DNA of 64,000 nt from a virus (lineage: Duplodnaviria > Heunggongvirae > Uroviricota > Caudoviricetes): the IMG/VR virus record IMGVR_UViG_3300027710_000010, positions 117,763 to 181,762 of that record, one strand, 5' to 3'. Below are positions 1-64,000 of the stretch, piece after piece. Both the position numbers and the translations under genes were made by a program. How positions within the stretch are numbered: the stretch's first letter is position 1; each line of letters opens with the position of its first letter. A model generated the notes under the pieces. The model worked only from the letters and a program-made list of their open reading frames with translations, was not told the origin of the DNA and made no database searches.

Positions 1-680
1 TCAGCAAATTCAAAACTAATCGCTTGCTCAGCAGATTGTCCAATTACAGCTTGGGGTGCTTTTAAATTAACAGATATCACTCCATTTACCGCAGTAGCAG
101 TTTCAACTTGTCCAGTTTCGGGATTAGTATAAGTTACTGGTCCATCTGGAACCCCAGTAATTGTAACAGTGTAGGCTTCTCCAGGTCCTGGATTGGGCGG
201 AACTCTTGTTGTTGTGCCAACATTTGGAATGCCGCCGCCAATAGTAACAAAGCTGGCACCTCCGGTTGATCCTGTATAAACGGTGTCGCTGCCATTAACA
301 AGTAATCCAGTAGACCCGTTAGCGAATACACTAGATGCTCCAGAAATAATAGCATGACTAAAATGACCATCTGAATCATATAAATCGCCAACACGGCCAA
401 CTGGCCTGTTGTTAGCAAAAACATTGGCACTGTATGTACTTAATGCAGGGGCATGATTTACTGGACGACTTACACAAGGAACACCATCTGGATGACTAAT
501 CATAGTATCGTTTTGTCGAACTATTCCGATATTTTCTATGAACACATCGGAACTACCTTCATCGCTTGATTGGGTAGTTCCTGAATTCCAATTCCATCTG
601 CCTGTAGCGCATGAAGATCCACGTGCTCCATCTGTAGCACGTACTAAACTTGCCCCACTTTTTTTGGCAACGACTGGCAT
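1..680 (-). CDS. PAAR-repeat spike-tip protein with C-terminal extension (partial, runs off window start)
   Basis: Read by hand from ATG at 680: MPVVAKKSGASLVRATDG...GSSDVFIENIGIVRQND...HAPALSTYSANVFANNRPVGRVGD...GASSVFANG. These are PAAR/gp5.4-type motifs. The ORF is absent from the track because it has no stop inside the window. Confidence 0.8.
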   Translation of the reverse strand, partial: MPVVAKKSGASLVRATDGARGSSCATGRWNWNSGTTQSSDEGSSDVFIENIGIVRQNDTMISHPDGVPCVSRPVNHAPALSTYSANVFANNRPVGRVGDLYDSDGHFSHAIISGASSVFANGSTGLLVNGSDTVYTGSTGGASFVTIGGGIPNVGTTTRVPPNPGPGEAYTVTITGVPDGPVTYTNPETGQVETATAVNGVISVNLKAPQAVIGQSAEQAISFEFA

Positions 681-682
681 AA

Positions 683-973
683 TTATCTTAGCGCAATGCC
701 TGTAGTTGTTTGGATGAATTGATCAGCAAATGCTTTGTCAGTTGCTTCTGCTACAGTTACAGTTACTTTTGATAGTTTAATATCCTTATCCGGATGTACT
801 GTAAACAAGTAAGGCATTAGTCCAGGACCTTGCTGACCCATGCCAATAACCATCGGACGGTTTAATTTATAATAGGATGGGCCGTCCTCTACTAACTTGG
901 CAACGATTTCTTCGCCGCTTGTTAGTTTAAATGTTACTACTTCGCCTTCGCATACGCCTTTATCAATTAACAT
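683..973 (-). CDS. conserved phage hypothetical protein (Sm-like beta fold)
   Basis: VVTFKLTSGEEIVAKL motif, typical of small T4-like phage proteins; lies in operon. Confidence 0.6.
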   Translation of the reverse strand: MLIDKGVCEGEVVTFKLTSGEEIVAKLVEDGPSYYKLNRPMVIGMGQQGPGLMPYLFTVHPDKDIKLSKVTVTVAEATDKAFADQFIQTTTGIALR

Positions 974-1205
974 CTTGTTTTTCCTTTTTTAAGTGTTCGT
1001 TGAGTTCATGGAACCCGCCAATTAATTTATCATCTAAAAATATTTGAGGTACTGTTCTTGCATTTGGAACAGACTCTAATAATTCTTCTTTTGTATAACC
1101 ATCACCAATCTTACGTTCTTCAAATGGTATATTTTTAAATTTTAATAATGCCTTTGCTTGTTCACAATAAGGACAGTTATACTTACTCCATACGATTGCT
1201 TTCAT
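963..1205 (-). CDS. grx: glutaredoxin
   Basis: True start MKAIVWSKYNCPYCEQAK; CPYC active site and TVPQIF motif; directly downstream of nrdB. Confidence 0.95.
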   Translation of the reverse strand: MKAIVWSKYNCPYCEQAKALLKFKNIPFEERKIGDGYTKEELLESVPNARTVPQIFLDDKLIGGFHELNEHLKKEKQDVN

Positions 1206-1215
1206 TTTTCTTCCT

Positions 1216-2316
1216 TTAAATCTGCGGCAACTCATCGTAGTTAAGTTGCTCGCCCATAACACCAATAACATAATTAGTGCTTTCGCTTTCCTGTAATGCT
1301 GTTTGTTTCTTGCTAGTATCGCTGTGCTTGTTGAACCAAGGTATAGGTGTTGACTTTGGAGCAGGGTTGTTGTACTTAATACCAATTTGTTTCAAGGCGT
1401 CCACTGCTGTGTAATCCACAAAGTCTTTTAGGATGTTTGCATTAAGACCGATCACAGGTCCCATTTTGAACAAGTAGTCTGCCCAATCCTTTTCTTCACG
1501 GATAACATCCATGTATAGTTGATATACTTCTTGTTCGCACTCTGCTTTGACTTCAGCAAAACGACTGTCATCCTTGACCACTTGATTGATCAAGTATGCT
1601 GTCCAGCCTTTATGCAACAACTCGTCTTGTAAGATCAAACTGATAATGTTGCCATTACCAATAAAGATTTTATTCTCTACCATTGCTAAACTTGTAGCAA
1701 AGCTAACCATAAAGCGGAATGCCTCTAATGCGTACGAAGCGTGTAGTGCTAGATAGATTGCTTTAATGTGTTCCTTCTCTGGAACAGCATCGCCTGTTTC
1801 TTTACGGCAGTTGATCACATGAAGTTTATCGTAGTAGTCGCCTACACTACTAGCCATGTCAACAATCTCTTGAGTTTCGTGGATAGTGTTAAACACTTCT
1901 TTGGGCACGTTGTAGATGTTACGGATGATGTGACTATAACTACGACTATGTATGTTTGTTTCAAAGAATGTCCAGTTGTAGATTAGAGCTTCTAACTCTG
2001 GCAAACTACAAACAGGTGTGAACACTTGACTAGGAGCACGACCTTGTAAACTATCCAATGCTGTTTGGCGTAGTAAGTTGCTGGTAAAGATATGTTTGAC
2101 CGCATCACTAGCGTCCTTAAAGTCGTTTGCATCCTTGCTTAGACTAATCTCTTCTGGAACCCAAAAGAATCCACGTGCAGTAGTTTCGAAGTCTGCAATC
2201 TTCTTGTACTTTACTTCTTCAAAACGTTGGATAGTAACTGGACCCGCTGGATCTAGAAACATCTTACGGTTCAAGTAATCTGTCTTTGTGCTTAAATTAT
2301 ATTGCGCTTTGCTCAT
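1216..2316 (-). CDS. nrdB: ribonucleotide reductase class Ia beta subunit
   Basis: FFWVPEEI, ETNIHSRSY (radical Tyr), ALEAFRF and DELLH di-iron motifs. Confidence 0.97.
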   Translation of the reverse strand: MSKAQYNLSTKTDYLNRKMFLDPAGPVTIQRFEEVKYKKIADFETTARGFFWVPEEISLSKDANDFKDASDAVKHIFTSNLLRQTALDSLQGRAPSQVFTPVCSLPELEALIYNWTFFETNIHSRSYSHIIRNIYNVPKEVFNTIHETQEIVDMASSVGDYYDKLHVINCRKETGDAVPEKEHIKAIYLALHASYALEAFRFMVSFATSLAMVENKIFIGNGNIISLILQDELLHKGWTAYLINQVVKDDSRFAEVKAECEQEVYQLYMDVIREEKDWADYLFKMGPVIGLNANILKDFVDYTAVDALKQIGIKYNNPAPKSTPIPWFNKHSDTSKKQTALQESESTNYVIGVMGEQLNYDELPQI

Positions 2317-2851
2317 TTATGTGTTCCCAATTTATTATTTTCCATTGATTCTCTAAGTACGATTTTTTATCTTGTTGATAGTCTAATGCCCACGCATGTT
2401 CCCACCAATCTATTAACAGTACTATGTCTTTTTTAATTTCGTGATTAGTGATAGTTTTGATCTTTCCACTCTTAGAAAGATACACCCACCCGCTACCTTG
2501 AATACCCATTGCTACTTTTTCAAATTCGTCTTTGAACTTATCAAATGTCTTGTAGTGTGTTTCAATTAATTCTAGTACTTTGCCTACAGGCTTATTCGAA
2601 CTACCTGTTGACTCTTGATATTGTTGGAATAGTATGTTGTGTAAAAATACGCCTGCTTCATTAAACACCGGATCGCCTTCACCTGCATTAAATCTCTTTG
2701 CGTATGTTTTTGCAAGATTGCTGTAATGATATTCCAATGTTGCTTTTGAAATTGCAGGAGCCAAGTCGTTCATATCATAAGGTAACGCATCTATCGATAA
2801 TGATGCTTGTCTTCCCTCAGTGATAAACTGTTTGATAAAACTATAACTCAT
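2297..2851 (-). CDS. sod: Fe/Mn superoxide dismutase
   Basis: LPY..DLAPAIS, TLEYHY, FLHN, GSGWVYL and DWWEHAW motifs; all four metal ligands present. Confidence 0.92.
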   Translation of the reverse strand: MSYSFIKQFITEGRQASLSIDALPYDMNDLAPAISKATLEYHYSNLAKTYAKRFNAGEGDPVFNEAGVFLHNILFQQYQESTGSSNKPVGKVLELIETHYKTFDKFKDEFEKVAMGIQGSGWVYLSKSGKIKTITNHEIKKDIVLLIDWWEHAWALDYQQDKKSYLENQWKIINWEHINEQSAI

Positions 2852-3168
2852 ATTCTAAAACTTTCCCCACAACCACAACGATCCTTTTCATTGGGATTGT
2901 TAAATTCAAATCCTTCGTTAAGTCCATTGCGAACATAGTCTATTTGCATGCCAGTAAGATATACACTGCTTTTTGGATCTACAAATAGTTTACACTCGTT
3001 GTATTCAATACATACATCTTCTGGTTGTGGATCATCTACGTATTCTAACACATAAGCAAACCCAGAGCAACCAGTTGTCTTAACACCAACACGGATGCCT
3101 GCACCTCGGCCTCGACCAAGTAGCATCTGGGTTACTTTGTTAGATGCTCGATCAGTTAAGTGTACCAT
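2848..3168 (-). CDS. iscA: Fe-S cluster assembly accessory protein IscA
   Basis: GVKTTGCSGFAY and RCGCGESF motifs. Confidence 0.96.
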   Translation of the reverse strand: MVHLTDRASNKVTQMLLGRGRGAGIRVGVKTTGCSGFAYVLEYVDDPQPEDVCIEYNECKLFVDPKSSVYLTGMQIDYVRNGLNEGFEFNNPNEKDRCGCGESFRI

Positions 3169-3544
3169 GTCTACTCTTGTAGTCTGCTACTGCGGCTTTG
3201 ATAGCATCTTCTGCTAGGATACTGCAATGTATCTTTACTGGCGGCAAGGCTAGCTCTTCGGCGATTTGGGAGTTTTTGATTGCTCCGGCTTCGTCAAGGG
3301 TTTTGCCTTTGACCCACTCGGTGACAAGGCTCGAACTTGCGATAGCCGATCCGCAGCCATACGTTTTAAATTTCGCATCTGTAATAAGACCTGTATCATT
3401 ATCTACCTTTATCTGTAATTTCATAACATCACCACAGGCCGGTGCGCCCACCATGCCAGTACCTACAGAGTCGTCACCCTTATCAAAGGAGCCAACGTTG
3501 CGGGGGTTTTCGTAGTGGTCAATAACTTTAGATGAATAGCTCAT
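3152..3544 (-). CDS. iscU: Fe-S cluster scaffold IscU
   Basis: HYENPRNVG, GAPACGDVM, FKTYGCGSAIASSS and LPPVKIHCSILAEDAI motifs. Confidence 0.98.
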   Translation of the reverse strand: MSYSSKVIDHYENPRNVGSFDKGDDSVGTGMVGAPACGDVMKLQIKVDNDTGLITDAKFKTYGCGSAIASSSLVTEWVKGKTLDEAGAIKNSQIAEELALPPVKIHCSILAEDAIKAAVADYKSRHGTLN

Positions 3545-5886
3545 AATTTACATGCCTCGCAGTCATCTTCTAATTCTTCGTATTGGTGGCCATTGACCTG
3601 AACTCCGTTAACTTGAGTTTGTTCTGGAGTAGGTTCGCCAGCTGCCTTGCTGCCTGCTTTGTTAATCAAACTGTAGTAGAATGTTTTTAATCCCCACATA
3701 TGTGCTTGCATCAAATTCTTAGCAATCAATGTAGTAGGAACTTTACGTCCTTCAAAGTGTGTAGGATTGTAGAACGTGTTTGTACTGATACTTTGATCAA
3801 CATAGGCTGCGATAACTGCCGCAGTCTTTAAGTAACCTGTGCAGTCTTTTTGTTCCCACATTAGTTGATATTTGTTTTTGAGCTTTGCATACTCAGGAAC
3901 AACTTGTGTAAAGCTGCCTGCTTTACTTTCCTTAGTTGAGATGAGCGACATAGGCATTTCAATTCCGTTAGTCGAGTTGATAACAACACTACTGGATTCG
4001 ACAGGAGCAACAGCCATTTGTGTAGCATTACGAACTCCGTATTCTTTCATCTGTGTACGCAGTGTTTCCCAGTCTAGTTCAGGAGTAAAGTCTGCTAGTT
4101 CGTTAACACCGTTAGCACGTAGTTCCCACGGGAATATACCTTTGCCGTAACGGGTATGATCCGACCCCAAACACTTACCGCGCTCTTTGGCTAGCTCAAC
4201 ACTTGCTTCAGTAAGATAGAAGCTTTGATGTTCCATCCAAGATTTAACTTCACGTAGTGCATCTTTCTCACCGTATAACATACTACGTTTGGCATGCCAG
4301 TAGGCTAAGTTAGTAATACCAATGCCTAATGGACGAATTTCGTCGTTGCTTAACTTCGACTGAATTGATAAGAAATCTTGATAGTCCAATATATTATTGA
4401 GGCTTCTATGTAGAATGCGACAAGCCCGGCGCATATCTTCAGGATTACGGAAGGCTCCCCAATTAATTGAACCAAGAGTGCATAAAGCGATACGGCCATC
4501 AGCATCATCGAGACGCTTAAAAGACTTAGTAGGTAAAAGTATTTCACAGCAAAGGTTACTCTGGTAAATGGTATGGTACTCTGGGTCGAACGGACCCTGG
4601 TTCATGACATTGTCAATGAACACTAGATAGATACGCCCTGTATCAGTGCGCTCTTTCAGTATGCCCGACTTGAATACTTCTTCAGCGGACATGGTCTTCT
4701 TGCGAAGGCCTTTTTGTTTTTCATACTTAACATACAACTCTTCAAACTTAGCAGTGTCTTTGTAAAATGCTTCGTACAAGTCTGGTACTTCGTTGGGATC
4801 AAAGAATGTTATGTCTTCTTTGTTTTTAAATCGTCTCCAGAAGAAAGCACTAAGCACAACCCCATAATCCATATGACGGACTCGGGTTTCTTCTGTTCCT
4901 TGGTTGTTCTTAAGGACAATAAGATCATCAAACTGATGATGCCAAATAGGATAAAAAACAGTAGCACTTGCATTACGAATACCTCCCTGACTGCAACTAC
5001 GTAGGTCACCGAACCATTTCTTTAGGAATGGTATCATACCTGTATGCATAATCTCACCGCCTCGGATGGGACTGCCTAATGGACGTAAGCGTCCGATTTC
5101 CAAACCAATGCCAGCACGTTTGCTGGCATACTTGGCCATCATCTCACCAGAAGCAAATATGCTATCCAAATCGTCGTCACTGCGGATAAGCACACAACTA
5201 GAAAACTGCTTAGTAGGAGTGCCAAGCCCAGCCAACACAGGTGTAGCAAGAGTAAACAGACCATCGGATGCCGCCTGATAGTATTCTTTAATGTAACGCA
5301 TCCTTGCACTGTTGGGTTCTTCTTTATGGAAGACTGTAGCCGCTGCCACCATATATCTAATCTGTGGAGTTTCATAAATTTCCTTTGTCGCACGATTGCG
5401 TACCAAATACTTCTCTATCAACTGCTCGATAGCCGCATAGCTATATTCTTCATCTTTTTCATGCTCTAGCATGTCATTCATACGGTTCCAGTCGTCTTCG
5501 CTATACCATTGCAATAGCTCTGGAGTATACAATCCCACTTCAATATTCTTTTTAACAATATCGTATAAGTGCGGCGGATTGTAATCACCATACACATCTT
5601 TGCGTAGCATACTCAAACGCTGTTTGCCCGCTACGTGTTGGTAGTTAGTGTGTCCGACATCTGGGTTATGTTCCACATCAATTAAGTCAACGATGGCACG
5701 TAATGTAATTTCGTCAATCTCTTTTGTTGTAATGCCGTCGTAAAAGTGTGGTTGGGCTTTGATCTCAATCATTGACTGACTAACATCAGCAATTCCCTTG
5801 CATACTTTCGCAACCTGCGTTTGCCATTTTTCTAATGTTAGCGGTTCTCTTTCACCGCTTCGTTTAGTTACTATGATTTTTGTCAT
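3541..5886 (-). CDS. nrdA: ribonucleotide reductase class Ia alpha subunit
   Basis: N-terminal ATP cone; SSCVL, QSNLCCEI and ALCTLGS motifs; C-terminal CEACKL; no intein. Confidence 0.98.
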   Translation of the reverse strand: MTKIIVTKRSGEREPLTLEKWQTQVAKVCKGIADVSQSMIEIKAQPHFYDGITTKEIDEITLRAIVDLIDVEHNPDVGHTNYQHVAGKQRLSMLRKDVYGDYNPPHLYDIVKKNIEVGLYTPELLQWYSEDDWNRMNDMLEHEKDEEYSYAAIEQLIEKYLVRNRATKEIYETPQIRYMVAAATVFHKEEPNSARMRYIKEYYQAASDGLFTLATPVLAGLGTPTKQFSSCVLIRSDDDLDSIFASGEMMAKYASKRAGIGLEIGRLRPLGSPIRGGEIMHTGMIPFLKKWFGDLRSCSQGGIRNASATVFYPIWHHQFDDLIVLKNNQGTEETRVRHMDYGVVLSAFFWRRFKNKEDITFFDPNEVPDLYEAFYKDTAKFEELYVKYEKQKGLRKKTMSAEEVFKSGILKERTDTGRIYLVFIDNVMNQGPFDPEYHTIYQSNLCCEILLPTKSFKRLDDADGRIALCTLGSINWGAFRNPEDMRRACRILHRSLNNILDYQDFLSIQSKLSNDEIRPLGIGITNLAYWHAKRSMLYGEKDALREVKSWMEHQSFYLTEASVELAKERGKCLGSDHTRYGKGIFPWELRANGVNELADFTPELDWETLRTQMKEYGVRNATQMAVAPVESSSVVINSTNGIEMPMSLISTKESKAGSFTQVVPEYAKLKNKYQLMWEQKDCTGYLKTAAVIAAYVDQSISTNTFYNPTHFEGRKVPTTLIAKNLMQAHMWGLKTFYYSLINKAGSKAAGEPTPEQTQVNGVQVNGHQYEELEDDCEACKL

Positions 5887-6051
5887 GTTATCTGCTGTTC
5901 TTCTTGTATTTTAATTAACGGTATCTTCAACTGTTTAGAAAGTATTTAGTGGCTACCAAGCTCCAACAAAATATTGTTGTTTCATAGTATTTTAGCGCGG
6001 TTATTGTAGTTTTTTTTGGTGGGTGTGATTCATATCTTCAGTGCTCAACAA

Positions 6052-6080
6052 ATAATATACTATTTTATTGTTGCTGTCAA
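6052..6080 (-). promoter_or_regulatory. sigma70-type promoter for the nrdA operon
   Basis: TTGACA-17 nt-TATTAT on minus strand; a TAAATA late box also lies at 5943-5948. Confidence 0.55.
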
Positions 6081-6092
6081 GGAAGTTGAGCA

Positions 6093-7865
6093 TTAACTCA
6101 ATGCTCTATATGTATACGATACTATGCCAACATCGTTTTCACTTTTGTTCTTATATTGAATAAGAACGCTGTCGTTTACAATTGAAGCTTTGAATTCTAA
6201 GTTGTCTTCTACAGTCAAGTCTATTGCTGTGCCAGAACCTGCACCCGGACTTGTAGCAATAAAGACTGTAACATCTTCTTCAAAGTTATTGTTTTCGGCA
6301 ATAGCGCCGACAGCCGCCCAATCAGTGCTACCTAGGGTAGCAATTCTATATCTGGTAGTAGGTTCAAAATATCCAGCATTAACAGTACCAGATGATCCTG
6401 TATACTCGTAGTCATCAGTCATCTGGATATTAGAATTTGTCTTGTCCACTGCGATAAGCATTTTGCCTTTACGCATTCTAATGTGACTTGTGCTTTGGTA
6501 CATGTACTCAATTTCGTATCCAGAAGTTTCAGACAACGGAAGTCTAAACAAGTTAGTGAACGACCCTACTTGACCAACTGCGACTTCGTTAGTAAATGCA
6601 TTGGTAAGTGATTTCTTGCCAATCACCTCACCGATGTATGGATACGCATAATTAGATGTAGCAAGATCGCCGCCTCTATCAAAAATGTCATGTACACTTG
6701 AATTACCAATGCTGTCATATTCAATGTGTCCATAAACTGCATTTGTGTTATCGGATCCATCATTACCAACATTAACAAATCTGTTTAAGCTACTCATGTT
6801 GCCACTGCCATTTGCAACTTTAATACCTTGTCTATTGATATCTTCAAATGTACTGTCAGTGATGCTATTGTTACGTGGACCAAACTGTTCACCAGTTGAT
6901 GTCATGTTTGCGTCTTGACCAAAACTTACACCCATATGCATTGTTTTATAACTGTTGCCGGCAAATGTGTTGTTTAAAATATCTTGTTTAGCATACACGC
7001 CGTATGTCAATCCAGACAAATTCATTCTATTAAATTGATTTGATTGGCTAGTTACTATTGAACTCAGTGCATACATTCCAATGCCGATGCTGTTAGACTG
7101 TACTGCACTAACAGTTGTCCACGCACCAGCAACACCAATGTCTTCAAATACGCTACTGCGAACAGCGTTCATTTTTAATCCAGTAACATTGTCTTCTGTA
7201 AGTAATAGTGTAAAGCCCCTCATCAGAATGTGCTTAGGCTGATTATTGAATGTACTGCTAGTTATTGTGCTAGGGTTTCCAATAGTAGAAGTATCGTTAA
7301 TGAATTCAAATGCTGAACCTGTACCAGTGTATTGAATTACCGTACGTCCTTGTCCAGCGCCAACGATACTAACATAACTAGGAATATAAATTGTATCACT
7401 AATTGTGTATATTCCAGGCGGTAGTTCTAATGTGTAACGTCCTTGATATAATCCAACAGTGGCTGGATTAAGATATAATTGATCGATAGCTCGTTGTACT
7501 GCTTGTGTGTCATCAGTGCTGCCGTCTTCACCTAATGCACCAAAGGCAGATACGCTGACACGTTCGTCCAAACGATCTTGAACACTTCTTAGTATGGGGT
7601 AATTGCTGTCTGGGCCAGTTTGAACAGTTGGGTCATTTTTCTTATATTGATATTGTTCTACTAAATCTAGAATACTATCATTAGTTGTTAAGATCTTGCT
7701 GTTACCAACAAACGGCGCACCTTCTGCAACACTGCCGTTACCAATGAACAATTCTTGTGAGTCGACAGCCCACGCAAGTTCACCACTGGCTAATTGTGGA
7801 AGCCCAGTACCTGTATTTTTTTGCCCTCTTCGGACTTGTATTCTCGAAATTTGAACAACAGCCAT
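6093..7865 (-). CDS. tail fibre/baseplate-associated protein with pectate-lyase-like beta-helix
   Basis: MAVVQISRIQVRRG head, LASGELAW, VSVSAFGALG..TDDTQAVQRAID, LELPPGIY; TAAATA box at 7886-7891. Confidence 0.75.
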   Translation of the reverse strand: MAVVQISRIQVRRGQKNTGTGLPQLASGELAWAVDSQELFIGNGSVAEGAPFVGNSKILTTNDSILDLVEQYQYKKNDPTVQTGPDSNYPILRSVQDRLDERVSVSAFGALGEDGSTDDTQAVQRAIDQLYLNPATVGLYQGRYTLELPPGIYTISDTIYIPSYVSIVGAGQGRTVIQYTGTGSAFEFINDTSTIGNPSTITSSTFNNQPKHILMRGFTLLLTEDNVTGLKMNAVRSSVFEDIGVAGAWTTVSAVQSNSIGIGMYALSSIVTSQSNQFNRMNLSGLTYGVYAKQDILNNTFAGNSYKTMHMGVSFGQDANMTSTGEQFGPRNNSITDSTFEDINRQGIKVANGSGNMSSLNRFVNVGNDGSDNTNAVYGHIEYDSIGNSSVHDIFDRGGDLATSNYAYPYIGEVIGKKSLTNAFTNEVAVGQVGSFTNLFRLPLSETSGYEIEYMYQSTSHIRMRKGKMLIAVDKTNSNIQMTDDYEYTGSSGTVNAGYFEPTTRYRIATLGSTDWAAVGAIAENNNFEEDVTVFIATSPGAGSGTAIDLTVEDNLEFKASIVNDSVLIQYKNKSENDVGIVSYTYRALS

Positions 7866-7888
7866 GAAAATATCCTCTTATGTGATAT

Positions 7889-8608
7889 TTAGCTGTTTTC
7901 TCGGTAGTACTGTTCTACACGGTCATACCATCTGTTAGTCCAGTAGTCAAATTCTGAGGGTTCTAATACGAATTCCTGATACTGTGGTTCTCCCCATGTT
8001 CCTGGGGCAATTTCATCAGGTTTAACGCACATTAGAATAACACCCTTACGTATGTTAGTCCCGTGTATCTCATTATGAGCACATGCGTATGCTGTTAATT
8101 GGATAAAGTAATCGTCGATGTACTCTCTCTTCTTGGGCTTGTTAGTTTGCTTAAAGTCCAAGATACTTTCATCACCTGCGTGTATACCTACACAGTCAGT
8201 AGTTCCCGCATATAATCCAGGAAAGTACAATGGCACTTCACTGCCCCACACTTCCTCAATTGATGGGAATCCACACTCAATCACTTTCTTAGCCATTACT
8301 AGGCTTTGTTGTGCATAGGGATTACTTACACTTTCACGTAACACATCACCTTTGATAAAGTTCTCTAAGAACGTGTGCATACGTGTGCCTCGATTGGCAG
8401 CTTCTGTTGTGATTTCAGTAGCCTTCTTATCGCCAACTGCTTTACGCCAATTGGCTAGTGCTATCCTACTTTCTGCTGGTTTGGTTTTATCTAATACTGT
8501 AGTAACGGAAGGAACCTTAAAGCCATCCGGACAAGCGTATAACCGCTTGCCCGTGCTTTCATCTCTTGTTAATTTGGTATAAGTGTATTTTGGGTTTAAT
8601 AGAGTCAT
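7889..8608 (-). CDS. PD-(D/E)XK exonuclease
   Basis: VPSVTTVL, GTRMH, YAGTTDCVG, ILDFKQ and QLTAYA motifs. Confidence 0.88.
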   Translation of the reverse strand: MTLLNPKYTYTKLTRDESTGKRLYACPDGFKVPSVTTVLDKTKPAESRIALANWRKAVGDKKATEITTEAANRGTRMHTFLENFIKGDVLRESVSNPYAQQSLVMAKKVIECGFPSIEEVWGSEVPLYFPGLYAGTTDCVGIHAGDESILDFKQTNKPKKREYIDDYFIQLTAYACAHNEIHGTNIRKGVILMCVKPDEIAPGTWGEPQYQEFVLEPSEFDYWTNRWYDRVEQYYRENS

Positions 8609-8615
8609 ATAGTCA

Positions 8616-8644
8616 AGTATACATTAAAACTTAACTAGTGTCAA
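8616..8644 (-). promoter_or_regulatory. sigma70-type promoter for the exonuclease (near-leaderless)
   Basis: TTGACA(8644-8639)-17 nt-TATACT(8621-8616); ATG 8 nt downstream. Confidence 0.75.
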
Positions 8645-8958
8645 CCCTGTCGTTTTGCCGTTGCTCTTTTGGCTGCTGATGATACTGTAGTATCTGTGCC
8701 GCCTCGAGTTTGCTGTGCTTCTGCTTCACGTGTGTTTAGCTTTACACCTTTTGGGTCAAAGCTACACAACTCCTTGAAAGCAGGATTTGCATCATAATAT
8801 GTTTTGAATGTATTTGCACTATCTATGCGTTGGCCTAATACGTTTTCGGTCTCGTTGCCTAAAGCGGCCCAACTGATAGTTTCTGGATTCTCTTCACTGT
8901 CGGCAGCATTTTTCTTTGCTGCCAACAGATCGTATAACGGGTCTCTAGCCTCAGTTAT
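8641..8958 (-). CDS. probable C-terminal extension of 8955..9884, reached by -1 frameshift or slippage
   Basis: Frame is open from the A10 run (ITEARDPLYDLLAAKKN...) with no ATG; only a TTG at 8925 lacking a nearby RBS. Confidence 0.6.
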   Translation of the reverse strand: MTEARDPLYDLLAAKKNAADSEENPETISWAALGNETENVLGQRIDSANTFKTYYDANPAFKELCSFDPKGVKLNTREAEAQQTRGGTDTTVSSAAKRATAKRQG

Positions 8959-9884
8959 TTTTTTTTTGAAAGCATTTGTGCTAGTCTGCGGCTATATTGC
9001 ACAGACTCACGCATTTCTCTTCCAGCAGCCTCACCGCCTAACTCAGCGCCTGCTTCTGCTTCTGGAGGGCCTACTTCTTCGCCTGCTGGCGGAACTGCAC
9101 CGCCTGGGCCTTCGCCGCCTGTAAGGATACTAACTGCCTGTGCTAGGCTTTGTCTATTTGTTTCAAGTGCTGAGTAGATTGAATCTAATGCTGGACGAAC
9201 ATTTTGTTCAAACTGTCCACTGATGTCACTACCCATTTCGTCTCTTATAGAGTCTAATAAATCTAACATTGCTTCTGACTTCATAGCAGCCACATCTTCT
9301 AACCAACCAGTGACGCGGTCTACCATGTCTTTTGAAGCCATAATTAATTCGGCTTTTTCTTCTTCGCCTTCAGTAAGTCTAAGATTTTTAACAACTGCTG
9401 TTGCTGTACCTTCATCTAAGTCATATCGTACGATTAATTCATTTACAAGATCGTCAGCATCTTCTTCGATCATTAAACGTGAACGTGCTTCCTGTGTCCA
9501 GCTTGCTGGAATAGAAAACTGTCTTGTATAATGGCGTAGATCTGCCATTGCTTCATTGTACTCTTTCAAGTTCTTTGCCTTTTTCTTTGTTTTTGGCTTC
9601 TCGTCTTTCTCAACGTCTTGATCATCATTTACTTCGCGTTCAGCGATCTCTTGATTAATTACGTCCAAGAACATTTTGTTTTTGTGATACGTGTGATCTG
9701 TATGAACAGCATCATAGCTCTCGTTTGTTTCAAACTGGTGTTGTTCTGTACGCAACTTGTTACGTGCATCTTCCAACTGTTCCATAGTGAACTTTTCCAA
9801 GTTTAATTTATAGCCAAACTTTTGGGCTAGGCTTTCATTAAGCCTCTTACTTGTGACTGGTTTTGTGAAGTCTGTTATCTGCAT
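8955..9884 (-). CDS. prohead core/scaffold-like protein
   Basis: Acidic, helical coiled-coil protein with several L/I-x-E sites; TAAATA box just upstream; ends in SKKK at the A10 run. Confidence 0.55.
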   Translation of the reverse strand: MQITDFTKPVTSKRLNESLAQKFGYKLNLEKFTMEQLEDARNKLRTEQHQFETNESYDAVHTDHTYHKNKMFLDVINQEIAEREVNDDQDVEKDEKPKTKKKAKNLKEYNEAMADLRHYTRQFSIPASWTQEARSRLMIEEDADDLVNELIVRYDLDEGTATAVVKNLRLTEGEEEKAELIMASKDMVDRVTGWLEDVAAMKSEAMLDLLDSIRDEMGSDISGQFEQNVRPALDSIYSALETNRQSLAQAVSILTGGEGPGGAVPPAGEEVGPPEAEAGAELGGEAAGREMRESVQYSRRLAQMLSKKK

Positions 9885-9911
9885 GGTGCTTTCCTAACTT
9901 ATTGTTATTAT

Positions 9912-10352
9912 TTATCTGAACATAGCTCTAAACGTCAAGGATATTTTATCCTTATAATACGTAGCTCTTTGTGTAGTTATCTCGTGTCGCCAGAGGAAGA
10001 TATCTTTCTTCACTGGGTCTTGTGTCTTGGTATAAAAGTGCTTGAAATACTCACTGTCTGTGTGGTTAGTCCAGTACAAGTTATCTAATTCTTTAGTTTC
10101 AATCAAACTTTGAATATTGGATATTTCGTGATATCTAGCTGAAATTATTGCTGTTGACTTTAGGTTGAAATTATCAACAACATGTGTACCTGTTTTGTAC
10201 AATTTAATAAGATCCCAACTGCCGTCTTTTTTAGACTTAATCAAATAGTCCTTATAACCAATTGCTTTGTTGGGCAGTACGGACAATGGTATGTTGCCCT
10301 TGACTTCGTTGTAGAAGCTTTCTAGTTTTTTACCGGCTTTTTTAATATTCAT
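9912..10352 (-). CDS. conserved phage hypothetical protein
   Basis: Tightly coupled ORF in late operon. Confidence 0.7.
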   Translation of the reverse strand: MNIKKAGKKLESFYNEVKGNIPLSVLPNKAIGYKDYLIKSKKDGSWDLIKLYKTGTHVVDNFNLKSTAIISARYHEISNIQSLIETKELDNLYWTNHTDSEYFKHFYTKTQDPVKKDIFLWRHEITTQRATYYKDKISLTFRAMFR

Positions 10353-10542
10353 TTTTTACAATACTTGGATCTTGGAATCCTACTTTTATCAGTAGGCTTT
10401 TACGAATCATATTTTCTGCAATAACATGCTCTCGTTCAGTCAACGCAGACATCTTAATAGGATGTGTTAACTTGTCCAGCATGGCTTGTTCTTCATTTGT
10501 GGTATATATTTCAAAACCATTTAACAGCTGGTTAATTTTCAT
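10342..10542 (-). CDS. small virion-associated hypothetical protein
   Basis: MKINQLL N-terminal motif; overlaps neighbours. Confidence 0.65.
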   Translation of the reverse strand: MKINQLLNGFEIYTTNEEQAMLDKLTHPIKMSALTEREHVIAENMIRKSLLIKVGFQDPSIVKNEY

Positions 10543-11327
10543 AAACCAGCCAACCTCTTGATGTCAAATACATCCTTAGTTGTTGCCTTAGTAACTTTAC
10601 CATCTGTACCAGCTACTCGTTTAGCTAAGCCAGTAATGTAGGAAAATTCATCCATTCTCTCACGCATTTTCATTGTGGTAGCTCTATTACCTGTAGCATG
10701 ATCCATTTCAGAATCTAAGGTACCTACGCCTAGATCATAACTAGCTTTAGATGTAATAGGCTTTCCTTGTGCATCAACTTTATTTGTTGTTTGCAACGGA
10801 CCTGCATTATAACTCTGAGTTGACTGACCAGTTTTTAAATCTTTGGACTTTGAAAATCCAGCAAACGCAGGACTGTTGTGTTTAATAACTGCTCCAGTAT
10901 TGTCATAGATGTATTCTCCAAAGCCGCCCATGTAACTCACAGTCCCGTCTTGCTGTAATGTTAATTTCTCGCCATTGCCTAAATCTCTAGATTGGCCGGC
11001 TTGTAGTCCATCAATGTTTGGCATAGGTGGAGCATCGGCATCGTCTTCACTTTGTTCTGTTGTAGACGTATCGATTTGAATTTGTGCGCCTGGTTTGATC
11101 TCTGGAGCTTTCGCTTGTCCAGGAACTGCCGCTTGTGTATCTGGCGTTGGGTCGTATGTTAAATTGCCTTGTTCATCTGGCTTAACTGCCATTGGGTTCT
11201 TTTTAAGATCAACTGTGGTCATTGTAGACCCTTCTTGATCTGCAAAACTCAACGATTGGCCTGGTTTGTAATCTTTAATAGTAGCTACTGGCCCACCAGC
11301 TTCACCTAATATATCTTTAATTTTCAT
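10539..11327 (-). CDS. virion-associated hypothetical protein
   Basis: MKIKDILGE N-terminus; C-terminal DIKRLAGL motif. Confidence 0.7.
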   Translation of the reverse strand: MKIKDILGEAGGPVATIKDYKPGQSLSFADQEGSTMTTVDLKKNPMAVKPDEQGNLTYDPTPDTQAAVPGQAKAPEIKPGAQIQIDTSTTEQSEDDADAPPMPNIDGLQAGQSRDLGNGEKLTLQQDGTVSYMGGFGEYIYDNTGAVIKHNSPAFAGFSKSKDLKTGQSTQSYNAGPLQTTNKVDAQGKPITSKASYDLGVGTLDSEMDHATGNRATTMKMRERMDEFSYITGLAKRVAGTDGKVTKATTKDVFDIKRLAGL

Positions 11328-12027
11328 AATTGTTCTCCAGGCTCAACGAGTCTGCCTTTAATTTACTTATGTGATTCCTTAACTGCTCTATGTAGCCTTT
11401 GGCTCTTAATATTTTAAACGTTATGTTTTCAACACTAAGTTCACCTTCTCTATCTAATCCCTGTTGGCGCAAACGTTTAATATCATCCGACGTTTGCTTT
11501 ACAGCTTGTAAGTTATCACTGCGTAATGCTGTACGTACCTTACCAACATACTGTTTATATTTAACTTTTACTTCAGCACGGTCTACAGTATCACTAACCG
11601 CTTCTGGCACTTTGAGCCACTTATCATCTAGCACACTATACACGCCCACGCTGTGATGCACTTGCTCTGCATCCTGCACGTAGACTTCTACGTCAATGTT
11701 TTTGATCTTGATATCATGTTGAAAGTTATACTGATTCTTCTTAGCATCAAATAACTGTTTAAGTAACTGTTCTCGATCTTTGGGAATCGTAACGACCAAG
11801 TGTAGATCTAAGTCGCTGTTGCGGCTATAAGTGTAACCAGCGTTACTGCCGCTAATTGTTATGTCCTGTAACCCAAGCGGGTCAATGTCTATAAATTTGA
11901 TAAAGTGTTGTGCAACTTCTAATAAATGGTATCTGATTTCAGGTTTAAGTTTTCCCTTGGACCAAAGTTTAGAGTTTAGTCGCTGATGAAAAACTATTGC
12001 GGTGCTTACTAGATCTTCTTGTTGCAT
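11317..12027 (-). CDS. nucleotidyltransferase (Pol-beta superfamily)
   Basis: GSNAGYTYSRNSDLDLH (GS-x9-DxD) and VEVYVQD; TAAATA box immediately upstream. Confidence 0.8.
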   Translation of the reverse strand: MQQEDLVSTAIVFHQRLNSKLWSKGKLKPEIRYHLLEVAQHFIKFIDIDPLGLQDITISGSNAGYTYSRNSDLDLHLVVTIPKDREQLLKQLFDAKKNQYNFQHDIKIKNIDVEVYVQDAEQVHHSVGVYSVLDDKWLKVPEAVSDTVDRAEVKVKYKQYVGKVRTALRSDNLQAVKQTSDDIKRLRQQGLDREGELSVENITFKILRAKGYIEQLRNHISKLKADSLSLENNYEN

Positions 12028-12044
12028 AGGTCATTATTTAATCG

Positions 12045-12395
12045 TTAAAGACCTAGGAACTTTAAAATGTGTGGAAAGTTAACTGCATTAACCCAGCCAC
12101 TGCCTGCGGCAAATGCTAGACCAACCATAGAGTACATGGTCCATTTACTTTTAATTTTTTCTAACTCTGTAATCTTACCAGCTAACTCGGTATGTTGATC
12201 ACAACTATTTTTGTTCATTATAGTCAGCTGGTCCATTATTCCGTCACGGGTACGATCAAGGCAATCATGCATGTCTTTGACATCTATTTTGATGTCATCG
12301 AGCTTTTCTTCTATATTGTCTACTTTGGTTTCTAATACGCTTACACGTTCTGGAACTGTAGCTAATGCTACAACTGCCGCTGATTGTCTGGCCAT
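12045..12395 (-). CDS. coiled-coil protein with C-terminal TM helix (holin-like)
   Basis: RVSVLETKVDNIEEKL coiled coil followed by a hydrophobic C-terminal segment. Confidence 0.5.
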   Translation of the reverse strand: MARQSAAVVALATVPERVSVLETKVDNIEEKLDDIKIDVKDMHDCLDRTRDGIMDQLTIMNKNSCDQHTELAGKITELEKIKSKWTMYSMVGLAFAAGSGWVNAVNFPHILKFLGL

Positions 12396-12487
12396 TTTGG
12401 GCTCTTCCTATTTTTATGAATTAAAGTGTCTGGGTCACGTTTCCCAGTGTATTATTAATTGCCTAATGATGAGCCTATATCAAGTAT

Positions 12488-12883
12488 TTATACTAACATT
12501 TCAAATGATATGTTCTTGCCAGGCAGGAATATTGCAGTATCTTGCGGAACTGTTTCTGTTAAATTGGGAATGTAGGGCACTAGATTGAATAATTGCTTTA
12601 GAAAGCCAACATGGTCGTCTCCATCTAAGAACAAAAACTCACGCTCAGTGAACCATTCAAAAACCCATACATTTGAAAGACCCTTGCCTTCTAACCCATA
12701 CTTCTTTGGATGACAAATTTCCACTGACGGTGATTTATTGTACTCGAGGTTAGCCCTCATTCCAATTGTTTGTATCACAGTATCAAAGTTTTGCTGTTGG
12801 CTTCGTGCTTGTCTATTCTCAGCAGAGTTTTGGTACTGCTTTGTATTTGTTATATCAACTAGGGTATACAGTTTATAGTGCAT
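12488..12883 (-). CDS. conserved phage hypothetical protein
   Basis: YTLVDITNT..QQQNFDTVIQTIGMRAN; TAAATA box upstream. Confidence 0.7.
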   Translation of the reverse strand: MHYKLYTLVDITNTKQYQNSAENRQARSQQQNFDTVIQTIGMRANLEYNKSPSVEICHPKKYGLEGKGLSNVWVFEWFTEREFLFLDGDDHVGFLKQLFNLVPYIPNLTETVPQDTAIFLPGKNISFEMLV

Positions 12884-12903
12884 AGGCAGTATTTAACAGT
12901 CGT

Positions 12904-12930
12904 AAAAAAGCCCCACTGTAAAAGTGGGGC
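12904..12930 (-). terminator. Rho-independent terminator
   Basis: GCCCCACT-5 nt-AGTGGGGC stem followed by a T-run on the minus strand. Confidence 0.8.
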
Positions 12931-12960
12931 CATCCTTCCCATCCCTAGGAAATTTAACTA

Positions 12961-13278
12961 TTAATTGCTTGTAAATTCAGCAACTACAGCCAATGTGATA
13001 TCAGCAACGTAGTCACCAGATGAAGTGCCTAATGTACCTGTACCTTGTAGTGCTAGGTAAACTGGGTCTGTACCAATTGTTCCTGCAACACCAGCAACTG
13101 TGAAAGAGTCGTTAGTTGCACCAACGTCTGTTCCTACTGATAATGCTTGAATCAATGTGTTCAATTCAGCTTGTGTGTGGCTACCTGTGCCTTTGTTTAC
13201 GCTAACAATAAGTGTGCGTGGACCTAAACCGTTACCAGTTTTAGTGTCATAATTTACTGTAAATCCAATTCCTGCCAT
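12961..13278 (-). CDS. small structural protein (head-decoration-like)
   Basis: G/T/A/V-rich beta protein with its own late box (about 13350), strong GGAG RBS and its own terminator. Confidence 0.55.
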   Translation of the reverse strand: MAGIGFTVNYDTKTGNGLGPRTLIVSVNKGTGSHTQAELNTLIQALSVGTDVGATNDSFTVAGVAGTIGTDPVYLALQGTGTLGTSSGDYVADITLAVVAEFTSN

Positions 13279-13400
13279 GATATATTCTCCTCGTTGGCTT
13301 TGTCTACTACTCTGTAGACAGCTTGCAACCCTGCAAGCCTTTGTAATATTATTTAGCCACTATTGGAAAAAATACCCGATATGGGGTAAAAATTGGGAGA

Positions 13401-13670
13401 TTAAACTGGATCTTTGCCAGTTTTACGAGACTCTTGAATGCGTTGTATGCCACGTTTAAATTTGCTACTGTCACCGGCACGTATAGCATTAAGGAAACGG
13501 CGCTCTAATTCTGCGGCTGTTTCGATATCATAGTTTTCTCTAATAAGAGAAAGCAAATTGACAGCACTTTGAATGATGTTTGACCCGCGAGATTCAATGA
13601 CCAAGTCAGCATTTCTGCTAACGCCTATATCATTCAATTCCTGCAATATACTTCTTGTACTTTTACGCAT
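13401..13670 (-). CDS. conserved phage hypothetical protein
   Basis: RSILQEL..VIESRGSNIIQSAVNLL..AELERRFLNAIR. Confidence 0.7.
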   Translation of the reverse strand: MRKSTRSILQELNDIGVSRNADLVIESRGSNIIQSAVNLLSLIRENYDIETAAELERRFLNAIRAGDSSKFKRGIQRIQESRKTGKDPV

Positions 13671-13733
13671 AGTTTGTTTTTGTTATGTAATGTATTTATT
13701 GGATTGTAACACAACATATGACTAAACGCAACC

Positions 13734-13772
13734 TTGACTTTTTGTGCGGTGCAGTATATATTAGTATAAATA
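13734..13772 (+). promoter_or_regulatory. sigma70 promoter plus TATAAATA late promoter, with TGCGGTGCA box in the spacer
   Basis: TTGACT-17 nt-TATATT, then TATAAATA at 13765-13772. Confidence 0.6.
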
Positions 13773-13816
13773 CTATCAGTAGAAACACTGAGTTCTACAC
13801 ACACAGAGGTTAATCA

Positions 13817-13996
13817 ATGAAAAATATATCAAAACGTATGCTAGGCATGTTAGAGCGACTAGCAGAAATGTTTCCAAACAGCTCTTATCAAAGCCGCTTA
13901 GACACTTATCTAAGCACAAAAGGCATTACCGATGCCGCACAACTCGAAAACTACATTCGAGAGTTCAGTTATTCTCACAAGGAACAATATATATGA
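13817..13996 (+). CDS. DUF3563-like small protein
   Basis: Hand-translated 59 aa MKNISKRMLGMLERLAEMFP..YQSRLDTYLSTKGITDAAQLENYIREF; GAGG RBS; not in ORF track. Confidence 0.6.
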   Translation: MKNISKRMLGMLERLAEMFPNSSYQSRLDTYLSTKGITDAAQLENYIREFSYSHKEQYI

Positions 13997-14115
13997 AAAA
14001 CATTTTAGACACATTATACAGTATCTGTATTGGCATTGGCAAAGTACGAGCAGCATCCGCTATGGCTCGTGCAGGCATGCACGAAGAAGCCAAAGCAATC
14101 ATGCTGGCAAAATAA
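13993..14115 (+). CDS. small helical hypothetical protein (40 aa)
   Basis: MKNILDTLYSICIGIGKVRAASAMARAGMHEEAKAIMLAK; ATGA overlap with the previous ORF. Confidence 0.55.
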   Translation: MKNILDTLYSICIGIGKVRAASAMARAGMHEEAKAIMLAK

Positions 14116-14164
14116 ATTTGTTACGTCACATGGCGTAAATACACACAGAGAGGGAGTCTTATAT

Positions 14165-14581
14165 ATGACCACAAAGTTTTCACACGTTAAGGGTTCTGAG
14201 GTAGAGTTTAAAGGTGGTGGGCTTCGCGACTTTTTCCTATACAAAGACCTTGGCGTAGCAGATGCAACACACGGGCGTGTGCTTGCTCATATCACTAAAG
14301 CTAACTTACCCCCAGAAGGTTCAGGCGGTACAGGTTGGCACATCCACGTAGCTGAGTTCCAAATTGTTTACATGTTAAAGGGTTGGGCAAAGTTCATGTA
14401 CGAAGACAAGATCCATTTAGTCGAAGCAGGCGACTGCGTACAACAACGTCCGGGCATTGTACACTACTTGTACGACTACAGTCCAGACATGGAGTATTTG
14501 GAAATTATCACTCCAGCAGATTACGGCACAGAACCAGCAGAAGGTCCTTGCGATATACCCAATCCAACACCTTGGGAGTAA
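14165..14581 (+). CDS. cupin domain protein
   Basis: GWHIHVAEFQIVYMLKG and GDCVQQRPGIVH motifs; start MTTKF after GGGAG RBS. Confidence 0.9.
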   Translation: MTTKFSHVKGSEVEFKGGGLRDFFLYKDLGVADATHGRVLAHITKANLPPEGSGGTGWHIHVAEFQIVYMLKGWAKFMYEDKIHLVEAGDCVQQRPGIVHYLYDYSPDMEYLEIITPADYGTEPAEGPCDIPNPTPWE

Positions 14582-14584
14582 ACC

Positions 14585-15160
14585 ATGACACTAGTTTACA
14601 TTCACGGCGCCAGTGCCACAAGTGAAAGTTTCAATTACATAAGAAGCAAGTTAGGCGATGGAATAGATGTCAACTACGATAGCCGTAATGGTTTTGAAAA
14701 TAATCTAGCAGATATCAAAGAGCAAATAGGCGACACTAAAGATGTGTTTTTTATTGCTCATAGTCTAGGCGGCATTTACAGTTTACATCTAGCCAATACT
14801 ATTCCCAATCAAGTATTAGGTGCTGTTACTCTAAGCACACCATACGGTGGTGCTGAAGTGGCAGACTTTGCCAAGTTCTTCTTGCCATTTAGTCGACTAA
14901 TGCGAGACATTGGGCCAAGTAGCTGGGCTATGAAACAGGCCAACAACATCAAGATCCAACACCCGTGGACCAATATAGTTACAGTAAAAGGACAAAGTCC
15001 ATTCATGCATGAGCCCAACGATGGTGTAGTAACCATTGCTAGTCAGAAGCATCATATAGATATGGAACTAGTGGAAGTAGACTACAACCATTACGAAGTT
15101 GTACTGTCGCCGGCTGTGATTAAAATTATTAGAGAACGAATAAAAAAGTTCACAAAATAG
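14585..15160 (+). CDS. alpha/beta hydrolase
   Basis: VYIHGA, AHSLGG nucleophile elbow, NDGVV and NHYEV catalytic motifs. Confidence 0.88.
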   Translation: MTLVYIHGASATSESFNYIRSKLGDGIDVNYDSRNGFENNLADIKEQIGDTKDVFFIAHSLGGIYSLHLANTIPNQVLGAVTLSTPYGGAEVADFAKFFLPFSRLMRDIGPSSWAMKQANNIKIQHPWTNIVTVKGQSPFMHEPNDGVVTIASQKHHIDMELVEVDYNHYEVVLSPAVIKIIRERIKKFTK

Positions 15161-15189
15161 TTGCATTTATGCTTAAAGGCATATATAAT
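15161..15189 (+). promoter_or_regulatory. sigma70-type promoter
   Basis: TTGCAT-17 nt-TATAAT. Confidence 0.6.
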
Positions 15190-15251
15190 ACATACAACAG
15201 CGAAACAGAAGTAGTTGTATAACACACAAACATAACACACAGGAGATTAAT

Positions 15252-15470
15252 ATGTTTACATCATTTGATACAATCATCGACACCGTTCAAGGTGCCCAAA
15301 AGTCTTTCGTAGAAACCTACGTTACAGACAAAAAGATCCAAGCAGAGCTAGTCAAGCTAACAGAAGCACAAGCTAAGTTTGCTAAAGGTTCTTACCAAAC
15401 TACTCTAAGTATTGCCCAAGCAGTTTACAAGACTGCAACTGACGCAGTTCAAACTAAAAAGGCAGAATAA
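15252..15470 (+). CDS. phasin-like small protein
   Basis: Amphipathic helical 72-aa protein (IDTVQGAQKSFVET..LVKLTEAQAKFAK); resemblance judged by eye. Confidence 0.45.
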   Translation: MFTSFDTIIDTVQGAQKSFVETYVTDKKIQAELVKLTEAQAKFAKGSYQTTLSIAQAVYKTATDAVQTKKAE

Positions 15471-15472
15471 GC

Positions 15473-15742
15473 ATGACTGATTTCACAACACCAAAACTAC
15501 CAGAAGTTAAATTCAACAAGAACGGATATGAAATCCGTACAGACATTCTTGGAATGGCAAAAAGCCTAGTACAAGATGACTTCCAATCTAAATTTGCAGG
15601 TTGGGAAATGACTGCTACTCGCGATGAGAAGACTGGTCAGATCGTTAGTACAGTAGCAATGCCACAATTTCCAGGACTTGAAAAAGTTTTAGAAACTGCG
15701 GAAAAGATGTATGCCTTTGTTAACACAGGTGCAAAGAAGTAA
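15473..15742 (+). CDS. conserved phage hypothetical protein
   Basis: NKNGYEIRTDILGMAK..VLETAEKMYAFV. Confidence 0.7.
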   Translation: MTDFTTPKLPEVKFNKNGYEIRTDILGMAKSLVQDDFQSKFAGWEMTATRDEKTGQIVSTVAMPQFPGLEKVLETAEKMYAFVNTGAKK

Positions 15743-15786
15743 TACATCCCCATGCATAGCATTAAGTAGGTTGATACTATAAAAAC

Positions 15787-15812
15787 AAAAGGACTCTTCG
15801 GAGTCCTTTTTT
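15787..15812. terminator. bidirectional Rho-independent terminator
   Basis: AAAAGGACTC-TTCG-GAGTCCTTTT between convergent genes. Confidence 0.9.
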
Positions 15813-16446
15813 ATTCGTATGTTACTGTATCGCTATCACCTAATGCCCATTTAGGATTTGTTTCCACTACATATTTTTTAGTGGCAACTTTAAAGTCTGG
15901 GAACAACAGTTCCTTTGGATTGCTGGCAGCATCTAAAAATATGCAACGGTTGTTGGGCTGAGCCGCATACTGTCCATTATCCAATTCAATAAAGTTAAAG
16001 CTCTTATGATCTTCGGGCCACTCACTATAACTAGTGTCAATAGTGTTTAGGTCTGGACTAGCGTTATCTACTGTAAACAAGTAGCTGCCTTGATAAAACT
16101 GTTTGTCTTTAGCATAAACTTTGCAACTTAGATTACGCAGGAACGCTTTTTGAATTACTGCTATATCATAACTAAAGCAGTCCCAAATCTGTAGTGTATC
16201 CAATGGCAGGAACTTGTCTGGTTCAAGATTGTCTTTACGACTTACATAAGCATGTAATGGTAGCTTGTCATATAGCGCACCGTATCTAGGCAAGTAAGCT
16301 TCTATACGAAATGCTTGGCTACGTAAGCTCTTGATACTGACCCAGATACAAGGCTCATATTCACCGTGGCCTTTTTGGTAGTCATATAGAAATTCCTTAC
16401 GTACAAAACAATGTACGGGTGGAAGGTTCGCAACTAAAAAACTCAT
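15811..16446 (-). CDS. conserved phage hypothetical protein
   Basis: ANLPPVHCFVRKEFLYD, QIWDCFSY and NGQYAAQPNNR motifs, common in large aquatic phages. Confidence 0.8.
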   Translation of the reverse strand: MSFLVANLPPVHCFVRKEFLYDYQKGHGEYEPCIWVSIKSLRSQAFRIEAYLPRYGALYDKLPLHAYVSRKDNLEPDKFLPLDTLQIWDCFSYDIAVIQKAFLRNLSCKVYAKDKQFYQGSYLFTVDNASPDLNTIDTSYSEWPEDHKSFNFIELDNGQYAAQPNNRCIFLDAASNPKELLFPDFKVATKKYVVETNPKWALGDSDTVTYE

Positions 16447-16449
16447 TGC

Positions 16450-17442
16450 TTATTTGTTTTTTCCTGCTTTCATATTGGCTAACCAATGTGCCATGCGTTG
16501 TTTTTCGCCTGTGCTATTTTTAGCAGTATTGCGTAGATCACTAACACTGGCTTTAGTATTAACTCCACTACGTTTTGCTAATCCTTTACGTCCAGGATTC
16601 TTTCCGTCTGCAAAGTTTTCGCCCACGTTGTATGTTGGGTCAGTCTTTTGACGCTTCATACCTTTAGGCTGTTTAGGATCAACAGGATCAATATCGGTTG
16701 TAGTGAGACCTGTCTTCTTCAAAGCATTGATGTAGTTGTGTTCTTCTTCCTCACTACCAAACGAGAAAATAGCACTTGGTGGTCCTTTGCCAAAGTCATG
16801 CTTGCCAAGACCTTTCATGTCACTAACATGTTGTCCAAGTTTATACCAATCATACACATCATCAACATCTACTCTAACTGTGCCTGCGGGCATAGTAGGT
16901 TTAGTTTCTGGACCACGAGGCTTTTCATTTGGATGATAGTCTTCGTCTTTTTTGCGGCCCTGACAGTGAGCACGTTGGCTAAACCCTTTAGGGTTACTGC
17001 AATTGATATCACTTTTATATTTTGCACTCCAAGCTTCTGCTAGTATGCCAGCACGTTGGAATAGTTCTGGATTCATTTTACCCCACAAACGCATAATAAC
17101 TGCGGCTTTGGCATTAGCTTCGTTTTCTTGTGGACTACCGTCCTCACCACTACGGTCATTGAGTTCACCGTTGATGTCTTGTTTATGGTGTACCATTTCG
17201 TGGGCCAAGGTACGTAACACATCCATAATGTGTCTGTTACCTATGTTGATCTCAATACCGCCTCCAGGCATGTATCCGCCAAAACTTTTACGTTGTGCCG
17301 CTTGTCTAGGATCTCTGACTAGTTTAATAGACGGTGGACGTTTAAGTCCTAACCTGTCGCCAGCAAACTCAACAAAGGCTTTGACAATGGCATCAGTGCC
17401 GTCATCTTTAACAGGCTCTTCACATAATTCTAAAAAACGCAT
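16450..17442 (-). CDS. modular virion-associated protein with HExxH zincin-like domain
   Basis: LRTLAHEMVHHKQ..ENEANA followed by short basic, Cys-containing modules. Confidence 0.7.
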   Translation of the reverse strand: MRFLELCEEPVKDDGTDAIVKAFVEFAGDRLGLKRPPSIKLVRDPRQAAQRKSFGGYMPGGGIEINIGNRHIMDVLRTLAHEMVHHKQDINGELNDRSGEDGSPQENEANAKAAVIMRLWGKMNPELFQRAGILAEAWSAKYKSDINCSNPKGFSQRAHCQGRKKDEDYHPNEKPRGPETKPTMPAGTVRVDVDDVYDWYKLGQHVSDMKGLGKHDFGKGPPSAIFSFGSEEEEHNYINALKKTGLTTTDIDPVDPKQPKGMKRQKTDPTYNVGENFADGKNPGRKGLAKRSGVNTKASVSDLRNTAKNSTGEKQRMAHWLANMKAGKNK

Positions 17443-18107
17443 TATTCTTTTGGCACACAGTTAGGAACTGTTTTGCCACCTTTCTTCTTAGTGCCCACTG
17501 GCTTATAACCTTTCCAGCAAGGATTGTCTTTGGGGTTCTTTAATCCTTCTGATAAATCTTCTGGAGCGAATCCAATATAACTACTACCATGCTCGTCACC
17601 GGATTGTACTACAAATGCACCACCGTCTTCTGATTCTATCTCACCAATTTCCCAACCCATACGGTCGAGGACTCTTTCAACTTTCTGTTGTAGATCCTCA
17701 TCACCTTTGTACCAGATTCTTGCGTACTTGCGTAGTATATCTTCTTCGCCATCGTCGCCGCCATCATCATCACTGGCAGCAAACTCATCAATGTTCTTAT
17801 CAATGCCACGACTAGCGACACCGCCCTTACGACGTTTGTCTGCTAGTTCAGCAATACCATGGCGTATCTGTTCTAAGTTCTGTTCCAAGCCCATAAACAT
17901 TCCACCCTTAGCTTTGGCGCAGATGTTTTGCCATACCGCTAGATCATTAGACTCAGATGCCTGTGCTAGTTCTTTTAACTGGGCACGGGCTTGCATGATG
18001 CGACCTTTTAAGCTCATTGGGTTGGCTTTTTCATGTCCGTAGACAGTGGGATCATTGGGGTCGCCAGTCATGTCAATTGGAGTTTCTAGCAGTTGATATA
18101 TTTTCAT
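17442..18107 (-). CDS. modular virion-associated protein
   Basis: Start MKIYQLLE; C-terminal NPCWKGYKPVGTKKKGGKTVPNCVP module. Confidence 0.7.
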   Translation of the reverse strand: MKIYQLLETPIDMTGDPNDPTVYGHEKANPMSLKGRIMQARAQLKELAQASESNDLAVWQNICAKAKGGMFMGLEQNLEQIRHGIAELADKRRKGGVASRGIDKNIDEFAASDDDGGDDGEEDILRKYARIWYKGDEDLQQKVERVLDRMGWEIGEIESEDGGAFVVQSGDEHGSSYIGFAPEDLSEGLKNPKDNPCWKGYKPVGTKKKGGKTVPNCVPKE

Positions 18108-18123
18108 AATAATACTTATCTTG

Positions 18124-20241
18124 TTAGTCAACCTTCCAGGTTAGTCCAGTAGAAGTTCTAGTTAAAGTACTGCTACTACTGATGAATACGTTGACTGTTT
18201 CGCCCGGGTTTAACATTAGATTATAGTCGGATAAATTAAATGATGCTGTACCGTTAGGGCCCACTGTTTGTATGTTTGATATACGTTCCACTGCGAGGTT
18301 AGTGGTAGTTTCTGTATTTGAGTATTGACAGAACATGCTAGTAGTTGAGTTTGGTATATTTTGGAATACCAAAAGCGAAGCTGTACCTATGCCATTTTTT
18401 ACCACATAGATCACGCTAGGGTCACTGCCTTGAAGTGCCACAGTAAGACTTTGTACAATTATACTGGACTTGTTGACACTTGAATTTCTAACATAAGGAT
18501 TTTGTATGCTCATCAAATGATGTACTATGTCTTTGGCTTTAGTTGTAGTGTTAACGTCATACCAGCCTTGACTTGGTCTAGTCTGTGTAATTGCACCTTG
18601 TATAGCAGTCATCACACTGGCGCCAGTAACTACGACATTACGACTTGGAGTGACGGCAAGATTAGTAGTTCCACTTCTGTAGACTATTCGCAAGCTGGGT
18701 TTGTTAACGTGCGGCACAAGATACTGTCCGCTCCATCGTTGTGTATGGACCAAAACCATTTTGCCTGTTGCTGGATCTTCCATGAAGAACCGCACACGGC
18801 CAGCACCTAACCAGCGTAGGTCAACTCCGAACACGTTTAACTTAGTAGGATCAAACTCGATAGTTTGATTGTCCCAATCGTCAACATAGGTCCATGTATC
18901 ACTAGGAGTGGCTCCAGCATATAACTGGCTGAATGTGCCAACTGCTAGTGTGCCTGTTCCTGAACTGCTAAAACTGTAAGTACCGTTCTTTGCTCCGGGA
19001 CTATAATAGGTAAATGTAACACGGCCACTACATCCTTCTATGTCCCACAAGTTAGCAGGACTGGCTTGTGCTTTCAATGCCAGGGCAATTTGATTGGCAG
19101 TATAGTTGACTCCGCCGCCGTTTGTAGCAGTGATAGCAACTGTGTAGGCAACACCGTTCAATGTAATCGTAGCAGTTTGATTGCCAGTCGGAGCAGTGGT
19201 AATGGTCAGTGCTCTAGTTTCTGCACGGCCAGCACGGCGATGTAGTATACCTATCTTACGGCTAGCATCATTAGCAGAACTGCCGCTGTAGCCAAAACTG
19301 TAGCCATCTTCACGGTCAATAGGTCCAGTGTTCTGTACTATGTTGTCAATGCCTAAGGAGTTCTTAGTAGGATACGGATCTGTTGATTCACTATCAGTTG
19401 TAGTGAAAGCCGCTGTCCAACGGAACATTGATCCTTGGCCTGGCTGATAACTCATATAAGCGGCAGTGGCTAATCTTGCGTAGCCGCCTGCTGTTGTTCC
19501 ACTTTGAACTTGCCATGTTGTATTTTCAGTAACTGTAACTGTGCCGTTGTTTAGTTGAGTTGTAATCCACACATCGGGATCTAGTCCATACATAGCGTCT
19601 GCTTGTATGACTGGAGTGATACCAATTGCGAATGGTTCATCAAACGCTGTAAGTGATGCGGCTGGCATATCGCCAACTACAACTTGACTGCCTTCATTAG
19701 ACACATAGATTGGATTAGTGATACTATTAGTCGTAGTGTTTTTACTAATAGGTATTGGATTACCTGTGTCGTTTTTAATCTCTACTTCTGGCATTGTGCC
19801 GATATTAACAGTACCATCTACTGTAATACTGCTGCCGCCATCTTGTACTGTAACAGTACCACTAACTGGTTGTGTTGCTTGCCAAAATGTTCCGGTAACT
19901 GCTATACTGCCATTAGTTAGTTTAGTTAATACACCATCTGTAGTGTTACCGCGCATACGGTCCCAAGTAGAACCGTTAAACACCATGTTGTGACTTTCTG
20001 TGGGCAATGACCAAGGAGCAGTTTCGCCGTCATTGCTAGGTAAATCAAATGTGAGATCGTTAGTACCGTCCCACAACTTTACCTTGTTGACAATAACGTC
20101 ACCTTCTAAATTAATGCCGTCTACGTGTACACGAATTACCGGTTCGCCTATATTGTTATACTGCATTGACTTATGTAAGTCCAACAGATTAGGTTCGTCT
20201 GGATGATCGTAGTTTGTTGAGTTAGGATGTAGTACGCCCAT
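18124..20241 (-). CDS. large beta-rich structural (tail/fibre-like) protein
   Basis: 705 aa, T/S/G-rich; TFWQATQPVSGTV repeat-type motif. Confidence 0.65.
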   Translation of the reverse strand: MGVLHPNSTNYDHPDEPNLLDLHKSMQYNNIGEPVIRVHVDGINLEGDVIVNKVKLWDGTNDLTFDLPSNDGETAPWSLPTESHNMVFNGSTWDRMRGNTTDGVLTKLTNGSIAVTGTFWQATQPVSGTVTVQDGGSSITVDGTVNIGTMPEVEIKNDTGNPIPISKNTTTNSITNPIYVSNEGSQVVVGDMPAASLTAFDEPFAIGITPVIQADAMYGLDPDVWITTQLNNGTVTVTENTTWQVQSGTTAGGYARLATAAYMSYQPGQGSMFRWTAAFTTTDSESTDPYPTKNSLGIDNIVQNTGPIDREDGYSFGYSGSSANDASRKIGILHRRAGRAETRALTITTAPTGNQTATITLNGVAYTVAITATNGGGVNYTANQIALALKAQASPANLWDIEGCSGRVTFTYYSPGAKNGTYSFSSSGTGTLAVGTFSQLYAGATPSDTWTYVDDWDNQTIEFDPTKLNVFGVDLRWLGAGRVRFFMEDPATGKMVLVHTQRWSGQYLVPHVNKPSLRIVYRSGTTNLAVTPSRNVVVTGASVMTAIQGAITQTRPSQGWYDVNTTTKAKDIVHHLMSIQNPYVRNSSVNKSSIIVQSLTVALQGSDPSVIYVVKNGIGTASLLVFQNIPNSTTSMFCQYSNTETTTNLAVERISNIQTVGPNGTASFNLSDYNLMLNPGETVNVFISSSSTLTRTSTGLTWKVD

Positions 20242-20244
20242 ATA

Positions 20245-21333
20245 TTATAATCCAAACCTTGCTTTTTCACTGTTGAAGTTTGCTAACACTTCAGCGGAAG
20301 TTAAGGCATTGGTGTAAACACGAGCAATGGCTATTCTACCGGCATGGCGAGCACTGAAAGTTGTGCCATCTATGCTGGTACTGCCGCCAACTACTTCTGT
20401 TTGTACTATGCCATAACTTTGAGCAACATTGGTTTGCTGACCGGTCTGTACGCCGTCTTTATACATTGTTGCGGTATTGTTTGTGTCGTCAAATGTCACT
20501 GCTACATGTGTCCATACGTTTAATGATAAGGTTGTAATGGAGGCTGTTGTCAACACCCCGCCAACAGTTTGACGTACAGCCGAACCTCCAGCATAGAACA
20601 AGTTACTGTAGGAACTTATAATGCTTCGGGAACTGCCTAGATTGGTAAAATATACCCAGGCTTCTTTGGTATAGTTGCTGCCGTTAGGTATTGGATTTCC
20701 GATAGGCACGACTGTACTGGTACCGTTGTACACAATATAGCCACCATTGCCGCTGTTGTATGTTCCGTCGGTGATAGTGTAGGCTGTGTTGTCTACAAGG
20801 TTAGTCCAAGTAGATCCAGATCCTGGATAACTGGCTACGTTACCTGCGTCAAGACTTACTACTAGACCAGGAGTAACAGTAGTAATCCAAGGACGACCTT
20901 CAACTAGTCCGCCTGTATTGGCGTTATCATCTGCACCAGGCACATTACCATTGTAGGTATCTGGTAACTGTGTTATATCGTAGGTTGCTCTAAGGTTGCC
21001 ATCTTTGGCACGTTTTTTGGACGATATCTCAAGTTTCATAACTTGACGTTCTTGTTTAGTTAAGTCTTCATCTAACGGACTGGCAATGAATAGATCACCT
21101 TCTACTAATGTAATACCCAAAGCAGTTTCAATGTCACTAAAAAATTCTGTTGGGTAATCTATGCTATTGAATCTTCCATCACGTGCTAGACTTAGATAAT
21201 AATATGTTGATGGTAAATCTTCTGCTAGGCGAATCACTTCAATGTAAGCATTGAAAGTTGCCGTTGTTGTACCAATTCCTAATGCTGTAGGAGTTCTTAG
21301 TAGTCCACGGTATTGTGTTCCGATACTAGCCAT
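20245..21333 (-). CDS. LamG/concanavalin-A-like domain structural protein
   Basis: LDAGNVASYPGSG, NYTKEAWV, WTHVAVT and RVYTNALTSAEVLANF motifs. Confidence 0.85.
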   Translation of the reverse strand: MASIGTQYRGLLRTPTALGIGTTTATFNAYIEVIRLAEDLPSTYYYLSLARDGRFNSIDYPTEFFSDIETALGITLVEGDLFIASPLDEDLTKQERQVMKLEISSKKRAKDGNLRATYDITQLPDTYNGNVPGADDNANTGGLVEGRPWITTVTPGLVVSLDAGNVASYPGSGSTWTNLVDNTAYTITDGTYNSGNGGYIVYNGTSTVVPIGNPIPNGSNYTKEAWVYFTNLGSSRSIISSYSNLFYAGGSAVRQTVGGVLTTASITTLSLNVWTHVAVTFDDTNNTATMYKDGVQTGQQTNVAQSYGIVQTEVVGGSTSIDGTTFSARHAGRIAIARVYTNALTSAEVLANFNSEKARFGL

Positions 21334-21689
21334 TACTCACCTCGCCATTGTGCCGCAGGATACATGCTTGTAGCGTTGCTTCTAATGTCTGCAGGATTTT
21401 TACTCTTGTGCATGTCATCACCACTCTGTTTAGTTACAGCATCCACGTCTGCATACTTCTCATTTGGACTGTTACTCAACGGGCTCATTTCGCCATCATT
21501 AGGCAACAAGTCTACAATTTGTTTAAACCTGTTAATTGATTCTGCATCGTGTGACAGCGGCATCGTCTCTGTTTCTGGGGATTGTATTCCGCCTAAACTA
21601 ATAGCAATACTTGTGCCGTCTTCCTGACCAGGTTCTTCTACTTGGTCAATTATATCTAAAATACCTCTAATGATTTCGGTGGCTCGCAT
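21333..21689 (-). CDS. virion-associated hypothetical protein
   Basis: MRATEII N-terminus; TATAAATA box at 21710-21717. Confidence 0.7.
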   Translation of the reverse strand: MRATEIIRGILDIIDQVEEPGQEDGTSIAISLGGIQSPETETMPLSHDAESINRFKQIVDLLPNDGEMSPLSNSPNEKYADVDAVTKQSGDDMHKSKNPADIRSNATSMYPAAQWRGE

Positions 21690-21709
21690 GTTTTTATTCC
21701 TGTATCCTA

Positions 21710-21726
21710 TATTTATACGTTAAATA
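21710..21726. promoter_or_regulatory. divergent T4-like late promoter pair
   Basis: TATAAATA on minus (21717-21710) and TAAATA on plus (21721-21726) between divergent genes. Confidence 0.65.
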
Positions 21727-21733
21727 ACAGACT

Positions 21734-22936
21734 ATGATAAACAAAGAATCTTTCCAAAGCCTGCTCGCAAGTTTAAAAGACAACGGCAAATACCGTGTGT
21801 TCAACGATATTTTACGTGAAAACGGCAAATTTCCACAGGCTATTTGGTATGGTCCATATAACATTAAAACGATTACTAACTGGTGCAGTAACGATTACTT
21901 GGGCATGGGACAGCACAAAGTTGTACTAGATGCCATGCACACTGCATTAGATATGACTGGTGCAGGATCGGGCGGTACTCGTAACATTGCAGGCACGAGC
22001 CACTACCATGTAGCATTAGAACACGAAATCGCTTCACTGCATAATAAACAACGTGCTTTATTATTCAGCAGTGCATATGTGGCCAACGAGTGGACTTTGA
22101 TTTCATTGGCCAAGATCATTCCTAATATTGAATACATCAGTGATGCTAACAATCACAACAGTATTATTGTAGGCATAAGTCATAGCCGAGCACAGAAAAG
22201 TGTGTTCAAACATAACGATATGGAAATGTTAGAAGAGTTGTTACAAGCCAGTAAAGCGGCTGGTAATACACCTTGTATCGTATTTGAAAGCGTTTACAGT
22301 ATGGATGGCGATGTTGGCTTAATCAAAGAGATCTGTGACCTTGCAGACAAGTATGGTGCCATCACTTACATTGATGAAGTTCATGCGGTAGGCTTGTACG
22401 GCGCACACGGCGGCGGTAAGTTAGAAGAGTTGGGGTTACAGGATAGAGTTGACATAGTCAACGGAACCTTGGGAAAAGCGTTCGGAGTTCAAGGCGGGTA
22501 CATTGCAGGGGATAGCGATGTGTTAGATGCTATACGTAGCATTGCCGCAGGATTTATTTTTACAACATCAATGAGTCCAGTTACTTGTGCAGGCGCTTTG
22601 GCTGCTATCAAATACCTAAAACAAAATAACGATGTTAGGATTAAGCATCAAGAACGTGCAGCCAAACTAAAACATCTATTAAGAGAAGCTGACTTGCCTA
22701 TTATGGAGTGTAGTACTACACACATCGTTCCTGTGCTTGTCGGTGAGGCTAAGAAATGCAAAGCTGCCAGTGACTTGTTGTTAAATGAGTTTGATATCTA
22801 CGTGCAACCAATTAACTATCCTACTGTAGATGTAGGCACTGAACGTTTAAGATTTGCTCCTACACCAATGCATGATGATGCAATGATGAGTCAGTTAATT
22901 GATGCGTTGAAAGTTGTGTTAGACAAAGCTGGCTAA
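21734..22936 (+). CDS. hemA: 5-aminolevulinate synthase (PLP-dependent, Shemin/C4 pathway)
   Basis: [44 protein letters not shown] (PLP Lys) and [10 protein letters not shown] motifs. Confidence 0.93.
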
Positions 22937-23158
22937 CTGGGTTACACCAAACACCAGTGCCGCACGTACTTGTTGATCAGTTGCTTCTTGGTCAAGTTTA
23001 TCAGTACTGATTAAGTCGGCTAATATTTCTTTAGCTTCATCACTAGACATTTGTCCGTTCTGTACTGCTTCTGAAACTTGCAATGCCATTTGGGCACGCT
23101 CTGCGGCCCATGAATGTCCGCTAGTCATTACTTCATGTAATATATTACCGTGTCCCAT
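22919..23158 (-). CDS. hypothetical protein
   Basis: Coupled to the lipoprotein ORF. Confidence 0.6.
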
Positions 23159-23541
23159 TAGAATCTTCCTTGTACTGAACCTGCTATGATATCAACCTGT
23201 TGTTGAATAATTTTCTTCTTAAGGTCACAATACAACGGACTCACTGGACCTTTAGCCAATCGTTCTTGGTATTCTTTAACAGTCGCATTAACTGTCTTAG
23301 TAAGTTTAGCAATATCCCTAGTAGGTTTAGTTTGACTATAGATATCAAACCATTCTACGTTCTTTGCTATTGAGTTAACTTGAGTTGCTTGATCTGCCTT
23401 GCAATCAAAGTTACGTGTTTGTTGTTGTAGGTCAGTAATTACCTTAGCTTGGTTAACATCCCATCTACTGGGGATTAGTTCCATTATGTTTGCACAACCT
23501 GTTAATGCCAGTACTACTAATAATGTGACTAATCTTTTCAT
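23158..23541 (-). CDS. lipoprotein
   Basis: Signal peptide with LTGC lipobox. Confidence 0.7.
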   Translation of the reverse strand: MKRLVTLLVVLALTGCANIMELIPSRWDVNQAKVITDLQQQTRNFDCKADQATQVNSIAKNVEWFDIYSQTKPTRDIAKLTKTVNATVKEYQERLAKGPVSPLYCDLKKKIIQQQVDIIAGSVQGRF

Positions 23542-23542
23542 G

Positions 23543-23980
23543 TTATACCTTTGCGCTTGCTCTTAACATCCAACCGTGCTTGCGATGTGCATCAATACGG
23601 CCTGCAATGAAATCACTAAAGCCAAATTCTTGATTAGCTTCGCTTTGTTGGAACACTAACTTTAATAGTTTAACAATCTTTTCATTATCAACTATTAGTG
23701 ATTCCAACATTGCTTGTCTTGGCAATATCTGTGTCTCGTCTTCAATTTGTGTCAGCATACTAAAGCGAGTATAACTGGCTGGAACATAAGTTCCTAACGA
23801 GCGAATCTGTTCTGCAAACGCATCAATACTGCCGTATACTTCTTCATAGATGCCGCCAAACAAATCGTGATATTGTTTAAAGTCACTACCTTCTACATTC
23901 CAGTGAAAGTTATGTGCCTTTAGATAAAAACTAAATTCTGTAGCAAATGCTACTTTGGCGGCTTGTTGTAACTCATCCAT
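23543..23980 (-). CDS. dps: Dps family ferritin-like protein
   Basis: KAHNFHWNVEG..FKQYHDLF..YEE..D..AEQIR and HRKHGWMLR motifs. Confidence 0.95.
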   Translation of the reverse strand: MDELQQAAKVAFATEFSFYLKAHNFHWNVEGSDFKQYHDLFGGIYEEVYGSIDAFAEQIRSLGTYVPASYTRFSMLTQIEDETQILPRQAMLESLIVDNEKIVKLLKLVFQQSEANQEFGFSDFIAGRIDAHRKHGWMLRASAKV

Positions 23981-23982
23981 TT

Positions 23983-25098
23983 TTAATAGCCTTTGGTTAC
24001 TGAGTTATGTTTGAATGCAAAGTTTGTTCCTCCCAAACCATATCTTGTTGCGTTAGCAGAATTGCTTGCACCTAATTGGAACTTCTCAGCTCCGCCCCAC
24101 TCCTGGAACCAAATACGGATAGGGTACCATTTGTTTGCTGTCATTGCTACGCCTACTGTTGCGTTGTTTCTTGCATTACCAGATTGGGCAAACAAGTAAT
24201 CACTTGTTGTGTCGCCTAATGTAGTTGCTGTAGCTGGTGCACCGATCCAAATGATACAGTCATCATCTACTGTAGCAAAGAAGTTAAAGTTACCTGTAGC
24301 AGGTGCTTGTATGTAACCTTTCCATTCAAAAGCATAACCGTTTTCTGCGTCTAAGTCAGTACGTAAGCCAAAGCCGCCGTATGTGTCAACTTCGTATGCC
24401 GCTTGACTGATGGGGCCGTTTGCTGGCTTCATAAATCCAACGTCAAACTCATAGCTAACTTCGTCAATGTAATTTTCTGAGAAGTTACCAACATACTTGC
24501 GACGATATAGACCGTCAATCGGTGTACCTGGAACTGTGTCTACAGCACTTGCAGAAATATTGCGATATGTCATACCAGTTGCATTAAATGCGTCAACATA
24601 ACTACTCGTAGCAGTAAATGTGCCTGGAACTGTTGGATTGCTTCCGCCTGAACCTGCATAAGGTTCGTTAGGATCCATTCCTGGTGGAATAGTTGGGCCT
24701 TCATCGCCTTCGTAATTAGTGTCGCCGGTCATGGCAGCATCAGTTCCAGCCTCTTCCATCTGTACTCTTCCGTCAGTTAGATCTGCGTCAAACGTCCACG
24801 GGGCACTGGTATCGTTATAGCTTACACGATGTCTAGCAATTTTTGTAATTTGATAAGCATCTTCATTGTCATCTAAAACTGTAATGCTCATTTCGCCGGC
24901 CTCTAAGTCAGCACTTTGTTTAGAAACTAGATAGCATACTGCTTCGTTTTCATCTACATCTATACATTTAAATCTTTTAGACCCTGTTTGTTCTAAAATA
25001 TATCCCTTAACGCTTGTTGTTCCGTTATGAAATTGCACTTTAATATTATTTTTGTTGTTAACATTAAACAGTTGTTGTTTGCTTAGTGGGCGGCCCAT
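23983..25098 (-). CDS. structural protein with PA14 domain
   Basis: WKGYIQAPATGNFNF..DDDCIIWI..YPIRIWFQEWGG. Confidence 0.75.
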   Translation of the reverse strand: MGRPLSKQQLFNVNNKNNIKVQFHNGTTSVKGYILEQTGSKRFKCIDVDENEAVCYLVSKQSADLEAGEMSITVLDDNEDAYQITKIARHRVSYNDTSAPWTFDADLTDGRVQMEEAGTDAAMTGDTNYEGDEGPTIPPGMDPNEPYAGSGGSNPTVPGTFTATSSYVDAFNATGMTYRNISASAVDTVPGTPIDGLYRRKYVGNFSENYIDEVSYEFDVGFMKPANGPISQAAYEVDTYGGFGLRTDLDAENGYAFEWKGYIQAPATGNFNFFATVDDDCIIWIGAPATATTLGDTTSDYLFAQSGNARNNATVGVAMTANKWYPIRIWFQEWGGAEKFQLGASNSANATRYGLGGTNFAFKHNSVTKGY

Positions 25099-25128
25099 GT
25101 TTGATCCTCTTAATCTATAAAATATTTA

Positions 25129-25575
25129 TCACTGGCACCAGCTTTGTTTAGCTTCGCCATAGTACTCACGTGCAAATCCATTAGCAATTAATGCGGCACG
25201 TAGACTTTGTCCGTTTACTAGGATGTCGCCCAATACACGACCACCAAATTTATCCCAACCATATAACGTAGCTTGGAATTTACCACCAGCTTTGGCCGCA
25301 GAATTAATAGCGTTCTTAGTAAAAGCAGAAGCCGCTTCACCTCGAGCTTTTTCACTTTCGCATTGTGCTCTAAAGCCCTTCTCTGGAGTATCAACTCCGA
25401 ATACTCTAACGGCAAGCTCTGGCTTCAATGGCGCTGGTAAGAATGGTGCTGAAATTACAACAGTATCACCATCAGTTACTCTTAAGATTTGTGCGTCATA
25501 TGTAACGCCTACTGGGGTTTTTTGTGCGATTGCCAATGCAGGCAATGCTAATAATAATAATAGAAACTTCTTCAT
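25129..25575 (-). CDS. thermonuclease (SNase-like) with signal peptide
   Basis: RVTDGDTV, VRVFGVDTPE and DKFGGRVLG motifs; hydrophobic N-terminus. Confidence 0.9.
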   Translation of the reverse strand: MKKFLLLLLALPALAIAQKTPVGVTYDAQILRVTDGDTVVISAPFLPAPLKPELAVRVFGVDTPEKGFRAQCESEKARGEAASAFTKNAINSAAKAGGKFQATLYGWDKFGGRVLGDILVNGQSLRAALIANGFAREYYGEAKQSWCQ

Positions 25576-25606
25576 AATAGTCCTTAGTTAACTAGTACTA
25601 TTTACC

Positions 25607-26026
25607 TTAGAAGCTGTTGTTAAACCATCCTATTTTCTTACCATCAGCGATGCGCTTGTCGTAGGCTTCTACGCTACCGGGGAAGCGCCATGCCCATACA
25701 GCAACTAATGCCATAAAGACCGCAGTACTGATAATGCCAATTGGCTTTACTCCGGTGACAAACATTATAATCAAACTGGTCGTCATCATAGCCAGCATGA
25801 AGTATTTCATCTTGATTGGGAACACACGTTTCTCGCCCCAGTTGGTTAAGAATGGACCAAACAGTTTGTGATTATACAACCAGGCATGCATACGTGGACT
25901 GCCTTTGCTAAAGCAATAGGCCGCAAACACAACAAAGATAGAGTAAGGCAACCCAGGAGTGATAACTCCCAAGTATGCCATACCCAAACTACAAAACCCT
26001 AGTACTTTCCACAAAAATTGTTTCAT
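25607..26026 (-). CDS. ybaN: YbaN/DUF454 inner membrane protein
   Basis: LGMAYLGVITPGLP..F..AAYCFSKGSPRMHAWL..HKLFGP. Confidence 0.85.
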   Translation of the reverse strand: MKQFLWKVLGFCSLGMAYLGVITPGLPYSIFVVFAAYCFSKGSPRMHAWLYNHKLFGPFLTNWGEKRVFPIKMKYFMLAMMTTSLIIMFVTGVKPIGIISTAVFMALVAVWAWRFPGSVEAYDKRIADGKKIGWFNNSF

Positions 26027-26538
26027 ACTGATATGTAGTCTAACCAGCTGTCGTGCCTAACGTGAAATGGCATTGACTTACGCTTGTTTACCAACTCGTA
26101 GTAATCAGGCTTGTAAGGCTTGACCTTAGGCTTGATCTTGTGGTTTGCACCTTTGTTAGCGTTACAAGGACCGCAAGCAGTCGTTGTGTTTTCAAAGGTA
26201 GTCTTACCACCCATACTGGTTGGCAACACGTGGTCCAGCGTACATTCACGCTTTTCCAACTTGTCGTGGCAGTATTGGCAAGTGTAACGATCACGTAAGA
26301 ATACGTTGCTCTTTGAAAAGCGAATCGCAGTCTTAGGCTTCATGTAGTCTCTCAACATGATGATGGCCGGGACTTGTGTTTCCCAGCGGGCTGATCTAAC
26401 AATCCAATCGTCGTGCCAAGTAACCACATTGGCTTTATCCAAAACCATGTAGCGAATAGCTTCTTGCCAATCGACCGTGCTCAATGGCAAGTAGTTGACT
26501 GGCATACCGTCAGCGTTCAGAACCAAAGTATCTGACAT
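26023..26538 (-). CDS. HNH endonuclease (McrA-like)
   Basis: RDRYTCQYC, TLDHVLP..GG and NTTTACGPCNANKG motifs. Confidence 0.92.
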   Translation of the reverse strand: MSDTLVLNADGMPVNYLPLSTVDWQEAIRYMVLDKANVVTWHDDWIVRSARWETQVPAIIMLRDYMKPKTAIRFSKSNVFLRDRYTCQYCHDKLEKRECTLDHVLPTSMGGKTTFENTTTACGPCNANKGANHKIKPKVKPYKPDYYELVNKRKSMPFHVRHDSWLDYISV

Positions 26539-26605
26539 TTTTAACCTCTTTTGATTGTGTTACAGACCCAACCTTTGAAGTATATATTATACACTCAAAC
26601 TGTAT

Positions 26606-27154
26606 TTAAGCCAAGATTGATTGAGCAAACTCGTTTCCGGAACGCTCTATAGATAAATTCCATTGATCTTTGAGGTCATTGTCAAAAACGGATTCATAAT
26701 CAGCAGTGGCAGTTAGCCAACTCATACTATGATCTCGGGGAGGAGTTCCCTTCATTTCAGCCATTAATTGGTTTGGTGCCCAACCGCAAAGTCCCAAAAA
26801 CAATCTAAAGTATTTTGGTGCATCGCCATCGCCCAATCTTACCAATAGTTCTTCAGCACTACTAATGGAGAAATCGTTGTTGATTTGCATTGTGTTAGAG
26901 CATGTCCACTCACTACTGTGAAGCATACTTAACGCTTTGATGTTAACGGGTCCACCTAAATAAATGTACCCGGGTATGTTAAGTTGCATACCAACTTGTT
27001 CACTAAACTCACTTACTGACATTTGACTGCGTTTGTTTAGTATCAAACCCATACTGCCATTCTTGTGATGTTCGGTTAAAAATATTACGCTCTTATACCA
27101 GAAGTTATTCTTTAACTTAGGTGGTGCAATTAGTAGTGATCCAGCAAAATTCAT
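26606..27154 (-). CDS. yqgE: YqgE/AlgH (DUF179) family protein
   Basis: LLIAPP, SVIFLTEH..GSMGLILN, YLGGPV and LGLCGWAPNQL motifs. Confidence 0.88.
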   Translation of the reverse strand: MNFAGSLLIAPPKLKNNFWYKSVIFLTEHHKNGSMGLILNKRSQMSVSEFSEQVGMQLNIPGYIYLGGPVNIKALSMLHSSEWTCSNTMQINNDFSISSAEELLVRLGDGDAPKYFRLFLGLCGWAPNQLMAEMKGTPPRDHSMSWLTATADYESVFDNDLKDQWNLSIERSGNEFAQSILA

Positions 27155-27166
27155 ATTGTACTTATG

Positions 27167-27982
27167 TTAAGCGAAACGTTGTACAGAACTTTTTACGTCC
27201 GCAACTGTAATAGTACCATCTTTATTTTTATCTAACCCTTTGTTCTGAGCATACACTTTACCACTAAATCCAGTTGCGCCGTCTTGTCCTAAAACAAAGT
27301 TGTCGTCCTTACCCACATGTGCTGGCATAAACACTGCCATGTATAAGTCACCTAAGCCCATACCAGGTTTAACTCCAACCATCTTAAAGTATTTGTAAAC
27401 ATAATCTAATTGTGTCACTGCATCCATTGTACGTAGTTCTTCAACTGAGGTACCTAAACTTCTTGCAGTGTTTGGCATGAACTGAATAAGCCCAGTAGCT
27501 CCGCTCATCTTGTTTACAGCCGTTGGATCAACTCCAGACTCTTGTTTCATAATAGCCAATAGGTCTTTACTGCTTACACCCAATGCATCAGCTATCTTGT
27601 TTAACTTTTTGTTGAAGTCTGGATCTTGGATTACAGCAGTGTCAATATTGGCTGCTGATGTATTGTCTGGCTTGTCTAATACTTCTTTATATTTTTTAGC
27701 AATCTCTGGAAACTTTGCGGCTGCTTTGCGAGTGTATGGACCCATCATGCCGTCAATGCCATCTTTGTTAGGACCATAGTCACCTAAGTCAGCACCAGCG
27801 GCTTTTAATTCTTTTTGTAGTTGTTCTATATCATTCCCGCTAGTTGATCCAGCTGGAGCATTGGCTGCAGGTTTAGCATTGGCATCAGTAGAGCCTGCGG
27901 CATCTTTGCCGACGCCAGCAACCATTGCTTGGCCTATTGCTGTTGCTAAGTCTACTGCTTCTTTAAATTCTGCAAATCTCAT
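27167..27982 (-). CDS. lytic transglycosylase with peptidoglycan-binding domain
   Basis: LQKEL..G..DGIDGMMGPYT (PG-binding), MKQESG and ATGLIQFMP motifs; true start MRFAEFKE. Confidence 0.88.
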   Translation of the reverse strand: MRFAEFKEAVDLATAIGQAMVAGVGKDAAGSTDANAKPAANAPAGSTSGNDIEQLQKELKAAGADLGDYGPNKDGIDGMMGPYTRKAAAKFPEIAKKYKEVLDKPDNTSAANIDTAVIQDPDFNKKLNKIADALGVSSKDLLAIMKQESGVDPTAVNKMSGATGLIQFMPNTARSLGTSVEELRTMDAVTQLDYVYKYFKMVGVKPGMGLGDLYMAVFMPAHVGKDDNFVLGQDGATGFSGKVYAQNKGLDKNKDGTITVADVKSSVQRFA

Positions 27983-27984
27983 TA

Positions 27985-28332
27985 TTAGTTCCCTTTCCAC
28001 ACAGGTAAAGGTCCACCGTAGTTTCCACCTTTAACTTTTTTGCCTTTAACTTTTTGACGTTTACGATTGATAGTAAACTTCTTTTCTGTGTCGCGAGCAC
28101 GTAAGCCTTGACTGATACAACTACTTAACTGGCTAGCACCAAGCTCACCATCTGGCTTTGTGCTGGTACACAACTTGCGACTAGCTTTGCCTGACTCCAT
28201 AGCGGGAGCATTTACTTCTGCTTTCTTCTTTTCAAACTCTGCATGTGGATCCACAGGTGTCTTAGGCTTTTTGCTATACTTGATAGCCTTGCGGTTCTTC
28301 TTGTGTTCAGTTATAAATTCTGTAGCTCTCAT
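27985..28332 (-). CDS. basic virion-associated protein
   Basis: Start MRATEFITE; Lys-rich with a Cys pair. Confidence 0.7.
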   Translation of the reverse strand: MRATEFITEHKKNRKAIKYSKKPKTPVDPHAEFEKKKAEVNAPAMESGKASRKLCTSTKPDGELGASQLSSCISQGLRARDTEKKFTINRKRQKVKGKKVKGGNYGGPLPVWKGN

Positions 28333-29066
28333 TCGCAGTTCCATTTACGTAGTGCTAATGCTTTGCGAGTTGGCTTGCCATTAGGCTTTTTCATAGCGCC
28401 CTTCATACCGCCCATTCTAGCACAGAAGCTCTTACGGCGTTTGGCTGCTTTGCTGCCAGGCTTTAGTTTACTGGGCTTAGTAGTCACTGCCATTTGTAAT
28501 TTGCTACCTGGATTCTCACGACGATAACTAGCAACACCTTTAGCGTTCAGGCCACCCTTCTTGCTTTTGCCCTTGCTTGTTCTCCAAGCGGCTGCTTCGT
28601 CTAGTAGTTCACTATCATCAACTGACTCTAGGTCATCCCATATTACATCAGCATCAACGCCGTGTGCTTCAGCTAAATGTGCAACCATTTCTTCTATCAT
28701 ATCAAACTGCTGATCTAGTTCTTCGTTGATTAAACCACTTAGCTTTCTAATACGAGTTAGCTCACTGTCTTCATTGTAGTTGTCGTGTTTGTCGCGGATA
28801 GCATCTAGCTTCTTTTCACTAGCACCTTCACGGCCAGCTTTGGCCAATGCTTTCATTCCGTCTTTACCGTACTTTTCATTACCTTTGGCAGCACGGCTCA
28901 TAGTTTTCTTTTCACCGGCCTCTGATACTGATTCAGCTGGAACACAGTTGTTCACACGTACTCCGCCCTTGACTTTGGTCTTGGGATTGCCGATCTTCTT
29001 ACCCGTCCAGCATTTGGCATCCAGTCTCTGTTTAACAGATTCGTTGATTAGTTCTTTTAGTTTCAT
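28329..29066 (-). CDS. modular basic virion-associated protein
   Basis: MKLKELINE; CW..K..VNNCVP, GLNAKGVASYRRENPGSKL and RRKSFCARM modules. Confidence 0.75.
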   Translation of the reverse strand: MKLKELINESVKQRLDAKCWTGKKIGNPKTKVKGGVRVNNCVPAESVSEAGEKKTMSRAAKGNEKYGKDGMKALAKAGREGASEKKLDAIRDKHDNYNEDSELTRIRKLSGLINEELDQQFDMIEEMVAHLAEAHGVDADVIWDDLESVDDSELLDEAAAWRTSKGKSKKGGLNAKGVASYRRENPGSKLQMAVTTKPSKLKPGSKAAKRRKSFCARMGGMKGAMKKPNGKPTRKALALRKWNCE

Positions 29067-29090
29067 ACTAAACCTCTTGCGATTTAATAT

Positions 29091-29918
29091 TTAGCTAGAC
29101 TCGTAGTCCATCCATTCGTAAACATTAAGCCATTTACGTGCGCCCACAGTCTCTTTTAAGTGCTTTAAATCCGCACAGGTTTTGACACGCATCCGGGGTA
29201 GTTCTACAGCAGGTACAGATTCTACTTCAACAGGCACGCCTTCTTGTTCTGCTATGTACTCTGCTATGTCTAGAAACGAGTGCGGCAATCCTGAGCCCAC
29301 GTTCCAGATCCCGCTGCCTTTAACTGTATTGATAAAGTCTAACTGTAGCTGACAGATGTCCCCAACCCACGTCCAGTCACGCTTGATAGTCTCAGCAGTA
29401 TCCCATACCGTTATCTTGCCTTCCTTACGAGCTTGTTGACGCCACTTGTGCATGGCGTTTGCACGGCGTCCTCTAAGGTGCATCCACTTGCCGTAGACAT
29501 TAAAGTAACGGAAGCCCTGTACCATTACGTGTTGCTCTTGTTGGAACACCCAACGATCAAATAGATACTTGCTCCAAGCATATGGAGTTTGAGGATTGCA
29601 CGGAGCGTACTCACTAAAGTCCTTAGTGTTGCCATATACGCTACTGGAACTAGCATACTGTAAGTTTACCCCGTGTGCGTTACATTCATTGAACAGATGC
29701 TGACTAAACTCTAAGTTCTGTCGCATGATTGCATCTACATCAGTACAGGTCATATCTGCAATGGCACCTAAGTGTATGACCCAATCGTATGGCGTCACGT
29801 CTGGAAATTGGTTTGGATCCCAATCGTAGCCGTCAACTTGAAACCCTTCTTGTTTACTCAAAAAGGCTATCATGTTCCGGCCAATAAACCCCAAATGGCC
29901 TGTTACTAGTATTTTCAT
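29091..29918 (-). CDS. rfaD: ADP-L-glycero-D-manno-heptose 6-epimerase-like NAD-dependent epimerase
   Basis: ILVTGHLGFIG, YASSSSVYG, YAWSK and GFRYFNVYG motifs. Confidence 0.8.
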   Translation of the reverse strand: MKILVTGHLGFIGRNMIAFLSKQEGFQVDGYDWDPNQFPDVTPYDWVIHLGAIADMTCTDVDAIMRQNLEFSQHLFNECNAHGVNLQYASSSSVYGNTKDFSEYAPCNPQTPYAWSKYLFDRWVFQQEQHVMVQGFRYFNVYGKWMHLRGRRANAMHKWRQQARKEGKITVWDTAETIKRDWTWVGDICQLQLDFINTVKGSGIWNVGSGLPHSFLDIAEYIAEQEGVPVEVESVPAVELPRMRVKTCADLKHLKETVGARKWLNVYEWMDYESS

Positions 29919-29941
29919 TATTCGATATTTATTGATAGGTG

Positions 29942-29970
29942 TTGACAATGTAAAAATTATAGCATATAAT
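29942..29970 (+). promoter_or_regulatory. sigma70-type promoter
   Basis: TTGACA-17 nt-TATAAT; ATG 7 nt downstream. Confidence 0.8.
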
Positions 29971-29976
29971 AAGCGC

Positions 29977-30447
29977 ATGGACAAATACAAAGACTTTCCT
30001 GAACAACCTAAAACTATGTCAGAGGCTGAGGGCGAAGCACTGTTTCAAAACATGTTGAAACAGATCGCCAAGTTCAAGCCCGACGAGATCATTGCTGTTA
30101 ACCGCAGTGGCTTTAGCTATGCCATGTGGGTAGCGCAAATACTTAAACTACCACTGGGTGCATACTGGCCTAAAGATGGTAAATTGATTGCACAAGACAC
30201 TAGCAAGCGATTGGTCTTTGTTGATGACAACATACTGCAAGGTACAACCTTTTTGGATACTAAACAGTTTATGGATGGCTATCAACATGAGTGGCGTTGG
30301 GCTGTACTATTCAGTGACTGGCACACACCAGAAGCTGTTCGAAATGAAATTATACAAGGCGCACGGCTTCCGTACTTTGCTGAAGAACCCATGTGGGGCA
30401 GTCGTAAAGTTAGTGCTGACTATGGAGTGAGATATCGAGATGAGTAA
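29977..30447 (+). CDS. phosphoribosyltransferase-like protein
   Basis: IIAVNRSG and LVFVDDNILQGTTF (PRPP-binding loop) motifs. Confidence 0.7.
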   Translation: MDKYKDFPEQPKTMSEAEGEALFQNMLKQIAKFKPDEIIAVNRSGFSYAMWVAQILKLPLGAYWPKDGKLIAQDTSKRLVFVDDNILQGTTFLDTKQFMDGYQHEWRWAVLFSDWHTPEAVRNEIIQGARLPYFAEEPMWGSRKVSADYGVRYRDE

Positions 30448-30835
30448 AATTGCATATGACTTAGATGGCGTGTTGGTACCTGACTGTAATCAAATCCCAT
30501 CAATTGGCGGGCTTGATGACTTCTACGCCCTGACCCATTACATGCGACCCTTGTTTAAACCTGAGGGCGAGTGGAGCATCATTACAGCACGAGATCCAAA
30601 ATATAGATTCAATACAATGGATTGGGTAAACGCACATTTTGATAATAAGCCCAATCGAGTTTGGCACGAAATTGGAGACATGGCCCCTGCTATCTATAAA
30701 GCAGAAGTCATTAACCAAAATGGAATTGAGTTCTATATTGAGAGTGATGCTGGCATTGTTGAGTATCTTTCAAATCATACCCAAGCAATCGTAATACATT
30801 TTGATAAATTTTGTAGCCAAAGTTTTGCCTTTTAA
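30440..30835 (+). CDS. HAD-superfamily hydrolase
   Basis: AYDLDGVL, IITAR, YKAEVI and FYIESD motifs. Confidence 0.75.
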   Translation: MSKIAYDLDGVLVPDCNQIPSIGGLDDFYALTHYMRPLFKPEGEWSIITARDPKYRFNTMDWVNAHFDNKPNRVWHEIGDMAPAIYKAEVINQNGIEFYIESDAGIVEYLSNHTQAIVIHFDKFCSQSFAF

Positions 30836-30838
30836 CCA

Positions 30839-30867
30839 TTGACTTGTTCCAATAGTGGTGCTATAAT
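30839..30867 (+). promoter_or_regulatory. sigma70-type promoter
   Basis: TTGACT-17 nt-TATAAT with extended -10 TG. Confidence 0.75.
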
Positions 30868-30898
30868 AACAACATAGCAACCACATAGAAAGAGTTAA

Positions 30899-31114
30899 AT
30901 GCGAACACTTTTGTTACTTTCAGTAATTCTAATTACTGGTTGCAGTTCATTGCCTAGGCCCTTGTGTCCAGGTACACGCTCGTACGATCCACAGTACTGC
31001 CGTGGTCAAGAATTCCAACGACTCAGCAACTTTCCCAACGAAGCATTACAACGCGAAGCAAAATGTAATGCTAACATTCAGCCGCACATTAATTGTATTT
31101 GGGGCCGCCCATGA
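30899..31114 (+). CDS. small lipoprotein
   Basis: ITGC lipobox. Confidence 0.65.
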   Translation: MRTLLLLSVILITGCSSLPRPLCPGTRSYDPQYCRGQEFQRLSNFPNEALQREAKCNANIQPHINCIWGRP

Positions 31115-31458
31115 AAATTAAAATTAAGAACACAATGTGGGATCGCAGAGCCGCATACTTCTTTGAGATCAAAGAGTTTAATGAGTATGAGGGAGATGAA
31201 GTTAAGGTCAAATGGTGCAAACCGCATGAGATCGCAGTTAGCACAGACAATCCTGAATTTCCCTTCCGTATTTTACAACGTGTTAACATTGTAGAGATTG
31301 ATGGGCTACCATACGCTTACGATGTTAAGCCTAAGGTAGAACAAGTTCGACTGGTAACAGGTAGTAACGGTAAAGTTTATGAAGTAACTTCGCATAGTTG
31401 CACATGTCCAGGTTTTACATTCCGTGGAACTTGTAAACACATTGGAGTTAAAGAATGA
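31111..31458 (+). CDS. SWIM zinc-finger protein
   Basis: C-terminal CTCPGFTFRGTCKH. Confidence 0.8.
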   Translation: MKIKIKNTMWDRRAAYFFEIKEFNEYEGDEVKVKWCKPHEIAVSTDNPEFPFRILQRVNIVEIDGLPYAYDVKPKVEQVRLVTGSNGKVYEVTSHSCTCPGFTFRGTCKHIGVKE

Positions 31459-31919
31459 AATTAGTAAAAGGTGATTTACTAACACTGGCCGAAGCAGGAG
31501 AGTTTGATGCTATTGTGCATGGCTGTAACTGTTTCTGTACTATGGGTGCTGGTATTGCCAAACAGATTAAAGAACAATATCCAGATGCCTGGGATCAAGA
31601 TGCAAGGACCATGTCAGGTGACATCTTCAAGCTAGGCAACTGGACAGAATTTAACACAGGCAAATTTGTTATCATAAATGCCTATACACAATTTGGTATG
31701 AGTAAAACTGGCGAAGATGTATTTGAGTACACCTCTTTTGAACTTATACTACAAAAACTTGCACACCTGTATGGCAAGAATCGTTTTGGGTTTCCCCTAA
31801 TTGGTATGGGTCTCGCTGGTGGCGACAAGCAACGAATATTTGGATTGCTTGAATGGTTTAGTGACGAGTGTGCTAAACAAGGTGGCAAGGTAACTGTCGT
31901 AGAATACAAAGGAACATAA
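31455..31919 (+). CDS. macro domain (ADP-ribose binding/hydrolase) protein
   Basis: VKGDLL, IVHGCNCFCTMGAGIAK and FPLIGMGLAGG motifs. Confidence 0.88.
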   Translation: MKLVKGDLLTLAEAGEFDAIVHGCNCFCTMGAGIAKQIKEQYPDAWDQDARTMSGDIFKLGNWTEFNTGKFVIINAYTQFGMSKTGEDVFEYTSFELILQKLAHLYGKNRFGFPLIGMGLAGGDKQRIFGLLEWFSDECAKQGGKVTVVEYKGT

Positions 31920-32095
31920 TGGAACCAAAATACTTGTACACAATCAAATGGACTCAGCCATATGCTACAAACTTCCAGCGGCCATACATGCGTGGACTGC
32001 AAGAACAAATGGAACAGGTAGTTGAGCATTGGCTTGAAGATGGCGACTTCACTGAGGCAAAAGAAGTAATTGACCGAATCAAACGACACAGTTAA
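31919..32095 (+). CDS. hypothetical protein (58 aa)
   Basis: Hand-translated MEPKYLYTIKWTQPY...; TAATG coupling. Confidence 0.6.
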   Translation: MEPKYLYTIKWTQPYATNFQRPYMRGLQEQMEQVVEHWLEDGDFTEAKEVIDRIKRHS

Positions 32096-32327
32096 CATTC
32101 CAAAACTTGTATCGGAATATCTAGCACGGTTCCCTTACGTATATAAAATACCTAAGAACTGTGACGAGTATGATGATATAAAGCTGTGGTGTGAGCAAAA
32201 GTTCAATCACGAGTTTAAAGATTGGTTTTGGTTTCCAGGTGGGCGGTATGATGATCATGCCAATCTACATATTGTGCATGAAAGATGGAACACCTTGTTT
32301 ATTTTAAGGTGGGGCGATAAGATATGA
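32070..32327 (+). CDS. W..E.FG/F.L.W paralog family protein
   Basis: IKLWCEQKF...LFILRWG. Confidence 0.65.
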   Translation: MTESNDTVNIPKLVSEYLARFPYVYKIPKNCDEYDDIKLWCEQKFNHEFKDWFWFPGGRYDDHANLHIVHERWNTLFILRWGDKI

Positions 32328-32533
32328 AAATGTTAAAATGTGATGTGGGTATGTTTAAACTTCCAGGCATTATTCTCAGTGCTGAAGAAGATGAAGAACT
32401 CACTGAAGAAAAGTTAAATGAAATCGAGGAATGGTGTAAGAGTGAACAGGGCACCGGTACACGCATGACTGGAACTATGTGGAGTTTCAGAAAAGAAAGT
32501 CAAAGAGAATGGTTCATCTTGAAATGGTCATGA
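32324..32533 (+). CDS. W..E.FG/F.L.W paralog family protein
   Basis: IEEWCKSEQG...WSFRKESQREWFILKWS. Confidence 0.7.
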   Translation: MKMLKCDVGMFKLPGIILSAEEDEELTEEKLNEIEEWCKSEQGTGTRMTGTMWSFRKESQREWFILKWS

Positions 32534-32886
32534 ATTCTTTTCAAAGAAAACTGTTAATCGACATCGAGTCTGGCGGAATAAAGCCAGGTGAGATGATGAT
32601 TATATCAGCTGGCAGAGGCACAGGCAAGTCTACATTTAACGCAATGTACGGCAAACTATGGAACGATATAATGGATAAGCCACTAGTAATGCGTTGGCAA
32701 CAACTACCTGGACGTAAGGTAAAAGCTCACATAACAGATACTAGCCGCGGCCTCAGAGATGCTGACATGGATGAAGTACAAAAATGGATTTGGACTAACA
32801 TACCTACAGCCAAACGGCTTAGCTTTGACATGTGGTTATTCAAAGAGGACAAACACATTACAATGTTTTTAATGAAGTGGTCATGA
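32530..32886 (+). CDS. paralog family protein with N-terminal Walker-A-like segment
   Basis: AGRGTGKST; VQKWIWTN...WLFKEDKHITMFLMKWS. Confidence 0.65.
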   Translation: MNSFQRKLLIDIESGGIKPGEMMIISAGRGTGKSTFNAMYGKLWNDIMDKPLVMRWQQLPGRKVKAHITDTSRGLRDADMDEVQKWIWTNIPTAKRLSFDMWLFKEDKHITMFLMKWS

Positions 32887-33236
32887 TTAAAAAGAAAATG
32901 TTAACCGACAAGTCCGGCAAGCTGGCCGATGCGTACATTGAAGCGGCAGCTCGACAAATGGCCAAAGATATCGACACCGAGGTGCTTATGACAAGCATGG
33001 AATGGAAGCCGTTTGAATTAAGTGAAGGACGTGTATATGGTGCTCGTTACCTAACAGTACACCCCAGTAACGGTGCTAGGTGGAACGACATGATGGCGTG
33101 GATGGTGGAAACATTTGGTCCTACTGCACATGACGGAGTATGGACACCTGGTATGCGTTGGTATGCTAACAATGCTAAGTTTTGGTTTCGAAACGAAAAA
33201 GATCTTAACTGGTTTATTATGAAGTGGAACTCATAA
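32883..33236 (+). CDS. W..E.FG/F.L.W paralog family protein
   Basis: MAWMVETFGP...RWY...FWFRNEKDLNWFIMKW. Confidence 0.75.
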   Translation: MIKKKMLTDKSGKLADAYIEAAARQMAKDIDTEVLMTSMEWKPFELSEGRVYGARYLTVHPSNGARWNDMMAWMVETFGPTAHDGVWTPGMRWYANNAKFWFRNEKDLNWFIMKWNS

Positions 33237-33460
33237 TGATTGTACAAGAAAGAAAAAGCAAATACAAACATAAAATTACTGTGCCACGCACATGGGCAAT
33301 TGGTGATATTAGTGAAAGATCTATGAGGGAATGGTGCGAGATCACGTTTGGACCTGGAGGTCGTAAACAACGATGGCGATTTGGGTGGGTTGATGATAAC
33401 AACACTTTTTATTTCCGTAACAGTAAAGATGCCATGCTGTTTACATTAAAGTGGTCGTGA
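33236..33460 (+). CDS. W..E.FG/F.L.W paralog family protein
   Basis: REWCEITFGP...RWR...FYFRNSKDAMLFTLKWS. Confidence 0.75.
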   Translation: MIVQERKSKYKHKITVPRTWAIGDISERSMREWCEITFGPGGRKQRWRFGWVDDNNTFYFRNSKDAMLFTLKWS

Positions 33461-33466
33461 AACAAA

Positions 33467-33649
33467 ATGAACGAATACACTGGTATCCTAGTTGACAATG
33501 TTCCCACCAATGTGTTAGTATGGCTTGTAGACACATATGGCCCTATGGGCCAAAGATGGTTTGTAGTAAACAATACCATTTACTTTAAAGATCCAAAGGA
33601 TTACTTTTGGTTCGAACTAAGATGGACAATAGTAGATGAAACAATTTAG
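33467..33649 (+). CDS. W..E.FG/F.L.W paralog family protein
   Basis: LVWLVDTYGP..QRWF...IYFKDPKDYFWFELRW. Confidence 0.75.
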   Translation: MNEYTGILVDNVPTNVLVWLVDTYGPMGQRWFVVNNTIYFKDPKDYFWFELRWTIVDETI

Positions 33650-34004
33650 AGAAGAAGCTTCTAGAGATTTAAAATACTTTGAGAGTAAGTTTGAAGCACG
33701 TATTGAAGACAGCAAAGAATATAGACAGTATACAAGACGTATGCCTTACTACATGTGGGATGGTAAGATACCATTTGAGTCTGAAACTCAAGTAGTTCCT
33801 ATGAAGTGCATTCATCTAACTATCGACAATCTTGATCGTTTGATTAGAGAACAAGAACGTATGGAACATATGGAAGACGATGCTAACTACGGCAAGAAGA
33901 TTGTCAATATGTTACATGCTGACGAGCGTGTGCGTGATAGTAATCCAGCGGTAGCTAAAGCATATCGCAATTACCTAACGCTTTTAGAACTAGCAAGGAA
34001 ATAA
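33636..34004 (+). CDS. hypothetical protein (NPxxxKAY family)
   Basis: C-terminal SNPAVAKAYRNYLTLLEL. Confidence 0.7.
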   Translation: MKQFREEASRDLKYFESKFEARIEDSKEYRQYTRRMPYYMWDGKIPFESETQVVPMKCIHLTIDNLDRLIREQERMEHMEDDANYGKKIVNMLHADERVRDSNPAVAKAYRNYLTLLELARK

Positions 34005-34005
34005 A

Positions 34006-34389
34006 ATGATTAAAGGAATTAATTCAAGTGGACGTTACTTAACTGTATCAGGCGGTAGCCCGTCTAATACCTACATCAGTCCTGGAGCAGTAGGTTCAGG
34101 CATGATGCGATATAATGGCAACATGAACTGTATTGAAGTTAATGACGGCAACTCATGGATACAGCTACAGTCGAATTATGCTACGGTTGAACTAAGTCCG
34201 GATAGTGAATCGTTACTCGAATGGGCACGTAAAGAGCGCGACAAACAATGGGCTCGTGATGAAAGAATCCGCAAAAACCCAGCACTGAAGAAAGCATACG
34301 AAGCTATCCAACGTGCAGAAGCCAACTTTGATATCTTAGATAAGATTGTTGGCGAAACACAATACGATGAAGTACAGGCATCGCCATGA
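34006..34389 (+). CDS. hypothetical protein (NPxxxKAY family)
   Basis: GMMRYNGNMNCIEVNDG; KNPALKKAYE. Confidence 0.7.
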   Translation: MIKGINSSGRYLTVSGGSPSNTYISPGAVGSGMMRYNGNMNCIEVNDGNSWIQLQSNYATVELSPDSESLLEWARKERDKQWARDERIRKNPALKKAYEAIQRAEANFDILDKIVGETQYDEVQASP

Positions 34390-34574
34390 AAGTAATTGAC
34401 TTAGGTGAACTGAGAAAGTTCAAAAACAATCCTCATTTAGATCGACGACAAGCAGTCAACTGGTTGCTTGAGCGACTAGGCCCTTGTGGTGATAGATGGA
34501 ATATGAAAGAACTAAAGTACATTGAATTCCGTAAGGATAGGGACGCTGACCTGTTCCTATTAACATGGACATGA
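34386..34574 (+). CDS. W..E.FG/F.L.W paralog family protein
   Basis: VNWLLERLGP..DRW...IEFRKDRDADLFLLTW. Confidence 0.75.
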   Translation: MKVIDLGELRKFKNNPHLDRRQAVNWLLERLGPCGDRWNMKELKYIEFRKDRDADLFLLTWT

Positions 34575-34575
34575 C

Positions 34576-34950
34576 ATGGCTCTTGGTCCTAAGAACACAA
34601 TGTTTGACATGTACAGCAGTCCCATGCCTGACGAGTTTAAACGTTTCAAAAATATAAACAAATTTATGGTTATTGACGACAAAGTATATGAGATACATGA
34701 TGTAGTTGTACACATGTTTCGAATGGGTGATGTTGAAGATCCAGATCTGTATGCCGCTGAACCACTTTGGAATTGGCAACAAAGTGAAATTGGACAGTGG
34801 GTCATGGAGCGCAGTATGGACACTCCCGTTTGGCATCGAATTGGTGATCCTATGAACTATGGATACACTTATCGAATTACAGCCAAATTGAAAGGTCCAG
34901 ACTATACTTATTGGACACTCAAATACGCTGACACTGTTAAATTACCTTGA
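34576..34950 (+). CDS. conserved hypothetical protein (divergent family member)
   Basis: FRMGDVEDPDLYAAEPLWNWQQSE.GQWVM..YWTLKY. Confidence 0.7.
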   Translation: MALGPKNTMFDMYSSPMPDEFKRFKNINKFMVIDDKVYEIHDVVVHMFRMGDVEDPDLYAAEPLWNWQQSEIGQWVMERSMDTPVWHRIGDPMNYGYTYRITAKLKGPDYTYWTLKYADTVKLP

Positions 34951-34975
34951 CACACTGACTGATCTAGTGTATAAT
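34947..34975 (+). promoter_or_regulatory. sigma70 promoter for the tRNA-Arg operon
   Basis: TTGACA-17 nt-TATAAT; its TGA is the stop codon of the upstream ORF. Confidence 0.8.
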
Positions 34976-34986
34976 TAACTTAAGAA

Positions 34987-35061
34987 CTGCCCATAGCACA
35001 AGGGATAGTGCAGTAGCCTTCTAAGCTATAGATCCAGGTTCGAGTCCTGGTGGGCAGGCCA
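34987..35061 (+). tRNA. trnR: tRNA-Arg(TCT)
   Basis: Acceptor CTGCCCA/TGGGCAG, anticodon loop CTTCTAA, T-loop GGTTCGAGTCC, encoded CCA. Confidence 0.95.
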
Positions 35062-35081
35062 TTAACACAGACAGGTTCAGT

Positions 35082-35549
35082 ATGAATAAGATTTATTACG
35101 AAAAGGTTGGACGTAAGTATGTGCCTGTGGCTGAATACGACAGCCAATTTATGGATAGCTTTCCAAAGGGTAATCATCTAGTAATGAGTTACCCGGGCGG
35201 CGCCAGTCGCCGTTTTAACATTGACCCCAACTATGCCGCAATGATTGCCGCTGGTCGAGTAGCAGAAGATGCCATCTGTCGCGCTATCAGTAAGGCTTCT
35301 GAATTGCGTCCTCAGGTTACACCTCTTACCAAGCAACAAAAAGCCGCATGGGAAAAACTTAAAGAAGCATTTGGTGACGAGATCACTACACTTCGCGGAC
35401 TCAGCATTCACGACTGTGCAGAAGCTGGAGTCAAAGCCATGCAAGACGAAGCAGATAAATTATTAAGTAATCCAAGTGTTCGTAAAGCCTACGATAGATT
35501 CTTGTTGATTGCAGAACTGACGAGGGAGCAACAAAAAAATGGAAATTAA
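35082..35549 (+). CDS. conserved phage hypothetical protein (NPxxxKAY family)
   Basis: YYEKVGRKYVPV; SNPSVRKAYDRFLL. Confidence 0.75.
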   Translation: MNKIYYEKVGRKYVPVAEYDSQFMDSFPKGNHLVMSYPGGASRRFNIDPNYAAMIAAGRVAEDAICRAISKASELRPQVTPLTKQQKAAWEKLKEAFGDEITTLRGLSIHDCAEAGVKAMQDEADKLLSNPSVRKAYDRFLLIAELTREQQKNGN

Positions 35550-35718
35550 AATTGGCAGTATATGGTCCGGTGGTGATCGTAAGTTATTCAAAGTTAAGGG
35601 CCTAGTTGAAACGCCAGAAGGTATGTGGGTCCACTATGAGCAAATGGGCACTGATCAATCGTACAACTGTTTGACTAGTGCATTTACTACTCGCTTTACT
35701 CAAATTGTTAATCAATAA
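35539..35718 (+). CDS. hypothetical protein (59 aa)
   Basis: Hand-translated MEIKIGSIWSGGDRKLFKV...; GGGAG RBS. Confidence 0.65.
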   Translation: MEIKIGSIWSGGDRKLFKVKGLVETPEGMWVHYEQMGTDQSYNCLTSAFTTRFTQIVNQ

Positions 35719-35726
35719 GGAATATC

Positions 35727-36098
35727 ATGGACGCACTTCTCGTACTGGTTATTGTTGTGGCTGCATTTGGAGCAGGATTTGTCTTGGGAGAGCTAAGTCA
35801 AGCACATAAGTTTATTCAAAAGATCAGCACAGATCCGGACAACATGATCAACATGCTGAACAAACTCAAAGTTGAGTTGGCTCGTCTTAAGGAATTGGAA
35901 GCTACTGGTGCTCCGTTGGACAGTATTGAAGTTAAACTGGAACAACAAGGTGCCATGTACTACTGCTATCGAGCAGAAACGAATGAGTTCCTTGGGCAGA
36001 ATACTGACCGCGATGAACTGCTCAAAGCTGTTAGCCAAAAATTAAATAATGCAAACATTTTGGCTAAACAAGCCAAAGAAATCAACCAAACTGCTTGA
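35727..36098 (+). CDS. membrane-anchored hypothetical protein
   Basis: N-terminal TM helix; YYCYRAETNEFLGQ. Confidence 0.7.
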   Translation: MDALLVLVIVVAAFGAGFVLGELSQAHKFIQKISTDPDNMINMLNKLKVELARLKELEATGAPLDSIEVKLEQQGAMYYCYRAETNEFLGQNTDRDELLKAVSQKLNNANILAKQAKEINQTA

Positions 36099-36123
36099 CC
36101 TGCTGGTATAGTAATGCTATACT
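36095..36123 (+). promoter_or_regulatory. sigma70-type promoter
   Basis: TTGACC-17 nt-TATACT; contains the upstream stop codon. Confidence 0.75.
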
Positions 36124-36170
36124 AGTCTTACGTTGGTGATACGCACCGACACACACAAATAGGAAACAAC

Positions 36171-36443
36171 ATGAAATATTTTAATCCAGAAACTAAGACT
36201 TTTAAACTTTTTAACGCATTGTACAAAGGTCAGGCAGTTACAGCCGCTCAAGCAGAAAAGCGTTTTGGCATCAAGAACATTGCGGCAGAAGCCAGCCGTA
36301 TCCGTAGCAATGGCTATGCAGTTTATACCAACAACCGCACAGCAGGCAATGGTGTTACTGTTACTGAATACGTAATGGGCAAGCCAAGCCGTGAAATCGT
36401 TGCTCTTGGTTACAAAGCCAAGTCACTAGGCATTTCACTTTAA
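36171..36443 (+). CDS. winged-helix DNA-binding protein
   Basis: VTAAQAEKRFGIKNIAAEASRIRSNGYAVY; own promoter and terminator. Confidence 0.7.
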   Translation: MKYFNPETKTFKLFNALYKGQAVTAAQAEKRFGIKNIAAEASRIRSNGYAVYTNNRTAGNGVTVTEYVMGKPSREIVALGYKAKSLGISL

Positions 36444-36463
36444 TACTGTACTAGCTACAGATT

Positions 36464-36494
36464 AAACAAAAGCACCTTAGGGTGCTTTTTGTTT
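36464..36494 (+). terminator. Rho-independent terminator
   Basis: AAAAGCACC-TTAG-GGTGCTTTTT. Confidence 0.85.
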
Positions 36495-36509
36495 GATAAA
36501 TATTAGACT

Positions 36510-37010
36510 ATGAACAAACCATTTAAACTTGCATTCTTTGGCGACGCTATCTGTACAGAAAGCCGCGCTGTTCCCACTGTTGATACATTCGTGGATATTA
36601 TCAAGAAACACTATGGTGCTGATTGTACACTGGTACATCAAGGCACTGCTGGTGGTGTTACTATTCCCGAGATGTTAGACCAAATCCGAGCTACGGAGAT
36701 GGACATTGCCTGTGTGTTCTATGGACACGAAATCAATGCCAATGCCAATTTGTATAAAGATCACCAAGCATCAATTGAACTTGAATTGAAAAATCGTAAT
36801 ATAGCTACTGTACATTTTGTACACAAGTTTCACGACAATCACACGTTCACGTGGGGCCTTACTGATGAGCTTGTATCCAAGTACTCGGATCTAACCCGTA
36901 CTGAACGAGTTGTTACCAACTACGAATCCAGTGACAACGGCATCGACTTTGTGGGCAACAACTTAGCGGCTGAGCGTATAATCAAATATATTGATCAGCT
37001 ACGTGCTTAA
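36510..37010 (+). CDS. SGNH-hydrolase-like hypothetical protein
   Basis: AFFGDAICT, G.AGG and C-terminal GNNLAAERI; TAAATA box upstream. Confidence 0.5.
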   Translation: MNKPFKLAFFGDAICTESRAVPTVDTFVDIIKKHYGADCTLVHQGTAGGVTIPEMLDQIRATEMDIACVFYGHEINANANLYKDHQASIELELKNRNIATVHFVHKFHDNHTFTWGLTDELVSKYSDLTRTERVVTNYESSDNGIDFVGNNLAAERIIKYIDQLRA

Positions 37011-37290
37011 GAACGCTTTAGAATACATACGCCAGGACTGGTCAAGTCACCCCTGGCGTTTCGTTGCGGAGACTTACAATGCTTTTACAGCATTGGCCAC
37101 TGCTATTATATTTGCTTGGATGGCACCTAATGTGCCCTATGGCTTGACCTATCCCTTATGGTTAAGCGGCACAATTTTAATGATATTTTGCGGCATCAGC
37201 CGAAACAGCACGGGCATTGTGGTCATGAGTATACTCATGACCGTTATCGATGTTGTGGGCTATGCTCGCTTTTTGTTAGGCATGAACTAA
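37003..37290 (+). CDS. small multi-pass membrane protein
   Basis: Three hydrophobic segments. Confidence 0.7.
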   Translation: MLKNALEYIRQDWSSHPWRFVAETYNAFTALATAIIFAWMAPNVPYGLTYPLWLSGTILMIFCGISRNSTGIVVMSILMTVIDVVGYARFLLGMN

Positions 37291-38550
37291 ATGAACATTG
37301 GATTTATTGGCATAGGCAAACTGGGTTTGCCCTGTGCAGAACAAATGGCCCTGGGTGGGCATCAAGTTACGGGCTACGATGCCCTACCAAGATCCAGCAA
37401 TACCATCACAGTAGCACAGGATCTACGTCAAGCAGTAGAGGGTCAGGACATTGTGTTTATCGCAGTGCCCACACCCCACAACCCTGCTTATGATGGACGT
37501 GCGCCCACAGCACACCTAACACCTCGAGACTTTGATTACTCAATAGTTGAGTCCGTACTACAACAGGTCAATGAGTATGCCCATGCAGAACAGTTAGTGG
37601 TATTGATCAGCACAGTACTACCCGGCACTGTACGCAGACAACTTAGACCCTGCATTACACAGGCTCGCTTTATCTACAACCCCTACCTCATTGCCATGGG
37701 TTCAGTGGCTTGGGATATGGTCAACCCAGAGATGGTTATGATTGGCACAGAGGATGGCAGCTTGACTGGCGATGCTCGACAGCTGATTGAGTTCTACAAG
37801 ACCATCATGCAAAACAACCCACGCTATGAAGTAGGCACATGGGACGAATGTGAATGCATCAAGGTCTTTTACAATACCTTTATATCCACTAAGATTGGCC
37901 TGGCCAATATGATATTGGATGTGGCCGAACGTCAGGGCAACATCAACGTGGATGTAGTGACCAACGCTCTAGCTCGTAGTACCATGCGTATCATGGGTCC
38001 ACAGTATATGACAGCAGGCATGGGTGATGGGGGCGGTTGCCACCCTAGGGACAACATAGCACTTCGCTACATGGCACAGGAGTTGGGCATGGGCTATGAC
38101 CTATTTGATGCTGTGATGAATGCTCGTGAACAGCAGGCTCAAAACCTAGCTCTACGTCTATGCTCACTGGCCCGTGAACATGACATGCCTATATACATAC
38201 ACGGACGTGCTTACAAGCCTGGAGTGTCCTACGAGGATGGCAGCTATAGCCTATTGGTTGGACACTACTGTGAGGCCGCAGGATACCCTGTGGTCTATAT
38301 AGATCCATTGACTGGTCACAGTCCAGAGGGTCTAGTATTGGGTGTTGTGTTGTTGGCCCACAGTGCCAGCACTACCTACAAGTATGCCAACGGATCAGCT
38401 TTGGACAGTCTCTACTGTGAAATAGCCCCGGGCAGTGTGGTAGTTGATCCTTGGCGTCAATACACCAACAGCCAGCACAGAGTCGTACACTGGGGCAACA
38501 CTAGACCCCAAAGCGTCCTACAAACTCATCAACACCCACATCTGGCATAG
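37291..38550 (+). CDS. ugd: UDP-glucose/GDP-mannose 6-dehydrogenase
   Basis: IGFIGIGKLG, FIAVPTP, STVLPGT, YNPYL, KVFYNTF and GGGCHPRD motifs. Confidence 0.9.
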   Translation: MNIGFIGIGKLGLPCAEQMALGGHQVTGYDALPRSSNTITVAQDLRQAVEGQDIVFIAVPTPHNPAYDGRAPTAHLTPRDFDYSIVESVLQQVNEYAHAEQLVVLISTVLPGTVRRQLRPCITQARFIYNPYLIAMGSVAWDMVNPEMVMIGTEDGSLTGDARQLIEFYKTIMQNNPRYEVGTWDECECIKVFYNTFISTKIGLANMILDVAERQGNINVDVVTNALARSTMRIMGPQYMTAGMGDGGGCHPRDNIALRYMAQELGMGYDLFDAVMNAREQQAQNLALRLCSLAREHDMPIYIHGRAYKPGVSYEDGSYSLLVGHYCEAAGYPVVYIDPLTGHSPEGLVLGVVLLAHSASTTYKYANGSALDSLYCEIAPGSVVVDPWRQYTNSQHRVVHWGNTRPQSVLQTHQHPHLA

Positions 38551-39814
38551 AGCGTAAGTGGGCATAGTTGTAGTCAACTATCGCTTTGACCTCATGTGTG
38601 AACTCCACACGCTGAGCAGGTGGCCATGCTTGAATACTCCGCATGACATTGACCACTGCCAGCATACGATCATTGGCATTGGCCATGCTGTCATAGCCCT
38701 CATCCCACCATTGACCAAACGTTTTAAAGCCCAATGCCCGCAGGTGTGCCAGTGTACCTGCTGAACTCAGCATGACAAATGGATGCAGCCAAGTAATGGC
38801 TTTGAATGTTTTCTCTGTGACATGGACGGCTGGATTGTCCAATGCTCGTTTACGCCCTATGCCGTAGAAGTTGGTCTCTGATATGACACTGACCAAACTG
38901 TTGGCGTACAAGTCAACTGATGCTTGACTGCGATCCTGTGTAGCCCTAGTAAATTCCTCATCCACAACCAAGGGCAGTAGTTCTGCTGTGGCATCAATCA
39001 AAGTGTCTGTAATGTTCAAACGAAGTCTGGTATCAGCATGTCGATGGATCTCACTGGCCAGCTGATGACGCAGACGATCTGCATAGTCAAATAGGGGCAT
39101 ACTAAAGTAACTGTGATCCAGCAGAGCATGTTGATGGCACATGGCTATGAATATCATTCTATGGTCATGATGTGCATAGTTAAAGCTCAAGAACGTGTGT
39201 GACCTTGGCCCAGGCTGATACTGCACCGCTAGATCTCCATCAAAGTGCTGTCTATAGTCCCTAATCAAAAAGGGATTGGCATAGTGCAACTTCATGCGAT
39301 CGTTACGGGGCCATGCTTGTTGGTCAACATACTGCTGATATATCACATCAGCATTGGGCGCATTGGTCATGTAGATGACCTGTCTCAGTGGTATAGCCCA
39401 GTGATTGAAGTAGGCATGCATGGCATCAAACAGCTCGCCGGGCATGTAGGTCTCGCCCTCAACAGGAATCAATATGTAGCCATCGCCACGCCCTATGTGT
39501 CCCAATATGTGACGACTATGCGGATAGTGATCCAGTAGGCCACTACCTATGGTAAACTGATCTACAATTCCCCGTGTAGAAGCTATGGGAAACTTGAGTT
39601 CATATATGGCCCTGTCGGGTATACGGCCGAACTCAATGTGGGTTAACGCTATTTGATCCGGCCTAAATCTACGATAAAAATTAGGCCGTCGCCCATCATG
39701 TCCCATAGCAGTTGCACCCTCAACTGCCAGTTCCTCCAGTAGAGGAGGATAGACATTACTAACAGGACCTTGTGGAGTCAAGTAGTTATAGACAAAATTG
39801 GCTTTCATGTGCAT
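38501..39814 (-). CDS. glycan-modifying/glycosyltransferase-like protein
   Basis: SLVSVISETNFY..VTEKTFKAI..HPFV..GFKTF..WWDEGYD, a motif typical of large-phage glycan islands. Confidence 0.55.
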   Translation of the reverse strand: MHMKANFVYNYLTPQGPVSNVYPPLLEELAVEGATAMGHDGRRPNFYRRFRPDQIALTHIEFGRIPDRAIYELKFPIASTRGIVDQFTIGSGLLDHYPHSRHILGHIGRGDGYILIPVEGETYMPGELFDAMHAYFNHWAIPLRQVIYMTNAPNADVIYQQYVDQQAWPRNDRMKLHYANPFLIRDYRQHFDGDLAVQYQPGPRSHTFLSFNYAHHDHRMIFIAMCHQHALLDHSYFSMPLFDYADRLRHQLASEIHRHADTRLRLNITDTLIDATAELLPLVVDEEFTRATQDRSQASVDLYANSLVSVISETNFYGIGRKRALDNPAVHVTEKTFKAITWLHPFVMLSSAGTLAHLRALGFKTFGQWWDEGYDSMANANDRMLAVVNVMRSIQAWPPAQRVEFTHEVKAIVDYNYAHLRSMPDVGVDEFVGRFGV

Positions 39815-39889
39815 AACCTGTGGATAACTTGACAGCCCACGAGACCAATATGCGCGAAGCGCTCAGCGCCAGCAGAAAAATTTGTAGCG

Positions 39890-40042
39890 TTAAAATGCAT
39901 ACTTAATTAAGGGAACAGGTCCAATCTTATAGCCATTCGCACCACCAGAGGCCGTAATAGTATCTACACTGGCACAACCTGACATAACATGAACTACTAC
40001 TATACAGGCTATAACAAGGATAGTCAAGTGCAGTTTATCCAT
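39890..40042 (-). CDS. small lipoprotein (50 aa)
   Basis: Hand-translated MDKLHLTILVIACIVVVHVMSGCASV... Confidence 0.55.
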   Translation of the reverse strand: MDKLHLTILVIACIVVVHVMSGCASVDTITASGGANGYKIGPVPLIKYAF

Positions 40043-40163
40043 GCCGAGAGTCTCGTGTAAACATTACACGAAACTCTCTCAAGTCCGCGTCTAATGGTAG
40101 TCCGATCATGCCCAATCCAAAGCAAGCCAATCCATATAGTAAGTCAATGAATAACAAGTACAT
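40035..40163 (-). CDS. small membrane peptide (42 aa)
   Basis: Hand-translated; coupled to neighbours by overlaps. Confidence 0.4.
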   Translation of the reverse strand: MYLLFIDLLYGLACFGLGMIGLPLDADLREFRVMFTRDSRHG

Positions 40164-40264
40164 TAGTGTGGGCCATATGGGTTAAGGGGACGATCTGTTT
40201 CACCTTCCTGAGGTGGATATACAGGATACTGATTGGGATCGGTGTTAGTGTTCATAGTATAATA

Positions 40265-40608
40265 TATAGCAAAGGTCTAGCTGTGGGCTCATGCATATCG
40301 ACTGTATATACACTGTACACTATACACTAGACAATATAGTCTTCTCGACAACATCGTTCCAGTGTGGGATCAATCAACAGGGCAAGGTCTACACACTGCT
40401 CAGGTATCCAAAACATCATGTGCGTGTATCTATCACTGATGAATCCCGTTTTAAATTGGATTAACTGCCATAACCGTTCTCGAACATCAAGGCTGGAGGT
40501 GCATTTGAAACATAGCATACGCATAGTGATTGTATTTACTGTATATACGTATGGTCTAGCTGTGGGGTCCTGTGGGTACACTGTATAGCAAAGGTCTAGC
40601 TGTGGGCT
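40265..40608 (+). repeat. direct repeat TATAGCAAAGGTCTAGCTGTGGGCT (2 full copies + 1 partial)
   Basis: Copies at 40265-40289 and 40584-40608; core GGTCTAGCTGTGGG also at 40553-40566. Confidence 0.85.
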
Positions 40609-41020
40609 TTACTGTATATACAGTGGAGGAGGCGGAAAAGATAGGAAAGGTAGGGAGAGTATTTGAACATAGCCACTCGGCACCACAAGCCTATCAAAAA
40701 TTTCTGCACAGGATTCCTTATGCTAGGCCTATCAAATGACGTGTTCGCCCGGTTCTGTTGCACTTTTTCACACCTTTTTGCACCTTTCTACACCATTTGA
40801 CCACCGTTATCACCGCCTATTGCAACGGTTTCTACGGTGACACCATTGTGTATATACAGTGTGTCGATGATATGAGTGGAGCTGACTCCTGTGTAACTGC
40901 TATATACAGTATATACAGTGGAGTTGAGCTGACTCTTATCGACTGTATATACAGGGAGCATGCGATGGATCTAGATCACTATACACAGTATATACGGCGT
41001 CAACTCAGTCATATACAGTA
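40302..41020. repeat. cluster of CTGTATATA/TATATACAG motifs, including palindromes
   Basis: Sites at 40302, 40539, 40611 (ACTGTATATACAGT), 40851, 40901, 40910 and 40943 (CTGTATATACAG), plus degenerate copies. Confidence 0.85.
40327..40581 (-). CDS. hypothetical protein (FWIPE family)
   Basis: MMFWIPEQCVDLALLID; similar to 52333..52545 (RFWVPE). Confidence 0.55.
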   Translation of the reverse strand: MYPQDPTARPYVYTVNTITMRMLCFKCTSSLDVRERLWQLIQFKTGFISDRYTHMMFWIPEQCVDLALLIDPTLERCCREDYIV

Positions 41021-41162
41021 TGACACGAAGAGTGCTACACGAAACGCTCATTATCAATTGGGTCTACTAATAGGAGTTATCGCTCAAGCGGCGGCTCATG
41101 ACAATAAAATAATAGATATTATACAGGCGACTTTGGCGGAGAATCCACACAGGATTAAGTAG
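40965..41162 (+). CDS. small helical hypothetical protein
   Basis: Start MDLDHY after GGAG RBS. Confidence 0.6.
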   Translation: MDLDHYTQYIRRQLSHIQYDTKSATRNAHYQLGLLIGVIAQAAAHDNKIIDIIQATLAENPHRIK

Positions 41163-41326
41163 TATTAGGCGGCGGAGGACATCAAAAATTTGGCTAGGAT
41201 CGGCAGGTTTTCAAAACCATTTCCAAACCAAAATCATATTCAAAACCTTTCGCCCAGCCTCGCCGTCCATCCCCTTAAGCAGTTCGAACACTCTCTACAG
41301 TCTACCTGTTTTCTTATTATGTCTTA

Positions 41327-41355
41327 ATTATAGCACTGGTTCACCAAAATGTCAA
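41327..41355 (-). promoter_or_regulatory. divergent copy of the array promoter, firing into the repeat-rich zone
   Basis: TTGACA-TTTTGGTGAACCAGTGC-TATAAT on minus strand. Confidence 0.85.
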
Positions 41356-41451
41356 CCGGTGTGACGAACCCATGACGGCCGTGTGGGTATTATTTTGGCT
41401 CTTGACGTTTTGGTGGACCTGCGTTATAATACATTTTTAAAGGAAATAAAG

Positions 41452-41601
41452 ATGCTAGAAGCAAAAGACGCAAAACGTAAAATTGACAGTTTGATGTTGC
41501 AACTGCAAGACATGCTAGATCAAGTTGGGCTTGACGAAAGCGAGCCTGTGCAAAATGCTTTTAATGCATTAGCCATTGTCTTAGACGATGTTGCGTATTA
41601 A
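41452..41601 (+). CDS. early small hypothetical protein
   Basis: Follows promoter 41402; AAGGA RBS. Confidence 0.7.
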   Translation: MLEAKDAKRKIDSLMLQLQDMLDQVGLDESEPVQNAFNALAIVLDDVAY

Positions 41602-41660
41602 CAACACAACGAGTGCGGGTTCTGCTTGACAAACGGGCGGACCTGCGCTATAATTATGAT

Positions 41661-41996
41661 ATGATGATGACAAAGACACGCAGAACTCCACGCAAGGACA
41701 GCTCCTATGTCATATACGAGATGACCAGCGAGCTTGGGGACTCATACATTGGACTCACCCGCAAGGGCACTGTGACCCCGGTTAAAGCGGTCCTAGAGCG
41801 GTGGCGTAAGCATAAGAGCCGTGCTCGTAACGAAGATCGTCGATGGGCGCTCTATGTCTACTTGAAGACTGGTGGTTTGGACTTGGGCTGGACCCATACA
41901 ATCATCGCCATCGTGCGTGGCCGTGCTGAAGCTTATGCATACGAGCGTGAGCTGGTCAAGATGGCTGAACCCACACTCAATGACCAGTATCTGTAA
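41661..41996 (+). CDS. GIY-YIG-like nuclease domain protein
   Basis: YVIYEMT..GDSYIGLT..RWRKH..E..L..TLN; near-leaderless after promoter 41626. Confidence 0.7.
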   Translation: MMMTKTRRTPRKDSSYVIYEMTSELGDSYIGLTRKGTVTPVKAVLERWRKHKSRARNEDRRWALYVYLKTGGLDLGWTHTIIAIVRGRAEAYAYERELVKMAEPTLNDQYL

Positions 41997-42064
41997 ATGG
42001 GTATTGGTTGACAGATTGGGGGAGTGGCGCTATACTGTATGAACACTAACGAAACGGAGCAGAT

Positions 42065-42349
42065 ATGAAAACAGACCACACCATGTACATATACAAGGCA
42101 GATCGTCGTAAGAAGTCGGGCGAACGACTGGTGTCCACTACAGTATGGCGCAACAGGGATGCCGCAGAGATGGCACGTGAGGTGCGTGAACTCCAGTACG
42201 AGCTATATCCTACCAGCAAGGGATTCCGCATAGAGTTTGTGGCTACGATGAAGACTGTGATTAACTTGATGTCGGGCAAGGAAGTACAGATCCCACACGA
42301 TACTCCACGAAGCTGTGATCCCTCTAGTGAACTCTACTGGAGCATGTAA
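42065..42349 (+). CDS. early hypothetical protein
   Basis: C-terminal TVINLMSGKEVQIPHDTPRSCDPSSELYWSM, a common large-phage motif. Confidence 0.8.
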   Translation: MKTDHTMYIYKADRRKKSGERLVSTTVWRNRDAAEMAREVRELQYELYPTSKGFRIEFVATMKTVINLMSGKEVQIPHDTPRSCDPSSELYWSM

Positions 42350-42443
42350 TACCCATTCACACTGTCAGGTCTTTTAACTAGGACTTGACAGTTTGGGGGA
42401 CTGGTGCTATACTGTATGAACACTAACGCAATGGAGCAATGAA

Positions 42444-43154
42444 ATGAACTTACTCAGCACCGCAAATCCCAAAATCCAAAAGGGCACCAAGCTAGGCTAC
42501 CTCAGCTTTATCTTGCACCTTGCTCCTGCAGACTTGAGCGGTCACAATACATGCCCTAAGGCTACGGCTGGTTGTAAGGCGGCATGCTTGAACACTGCCG
42601 GTCGTGGTGGCATGTTCAAGAAGGGTGAGACGACCAACATGATCCAGAAGGCACGTATCCGCAAGACATTGAGCTTCTTTGCAGACCGCGAGCAGTTCAT
42701 GAAGGACTTGGCTAAGGACATCCGCAAAGGCATCAAGCAGGCCTCCAAGCTGGGATTGACTCCCGTGTTCCGTTTGAATGGTACTAGTGACTTATCGTTT
42801 GAAAAGTATGAAGTAGAAGGCGCTAAGAACATCTTTGAGCTTTTCCCTACTGTACAGTTCTATGACTACACTAAGGTCTTGGGCCGTAAGGTCACAGACA
42901 TTGCCAACTACCACTTGACCTTCAGTGCCGCAGATGGCAACGATGCAGATGTGAACAAGGCTATTGCACAGGACATGAACGTGACTGTGGTCTTTGATCG
43001 GATCCCTGCTGAGTACAAGGGCAAGCCTGTGTTCAACGCAGACGAGACTGACCTGCGCTTCTTGGATCCAAAAGGTGTGGTCTTGGGCTTGAAGGCTAAG
43101 GGTCGTGCTAAGAAAGACCGTACAGGCTTTGTGGTCTTTATGCAACAGGCTTGA
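42444..43154 (+). CDS. GP88-family (radical-SAM-like) protein
   Basis: LHLAPA, NTCPKATAGCKAACLNTAGRG, FRLNGTSD, FYDYTK and DETDLRFLD motifs. Confidence 0.75.
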   Translation: MNLLSTANPKIQKGTKLGYLSFILHLAPADLSGHNTCPKATAGCKAACLNTAGRGGMFKKGETTNMIQKARIRKTLSFFADREQFMKDLAKDIRKGIKQASKLGLTPVFRLNGTSDLSFEKYEVEGAKNIFELFPTVQFYDYTKVLGRKVTDIANYHLTFSAADGNDADVNKAIAQDMNVTVVFDRIPAEYKGKPVFNADETDLRFLDPKGVVLGLKAKGRAKKDRTGFVVFMQQA

Positions 43155-43209
43155 CATTTTGGTAGACCGGTGCTATACTATAGGTTAAGTTAAACAAAAG
43201 GAGCGAGCG

Positions 43210-43407
43210 ATGCGTACACAGACAACGAAGCTTTTGGAGATGATGGACGAAGGCCTTATCTCAGCTGAAGCCGTAGCAGAGATGGCACTGGCCTACATGA
43301 GCGAAGACGAAGTGGCAGACATGATGCGAAGCAACGATATCCTGGACGAGGATGAGGACGTGGAAGATGACTTCCCGTTGAGCATGGAATACGACGAAGG
43401 GGAATGA
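43210..43407 (+). CDS. early small acidic protein
   Basis: Follows promoter 43151. Confidence 0.8.
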   Translation: MRTQTTKLLEMMDEGLISAEAVAEMALAYMSEDEVADMMRSNDILDEDEDVEDDFPLSMEYDEGE

Positions 43408-43408
43408 C

Positions 43409-43660
43409 ATGCTGATAACTAACGAATGGGATAGGGACAATCTGAACTTTCTATTGAGTACAGATGACGCTTGCCTCAAACACTGGCATGCCCAAGCAGA
43501 CGCAGATGACTTGGTCTATGCCCAAGAACTGCTCGCAGCCTACAGTGAAGAGCTGATCCTTAAGGCCAAAGAGCTTAGGATCGAGTGCGAGATGGAGCTT
43601 AAAGGTACCCATGAAGCTAGTGTGGTTATTAATGGAGTGCTTGACAAGTTCAAGAAGTGA
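43409..43660 (+). CDS. early hypothetical protein
   Basis: DRDNLNFLL..W..QADADDLVYAQEL. Confidence 0.75.
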   Translation: MLITNEWDRDNLNFLLSTDDACLKHWHAQADADDLVYAQELLAAYSEELILKAKELRIECEMELKGTHEASVVINGVLDKFKK

Positions 43661-43699
43661 CGCTATACTATAGGTTAAGTTAAACAAAAGGAGCGCGAA

Positions 43700-44140
43700 A
43701 TGGGAACACGATCACTGACTTTCGTTTATGAAGGCGATGAAGCAATCATCAACATGTACCGCCAATATGACGGCTACCCGACAGGACACGGCGCAGAGCT
43801 GGCCACGTTCCTCTCGCAGTTCGAGGCTATCACCAATGGCATCCGTGTAGGCGACACACGTAAGATTGCCAACGGCATGGGTTGCTTGGCTGCTCAACTT
43901 GTGGGACACTTCAAAGGCACTGAGGCAGGCGGCTTTTACCTGTACCCAACTAGTGCCAAGGACTGCGGTCAGGACTACGAGTACCACGTATACTCTGACA
44001 CACGAGGCCTGTGCGTTCGCATTACCGATCGCGGGTGCAACATGTTTGGTCTCACAATGTCGGACAAGAACGATGCTGTCTTTGATGGTACAGTAGCAGA
44101 GTTCACAGAGTTTTGCACAGAGCGGGAGACAGCAGAATGA
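43700..44140 (+). CDS. conserved phage protein
   Basis: MGTRSLT..MYRQYDGYP.GHG..NGMGCLAAQLV..DYEYHV. Confidence 0.85.
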   Translation: MGTRSLTFVYEGDEAIINMYRQYDGYPTGHGAELATFLSQFEAITNGIRVGDTRKIANGMGCLAAQLVGHFKGTEAGGFYLYPTSAKDCGQDYEYHVYSDTRGLCVRITDRGCNMFGLTMSDKNDAVFDGTVAEFTEFCTERETAE

Positions 44141-44283
44141 CTTGGGTGACTTGGATTAGAGATCCCAAAACGGGTGCGACCTTTAAGGTCTCTGTACAGG
44201 CTGATGATGTGGGCACGGCCCGTATGATGTTTGAAGGACAGTACGGTAGCCAAAATGTACTGCACCTCCCAAGTGCGGCTTGA
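44137..44283 (+). CDS. small hypothetical protein (48 aa)
   Basis: Hand-translated MTWVTWIRDPKTGATFKVSVQADDVGTARMMFEGQYG...; ATGA overlap. Confidence 0.65.
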   Translation: MTWVTWIRDPKTGATFKVSVQADDVGTARMMFEGQYGSQNVLHLPSAA

Positions 44284-44336
44284 CAATAGTGCGGACCCGT
44301 GCTATAATATACTTTTACACACGTTAGGAGCGACTA

Positions 44337-45215
44337 ATGGCTAGAGTAGTAACGATGGAGATGTTAGCGGACATGAAGAGTTCTAAGGCAGAAACTAAGA
44401 GCTTGGAGATGGAGAAAGTGGAGAAGGTCTCTAGCGAGACTGACGACGAGATCAAAGCACGACTGCGTGAGCGCTTTGGTATTTTGGATGACATGACACG
44501 TGCTGTGAAGAAGGGTGCAGTACGAGCAATGATCGTGTCAGGTCCCCCGGGTGTGGGCAAGAGCTTTGGTGTTGAGAAGGTCTTGGGCAAGCATGACCTT
44601 ATGGCCAACGTTGCAGGCAATGAGAAGCTGAAGAAGTATGAAGTGGTCAAGGGTGCGATGTCAGCGCTGGGCCTGTACAGTAAGCTCTATCAATACAGTG
44701 ACAGCAAGAACATTCTCGTGTTCGATGACTGTGACAGCGTCCTGCTGGACGACCTCAGCCTTAACATCCTTAAGGCAGCATTAGACAGTGGCTCAAAGCG
44801 CATGATCCACTGGAACACAGACAGCCACATGCTAAACCGTGAAGGCATTCCCAACAGCTTTGAGTTCAAGGGCGGTGCTATCTTTATCACCAACATCAAG
44901 TTCGAGAACGTTAAGAGCAAAAAGCTCAAGGATCACCTTGAGGCTTTGGAGTCACGCTGTCACTATCTTGACCTTACCATTGACACAGAGCGTGAAAAGA
45001 TCCTACGTATCAAGCAGATCGTTGAAGACGGCATGCTGGACAAGTATGATTTTGAAGCGGGTGCAAGAGAAGAGTTGATGAACTTCATTGACAATAATAA
45101 GAAGAAGCTGAGAGAACTCAGCCTGCGTATGGTGCTTAAACTGGCTGATCTAAAGGCCAGCTTTCCAGAACGTTGGACTGGCATCGCTGAAATGACATGT
45201 ATGCGTCGTGGTTAA
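44337..45215 (+). CDS. AAA-family P-loop ATPase
   Basis: VSGPPGVGKSF (Walker A), VFDDCD (Walker B), FITN and ALESR motifs. Confidence 0.9.
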   Translation: MARVVTMEMLADMKSSKAETKSLEMEKVEKVSSETDDEIKARLRERFGILDDMTRAVKKGAVRAMIVSGPPGVGKSFGVEKVLGKHDLMANVAGNEKLKKYEVVKGAMSALGLYSKLYQYSDSKNILVFDDCDSVLLDDLSLNILKAALDSGSKRMIHWNTDSHMLNREGIPNSFEFKGGAIFITNIKFENVKSKKLKDHLEALESRCHYLDLTIDTEREKILRIKQIVEDGMLDKYDFEAGAREELMNFIDNNKKKLRELSLRMVLKLADLKASFPERWTGIAEMTCMRRG

Positions 45216-45273
45216 CTGATTCGCTCCCAGAAGACTAGACCCTACACTGTCTAAAATCCCAATGGGGTTTTGG

Positions 45274-45305
45274 AGCCCTGGACTCGCTCCCCAGGGCTTT
45301 TTTTT
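45274..45305 (+). terminator. Rho-independent terminator
   Basis: AGCCCTGG/CCAGGGCT stem followed by T-run. Confidence 0.85.
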
Positions 45306-45605
45306 GGTTGACATTTTGGCAGACCTGTGTTATACTATACACTAGACACTAAGGAGATCGCAATGGCAATGGTAGAAGGCAAACGGGTGCAAGTTGGTGA
45401 CACTGTCAGCTTTAAGTGTGACATCGAACAATGTGGGACAATCTACAAGATAGAAGGGGACAGGCTGTTCCTGGAGAGCAAGTACGGGTTCCAGGGAGAC
45501 TACATTGGCGGGCAGGAAAAGACCATACAGTCTGCCAGGGATTGTTGGATAGAGGGTTGACATTTTGGTAGACCTGTGTTATACTATACACTAGACACTA
45601 AGGAG
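45306..45605 (+). repeat. 51-bp near-perfect direct repeat flanking one cassette
   Basis: GGTTGACATTTTGGYAGACCTGTGTTATACTATACACTAGACACTAAGGAG at 45306-45356 and 45555-45605, one mismatch. Confidence 0.95.
45363..45560 (+). CDS. small SH3/KOW-like beta protein
   Basis: VQVGDTVSFKCDIEQCGTIYKI. Confidence 0.75.
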   Translation: MAMVEGKRVQVGDTVSFKCDIEQCGTIYKIEGDRLFLESKYGFQGDYIGGQEKTIQSARDCWIEG

Positions 45606-45610
45606 CTGAT

Positions 45611-45880
45611 ATGTTAAATGTAGATAAGATTGTTAAGGTATACAACGGTCGGATGGGTTGCATGTGCGGTTGCAATGGCAAGTATTCTTATACTGCCGAC
45701 GGTGCAGTTAACCATGGCCCCGGCTACGATGTTACGGCAAGCGTTAACGAACGCTCCGTGCGTATTATGGCTAAGAAGATACTGGCTAATCCAAATGTGG
45801 AGTTTGAAGACAATTATGCGTTCGTAGAAGATCGCGCCCGTAATAAAATGCAAGTGGTTTATTTTAAGGAGAATCAATAA
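45611..45880 (+). CDS. early hypothetical protein
   Basis: YNGRMGCMCGCNGKY. Confidence 0.8.
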   Translation: MLNVDKIVKVYNGRMGCMCGCNGKYSYTADGAVNHGPGYDVTASVNERSVRIMAKKILANPNVEFEDNYAFVEDRARNKMQVVYFKENQ

Positions 45881-46059
45881 TGGGTGTTATGAAAGATTTG
45901 AGTTACGATGTGGAAGCACTATTCATTGACGGGTGCAGTCCCACAGAGATCGCCGAGCAACTATCAATCCCAGTAGACCTGGTCAAAGGCTTCCTCACCA
46001 GCTTTGGAGTTGATGTTCGTGACCTGGAAGACGAAGTCTATAGTCCTTACAATCCGTAA
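45880..46059 (+). CDS. small HTH-like protein (59 aa)
   Basis: Hand-translated MGVMKDLSYDVEALFIDGCSPTEIAEQLSIPVDLV...; AAGGAG RBS. Confidence 0.7.
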   Translation: MGVMKDLSYDVEALFIDGCSPTEIAEQLSIPVDLVKGFLTSFGVDVRDLEDEVYSPYNP

Positions 46060-46127
46060 GGGTATTGGTTGACAGATTGGCGGACCTGCGTTATACTATA
46101 GGTTAAGTTAAACAAAAGGAGCGATAG

Positions 46128-46391
46128 ATGAACATAAGCAACATTGAGCAGTATGTGGAACAAAAGAACAGCTGGGGCAAGATCTTTGGCTCCAAGCCAC
46201 TTAGCCTGTTGAATGCGGCAGATCGCCAGAAGATCGCCAATAGCTTGGATGCAGACCTTAGTCCAGAGAACCTCACATGCGATGGCGAGGTGCGTGGTGC
46301 GGCACTTCAGAACAAGGCACGCTACCTGCAACGCTGTGCTCAAGAGTTGCAGAGCATTGACCCTGCTGTTACCTTTTATGAATTCAACTAA
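46128..46391 (+). CDS. early conserved hypothetical protein
   Basis: LSPENLTCDGE motif. Confidence 0.8.
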   Translation: MNISNIEQYVEQKNSWGKIFGSKPLSLLNAADRQKIANSLDADLSPENLTCDGEVRGAALQNKARYLQRCAQELQSIDPAVTFYEFN

Positions 46392-46404
46392 GAAAGAAGA
46401 CTAT

Positions 46405-46536
46405 ATGAAAACCAACCGCGAGAAGAATCAGGAGTTTGATTCCAAGCAGTCCGGCCGGGTGCGACCTAAGGAGCCCGCTTACAATTGGAAACCATTGGAG
46501 GACGTGATCCGTTCATGGATCACGAAGGCTAAATGA
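46405..46536 (+). CDS. small hypothetical protein
   Basis: MKTNREKN...; coupled to the next ORF. Confidence 0.55.
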   Translation: MKTNREKNQEFDSKQSGRVRPKEPAYNWKPLEDVIRSWITKAK

Positions 46537-46793
46537 GTAGACTGGAGCTGTTTGGTCGACCCTATGTAACCTTTGATCCCGACAACAAAGACCATAGGCG
46601 ATATTACTATCAGTTCGTTGAAACGTCAAGCTGGGGCCAATGCCCTGTTAGGTTCGTGGTGCCAGAAGATCACGGAGATTTGGTTACGATGATTCAGCGG
46701 AGTTTGATTGCTCATTACGTTTCCAAAGAGTTCAATCGTCCAAAAAAGGTTGCTCAAAAAGGCAAGAAAACGGTTGACAGACGCAAGGATTGA
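46533..46793 (+). CDS. conserved hypothetical protein
   Basis: RPYVTFDP..KDHRRYY..SWGQCPVRF. Confidence 0.8.
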   Translation: MSRLELFGRPYVTFDPDNKDHRRYYYQFVETSSWGQCPVRFVVPEDHGDLVTMIQRSLIAHYVSKEFNRPKKVAQKGKKTVDRRKD

Positions 46794-46858
46794 GTTTATA
46801 ATTAATGCATACGATAAGGTATCGTATGTTTTTTTAACACACAGAAAGAGGCACACAA

Positions 46859-47212
46859 ATGGCAACAGATAAACAGTTTTCCGTAGTTGGTATTTCCAAA
46901 CTGAATGGCGATTATAAAGTTCGTTTCGCCAACGACATCATGCGTATCAAAGTACTCGCTAAAGGCGGACACGAAGACATTCGCTTGGCAGACCTTGAGG
47001 CTCCCTTGTCCAAGATGGATGCTGTAGTCGCAATGTCCAAGCTGGATGAGTTCCAAGACGTCATTGCTAAGGCAACTATCGCAGAATATGTGGAGCGCAA
47101 TACTCCACGAGCAAAGCCGGAGTCTACTCCTACAGCAACTAAGAAGACTGCTGTTAAGGCCCCAGCTAAGGCCAAGGCTGCTGTCACTGAGAACGAGGAC
47201 GCTCCCTTCTAA
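46859..47212 (+). CDS. conserved hypothetical protein with Lys/Ala-rich tail
   Basis: VVGISKLNG.YKVRFAND.MRIKVLAKGGHEDIRL. Confidence 0.8.
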   Translation: MATDKQFSVVGISKLNGDYKVRFANDIMRIKVLAKGGHEDIRLADLEAPLSKMDAVVAMSKLDEFQDVIAKATIAEYVERNTPRAKPESTPTATKKTAVKAPAKAKAAVTENEDAPF

Positions 47213-47248
47213 ACACCAGGGGAGGCAACTCCCCTAAATATATCTATT

Positions 47249-47440
47249 ATGAGCTGGACACTTTATGAAGTTTGGGCCGACGACAATGGCCACGAAGAAC
47301 TTATCGATACAACCTATAGCGAACCTGAAGCAATTCAGATGGCCAAAGACGCAGTAGAGGCGGGTGCGGACTATGCTATAATCTATCGTGAAGATAAGGA
47401 AGGCGAGCTAATAGAGTTAATGAGATTTCCGGGTCCTTAG
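47249..47440 (+). CDS. small hypothetical protein
   Basis: TAAATA box upstream; stop codon overlaps the tRNA. Confidence 0.7.
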   Translation: MSWTLYEVWADDNGHEELIDTTYSEPEAIQMAKDAVEAGADYAIIYREDKEGELIELMRFPGP

Positions 47441-47508
47441 CTCATGTTGGTTAGAGCAGTGGACTCATAATCCATTGGTGCCCAGTTCGACTCTGGGAGG
47501 ACCCACCA
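47431..47508 (+). tRNA. tRNA with CAT anticodon, probably tRNA-Ile2 (lysidine type)
   Basis: Acceptor GGGTCCT/AGGACCC, loop CTCATAA, G27-U43 and C5-G68 as in Ile2, encoded CCA. The Ile2 versus Met identity is an inference. Confidence 0.9.
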
Positions 47509-47511
47509 GAC

Positions 47512-47548
47512 AAGGGGTGTTGCGTAAAAACAACACTCCTTTTCTTTT
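47512..47548 (+). terminator. Rho-independent terminator after the tRNA
   Basis: AAGGGGTGTTG/CAACACTCCTT stem followed by T-rich tail. Confidence 0.8.
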
Positions 47549-47604
47549 GGTTGACTGATTGGTGGACCTGTGTTATACTATACACTAGACACTAAGGAGC
47601 TGAT

Positions 47605-47850
47605 ATGATAGACACAGGATACGAAGTAGAGTACAAGGGCAAGACATTCCGTTGCACTCATGGTTGCCCATTTGATCGTGGATCGGCAGACAGCTACTAC
47701 GGACGCATCCGTAACCCACACAAAGGCGGAGTAGGCGGCGACAGTGGCCCCCGTATTGAAAGCAACGAGATGACACTGCAAGAGATTGCGGACTACGGCG
47801 CTGGCTACAATTACAATGAACAGTTTGGCGACAAGAAGTCGTGGGATTAA
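47605..47850 (+). CDS. early conserved hypothetical protein
   Basis: HGCPFDRGSADSYYGR..PH..Y.AGY.YNE..GDKKSWD. Confidence 0.85.
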   Translation: MIDTGYEVEYKGKTFRCTHGCPFDRGSADSYYGRIRNPHKGGVGGDSGPRIESNEMTLQEIADYGAGYNYNEQFGDKKSWD

Positions 47851-47914
47851 ACGGTTGACATTTTGGTTGAGCTGTGCTATAATATACACATACACTAAAC
47901 AAACGGAGCAACAG

Positions 47915-48301
47915 ATGGAAGATTTCAAAAGCTGGGAAGAGATGTCCGTGTTGGAGCAGTACGCTTGCACCTACTGGGATATGTACAAGGATGCCTATGG
48001 CGTTCGTCCCCGCGGTGTTGATACTTCCAGCTGGACTGAAGCAGAGTTCGAAGCTGAGTTCGTCAGCTTGAGCAAGACCATAGATGCCAACTACAAAGAG
48101 CAGTTGGTTGCCGAAGAGAAGGCCACCATTGACTTTGAGATGCGGGTGCAGGGGTTGATGACGTCGGGTGCTAAGGACTACGAGATGGCCATGCGTTGGA
48201 TCCATGAGGCAGAGGGTAGCAATGGCGATGACGACTACCTTTGCTTCCTAGTGGGCTTGCCTTATGGATACTTCCGTAAGGTTGACAAGGTTGCGGTTTG
48301 A
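47915..48301 (+). CDS. early conserved T4-like phage protein
   Basis: WDMYKDAYGVRPR motif. Confidence 0.85.
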   Translation: MEDFKSWEEMSVLEQYACTYWDMYKDAYGVRPRGVDTSSWTEAEFEAEFVSLSKTIDANYKEQLVAEEKATIDFEMRVQGLMTSGAKDYEMAMRWIHEAEGSNGDDDYLCFLVGLPYGYFRKVDKVAV

Positions 48302-48338
48302 TAGTATAATATACACATACACTAAACAGGAGCGCACA

Positions 48339-48506
48339 ATGAATCCAGGTCCAGGCTTTATCCGTTTTGTTTTTGGTCTTATCCTCACCATGAGTGCAGT
48401 TGGTGCCAGCGACGAGGCCAGCATCAGTTCAATCCTCTTCTATGCGTTCTTTGGCATTGTAATTATGGCCAATGGCGTGCAAGCAATGAAGGCCGCAAAT
48501 GAGTAA
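48339..48506 (+). CDS. small two-TM membrane protein
   Basis: Two hydrophobic helices. Confidence 0.7.
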   Translation: MNPGPGFIRFVFGLILTMSAVGASDEASISSILFYAFFGIVIMANGVQAMKAANE

Positions 48507-48909
48507 GGTATCAGTCACAGTAGATCAGCTGAAGGCATTCTTCAAGATTGATTGCACCCTACAGACTAAGGCATTCAGTTCCTACAAGGACTTGAAGAAG
48601 ACCAGTCGTGGAGTCTATGTACTGACCACAGAGGACGACTTGATTGTCTATGTGGGCAAGGGCGACATCAAAGCTAGGCAGGACAGTCATTGGTTCAAGG
48701 CACATGGCACTCCTAAGAAGCATCAGATCGATCCCAAGGGCTGGAAGTGGTTGCGTGAGAACCACACGATCACTCCGGGCCTATGGACAATCAACTACAT
48801 TGAACTGGCTCGTGAGACTGAGCTGAGTGCAATGGAGGGCGGCCTAATCCACATCCTGCAACCCTTGGCCAATGATGAAACATTCAAAGACCGGTTGACA
48901 GAAGACTGA
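48499..48909 (+). CDS. GIY-YIG-like domain protein
   Basis: GVYVLT..IVYVGKGDIKARQDSH..E..LI..LQPLAN. Confidence 0.75.
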   Translation: MSKVSVTVDQLKAFFKIDCTLQTKAFSSYKDLKKTSRGVYVLTTEDDLIVYVGKGDIKARQDSHWFKAHGTPKKHQIDPKGWKWLRENHTITPGLWTINYIELARETELSAMEGGLIHILQPLANDETFKDRLTED

Positions 48910-48955
48910 TTTCATAGTATAATAGACACATACACTAAGCAACAAGGAGCACACT

Positions 48956-49339
48956 ATGTCTAAAGATTACGATAACTTCAACAGCTTTGACCTCAACGAA
49001 GCCTGCGATTACTTTGACTGCGAGCTACAGAAGAACTGGAAGAAGATCAATAAGTTCGTAGTGGCCGATGGCGCAGACACTGCCACAGTCCTAGAGGACT
49101 TTGGATTCGATCGTGATGAGATTGGCCAAGCAGAGTACGAGGCATTTGACGCAGGTGTCAAGTATGTTCTAACTCGTATGCAGGAGAGCTTTGAGGCGGC
49201 TGGCCTAGAGCTGGAGATCAAGGAAGCAGACCTTGGTGAAACCATGGGTTATATGCTTACCCGTGTGGATGACGATGCAGAGAGCTTCGTCAAGCGGGTG
49301 CTGAAGAAGCCTGTAATGGTAGTTGAAGGTTGGGTCTAA
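48956..49339 (+). CDS. early acidic hypothetical protein
   Basis: Follows promoter 48895. Confidence 0.8.
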   Translation: MSKDYDNFNSFDLNEACDYFDCELQKNWKKINKFVVADGADTATVLEDFGFDRDEIGQAEYEAFDAGVKYVLTRMQESFEAAGLELEIKEADLGETMGYMLTRVDDDAESFVKRVLKKPVMVVEGWV

Positions 49340-49404
49340 AAACGCTTGACAAAGATTAGAACTGGTGCTATACTGTATAAACTGTAACACACTAAGGAGC
49401 TGAT

Positions 49405-49680
49405 ATGAAAACGATTCAAGAAGTGAATAGCGCAATCATGTTTGGTACATGGACAGACACAGAGCTGTCCAGCATGATAGATGCAGTCAAGTTCAACCGT
49501 GCCAGTCTAGCCAAACAGAACAAGCGCCAGTTCACCTTAGGCAGTGTAGTCAAGTTCACCAGCAATAAGAATGGTCTTACATACCAAGGCAAGGTAGAGA
49601 AGATCGCGATCAAATACGTCACAGTGGCCACGACACAGGGCCGCTGGAGAGTGCCAGCTAACATGTTGTCAGCGGCATAA
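49405..49680 (+). CDS. early protein with SH3/KOW-like C-terminus
   Basis: FTLGSVVKF..YQGKVEKI..YVTV..WRVPANML. Confidence 0.8.
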   Translation: MKTIQEVNSAIMFGTWTDTELSSMIDAVKFNRASLAKQNKRQFTLGSVVKFTSNKNGLTYQGKVEKIAIKYVTVATTQGRWRVPANMLSAA

Positions 49681-49811
49681 GGTTTGCTCCAGGTCCGAGC
49701 CGGGGGGTAGTGTCCCTAGTAGCAAGTTCGCGACCGCAACCAGCGGGGGGTCTCGTGAGAGATGGCCCCGCATCTATTCCAGGAATACCCAACTAAAACG
49801 GTTGGGTATTC
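49681..49811 (+). ncRNA. candidate structured RNA (three hairpins)
   Basis: GC-rich non-coding gap; GNRA-capped hairpin 49743-49771; perfect 11-bp stem 49783-49811. Confidence 0.35.
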
Positions 49812-49879
49812 TACTGTGTGCTTGACATTTTGGTAGACCTGTGTTATACTATACACATAAACACTAAAGGAGCAGGCAA

Positions 49880-50095
49880 ATGCAAAAGGTAACAGTAGTA
49901 GACATAGCGGCAGATGGCTTTTACGCTAGCGAGCACATGAGCGGCAGTTGCGTTAAGGTAACACTGCAACGCGGTACAGAAACTGTGACATGCGGTCAGA
50001 TACTGATTTGGGATGAGGAATACGCTGAGGATTGCTTTGAAGAGTGGCGAGATTGTGCGCTTGCAGGTGAAGAAGGATACACTTACACAGCGTAA
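49880..50095 (+). CDS. early small hypothetical protein
   Basis: Follows promoter 49822. Confidence 0.75.
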   Translation: MQKVTVVDIAADGFYASEHMSGSCVKVTLQRGTETVTCGQILIWDEEYAEDCFEEWRDCALAGEEGYTYTA

Positions 50096-50174
50096 GGTCT
50101 TTGACAGCAGGGCTTGACATTTTGGTTGAGCTGTGCTACAATGTACACATACACTAAAGCAACAGGAGCAGTAA

Positions 50175-50330
50175 ATGAGAGACGCAATATTGGCAAAGCT
50201 GGCAGAGGTAGATGACATGCTACAGGCTGCAACCTTAGACGGCGACAAGCTGACAGAGATGGAGTGCTTTGCGGAACTGGAAGGTGCTTTGCATAAGTTA
50301 ACAGAAGCGGTAGACTACTATGTGGATTAA
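50175..50330 (+). CDS. early small helical protein (51 aa)
   Basis: Hand-translated MRDAILAKLAEVDDML...; follows promoter 50114. Confidence 0.7.
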   Translation: MRDAILAKLAEVDDMLQAATLDGDKLTEMECFAELEGALHKLTEAVDYYVD

Positions 50331-50547
50331 TAACACACTACAGTGGACGGGCACTGTGTGCCTACTGGCGATGTACGTGCTGATGAGCTTTCGCCCAGAC
50401 CTGCATCCCTGGAACATTGTAGCAGGCATCCTGGGCGGAGCATGTTACCTAGCATGGACCGTTAGGGTTGGCAACCGCCCACAGTTGATTGTAAACGCAG
50501 TGGCAATAACCATAGGACTAGCAGGGTTATTGAAGGCGTGGGCTTGA
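50320..50547 (+). CDS. small three-TM membrane protein
   Basis: LQWTGT..PWNI..YLAW..NRPQLIVN. Confidence 0.75.
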   Translation: MWINNTLQWTGTVCLLAMYVLMSFRPDLHPWNIVAGILGGACYLAWTVRVGNRPQLIVNAVAITIGLAGLLKAWA

Positions 50548-50610
50548 CAAAACGGCTGAGCTGTGCTATAATATACACATACACATACACTAACAAAGCA
50601 GGAGCAATAA

Positions 50611-50832
50611 ATGAGTAAAGCATTAAACAAACGGATTTCAAAAGCATTTGACGCAATCTACAGCAAAGGCGACAACGGCTTGGACTACATGGACCGCCAT
50701 TGCGAAATGGACGCGGACCTTATGCAGTTCTTTTATGATGACGCTGTAGACACACTGAGCAAAGCAGACAAACAGCGTATGGCAGACATGCTAGAGACTG
50801 TGGTAGCTGACATGGCATTTGATTTAGTTTAA
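50611..50832 (+). CDS. early small acidic protein
   Basis: Follows promoter 50544. Confidence 0.75.
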   Translation: MSKALNKRISKAFDAIYSKGDNGLDYMDRHCEMDADLMQFFYDDAVDTLSKADKQRMADMLETVVADMAFDLV

Positions 50833-50896
50833 GCATTGACAAATTGGTTGAGCTGTGCTATAATTGACACATACACTAGCAAAACAGGAGCAAGAA

Positions 50897-51142
50897 ATGA
50901 AAGTAGCAGACCTCATAGCAGAATTGCAGTACATGGACGCGGATGCAGAAGTCCATTTCTCATACAATTACGGCGACCATTGGCGCACAGAAGTTGCCCC
51001 TAAGGTGGGTAGCATTAGCCAAGGTGTAGTGGAGTTTAGCGACTATCATCGTATGGACAAGATGGTGGACGACGAGGACTGCTACGATGAAGACACAGGC
51101 GACTACAAGGCCGATGTGCGACGTGTAGTGGTCATTAGCTAA
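50897..51142 (+). CDS. early small hypothetical protein
   Basis: MKVADLIAELQYMDADAEV. Confidence 0.8.
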   Translation: MKVADLIAELQYMDADAEVHFSYNYGDHWRTEVAPKVGSISQGVVEFSDYHRMDKMVDDEDCYDEDTGDYKADVRRVVVIS

Positions 51143-51151
51143 GGAGTTGAT

Positions 51152-51406
51152 ATGATTACAGCAGACACACTCAGCGCCCTGACCACATACAGTCCACAGT
51201 TCCTAACACGAGCCGCAGAGCTGGCAGGCTATAAAGGCCCTGAGTTCACGTCCTGTAAGTTCCTGGGCATTACCAATGGCGGACAGTTCTGCTACTTTGC
51301 AGTCTATCCGGTCAAAGGTGGTACAGATAGTACCAAAGTATTCCTCACATATAACCATGCTGAGGACCAGGTCTTTGCCGACTACCAATTGACAGAACTG
51401 GCATAA
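51152..51406 (+). CDS. early hypothetical protein
   Basis: FLGITNGGQFCY; AAGGAG RBS. Confidence 0.75.
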   Translation: MITADTLSALTTYSPQFLTRAAELAGYKGPEFTSCKFLGITNGGQFCYFAVYPVKGGTDSTKVFLTYNHAEDQVFADYQLTELA

Positions 51407-51445
51407 GACAGTATAATAAACACTTAAACACACTAAGGAGCTAGA

Positions 51446-51640
51446 ATGTACAATGTCATCGAGAACCCCATCCCCAAGAGCAACTTGTTCACCAGCCCAA
51501 GCCTAGCAGAGATCCAAAGCTTCATCAAAGCCCTGCCCACTAAGGAGCAGGCCAATGCTAACCTAGTGTTCATGTTCACGCTCAACAGTTGCAATGAGTT
51601 AGTAGAGACTAACATATTGAGCAAGGAAATCTTTGCTTGA
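51446..51640 (+). CDS. early small hypothetical protein
   Basis: Follows promoter 51389. Confidence 0.75.
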   Translation: MYNVIENPIPKSNLFTSPSLAEIQSFIKALPTKEQANANLVFMFTLNSCNELVETNILSKEIFA

Positions 51641-51694
51641 CAAAGGCTTGGACTGAGCTTATACTGTATGAACACTAACACAAAGGAGCGAGCA

Positions 51695-52021
51695 ATGGTA
51701 ACAGCAGATCAAGTAGCAGAGGGCAAGCAATTAGCTAACCAAGCCAGCATGAAGTTCTTCCAAGAGCGCTTGGGTGGACGTGATCAGTATGCATGTGGCT
51801 TTGCTTGGGTAACAGTACACGGCGTTCGTAGCAATAGCAAGCAGGGCAAGGAGCTGGCACAAGAAGGCTTTAGCAAGAGCTACACAGGCGGACTACAGTT
51901 GTGGAACCCCAGCGGCCTGCATGTGCAGAACGTGGACACACTGGAGGCGGGCGCAGAAGCCATGGCCGAGTTCCTTCGTAGCTTGGGCTTGGAGGCTTAT
52001 GCAGGTTCAAGACTAGATTAA
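51695..52021 (+). CDS. conserved phage protein (CGFAWV family)
   Basis: ACGFAWV..G..W.P..QN...EAGA.A.A..L..G..AYAGSRLD. Confidence 0.85.
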   Translation: MVTADQVAEGKQLANQASMKFFQERLGGRDQYACGFAWVTVHGVRSNSKQGKELAQEGFSKSYTGGLQLWNPSGLHVQNVDTLEAGAEAMAEFLRSLGLEAYAGSRLD

Positions 52022-52046
52022 AGGTCGCCGGCTAAGCGAAAAGATT

Positions 52047-52067
52047 CCGCTCTGGCGGTTTCTTTTT
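52047..52067 (+). terminator. probable terminator closing the early array
   Basis: CCGC-TCTG-GCGG followed by TTTCTTTTT. Confidence 0.55.
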
Positions 52068-52332
52068 GACAAAAGATTCTAGGGGTCGGTGGCTATACAA
52101 ATAAAACTGTTGCTAAAAAACAACAGCGCAAAGCCTAAAAAAATCTACACACGCTAAAAACGGACCCATATGTGTAGAAACACCCCCACCAAACTCTAAG
52201 TACTTCTCTTTATTTTTCCGTATTCTAATTTTTAACCCTGCAAGACCCCTTTCGCATATATACTTGTACTATGCAGATACCCTCCGCCTACGATCCTGTA
52301 CTGTATGAAATTATATTAGAATGGTTAAAATT

Positions 52333-52545
52333 ATGCGCCAATACTACGTACTAACCCAAGACCCACGCTTGTCCACTGTGTTTGAGTTTATTCAAGACCA
52401 TAAGTTACAGTTCGAAGTGCATGCCAATCGCACACGCTTTTGGGTGCCCGAGGGATCAGTGCTTACAGAGTTCTTGCTACGCTACAGTGACTTGGAGCAA
52501 GTTGACCATCGTTTGGACTTAATAACTGGCCTACCTCGACTGTAA
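52333..52545 (+). CDS. hypothetical protein (FWVPE family)
   Basis: FEVHANRTRFWVPEG..TEFLLRY. Confidence 0.7.
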   Translation: MRQYYVLTQDPRLSTVFEFIQDHKLQFEVHANRTRFWVPEGSVLTEFLLRYSDLEQVDHRLDLITGLPRL

Positions 52546-52644
52546 GTACTCCCAAAAATTTTTTTGCGCTAGAAATTTTTCTAGTTAAAATACATCACTG
52601 TAATCTAACTCAAATATAAATACTTGCTCACACAAGGAGTTCCC

Positions 52645-52779
52645 ATGATCTACTCTGTCATACTGCCCAGTGGTTCAGTAATGCGTTTTTATATTGAGGA
52701 TGTGGCTAGAACATATGCCGTAATGTATAAGGGGACTCTTGTTACGGAATCCCCTCCACGTCTTAAGCTAGTAGCTTAA
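52645..52779 (+). CDS. small hypothetical protein (44 aa)
   Basis: Hand-translated; TATAAATA at 52615-52622 and AAGGAG RBS. Confidence 0.65.
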   Translation: MIYSVILPSGSVMRFYIEDVARTYAVMYKGTLVTESPPRLKLVA

Positions 52780-52984
52780 CAATCTCTTCTGGCGTTTCAG
52801 CCACTTCCCAAGTACCATGAGGCGGGCAATGCACAAAAGTAATGTCTTCAACCACTGTGTCACCACCTTCCTCTTCTGGCGGACGAGTCACTGTGCTACG
52901 ATGGATACTGACAATGTTTGACGAGTTAAGTACAACTTGTCTGCCCTTGAACGCTGGGTTTGCGTTGGTTAATGTAATAAACAT
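52763..52984 (-). CDS. FlbD-like small protein
   Basis: MFITLT..VVLNSSNIVSI..WEVAETPEEIVKLL pattern. Confidence 0.55.
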   Translation of the reverse strand: MFITLTNANPAFKGRQVVLNSSNIVSIHRSTVTRPPEEEGGDTVVEDITFVHCPPHGTWEVAETPEEIVKLLA

Positions 52985-53016
52985 AAAAGTCCTTTGTTGG
53001 ACTAGTACTTAGCATC

Positions 53017-53235
53017 ATGTATACGCTAAACGTGGATTATCTGATAAACGATGCTTTAAGGCCATTGGGCGCACAAGTTGGTGAATTGACCAGAGAAATA
53101 TGGCTTTGCGACATCGCTAGGGCAGGTATTTGCTACACTAGACTCAGTGACAGTGAGATTTTAATAGAATCACGTGATTTAACTAAAATTGTCTTATTCT
53201 ACACAAATCCCAGTATTCAGCTGTCTTTGGCTTAG
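53017..53235 (+). CDS. hypothetical protein
   Basis: ORF track; plausible composition. Confidence 0.5.
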   Translation: MYTLNVDYLINDALRPLGAQVGELTREIWLCDIARAGICYTRLSDSEILIESRDLTKIVLFYTNPSIQLSLA

Positions 53236-53249
53236 GTCCACGTAAATAC

Positions 53250-53495
53250 TTGATGATTACAGAACAATATCAACAACAGGGCACTATATATGGTGATGCT
53301 CCCTCTACTGGGTCGCCTATTAGCGGTGGCACGGATACTGCACGTACAGACGCTAATGCACGATCGGACATGATGCGTATTATGAGTAGGTTGGAAATGG
53401 TCGAGCGAGATTTATCACGTGCGCGGCATCGTATACAACAGTTGGAAACAGCTATTGGGCTTATAGAACAACGTGTTAATTCTAGGTTGAGCTAA
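53250..53495 (+). CDS. small coiled-coil protein
   Basis: TAAATA box at about 53244; C-terminal coiled coil. Confidence 0.6.
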   Translation: MMITEQYQQQGTIYGDAPSTGSPISGGTDTARTDANARSDMMRIMSRLEMVERDLSRARHRIQQLETAIGLIEQRVNSRLS

Positions 53496-53586
53496 CTGCA
53501 TTTCTGGCGCGAGCGCTGGCAGCTTCGCTGCTTTTGGGCATCTGGGCCGCACCTGCATAAATATTATATTGAAATTAGGGATTCAC

Positions 53587-54495
53587 ATGAGCACAGCCGC
53601 AGAACAATATCGCCAACTAGTTAATAAACTGGTCAGCATCAACGAAGAATTAAAGATCGGGGACATTGATCCACGTACAGGACGCAAGATCTTATCAGCC
53701 ATGACTGACAGTGACGGCAACGTTGTTCGCAGTGGCACTGGGGAAATTTGGAATGTCAAGTACGGTCCAGCAGAGCTCAAGCCCGCAGCCGTTGCTGAAC
53801 CAGTGGCTGTTCAAGCTGAACCCGTCAAGGACACGCCGGTTGAACCTGTTAAGGACACTCCTGCTCCCACACCAACTCCAACTCCAACACCCGCTGTTGC
53901 TGAACCAGACAAGAAAGTGGAACCATGCGGTCCTGAAGTTAAAGAAAAGATCCGTGCAGAGAAAACATTCAATGCTGCCTATGCCATGGCTAGAAAAGCT
54001 GGATGCCCGGACTTTGATTGGTGTCAAATTGTTTCAGTGCCCGGACAAACAGCTACACCAAAACCCAGTGGACAAAAAGTAGACTTCACCGGACAAGCAA
54101 CACCCTTAGGCGGTAATGCCGAAAACCCAATGAGCTTTGCACCCAACAGTAACTTTGGTGCTGAAGAAGGCTACGAGTCTGATGAGTACATACTGGAAGA
54201 CGAACTAAATCGTGTACGTGAGATTGCTGGTACTCAAGTGGTACTAGAAGCTGGCGCTGATATTCCCGAAATCAAAGCTGCCAATAAGCAGGCTGCTATT
54301 GAGATTGCTCGTAAAAAGGGTATCAAGAGATTTAGATTCTGTGGCAAGTACAAAGTACAGGCTAAGAAGCCAGGTCAAACAGCTACGCCTAAACCTGGCA
54401 ATCAAAAGGTAGACTTCACTGGTCAAGCAACACCCTTAGGTGGTACAGCTGAAAATCCAATGAGCTTTGCGCCTAACAGTAACTTCGGCGCTTAA
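53587..54495 (+). CDS. virion-associated protein with internal 41-aa duplication
   Basis: Start MSTAAEQYRQLV; TAAATA box upstream; P/T/A linker. Confidence 0.75.
   Translation: MSTAAEQYRQLVNKLVSINEELKIGDIDPRTGRKILSAMTDSDGNVVRSGTGEIWNVKYGPAELKPAAVAEPVAVQAEPVKDTPVEPVKDTPAPTPTPTPTPAVAEPDKKVEPCGPEVKEKIRAEKTFNAAYAMARKAGCPDFDWCQIVSVPGQTATPKPSGQKVDFTGQATPLGGNAENPMSFAPNSNFGAEEGYESDEYILEDELNRVREIAGTQVVLEAGADIPEIKAANKQAAIEIARKKGIKRFRFCGKYKVQAKKPGQTATPKPGNQKVDFTGQATPLGGTAENPMSFAPNSNFGA
54040..54492 (+). repeat. 123-bp intragenic duplication
   Basis: 54040-54162 versus 54370-54492; 38/41 aa identical; differences mostly synonymous. Confidence 0.95.
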
Positions 54496-54923
54496 TCCAA
54501 ACAGTATTCAAAGTTCCAAGTATCGGCGTTGGCCCTAATAAGACTAGCGCCGTTCTTTTCATGAAACTTCTGTGCCATGGCAGTTTGCGGACTTAGTGTT
54601 ACCATCTTCTTAATAGAGTCGGGTAATTGGTCTCTAACAGCAAATATCAGCTTCTGTGCCGCACCCGCACTATAACTCCAAATAGTATAAGCAACAGCAA
54701 CGGTCAACTCATGTTCAGGCGGTGCCAACATGCTCATTTCACTTTCTGGTACTGCATCACATAGAGCTATACACACTGCGGCTAAGATTTGATCTTGCTC
54801 AGTCCATAGGTATATGCTGGCTCTTGAGTTGATGCGATTCTCAATGGCAATATTGGGACGAACTGGATCGTCCTTGATGACTCCGGCTCGTGGATCTTCT
54901 AGTGTGGTAATTTGTTCTAACAT
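54492..54923 (-). CDS. conserved phage protein (GNAT-like fold suspected)
   Basis: DDPVRP, YTIWSY and VTLSPQT.MA.KFH..NGA motifs. Confidence 0.7.
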   Translation of the reverse strand: MLEQITTLEDPRAGVIKDDPVRPNIAIENRINSRASIYLWTEQDQILAAVCIALCDAVPESEMSMLAPPEHELTVAVAYTIWSYSAGAAQKLIFAVRDQLPDSIKKMVTLSPQTAMAQKFHEKNGASLIRANADTWNFEYCLD

Positions 54924-54999
54924 GGCGTGTTCCTTAGTAAGTGTGACAGTATTATATGCGTATTTATTATATTATTGCAAAAACTCTGTTACACTTGTG

Positions 55000-56427
55000 T
55001 TACAAGATATCATCAGTGGGTCCAATGTTATTCAATAGCTGTCTCAGTTTAGTTGATTCAACCTGTGCAGTTATCTTAGGAGCACTAGCACCATCTTCCA
55101 ATGCTGCCGGGGTAACTGTACTTTGTCTATTACGAATACTGTCCAACATGCTGGATCCTGGACGCTTGGTTGCACTGTCTTCCTGATCAGCTTCATCCAA
55201 GTCAGTGATACGCAATGTGTCAATGTCAAAGGCCAAATCAATCTTCATGCCTACACCACTGCTACTACGTGTTTTCATTAACTGGATTTGATAGCGACCA
55301 TGTTCACGCATAGCACGACTTGTAAAGATACCAAACACGTTATCCGCAGTTTGGATCTTACTCAATCCACCCGAGATGTGACTGTGATCAAACTCGACTT
55401 CTTCCACAGCACCCCTGTTCAACTGTGCCGCAGTAACGAACACACACTTCTTCTCCATGGCCAAGTTACGCAGTTCTTCACTCACATACTTGTCCTTAAT
55501 AAACAAGTTCTCTGCTGAAATCTTCTTTGAGATTGGCATCAGCAAGTCCAAATAGTCTACCAGTAACACATCAATCTTGTGTCCCATTTTGATTTCATAC
55601 TCTTTCATATAAGCACGAATATCATTACTGGTCTTGCCCGAAGGCATGTACTTGACTTGATAGTGTCCAGACTTCTTACCGATCACGCGAACTTTCATTT
55701 CAACGTCATCAATATTTTTAAAAATCTCTCTACTGGGAATGCCAGTCATCATCGAGTCCACACGCATACTGACCAATTCCTCAGCCAACTCCAGTGTAAT
55801 GTAAACTACATTAAGTCCTTGTAAGGCCCAGTTAACTCCCAAGTTAGCCAGGAACAAACTCTTACCACCACCCGAACCTGCGGCAAAGATATTAAGCTCA
55901 CCTCTGTTCATTCCACCAAACAGTTTGTCATCCACACTCTTCCAACCAGTACTTACTTGTCCGTTCTTGTCTTTGATCCTTAACAAGCGAGCACGGGGAT
56001 CAGCAAAGTAATCAGTACCCATGTCCTTGGTCAAGCCAATCTGTACTGCCTTCTTAATCATTTCTTCTACAGGACCATACTCGCCCTTCTCCAGCAGGTC
56101 AGCTGATTCTAAAATTGCCTTCTCAAGTCCTTTGTGTTTGATAAACGTTTCAAAGTCGCCCATTAGCCAATCAAAGTGTTCTTCCCTAAGATCCATTTGT
56201 TGTTTAAATGTACTGCCCGTGGCTGCATTGATAATGTCTATAGTGGGCAATACATTATGTTCCTCTACATAGCTCTGTAAAAACTCTGCAGATCTTTGTA
56301 ACTTTCTATCAAACAATGTTGGATCAAAAATGCTAGTACAACGAATAAACGTTTGTGCATCCGCCAGCATCATCTCCAAGTATAAGTGTTGTACATCAAC
56401 ACCATAGTCCGTATTTTGTTTTGTCAT
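55000..56427 (-). CDS. replicative DNA helicase (DnaB/T4 gp41-like)
   Basis: AAGSGGGKSL, ITLEL, LVDYLDL, TAAQLNR and QLMKTR motifs; start MTKQN. Confidence 0.95.
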   Translation of the reverse strand: MTKQNTDYGVDVQHLYLEMMLADAQTFIRCTSIFDPTLFDRKLQRSAEFLQSYVEEHNVLPTIDIINAATGSTFKQQMDLREEHFDWLMGDFETFIKHKGLEKAILESADLLEKGEYGPVEEMIKKAVQIGLTKDMGTDYFADPRARLLRIKDKNGQVSTGWKSVDDKLFGGMNRGELNIFAAGSGGGKSLFLANLGVNWALQGLNVVYITLELAEELVSMRVDSMMTGIPSREIFKNIDDVEMKVRVIGKKSGHYQVKYMPSGKTSNDIRAYMKEYEIKMGHKIDVLLVDYLDLLMPISKKISAENLFIKDKYVSEELRNLAMEKKCVFVTAAQLNRGAVEEVEFDHSHISGGLSKIQTADNVFGIFTSRAMREHGRYQIQLMKTRSSSGVGMKIDLAFDIDTLRITDLDEADQEDSATKRPGSSMLDSIRNRQSTVTPAALEDGASAPKITAQVESTKLRQLLNNIGPTDDIL

Positions 56428-57560
56428 TCGTTCTCTCTCACATGCTTCCAATAGTATAACATACTTGTTAACACAATGCCTATTAATACGGCATATGCTA
56501 AATTTAAAAATACTGTTAGTGCAGTCACAGCAATCATTATAATCAAGTCCTCTTTAGGTTTATTAAAGTTAAAACTTGACCAATCAAATGTATGATAGCA
56601 GACTACACACATCACTCCAATCAATGCCGCGATCGGAATTGATTCAATTATAAAGCTGGCAAAAACAATGTAAGCAAGGATGGCTAGGGCATTAACTACA
56701 CCTGCTAAACGTTGATGCCCACCTGCTTCTAAGTTAATTACTGTTTGTCCAATCATAGCACAGCCGCCCATGCCTCCAAACAAACCAGTTAATACATTAC
56801 CAGCACCTTGTGCCATGCTTTCCTTATTGGGTTGATTAATTCCGCCAATAGTTTTATCAACCAGGTTAGCAGTAAGCAGTGTTTCAATTAGTCCAACTGC
56901 GGCCAATATTAAACTGTAGGGTAATACAATCCACAGCGTTTCTAATGTGAATGGAACAAGGGGGAGATGGAAACTGGGCATAGCTCCACTAATATGAGCA
57001 ATGTCACCCACAGTCTTAGTTGCAATATCAAACACGTACACTACTGCCGTTACAAGAACAATACCAAACAAGCTACCTGGTATATGGCGTGTAAGCATGG
57101 GAGCAACGGCTACACCAAAGACAGTTATGATAATTAGTCCCAACATAGAGTACAAGGCAAATCCTTCAATGGGAATTTGATTGAACTGTGCCATAAAGAT
57201 CACTAGGGCTAGACCATTTACAAATCCAGTCATTACACTGGGACTTACAAGTTTAATCAACTTACCCAACCTAAGAGCACCAAACGCTAACTGTATAACG
57301 CCCATGAGCACAATACAGGCAAACAAGTATTCGACTCCATGTGTAACTACCAATGCCACACTGACCACAGCAAGACTGCCTGCACCTCCGCTAATAAGTC
57401 CAGGGCGTCCTCCAAACAGAGCTGTAACCAATCCCAAGATCACTGCGGCATATAATCCCACTAGCGGGTTGACCTGTGCCAATAATGCAAATGCAACTAC
57501 TTCTGGAACCATCGCCAGGCTTGTTGTAATACCGGCAAGTGTGTTGCGTACTATATTCAT
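56424..57560 (-). CDS. sulP: SulP-family anion transporter lacking STAS domain
   Basis: LAMVPE.VAFA..A.V.P.VGLY, GGRPGLISG, GLIETLLT and GGCAMIGQT motifs. Confidence 0.9.
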   Translation of the reverse strand: MNIVRNTLAGITTSLAMVPEVVAFALLAQVNPLVGLYAAVILGLVTALFGGRPGLISGGAGSLAVVSVALVVTHGVEYLFACIVLMGVIQLAFGALRLGKLIKLVSPSVMTGFVNGLALVIFMAQFNQIPIEGFALYSMLGLIIITVFGVAVAPMLTRHIPGSLFGIVLVTAVVYVFDIATKTVGDIAHISGAMPSFHLPLVPFTLETLWIVLPYSLILAAVGLIETLLTANLVDKTIGGINQPNKESMAQGAGNVLTGLFGGMGGCAMIGQTVINLEAGGHQRLAGVVNALAILAYIVFASFIIESIPIAALIGVMCVVCYHTFDWSSFNFNKPKEDLIIMIAVTALTVFLNLAYAVLIGIVLTSMLYYWKHVRENE

Positions 57561-58546
57561 TATTCGTTAAACCAATTCTTTGCTCGTAATTTTATTTTTA
57601 ATTCTGTATGCATGGCTGAGCTAATAATTAGCCACAATGTAGCAAGTCTGCCCAAGGTCTTGACAGCATCGCTTACGTCTTTAACACCTTCGGGCCAGTC
57701 GGGCATACTAACACTCCACCCATACTCCATTGCTTGTTCAACTGTCTTAGCACCTGCTTGATCTCTGTCAGGTACTAGTATAGTGCGTCTTTGTAATTGA
57801 TTGATTAGTAAATGTTGACCTTGACTGATCTCACTGCCCAATAGTGCTACACCATCAATGGCTAATGCATCAAACGGACCTTCCGTAACAATCACATACT
57901 TGCGATCCCAGTGTTGTCTATCCAAGTTAAACACATAGCCAGGTTGCTGTTCACTTAGATACTTGGGAGTACCGTCACTAACTATACGAGCCGTCCATCC
58001 TACGATCTCGTTCTTATAGATGAATGGTATGATTAATCTATTGCTAAAGCCTACCTTAGGAGTCCAATAGAATGGATAGTCCTCTAAGTACAAGTCTCTG
58101 CTGTGCAAGTATTCCAATACTGGTAATAACTTCTTAGGTGCGTTATCCAAGTAGCTGGTTATCAATTCGCTTTCTAATGGCAGTGCCCTGGGCGTAAATG
58201 TTGGCACTAACTGTAACTTGATGCCAGAGTCTGCATCTTCCTTCAATCTCAATGCATCAAAAGTCATTTTGGTGATTAAGTCATCCGGGATGCCAAACCA
58301 ACGCATCAAGTTTTTCAGTTTAGGACTTACTGTACGTCCGGGTTGCCAACTGGCTTTGAATCCACAGTTAAAGCAATGGTAACTGACAGCATCGCCTCCG
58401 TTGATAATAAAGCCACCGCGCTGTCGTTTGTCTACATTGTTGCCATTGTGTGGACAACAAGGAGCATTAAAGCTAATCCACCCGCTAGGGGTTTGTTTTC
58501 GCTTTGGAGGTAAGTAGGCTAGTAATGTGTCAGCAATCAGGCTCAT
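57560..58546 (-). CDS. DNA primase (zinc finger + TOPRIM; T4 gp61-like)
   Basis: APCCPH..YHCFNCG, VTEGPFDAL, PDRD and VKDVSDA motifs. Confidence 0.92.
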   Translation of the reverse strand: MSLIADTLLAYLPPKRKQTPSGWISFNAPCCPHNGNNVDKRQRGGFIINGGDAVSYHCFNCGFKASWQPGRTVSPKLKNLMRWFGIPDDLITKMTFDALRLKEDADSGIKLQLVPTFTPRALPLESELITSYLDNAPKKLLPVLEYLHSRDLYLEDYPFYWTPKVGFSNRLIIPFIYKNEIVGWTARIVSDGTPKYLSEQQPGYVFNLDRQHWDRKYVIVTEGPFDALAIDGVALLGSEISQGQHLLINQLQRRTILVPDRDQAGAKTVEQAMEYGWSVSMPDWPEGVKDVSDAVKTLGRLATLWLIISSAMHTELKIKLRAKNWFNE

Positions 58547-58558
58547 ATAGCCTATATT

Positions 58559-59392
58559 TTAACTGATTACTTGGAAAGAGTCAAGTGTTCCGGCAGTCTT
58601 AGTATATCGAACTCGAATATAAGTATATTCGCTAATGTCAATGTCTGTAAATGCTACAGGTGTACTTCTAGCCACTGAGAATGTTTGACTAGTAATTTCA
58701 CTGTTCAAAAATACTTCGTGTCCAATTGTAGGACTCTTAGTTGCTTCAATAAAGATAGTTCCCACAAAGTCAGTTACATTAACAGTTACATCAATAGAAG
58801 TTGTTGCTTGCGCCTCATAGAACTTTGTTGGTATTGCACTGCTGTTATAGTATATTACCCACTGCATTTGATTACTGCTACTATAATCAGTCTGTTGCTG
58901 GAAGTCATCATAATTTTGAACTGGGCGGGCACTAGGAACAACACTGCCTAACAATTCAATAGTTCCGTGTCCACCAAACTTTGCATCACCGTATAACAGA
59001 GTCTTTGTAGTGTCGGCATTGACCATATACACACTAAATTTTAAAAATTGCGTTTGTAGTGCTGCCAAGTCTGATTCAGCTATAGTTACCTTAGCAAGCC
59101 CCTTTAACGTGGGTGTAGTGCTGCCGTCATCTAGTACTGTTGCTGTATAGGTGTTAATCTCGTTGTCACTTTGATCCATGACAACAAACTTGATATCCTT
59201 TCCGAAGATATCGATCCGCTTTTGATCTGCGTTCTTAACATCTAGCTCTATGACGTTATCCACGCCCTTATATATTTTAACTGGTCTTTGGTACACGATT
59301 TTCCACTCCACAGGGTAGGGCGCATCCAACGCTGTCACATCTGCTATGAGTTGGATCCGATTTGAGTATAAATAACTTGAAATTTTTTGCAT
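58559..59392 (-). CDS. baseplate/tail structural protein (BppU-like N-terminus)
   Basis: VYQRPVKIYKGVDN.I...KNADQK; YTYIRVRY; TATAAATA 17 nt upstream. Confidence 0.6.
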   Translation of the reverse strand: MQKISSYLYSNRIQLIADVTALDAPYPVEWKIVYQRPVKIYKGVDNVIELDVKNADQKRIDIFGKDIKFVVMDQSDNEINTYTATVLDDGSTTPTLKGLAKVTIAESDLAALQTQFLKFSVYMVNADTTKTLLYGDAKFGGHGTIELLGSVVPSARPVQNYDDFQQQTDYSSSNQMQWVIYYNSSAIPTKFYEAQATTSIDVTVNVTDFVGTIFIEATKSPTIGHEVFLNSEITSQTFSVARSTPVAFTDIDISEYTYIRVRYTKTAGTLDSFQVIS

Positions 59393-59416
59393 TGGTAGCC
59401 TCAACATATATTTATA
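59367..59416. promoter_or_regulatory. overlapping, oppositely oriented late promoters
   Basis: TATAAATA on plus 59367-59374 and on minus 59416-59409. Confidence 0.7.
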
Positions 59417-59787
59417 TGGCAAAGTTAAGACAAACAACTGAACAACAATTACCCTTTATAAGCGTCATAAACTACGGTGAAGCTGAGTACGTCGGGATCA
59501 TAATCAACCAAGATCAATACGTAACCAGTTTCTACGATATCGACGCACTTCGTACTCCAGAAGAGAAAGGTGCATTTTTAGAAGTCGGAGAAACATGGTG
59601 GTGGGAATCAAATAGACAGATGCCCATTAACATATTCCTGCGACGTGAAATTGAACCATTTCGATACTGTATTAAGACATTTAACAGTAAAGATGTGAGG
59701 ATCCTATTGGGTCCTGTAGTCAATCTAATGAATCTAAGTGTGCGACGCATCAAGCGTAAGAGTGTTCAGTTAGTTAGAAAACGTTAA
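59416..59787 (+). CDS. conserved phage hypothetical protein
   Basis: EYVGIIIN, WWWESNRQMPINIF and RRIKRKSVQLV motifs. Confidence 0.75.
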   Translation: MAKLRQTTEQQLPFISVINYGEAEYVGIIINQDQYVTSFYDIDALRTPEEKGAFLEVGETWWWESNRQMPINIFLRREIEPFRYCIKTFNSKDVRILLGPVVNLMNLSVRRIKRKSVQLVRKR

Positions 59788-60350
59788 GTAATACTTTCAC
59801 AGATTTGGTTCATCTGAACCACTACCACTGTGGCGTAGGCAATGGCGTGTGACTTTTTAAAGTAGTACTCGCCATCCTCGGGTTTTGTCCATATCTCGTT
59901 CATCACCGTAGTCCAATCTTTCCCAATCAGATAACGTTTGGCTGGACGAATCATCGCCAGTACTGCTGCCAATTCTTCTATAGACTTTGGCGCCATTTGT
60001 CTTAGAATAGACCCATGCCCATTCACATGGAACAATAAGTTCACGAAGTCGTCCTGTAACAGTAAATCCCATAGTGGTTCAGTCTCCATTAACTTAATCA
60101 AATGTGCTTCATCTTTTATTGTTTCATAAACTCCAACATTGAGGAAGTCTATTTTAAAATAACCTCTTGCCTCTGCTTGTTTGTAGTCAATAGCTGACAA
60201 GTTAGTAATCGGATTGTACGGGACAGAAGTACAATATACACCAGTGTTGTGCTTTTTAAAAGTACCATTATCTTCTATAGCCGCAGTGACATGCTTGAGC
60301 TTTTCAAGTGCAAGTGTTCTATCTGCAAAGTCTATATCAATATCTGGCAT
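59784..60350 (-). CDS. dnaE: miniature DNA polymerase III alpha (DnaE) catalytic core
   Basis: MPDIDIDF, KHNTGVY, FKIDFL, AMIRP and FKKSHAIAYA motifs in only 188 aa. Confidence 0.85.
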   Translation of the reverse strand: MPDIDIDFADRTLALEKLKHVTAAIEDNGTFKKHNTGVYCTSVPYNPITNLSAIDYKQAEARGYFKIDFLNVGVYETIKDEAHLIKLMETEPLWDLLLQDDFVNLLFHVNGHGSILRQMAPKSIEELAAVLAMIRPAKRYLIGKDWTTVMNEIWTKPEDGEYYFKKSHAIAYATVVVVQMNQICESIT

Positions 60351-60517
60351 TAGTGTTTTACCTGTGAGTCAAACAAGTACAAGGGAAGTTCTTCGATAAG
60401 TTTGTCTGCCCATTCATCTGCAAACTCTGCTGTATCAAATCCCGTAAACTTTACATACACTGCTAATTCTTCTTCAGCAATAATTACTTCCATGCCTAAT
60501 GGAATTGGATCATTCAT
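60350..60517 (-). CDS. small acidic hypothetical protein (55 aa)
   Basis: Hand-translated MNDPIPLGMEVII...; coupled on both sides. Confidence 0.6.
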   Translation of the reverse strand: MNDPIPLGMEVIIAEEELAVYVKFTGFDTAEFADEWADKLIEELPLYLFDSQVKH

Positions 60518-61212
60518 AAGTTTGCTTCCTTAGCTACCTGCTTTACTAACTCCACATCGTCAAATTGATTGTGGAATTTCTTTTTCCAAAACACTGGATC
60601 AATGATTGAACCAACGGCTGTTAGTTGCTCGTCATTAAAGCCGCCTAACAGTTTCTTTCCACTAACAGAATTTAATAGTAGCCAAGGACTTATCTTTCCA
60701 TCTTTAACATCATACACTGCTCTGTTAGTGCTTACATAATTAAAATAATGATTCCATACACTGTCGTTAGTGTCAGCCCAATCGGACATGTGTTTTATAC
60801 TACGTTCCAATGCTGTCTCAACATTTTCTGTTTTAATTAGATGCAATACGTATTCTTCATAAAGCCCATCTCTACACCAATGATCAAGTCTAACACCACT
60901 AGTAACTACATAGTCAATGTACTTGTCAGGATACAAGGGATTAACATTACTGACAAAGCTGCCAAACTTTACAAATGCATTGTAGTAAGGACTGTGTGCA
61001 AACTCATCGTATGTTTTAATTTTATCTTGCTTCTGACTTATTAGATAGAACCTAACGTATGCCTGATACGCAATCTGTACGTGCTTCTCAGTTTTAGCCA
61101 AGTGACGACGCTTTTGCTCACACATGTGAACAATCAAAGTTTTTTCTTTAGTAAACTTACTGTTACAATGCGTACACGTATACTTTTGTTCAGTCACTTT
61201 TAATTCTAACAT
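60514..61212 (-). CDS. C2H2-zinc-finger protein (helicase-loader-like, tentative)
   Basis: YTCTHCNSKF..TLIVHMC; lies in the replication cluster. Confidence 0.55.
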   Translation of the reverse strand: MLELKVTEQKYTCTHCNSKFTKEKTLIVHMCEQKRRHLAKTEKHVQIAYQAYVRFYLISQKQDKIKTYDEFAHSPYYNAFVKFGSFVSNVNPLYPDKYIDYVVTSGVRLDHWCRDGLYEEYVLHLIKTENVETALERSIKHMSDWADTNDSVWNHYFNYVSTNRAVYDVKDGKISPWLLLNSVSGKKLLGGFNDEQLTAVGSIIDPVFWKKKFHNQFDDVELVKQVAKEANL

Positions 61213-61682
61213 TAGAAATATTTTGCAATCTTTTTGTCTTCCCAACAATGATCTTGGGCTAATTTTTTAAGGTCTTTGACTGGAGTCATCTCTGCTAACA
61301 TCTCTAGCTCATCAACTTTACGTGATGGATACATCTCCATCAAAAACTTTAGTCGCTTGCTATCGCCTGCTTTCTTTTTATTGCCTAACCACTCGTGATA
61401 GAATACTTGCTTCTTATCATAGTTGCACATGCACAACAACTGCCAAAGTAGTTTAGGATGCTTTTGTAAAGTGTTCCAATGCTTGTTAAAGTATTCGTTC
61501 ACTGCCAATACAAAGTGTTCTTGCTTTTCTCTGTTTTGTCCTTTAACGTTACTTACATAGCGATTAAGAATAAAGAATTCACTCTTAAGTGCTTTGCGTT
61601 GCTCGTCATCCATCTCATCCCAAAGGTCTTTTGCATTGAGATCTACTGCCGCTAGTTTTTCTTTAAGTTCTATCTTTGCCAT
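61212..61682 (-). CDS. clamp loader small subunit-like (T4 gp62-like)
   Basis: FFILNRYVS..EHFVLAVNEYFN..FYHEWL pattern. Confidence 0.55.
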   Translation of the reverse strand: MAKIELKEKLAAVDLNAKDLWDEMDDEQRKALKSEFFILNRYVSNVKGQNREKQEHFVLAVNEYFNKHWNTLQKHPKLLWQLLCMCNYDKKQVFYHEWLGNKKKAGDSKRLKFLMEMYPSRKVDELEMLAEMTPVKDLKKLAQDHCWEDKKIAKYF

Positions 61683-61944
61683 AATCTTTACTTAGTTTGT
61701 GTATCATTATAACACGATCCAATGCCCGTTGTAAAGTGATATTGGTCTTGGCAGCTCTTCGTATCTCGCCCCACATCTTGCTGTCCATTAGATGATCGTG
61801 CAATGGTCGTCCATCCGATGTTCTCGGATCAAAATCGTAACCAACCTCTACTCGTGTGCTAGGATCAGCACCGAACTCTCTAGCATAAGTTACTCCGTTT
61901 GCTTTTTCGTAAATATAAGTAGCACCAGGTTTAAGGGTTCCCAT
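61663..61944 (-). CDS. conserved hypothetical protein
   Basis: YIYEKANGVTYAREFG. Confidence 0.7.
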   Translation of the reverse strand: MGTLKPGATYIYEKANGVTYAREFGADPSTRVEVGYDFDPRTSDGRPLHDHLMDSKMWGEIRRAAKTNITLQRALDRVIMIHKLSKDYGKDRT

Positions 61945-62661
61945 TTATATTTTACTCTTATGTTTGAATGCTTTATCGTGATGCCAATTCTTAACTTCGA
62001 TGTAATCTAATGATGAGAAAAGTTCTAAAAGTTTTTCATCAGGCCATCCGTAAGGTTCACCTAAATTATTTGTTTCAATAACAATCATAGGCAATGCTCG
62101 TTTAATAGTTTCGATTGCTCCAGACAATGCATGACCTTCATAGCCCTCGATGTCTAAATGTATTAAGTCAGGATTAATGTTTAGAGAGTCAATAGTTACT
62201 TGAGGTATTGTACCTGTCTCTACAGTTCGTATGGCTCCTAAATTTTGGGCACCACCAGTTATGTTAGGATTAAAATCTAAACCCAAGCTGTCAAATTTTG
62301 AACCAAGACATGCTTGATATTTGAAAACATTTAGTTCTGGTACATTGTTTGTTAAACACGCAAACCAACGATGATCGGGTTCGAACGTCATAACTTTTTT
62401 AAATAATTTACTATATTGCTTAGGATACAGTCCAGCATTGCCGCCTGCTTGAATAATTAAATTTCGTTCTGACTCTGGCAACAACTCTGATATCTCAGTT
62501 GGTAAAAGGTATGCATGATATTCTAATCCATCAAACACGTGAGTTGCTTTGTTAAAGAATCTCCAAGTTGTTTTATCGTCGGCAGGCCATGTCCAATCTT
62601 TTCCTAAGAGGTCGCTTCCTCTTAATTCTAAATTTAATTCAGTCATTGTTCTTGATGTCAA
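61945..62661 (-). CDS. FkbM-family methyltransferase
   Basis: IIQAGGNAGLY, TFEPD and LIHLDIEGYE motifs. Confidence 0.88.
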   Translation of the reverse strand: MTSRTMTELNLELRGSDLLGKDWTWPADDKTTWRFFNKATHVFDGLEYHAYLLPTEISELLPESERNLIIQAGGNAGLYPKQYSKLFKKVMTFEPDHRWFACLTNNVPELNVFKYQACLGSKFDSLGLDFNPNITGGAQNLGAIRTVETGTIPQVTIDSLNINPDLIHLDIEGYEGHALSGAIETIKRALPMIVIETNNLGEPYGWPDEKLLELFSSLDYIEVKNWHHDKAFKHKSKI

Positions 62662-62663
62662 GA

Positions 62664-63302
62664 TTATCTCCAGTTGTTTTGAACTATTTCTAATTCTGTA
62701 TTATTACTAGGCTTTTGATGTCTAGATGTAAAAATCAATATTGAAGGATCGTTTATAAGTGTGTCAACTTTATGATGCTTCCAATTGATAAAATTTTCAG
62801 GTGAATAGTTTTCTATCAAATCATATTCTACATGTTCACTAATATAGGATTGATCTCCGTATCTAGGAACTCTTTTATACTCTTCGCATATTTGTTCTCT
62901 ATCTTTAATATAGTTATTATATAGATAAGAATAGTCACCTGACCAATACATAATAGAACTATTTACTATTTCTTGATAAGGTTCTTTAACCATTACGAAC
63001 TTGTTAAGTACTTGTAATTTATTGATAACTTCGGTAATGTCTTTACATATTAATACATCTAAATCAAAATATAAAACTGGTCCTTCAAATAAATTAGGAC
63101 GGAACAATTCGATTTTATTCCAAAATGATTGCGAGTCAGTGACTAATGGAACTGTATTAAACTTTGTACTAATGTTTGATAAACAAGTAAATTTGAATGG
63201 TATGTTTACATGCCTAGTTACTTGATTGAATAATTTATCTACCCATTCCTCAGAATATATCGAATCTTTATTAGTCTTTAGTACACAAGCAATGTTCAAC
63301 AT
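62664..63302 (-). CDS. glycosyltransferase (GT-A, GT8-like)
   Basis: WNKIELF, LYFDLDVLI, NSSIMYW and GDQSYI motifs. Confidence 0.8.
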   Translation of the reverse strand: MLNIACVLKTNKDSIYSEEWVDKLFNQVTRHVNIPFKFTCLSNISTKFNTVPLVTDSQSFWNKIELFRPNLFEGPVLYFDLDVLICKDITEVINKLQVLNKFVMVKEPYQEIVNSSIMYWSGDYSYLYNNYIKDREQICEEYKRVPRYGDQSYISEHVEYDLIENYSPENFINWKHHKVDTLINDPSILIFTSRHQKPSNNTELEIVQNNWR

Positions 63303-63982
63303 GCATTTTCTCCATTAGTATGAGAAAATTGTTTAACATTTTTCTTATTACAAAAGAATGGATTTATCCTAGCATAGCTAGGTTTAGTTGCATAAAAGCC
63401 AACATAGAATTGATTAATAGCAACATCGGCGGCAATATATCCAAATTTATTAATACTGTTTAACAAAAATTCAGCACCTGCTGGTTTAATTATATAAGCA
63501 TGAATTCCTTTTATGTGTGTCATGTTTATACTTCTGTATTTTAGTTTATCAGTAACGACATACGGATACGGATCTATTGTTAATTCCTGATCTAGTTGCA
63601 GGTATTCTTCATAGTCATCTGCTGTTCTGCTTGCTGGATCTAAATTTAAAATAGTATCAAATGTATCCAAAATATTATTAGGCAGTGGCCTAATCATTAA
63701 ACCATCGTGTTCAAATATCAGAATAGGTTGCTGTGTTGCAACACATTCCTTCCATAAAAGAAAATGACTTAGGAAACAACCTATGTACCCCAATCTTAAT
63801 TTTTTAGTAACGATTTTAGGATATGGAAATAAATTATACTCTTGCAAAAGTTCGTAATGACAGTCATACACACCGTCAACTTTTGTAACTGTTATATTAA
63901 ACTGCTTGGCGGATTCTATACACTGGTCCGCCAAACCTTCAGAAAGTTCATCATTAAACTTTCTTATAACCACTGCTTTCAT
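63296..63982 (-). CDS. glycosyltransferase family 25-like
   Basis: IGCFLSHFLLWKEC, ILIFEHD, AYIIKP.GA and AADV motifs. Confidence 0.85.
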   Translation of the reverse strand: MKAVVIRKFNDELSEGLADQCIESAKQFNITVTKVDGVYDCHYELLQEYNLFPYPKIVTKKLRLGYIGCFLSHFLLWKECVATQQPILIFEHDGLMIRPLPNNILDTFDTILNLDPASRTADDYEEYLQLDQELTIDPYPYVVTDKLKYRSINMTHIKGIHAYIIKPAGAEFLLNSINKFGYIAADVAINQFYVGFYATKPSYARINPFFCNKKNVKQFSHTNGENAC

Positions 63983-64000
63983 TTTTTACCTTTAATCGCC

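Follow-up and report, generated by a model that had tools for sequence, protein, structure and literature searches.

Promoter-leader units as probable portable homology for gene shuffling in the presumed early region of an uncultivated T4-like jumbo phage

Introduction

Promoter-early stem-loops (PeSLs) are known in the T4-type phages RB49/phi1, T4/PST and KVP40/nt-1 (Arbiol et al. 2010, PMC2839356; Comeau et al. 2014, PMC4122927). In PeSLs, the crossovers map downstream of the -10 box and ahead of the ATG, and T4 can recombine over homology shorter than 50 bp (PMC2839356). T4 early promoters have another -35 consensus, TTTACW (PMC4122927). The T4 gene nrdC.10 lies in the nrdC-tk variable early region, amid numerous small non-essential early genes. 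The host-takeover module of SPO1 and the pre-early region of T5 likewise group numerous small early genes under several strong promoters of the host type, with a presumed role in host takeover. These modules sit in terminal repeats or first-step-transfer DNA, and promoter-mediated shuffling is not a defining trait of either.

Here we analysed a gene array in a window of 64,000 nucleotides (positions 117,763 to 181,762 of the IMG/VR record IMGVR_UViG_3300027710_000010). The array represents PeSL-type shuffling, as described before (Arbiol 2010, PMC2839356; Comeau 2014, PMC4122927), on a large scale and with few stem-loops. It shares several features with PeSLs. The early promoters are close to the consensus TTGACA-N17-TATAAT and are followed by a Shine-Dalgarno sequence and an ATG. 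The units recur amid small orphan genes in what is probably the hyperplastic region of a T4-like genome, and they delimit the indels, swaps and displacements seen among relatives. Crossovers fall in the stretch from the -35/-10 boxes to the ATG, and no dedicated recombinase is known. However, the upstream terminator stem-loop that defines PeSLs was observed in only 3 of the 22 units, and since most units have no such stem-loop, the cassettes are not transcriptionally insulated. Roughly every second promoter extends into the 3' end of the gene before it, and 20% provide that gene's TGA stop. Units are also more closely packed, with 22 within 10.3 kb of the array and as many as 28 within 14.5 kb in relatives, and host and clade differ, the array being from freshwater-type metagenomic jumbo phages. 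The likeness to PeSLs proposed in an earlier note on this DNA holds for the kind of shuffling, but mostly not for the terminator half; the note's suggestion that the motif family may be undescribed does not hold, because the PeSL kind was already known in T4-type phages (PMC2839356, PMC4122927) and the phage itself is T4-like.

The array shares with the T4 nrdC-tk region a NrdC.10 homologue among small early genes and sigma70-dependent transcription by the host polymerase, whereas T4 has far fewer promoters per gene and its cargo genes are unrelated. SPO1 and T5 belong to unrelated phage lineages, and the terminal or first-step-transfer position is a feature of theirs. As in integron arrays, small unrelated and often orphan genes on one strand are split by a repeated element, with content highly variable between relatives. 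Unlike integrons, the array has no integrase, attC, attI or single upstream promoter; each unit has its own promoter, and the junctions spread over about 70 nt.

Results

Identity of the phage

The phage record harbouring the array is 299.6 kb long and contains the T4-type capsid gene Gp23 (E 1.7e-98). A UvsX/RecA-like recombinase gene is encoded in the same genome, outside the array. One array gene, g09, encodes an AAA-type ATPase with 37% identity to T4 NrdC.10 (E 9.5e-44), the T4 match falling on nrdC.10; the AAA assignment, made previously from the sequence, is upheld by this homology, while the Pfam match is weak. Since g09 is a homologue of NrdC.10, the array corresponds to the hyperplastic early region of T4-type phages. 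Most of the array genes are tiny orphans with no assigned function.

Organization of the array

The window contains 23 exact matches to TTGACA-N17-TATAMT, compared with 0.02 expected by chance. Of these, 19 on the plus strand (41626 to 51665) and one on the minus strand (41327-41355) are in the array. Allowing one mismatch added plus-strand promoters at 41402, 47551 and 50114, so that the array, which spans 41327-52072, has 22 plus-strand promoters and one divergent copy, the same count as given in the earlier note. The architecture described there, a promoter followed by an AC-rich leader and GGAG, was found in 20 of the 22 units, with leaders of 21-39 nt (typically 25-32 nt), a Shine-Dalgarno sequence (AAGGAG or GGAGC-like; a weaker AAGGAAA at P41402) and an ATG. 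The two exceptions are P41626, where the ATG begins about 7 nt past the -10 box without leader or Shine-Dalgarno sequence, and P46774, which has a long leader with a hairpin. A TG or TRTG extended -10 element was common. The spacer family TTTTGGnnGAsCTGyGy was seen in about 12-14 units and is missing from promoters overlapping the 3' end of the preceding gene. The units group into repeat families of 54-73 nt, whose best copies are 84-92% identical, and the intergenic DNA consists almost wholly of promoter-leader sequence. These observations support the units as host-type (sigma70) promoter-leader-RBS modules.

There are 31 plus-strand genes of 36-292 aa, one to three per promoter, in line with the roughly 31 reported before; the 36-aa g14 is uncertain. 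The left edge is the exact divergent promoter (TTGACA-N17-TATAAT, 41327-41355, minus strand), which reads leftward into an ORF-poor zone and stands back to back with P41402, a pair kept in 14 relatives. All 22 cassettes lie on the plus strand. Cassette 1 (41402-41601) consists of P41402 (TTGACG, one mismatch) and g01 (41452-41601, 49 aa), the family of which occurs in 15 loci, and cassette 2 (41626-41996) of P41626 and g02 (41661-41996, 111 aa, weak GIY-YIG). Cassettes 3 and 4 both have leader type A: P42008 with g03 (42065-42349, 94 aa) at 42008-42349, of repeat family D5 and 91% identical to the 42385 unit, and P42385 with g04 (42444-43154, 236 aa) at 42385-43154. The GP88-like gene noticed earlier is g04 (Pfam PF17338, E 1.1e-39; PHROG 1617), and its stop codon is the TGA within the following TTGACA. 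Leader type B follows in cassette 5 (43151-43660; P43151, repeat family D3) with g05 (43210-43407, 65 aa) and g06 (43409-43660, 83 aa), and in cassette 6 (43641-44283; P43641) with g07 (43700-44140, 146 aa) and g08 (44137-44283, 48 aa). Cassette 7 (44280-45306) contains P44280, the ATPase gene g09 (44337-45215, 292 aa) and a terminator-like hairpin with a T-run at 45272-45306.

Two cassettes with leader type C come next, cassette 8 (45308-45560; P45308, repeat family D2, one of the three units with a stem-loop immediately upstream) with g10 (45363-45560, 65 aa), and cassette 9 (45557-46059; P45557) with g11 (45611-45880, 89 aa) and g12 (45880-46059, 59 aa). Cassette 10 (46069-46793; P46069, leader type B) contains g13 (46128-46391, 87 aa), g14 (46426-46536) and g15 (46533-46793, 86 aa), and is a conserved core block, the order g13-f6-f13-g15 being kept in relatives. 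Cassette 11 (46774-47549) starts with P46774 and a leader hairpin with a T-run (46807-46836), followed by g16 (46859-47212, 117 aa), a hairpin (47218-47235), g17 (47249-47440, 63 aa), a tRNA-Met(CAT) (47431-47508) and a terminator (47512-47549). Since this terminator stem-loop is immediately upstream of P47551 (TTGACT, leader type C), the unit of cassette 12 (47551-47850; g18, 47605-47850, 81 aa) is PeSL-like.

Leader type D was found in cassettes 13 to 15: P47855 with g19 (47915-48301, 128 aa; PHROG 21968) at 47855-48301, P48282 with the hydrophobic g20 (48339-48506, 55 aa) and g21 (48499-48909, 136 aa, GIY-YIG-like by eye only) at 48282-48909, and P48895 with g22 (48956-49339, 127 aa) at 48895-49339. 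In cassette 16 (49346-49821), P49346 and g23 (49405-49680, 91 aa) are followed by 140 nt of GC-rich non-coding DNA ending in a hairpin at 49782-49812. Cassette 17 (49822-50095) has P49822 and g24 (49880-50095, 71 aa). The leader is again type D in cassette 18 (50114-50547; P50114, -10 box TACAAT, repeat family D4; g25, 50175-50330, 51 aa, and the hydrophobic g26, 50320-50547, 75 aa), cassette 19 (50544-50832; P50544; g27, 50611-50832, 73 aa) and cassette 20 (50836-51406; P50836; g28, 50897-51142, 81 aa, and g29, 51152-51406, 84 aa). Cassette 21 (51389-51640) is P51389 with g30 (51446-51640, 64 aa). Cassette 22 (51637-52068; P51637, leader type A) carries g31 (51695-52021, 108 aa), and a terminator-like hairpin with a T-run at 52037-52068 ends the array.

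Related loci

The same promoter-plus-gene architecture was observed in 80 related metagenomic loci, with 854 plus-strand and 38 minus-strand promoters and a mean of 1.54 genes per promoter. Their cargo pool comprises 138 families and 81 singletons; the median protein length is 78 aa. Identical gene order and content among relatives, which would have spoken against shuffling, was not found, the order being scrambled. Adjacency was retained at 27% of promoter junctions, 44% of promoter-less junctions and 83% of junctions in the downstream flank.

The window spacer is limited to the clade of the window and L004-L007. When spacers were paired within a genome, 14-15% of the pairs in this clade had 75% identity or more, compared with a background of 1%. 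Across the family, the information content of the spacer is no more than 0.1-0.5 bit per position. Moderate family-wide conservation, reaching about 1 bit, was seen in the AC-rich core of the leader and in a GG that immediately precedes the -35 box. As the window spacer is restricted to one clade, it was propagated by copying, and the family at large does not need it. Leader types are common to non-orthologous cassettes and differ between orthologues of sister genomes, and in L005 and L007 a single type has come to occupy 9-10 units. Both results agree with the earlier view of a copied rather than convergent unit, and indicate that the units have been copied and exchanged within the lineage.

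Breakpoints and crossovers

Among 1163 homology breakpoints, counted over pairs of loci that are phylogenetically non-independent, 50% fell within -10 to +65 of a -35 box, compared with 16% expected. The peaks at the two borders of the promoter core were sharp, an effect to which BLAST contributes by extending alignments through shared hexamers. Breakpoints are thus concentrated on the units as had been predicted, but not confined to them. Between L005 and L007, three crossovers inside promoter cores kept the 17-nt spacing. One of these is an indel of the g24 cassette between two promoters, and a single L007 promoter aligns to both promoters bordering the indel in L005. The 138 unique recombinant junctions did not share one site but lay scattered across the core, the leader and the Shine-Dalgarno sequence, and the strain-level break between L031 and L032 is at a bare Shine-Dalgarno/ATG. 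Identity jumps between adjacent genes were not larger across promoters (0.102) than elsewhere (0.122).

Within the window, a joint at 50069/50070 (no strand assigned) inside g24 is the most recent one. On its left side (34337-50070), identity between the window and contig L090 is 99.975%. On its right, a base-by-base comparison with contig L091 gave zero mismatches over 50069-50700; the whole alignment to L091 (49837-62021), which includes the divergent 5' part of g24, has 99.45% identity. Both contigs belong to one ENA sample. The joint itself has only 2 nt of shared identity, and the next -35 box follows 44 nt downstream.

Discussion

We propose, as one joint reading that we consider probable, that the array constitutes the hyperplastic region of early genes in an uncultivated T4-like jumbo (giant) phage, its early timing deduced from promoter type only, and that the promoter-leader units may act as portable homology for gene shuffling in it. 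Host RNA polymerase would use the 22 near-consensus sigma70 promoters to transcribe the 31 small genes right after infection, with a short unstructured AC-rich leader and a strong Shine-Dalgarno sequence behind each promoter and expression in units of one to three genes. General phage recombination, including the UvsX/RecA-like recombinase, could exploit the 54-73 nt repeats, and crossovers between non-orthologous units would delete, insert, swap and reorder genes, each of which would retain a promoter and ribosome site. Crossovers within shared genes and at bare ribosome sites would contribute in addition, and neither a dedicated recombinase nor a fixed crossover site would take part. Recombination between the repeats, as the earlier note put it, agrees with the core crossovers and leader swaps, but breaks also occur at promoter-less junctions and inside g24.

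The same breaks would be expected if the array were only a dense early-promoter region, in which the repeats serve expression, recombination (general, homeologous or illegitimate) occurs anywhere and selection retains products whose genes and promoters are intact. Since the intergenic DNA is nearly all promoter-leader, surviving breakpoints would gather on the units even if selection did no more than preserve intact genes; the frequent breaks at promoter-less junctions, the L031/L032 break, the 2-nt identity at the joint in g24 and the lack of excess identity jumps across promoters also fit. This explanation does not account for the exact register of the core crossovers, the L007 promoter that matches both flanks of the L005 indel, leaders replaced independently of the downstream ORF, or a clade-specific spacer family showing that the units themselves are copied, and crossovers in such units have experimental precedent in RB49 and phi1 (PMC2839356). 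We regard it as rather unlikely, yet as the most likely of the rivals to unit-mediated shuffling.

A dedicated mobility system, in which a nuclease or recombinase such as g02 or g21 recognises the spacer and moves single cassettes in an integron-like manner, is highly improbable. The conserved spacer of the window genome, the presence of g02 at the array start in 17 loci and the two GIY-YIG-like genes in the array are consistent with it. However, the g02 protein is a bare catalytic domain whose Pfam match (E 3e-4) is under the cut-off, and several relatives without g02 are already among the shuffled arrays; g21 is a singleton unique to the window genome, with no homologue across 82 related loci and no GIY-YIG detection by Pfam. 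Pfam and PHROGs revealed no integrase or transposase in the array, shuffling is family-wide while the spacer is not conserved, and junctions range from upstream of the -35 box to the Shine-Dalgarno sequence without a fixed core site. We find it just as hard to credit that spacer and leader are kept by selection for a phage or host factor acting in early shut-off, mRNA stability or translation. The family-wide conservation of the leader core and GG and the frequent extended -10 element would suit such a regulator, but the particular spacer is limited to one clade and, by eye, has no clear dyad symmetry, and the leaders sort into discrete subfamilies of near-identical members, with orthologous cassettes of sister genomes carrying different ones, which is the signature of copying.

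Two RNA elements were also observed. The GC-rich 140 nt after g23 had no Rfam match, and the hairpin at its end is strong (z -4.5). The hairpin in the g16 leader was present in 26 of 35 relatives, compared with 11 of 567 other leaders.

Promoter-leader units of the array

An exact-pattern scan of the whole window for TTGACA-N17-TATAMT returned 23 matches, while 0.02 were expected. With one mismatch permitted, 22 plus-strand copies were located from 41402 to 51665, together with one minus-strand copy at 41327-41355. The hexamer scores at the 23 sites were 10-12 out of 12, and the spacing was 17 nt in every one. As read from the sequence, each unit runs from the -35 box through a 17-nt spacer, the -10 box, an AC-rich leader and a Shine-Dalgarno sequence to an ATG. 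TG or TRTG often precedes the -10 box, and the leaders are 21-39 nt long (typically 25-32 nt). The Shine-Dalgarno sequence is present in 20 of the 22 units, 5-9 nt ahead of the ATG, and is AAGGAG or GGAGC-like (at P41402, named like all promoters here by the start of its -35 box, it is a weaker AAGGAAA). Downstream of the units are 31 plus-strand genes (g01-g31) of 36-292 aa, one to three per promoter, and the 3' end of the upstream gene is overlapped by many of the promoters. By sequence the units group into repeat families of 54-73 nt, with the top copies 84-92% identical, and four leader types are recognisable.

Several local features accompany this layout. The ATG of the GIY-YIG-like gene g02 lies about 7 nt past the -10 box of P41626 (41654-41663) with no leader or Shine-Dalgarno sequence, and its mRNA may be leaderless, or g02 may be translated from read-through transcripts only. 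A 206-aa antisense ORF at 47585-48205 (minus strand), which runs across P47855, g18 and g19, is very likely spurious and misleads length-based gene callers. The GC content of 41000-52000 is 47-49%, compared with 40.7% for the genome, and both GC skew and AT skew are positive; this would fit translation of early genes by host tRNAs ahead of the phage's own set of roughly 40.

The window belongs to a single 299,582-bp IMG/VR virus record with an estimated completeness of 83%. Among its genes are those for a T4-type Gp23 capsid protein (E 1.7e-98) and a RecA/UvsX-like recombinase. The array ATPase g09 (292 aa) is a homologue of T4 NrdC.10 (37% identity, E 9.5e-44), which in T4 lies among the small early genes of the nrdC-tk stretch, and further homologues were found in more than 1300 deposited T4-like and related phages. 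The closest cultured carrier of a g09 homologue is Pseudomonas phage PA5oct, at 48% amino-acid identity; one promoter precedes the homologue there, with no promoter array. When the array was compared with deposited phages by megablast, the tRNA was the sole match and no close cultured relative was found.

Architecture and gene order in relatives

An IMG/VR search with g09 gave 80 loci at 72-88% amino-acid identity, and all of them have the same architecture, with 854 plus-strand and 38 minus-strand promoters. Sixty arrays contained 875 promoters and 1346 genes, or 1.54 genes per promoter, and the cargo pool, whose median length was 78 aa, consisted of 138 families and 81 singletons. In these arrays, about half of the promoters overlap the preceding gene at its 3' end, and 187 times the TGA inside TTGACA serves as that gene's stop codon.

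Gene order among the relatives is heavily scrambled. The position of g09 is last, after g31, in most relatives, and mid-array in the window and its nearest relatives; a core block, g13-g15/g16-g17-tRNA-Met, is conserved. The adjacency of two families was kept in 27% of co-occurrences across a promoter, in 44% without a promoter between them, and in 83% in the promoter-free downstream flank; synteny is thus far weaker in the array than next to it.

Successive promoters that lack a called gene in between were considered as empty units, and this was rejected, as about 100 nt of cargo, a tiny ORF or a non-coding RNA, lies there. In at least 12 relatives, the g22 cassette is immediately preceded by a promoter unit that heads no more than about 100 nt of conserved sequence, including L055:1595-1760, L067:8928-9095, L081:9026-9190, L019:6029-6205 and L034:8941-9120. 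As cargo, this stretch holds either a small RNA or a basic ORF of a mere 17 aa or so. In the window this unit is absent, and g20-g21 occupy its place.

Copying and exchange of units

The spacers of the window follow the motif TTTTGGnnGAsCTGyGy. Family-wide, the spacer holds 0.1-0.5 bit of information per position, and the motif is not a family-wide requirement. Near-identical spacers within one genome were frequent only in the window and the related loci L004-L007, where they made up 14-15% of pairs against a background of 1%. Since the spacer is clade-specific, an exact scan of IMG/VR for the window pattern found only 3 loci. A global test for concerted evolution was negative, as unit similarity within genomes was not above that between genomes overall, and only the clade of the window and L004-L007 stood out.

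The leaders are exchanged between non-orthologous genes. The type-B leader was found in 3 of 22 units in the window, in 10 of 18 in L005 and in 9 of 17 in L007. The leader of g05 in the window is 100% identical to that of g23 in L007, whereas the g23 leaders of the window and L007 are only 67% identical to each other. Leader types are not tied to genes, and therefore the units are copied and exchanged independently of the ORFs. The promoter array described in the earlier note stands as written after this recount of its copies, layout and genes, and its proposal that the units were copied and did not arise by convergence is supported by the clade-specific spacers and the swapped leaders.

Breakpoints and recombinant junctions

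Homology breakpoints were collected by all-against-all BLASTN. Half of the 1163 breakpoints (50%) fell at -10 to +65 of a -35 box, compared with 16% for random positions, with sharp peaks at the start of the -35 box and at the end of the -10 box. Between L005 and L007, in which g09 is 91% identical, three events were observed, with the switch points in promoter cores and the 17-nt register intact. One of the three is an indel of the g24 cassette: L007 has a single promoter here, and it aligns to each of the two L005 promoters on either side of the cassette, a hallmark of recombination between direct repeats. Among the change points of 138 unique recombinant junctions, 38 lay in the core, 47 in the leader and Shine-Dalgarno sequence, 32 in the upstream DNA and 21 in the ORF. 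No fixed crossover site was found among them, and this spread argues for general and against site-specific recombination.

Indels, replacements and displacements between relatives were bounded by units, with crossovers within them, but not exclusively. Junctions with no promoter break often as well, as their 44% adjacency indicates. Over 12.7 kb the relatives L031 and L032 share 98.7% identity, and they then diverge exactly at the Shine-Dalgarno sequence and ATG of g28, with no promoter nearby. The jumps in identity between adjacent genes were not larger across promoter junctions than across promoter-less ones. Selection for intact genes alone would also enrich breakpoints on the units, because the intergenic DNA here is nearly all promoter-leader sequence. 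We regard the repeats as one contributor to recombination, probably an important one, and not as its sole substrate.

The most recent event lies in the window itself, as a joint at 50069/50070. Positions 34337-50070 are 99.975% identical to contig L090, and from 50069 rightward the window matches contig L091, with no mismatch over 50069-50700 in a base-by-base comparison. The L091 alignment covers 49837-62021 at 99.45% overall, with the divergent 5' part of g24 included. On the other side of the joint, identity to L091 is only 70-77% and the gene order differs. The switch falls within 2 nt, inside g24 and 44 nt ahead of the next -35 box. Both contigs come from one ENA sample, and the window is a mosaic of two lineages co-occurring in that sample, the joint indicating recent recombination between partners about 70-77% identical. 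An assembly chimera was judged unlikely, as the parental types share no k-mer-length identity at this point.

The identical gene order in relatives that the earlier note had set against its own reading is clearly not what was found, given adjacencies of 27% and 44% in the array and 83% in the flank. Its proposal of recombination between the repeats holds in part: breakpoints are enriched on the units and crossovers occur in their cores, but breaks also occur at a bare Shine-Dalgarno sequence and inside g24.

Comparison with known cassette systems

In the hyperplastic regions of T4-type phages, the PeSL (promoter-early stem-loop) joins a terminator stem-loop to a sigma70-like early promoter and a Shine-Dalgarno sequence (PMC2839356, PMC4122927). 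PeSLs bound indels between close relatives, with crossovers between the -10 box and the ATG; inverse PCR detects the mini-circles that they form, and for recombination in T4 less than 50 bp of homology is enough (PMC2839356, PMC4122927). The array resembles this system in its near-consensus sigma70-like promoters with 17-nt spacing at 23 sites, in the Shine-Dalgarno sequence and start codon that end 20 of the 22 units, and in its setting, namely a T4-type genome, a hyperplastic location, a NrdC.10 homologue inside the array and mostly Pfam-less cargo. The rearrangements among relatives, bounded by units and with crossovers inside them, are a further likeness, with exceptions. The difference is the stem-loop directly upstream of the promoter, which is missing in 19 of 22 units; a strong hairpin was found there only in units 45308, 47551 and 49822. 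Integrons differ in that no IntI-type tyrosine-recombinase integrase, or any integrase family, was found among the array proteins (Pfam, PHROGs), and in that the repeat here is a promoter, not an imperfect-palindrome attC, with junctions at no fixed site. The array operates in the manner of PeSL shuffling and is best classed as a very dense PeSL-type array, poor in stem-loops, in a new clade; the concept of promoter-mediated shuffling is already published.

Across the genome, 58 promoter-like sites were found, and those beyond the array have unrelated spacers with one exception. This promoter, at 94307-94335 of the record (C1, minus strand) and 23.4 kb before the window, has an array-type spacer and is preceded by a perfect terminator stem-loop, as in a canonical PeSL-type unit, which points to the transfer of a unit between the array and another part of the genome.

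Host sigma70 polymerase would transcribe the array as immediate-early genes, and the phage recombination system would use the units as homology. It is also conceivable, though in our judgement improbable, that the stem-loop-free units are a recombinase-independent gene-capture platform, from which single cassettes are excised as small circles and re-inserted at any unit, including those of co-infecting relatives, and that the at least 138 families and the singletons are a reservoir of host-takeover and anti-defence genes that circulates through an entire clade of freshwater jumbo phages. The region, represented by 60 arrays that contain about 875 promoters and about 220 cargo families, offers a clear and large natural dataset on early accessory gene variation in T4-like phages. 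It makes plain that a PeSL does not need its terminator half, that leaders are swapped without regard to the genes behind them, and that crossovers within genes play a part too.

Cargo and non-coding features

The cargo is almost wholly uncharacterised. Pfam gave a solid match for g04 (GP88), weak ones for g02 (GIY-YIG) and g09 (AAA), and a marginal zinc-finger match below the cut-off for g18 (E 0.0089); 26 of the 30 cargo proteins scanned (the uncertain 36-aa g14 was left out) had no Pfam family. A few cargo proteins matched PHROGs of unknown function. PDB sequence searches with g07, g09, g16, g19 and g31 found no relative for any of the five. Host-takeover and anti-defence functions are usually found among early, hypervariable small phage genes, and the cargo families are therefore candidates for functional screens; such a role may be theirs as well.

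The g16 cassette always has its own leader, in which a hairpin, usually with a T-run behind it, begins a few bases past the transcription start (46803-46840 in the window; likewise L005:8045-8106, L009:5552-5609 and 30 other loci). When the leaders were folded one by one, 26 of 35 g16 leaders reached -5 kcal/mol or lower, compared with 11 of 567 other leaders. The structure is kept among relatives and the sequence is not, and RNAalifold found no consensus for the g16 leaders, owing to the unequal lengths of their hairpins. Leader swapping never involves this leader. The hairpin may be a promoter-proximal attenuator or terminator, or a 5' hairpin that stabilises the mRNA.

An Rfam scan of the array found nothing beyond the tRNA, and thus no match for the 140-nt GC-rich non-coding stretch after g23 (49681-49821), which ends in a strong 13-bp hairpin (z -4.5) and may represent a terminator region or a small RNA. 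Conservation in 14 relatives was seen for the pair of divergent, back-to-back promoters with which the array begins on the left; the minus-strand promoter reads into an ORF-poor, repeat-rich zone (window region 40260-41355). At a comparable place in PA5oct (L086:9040-9658), a 'putative lncRNA' has been annotated from RNA-seq, upstream of the block of small genes that leads up to the PA5oct homologue of NrdC.10.
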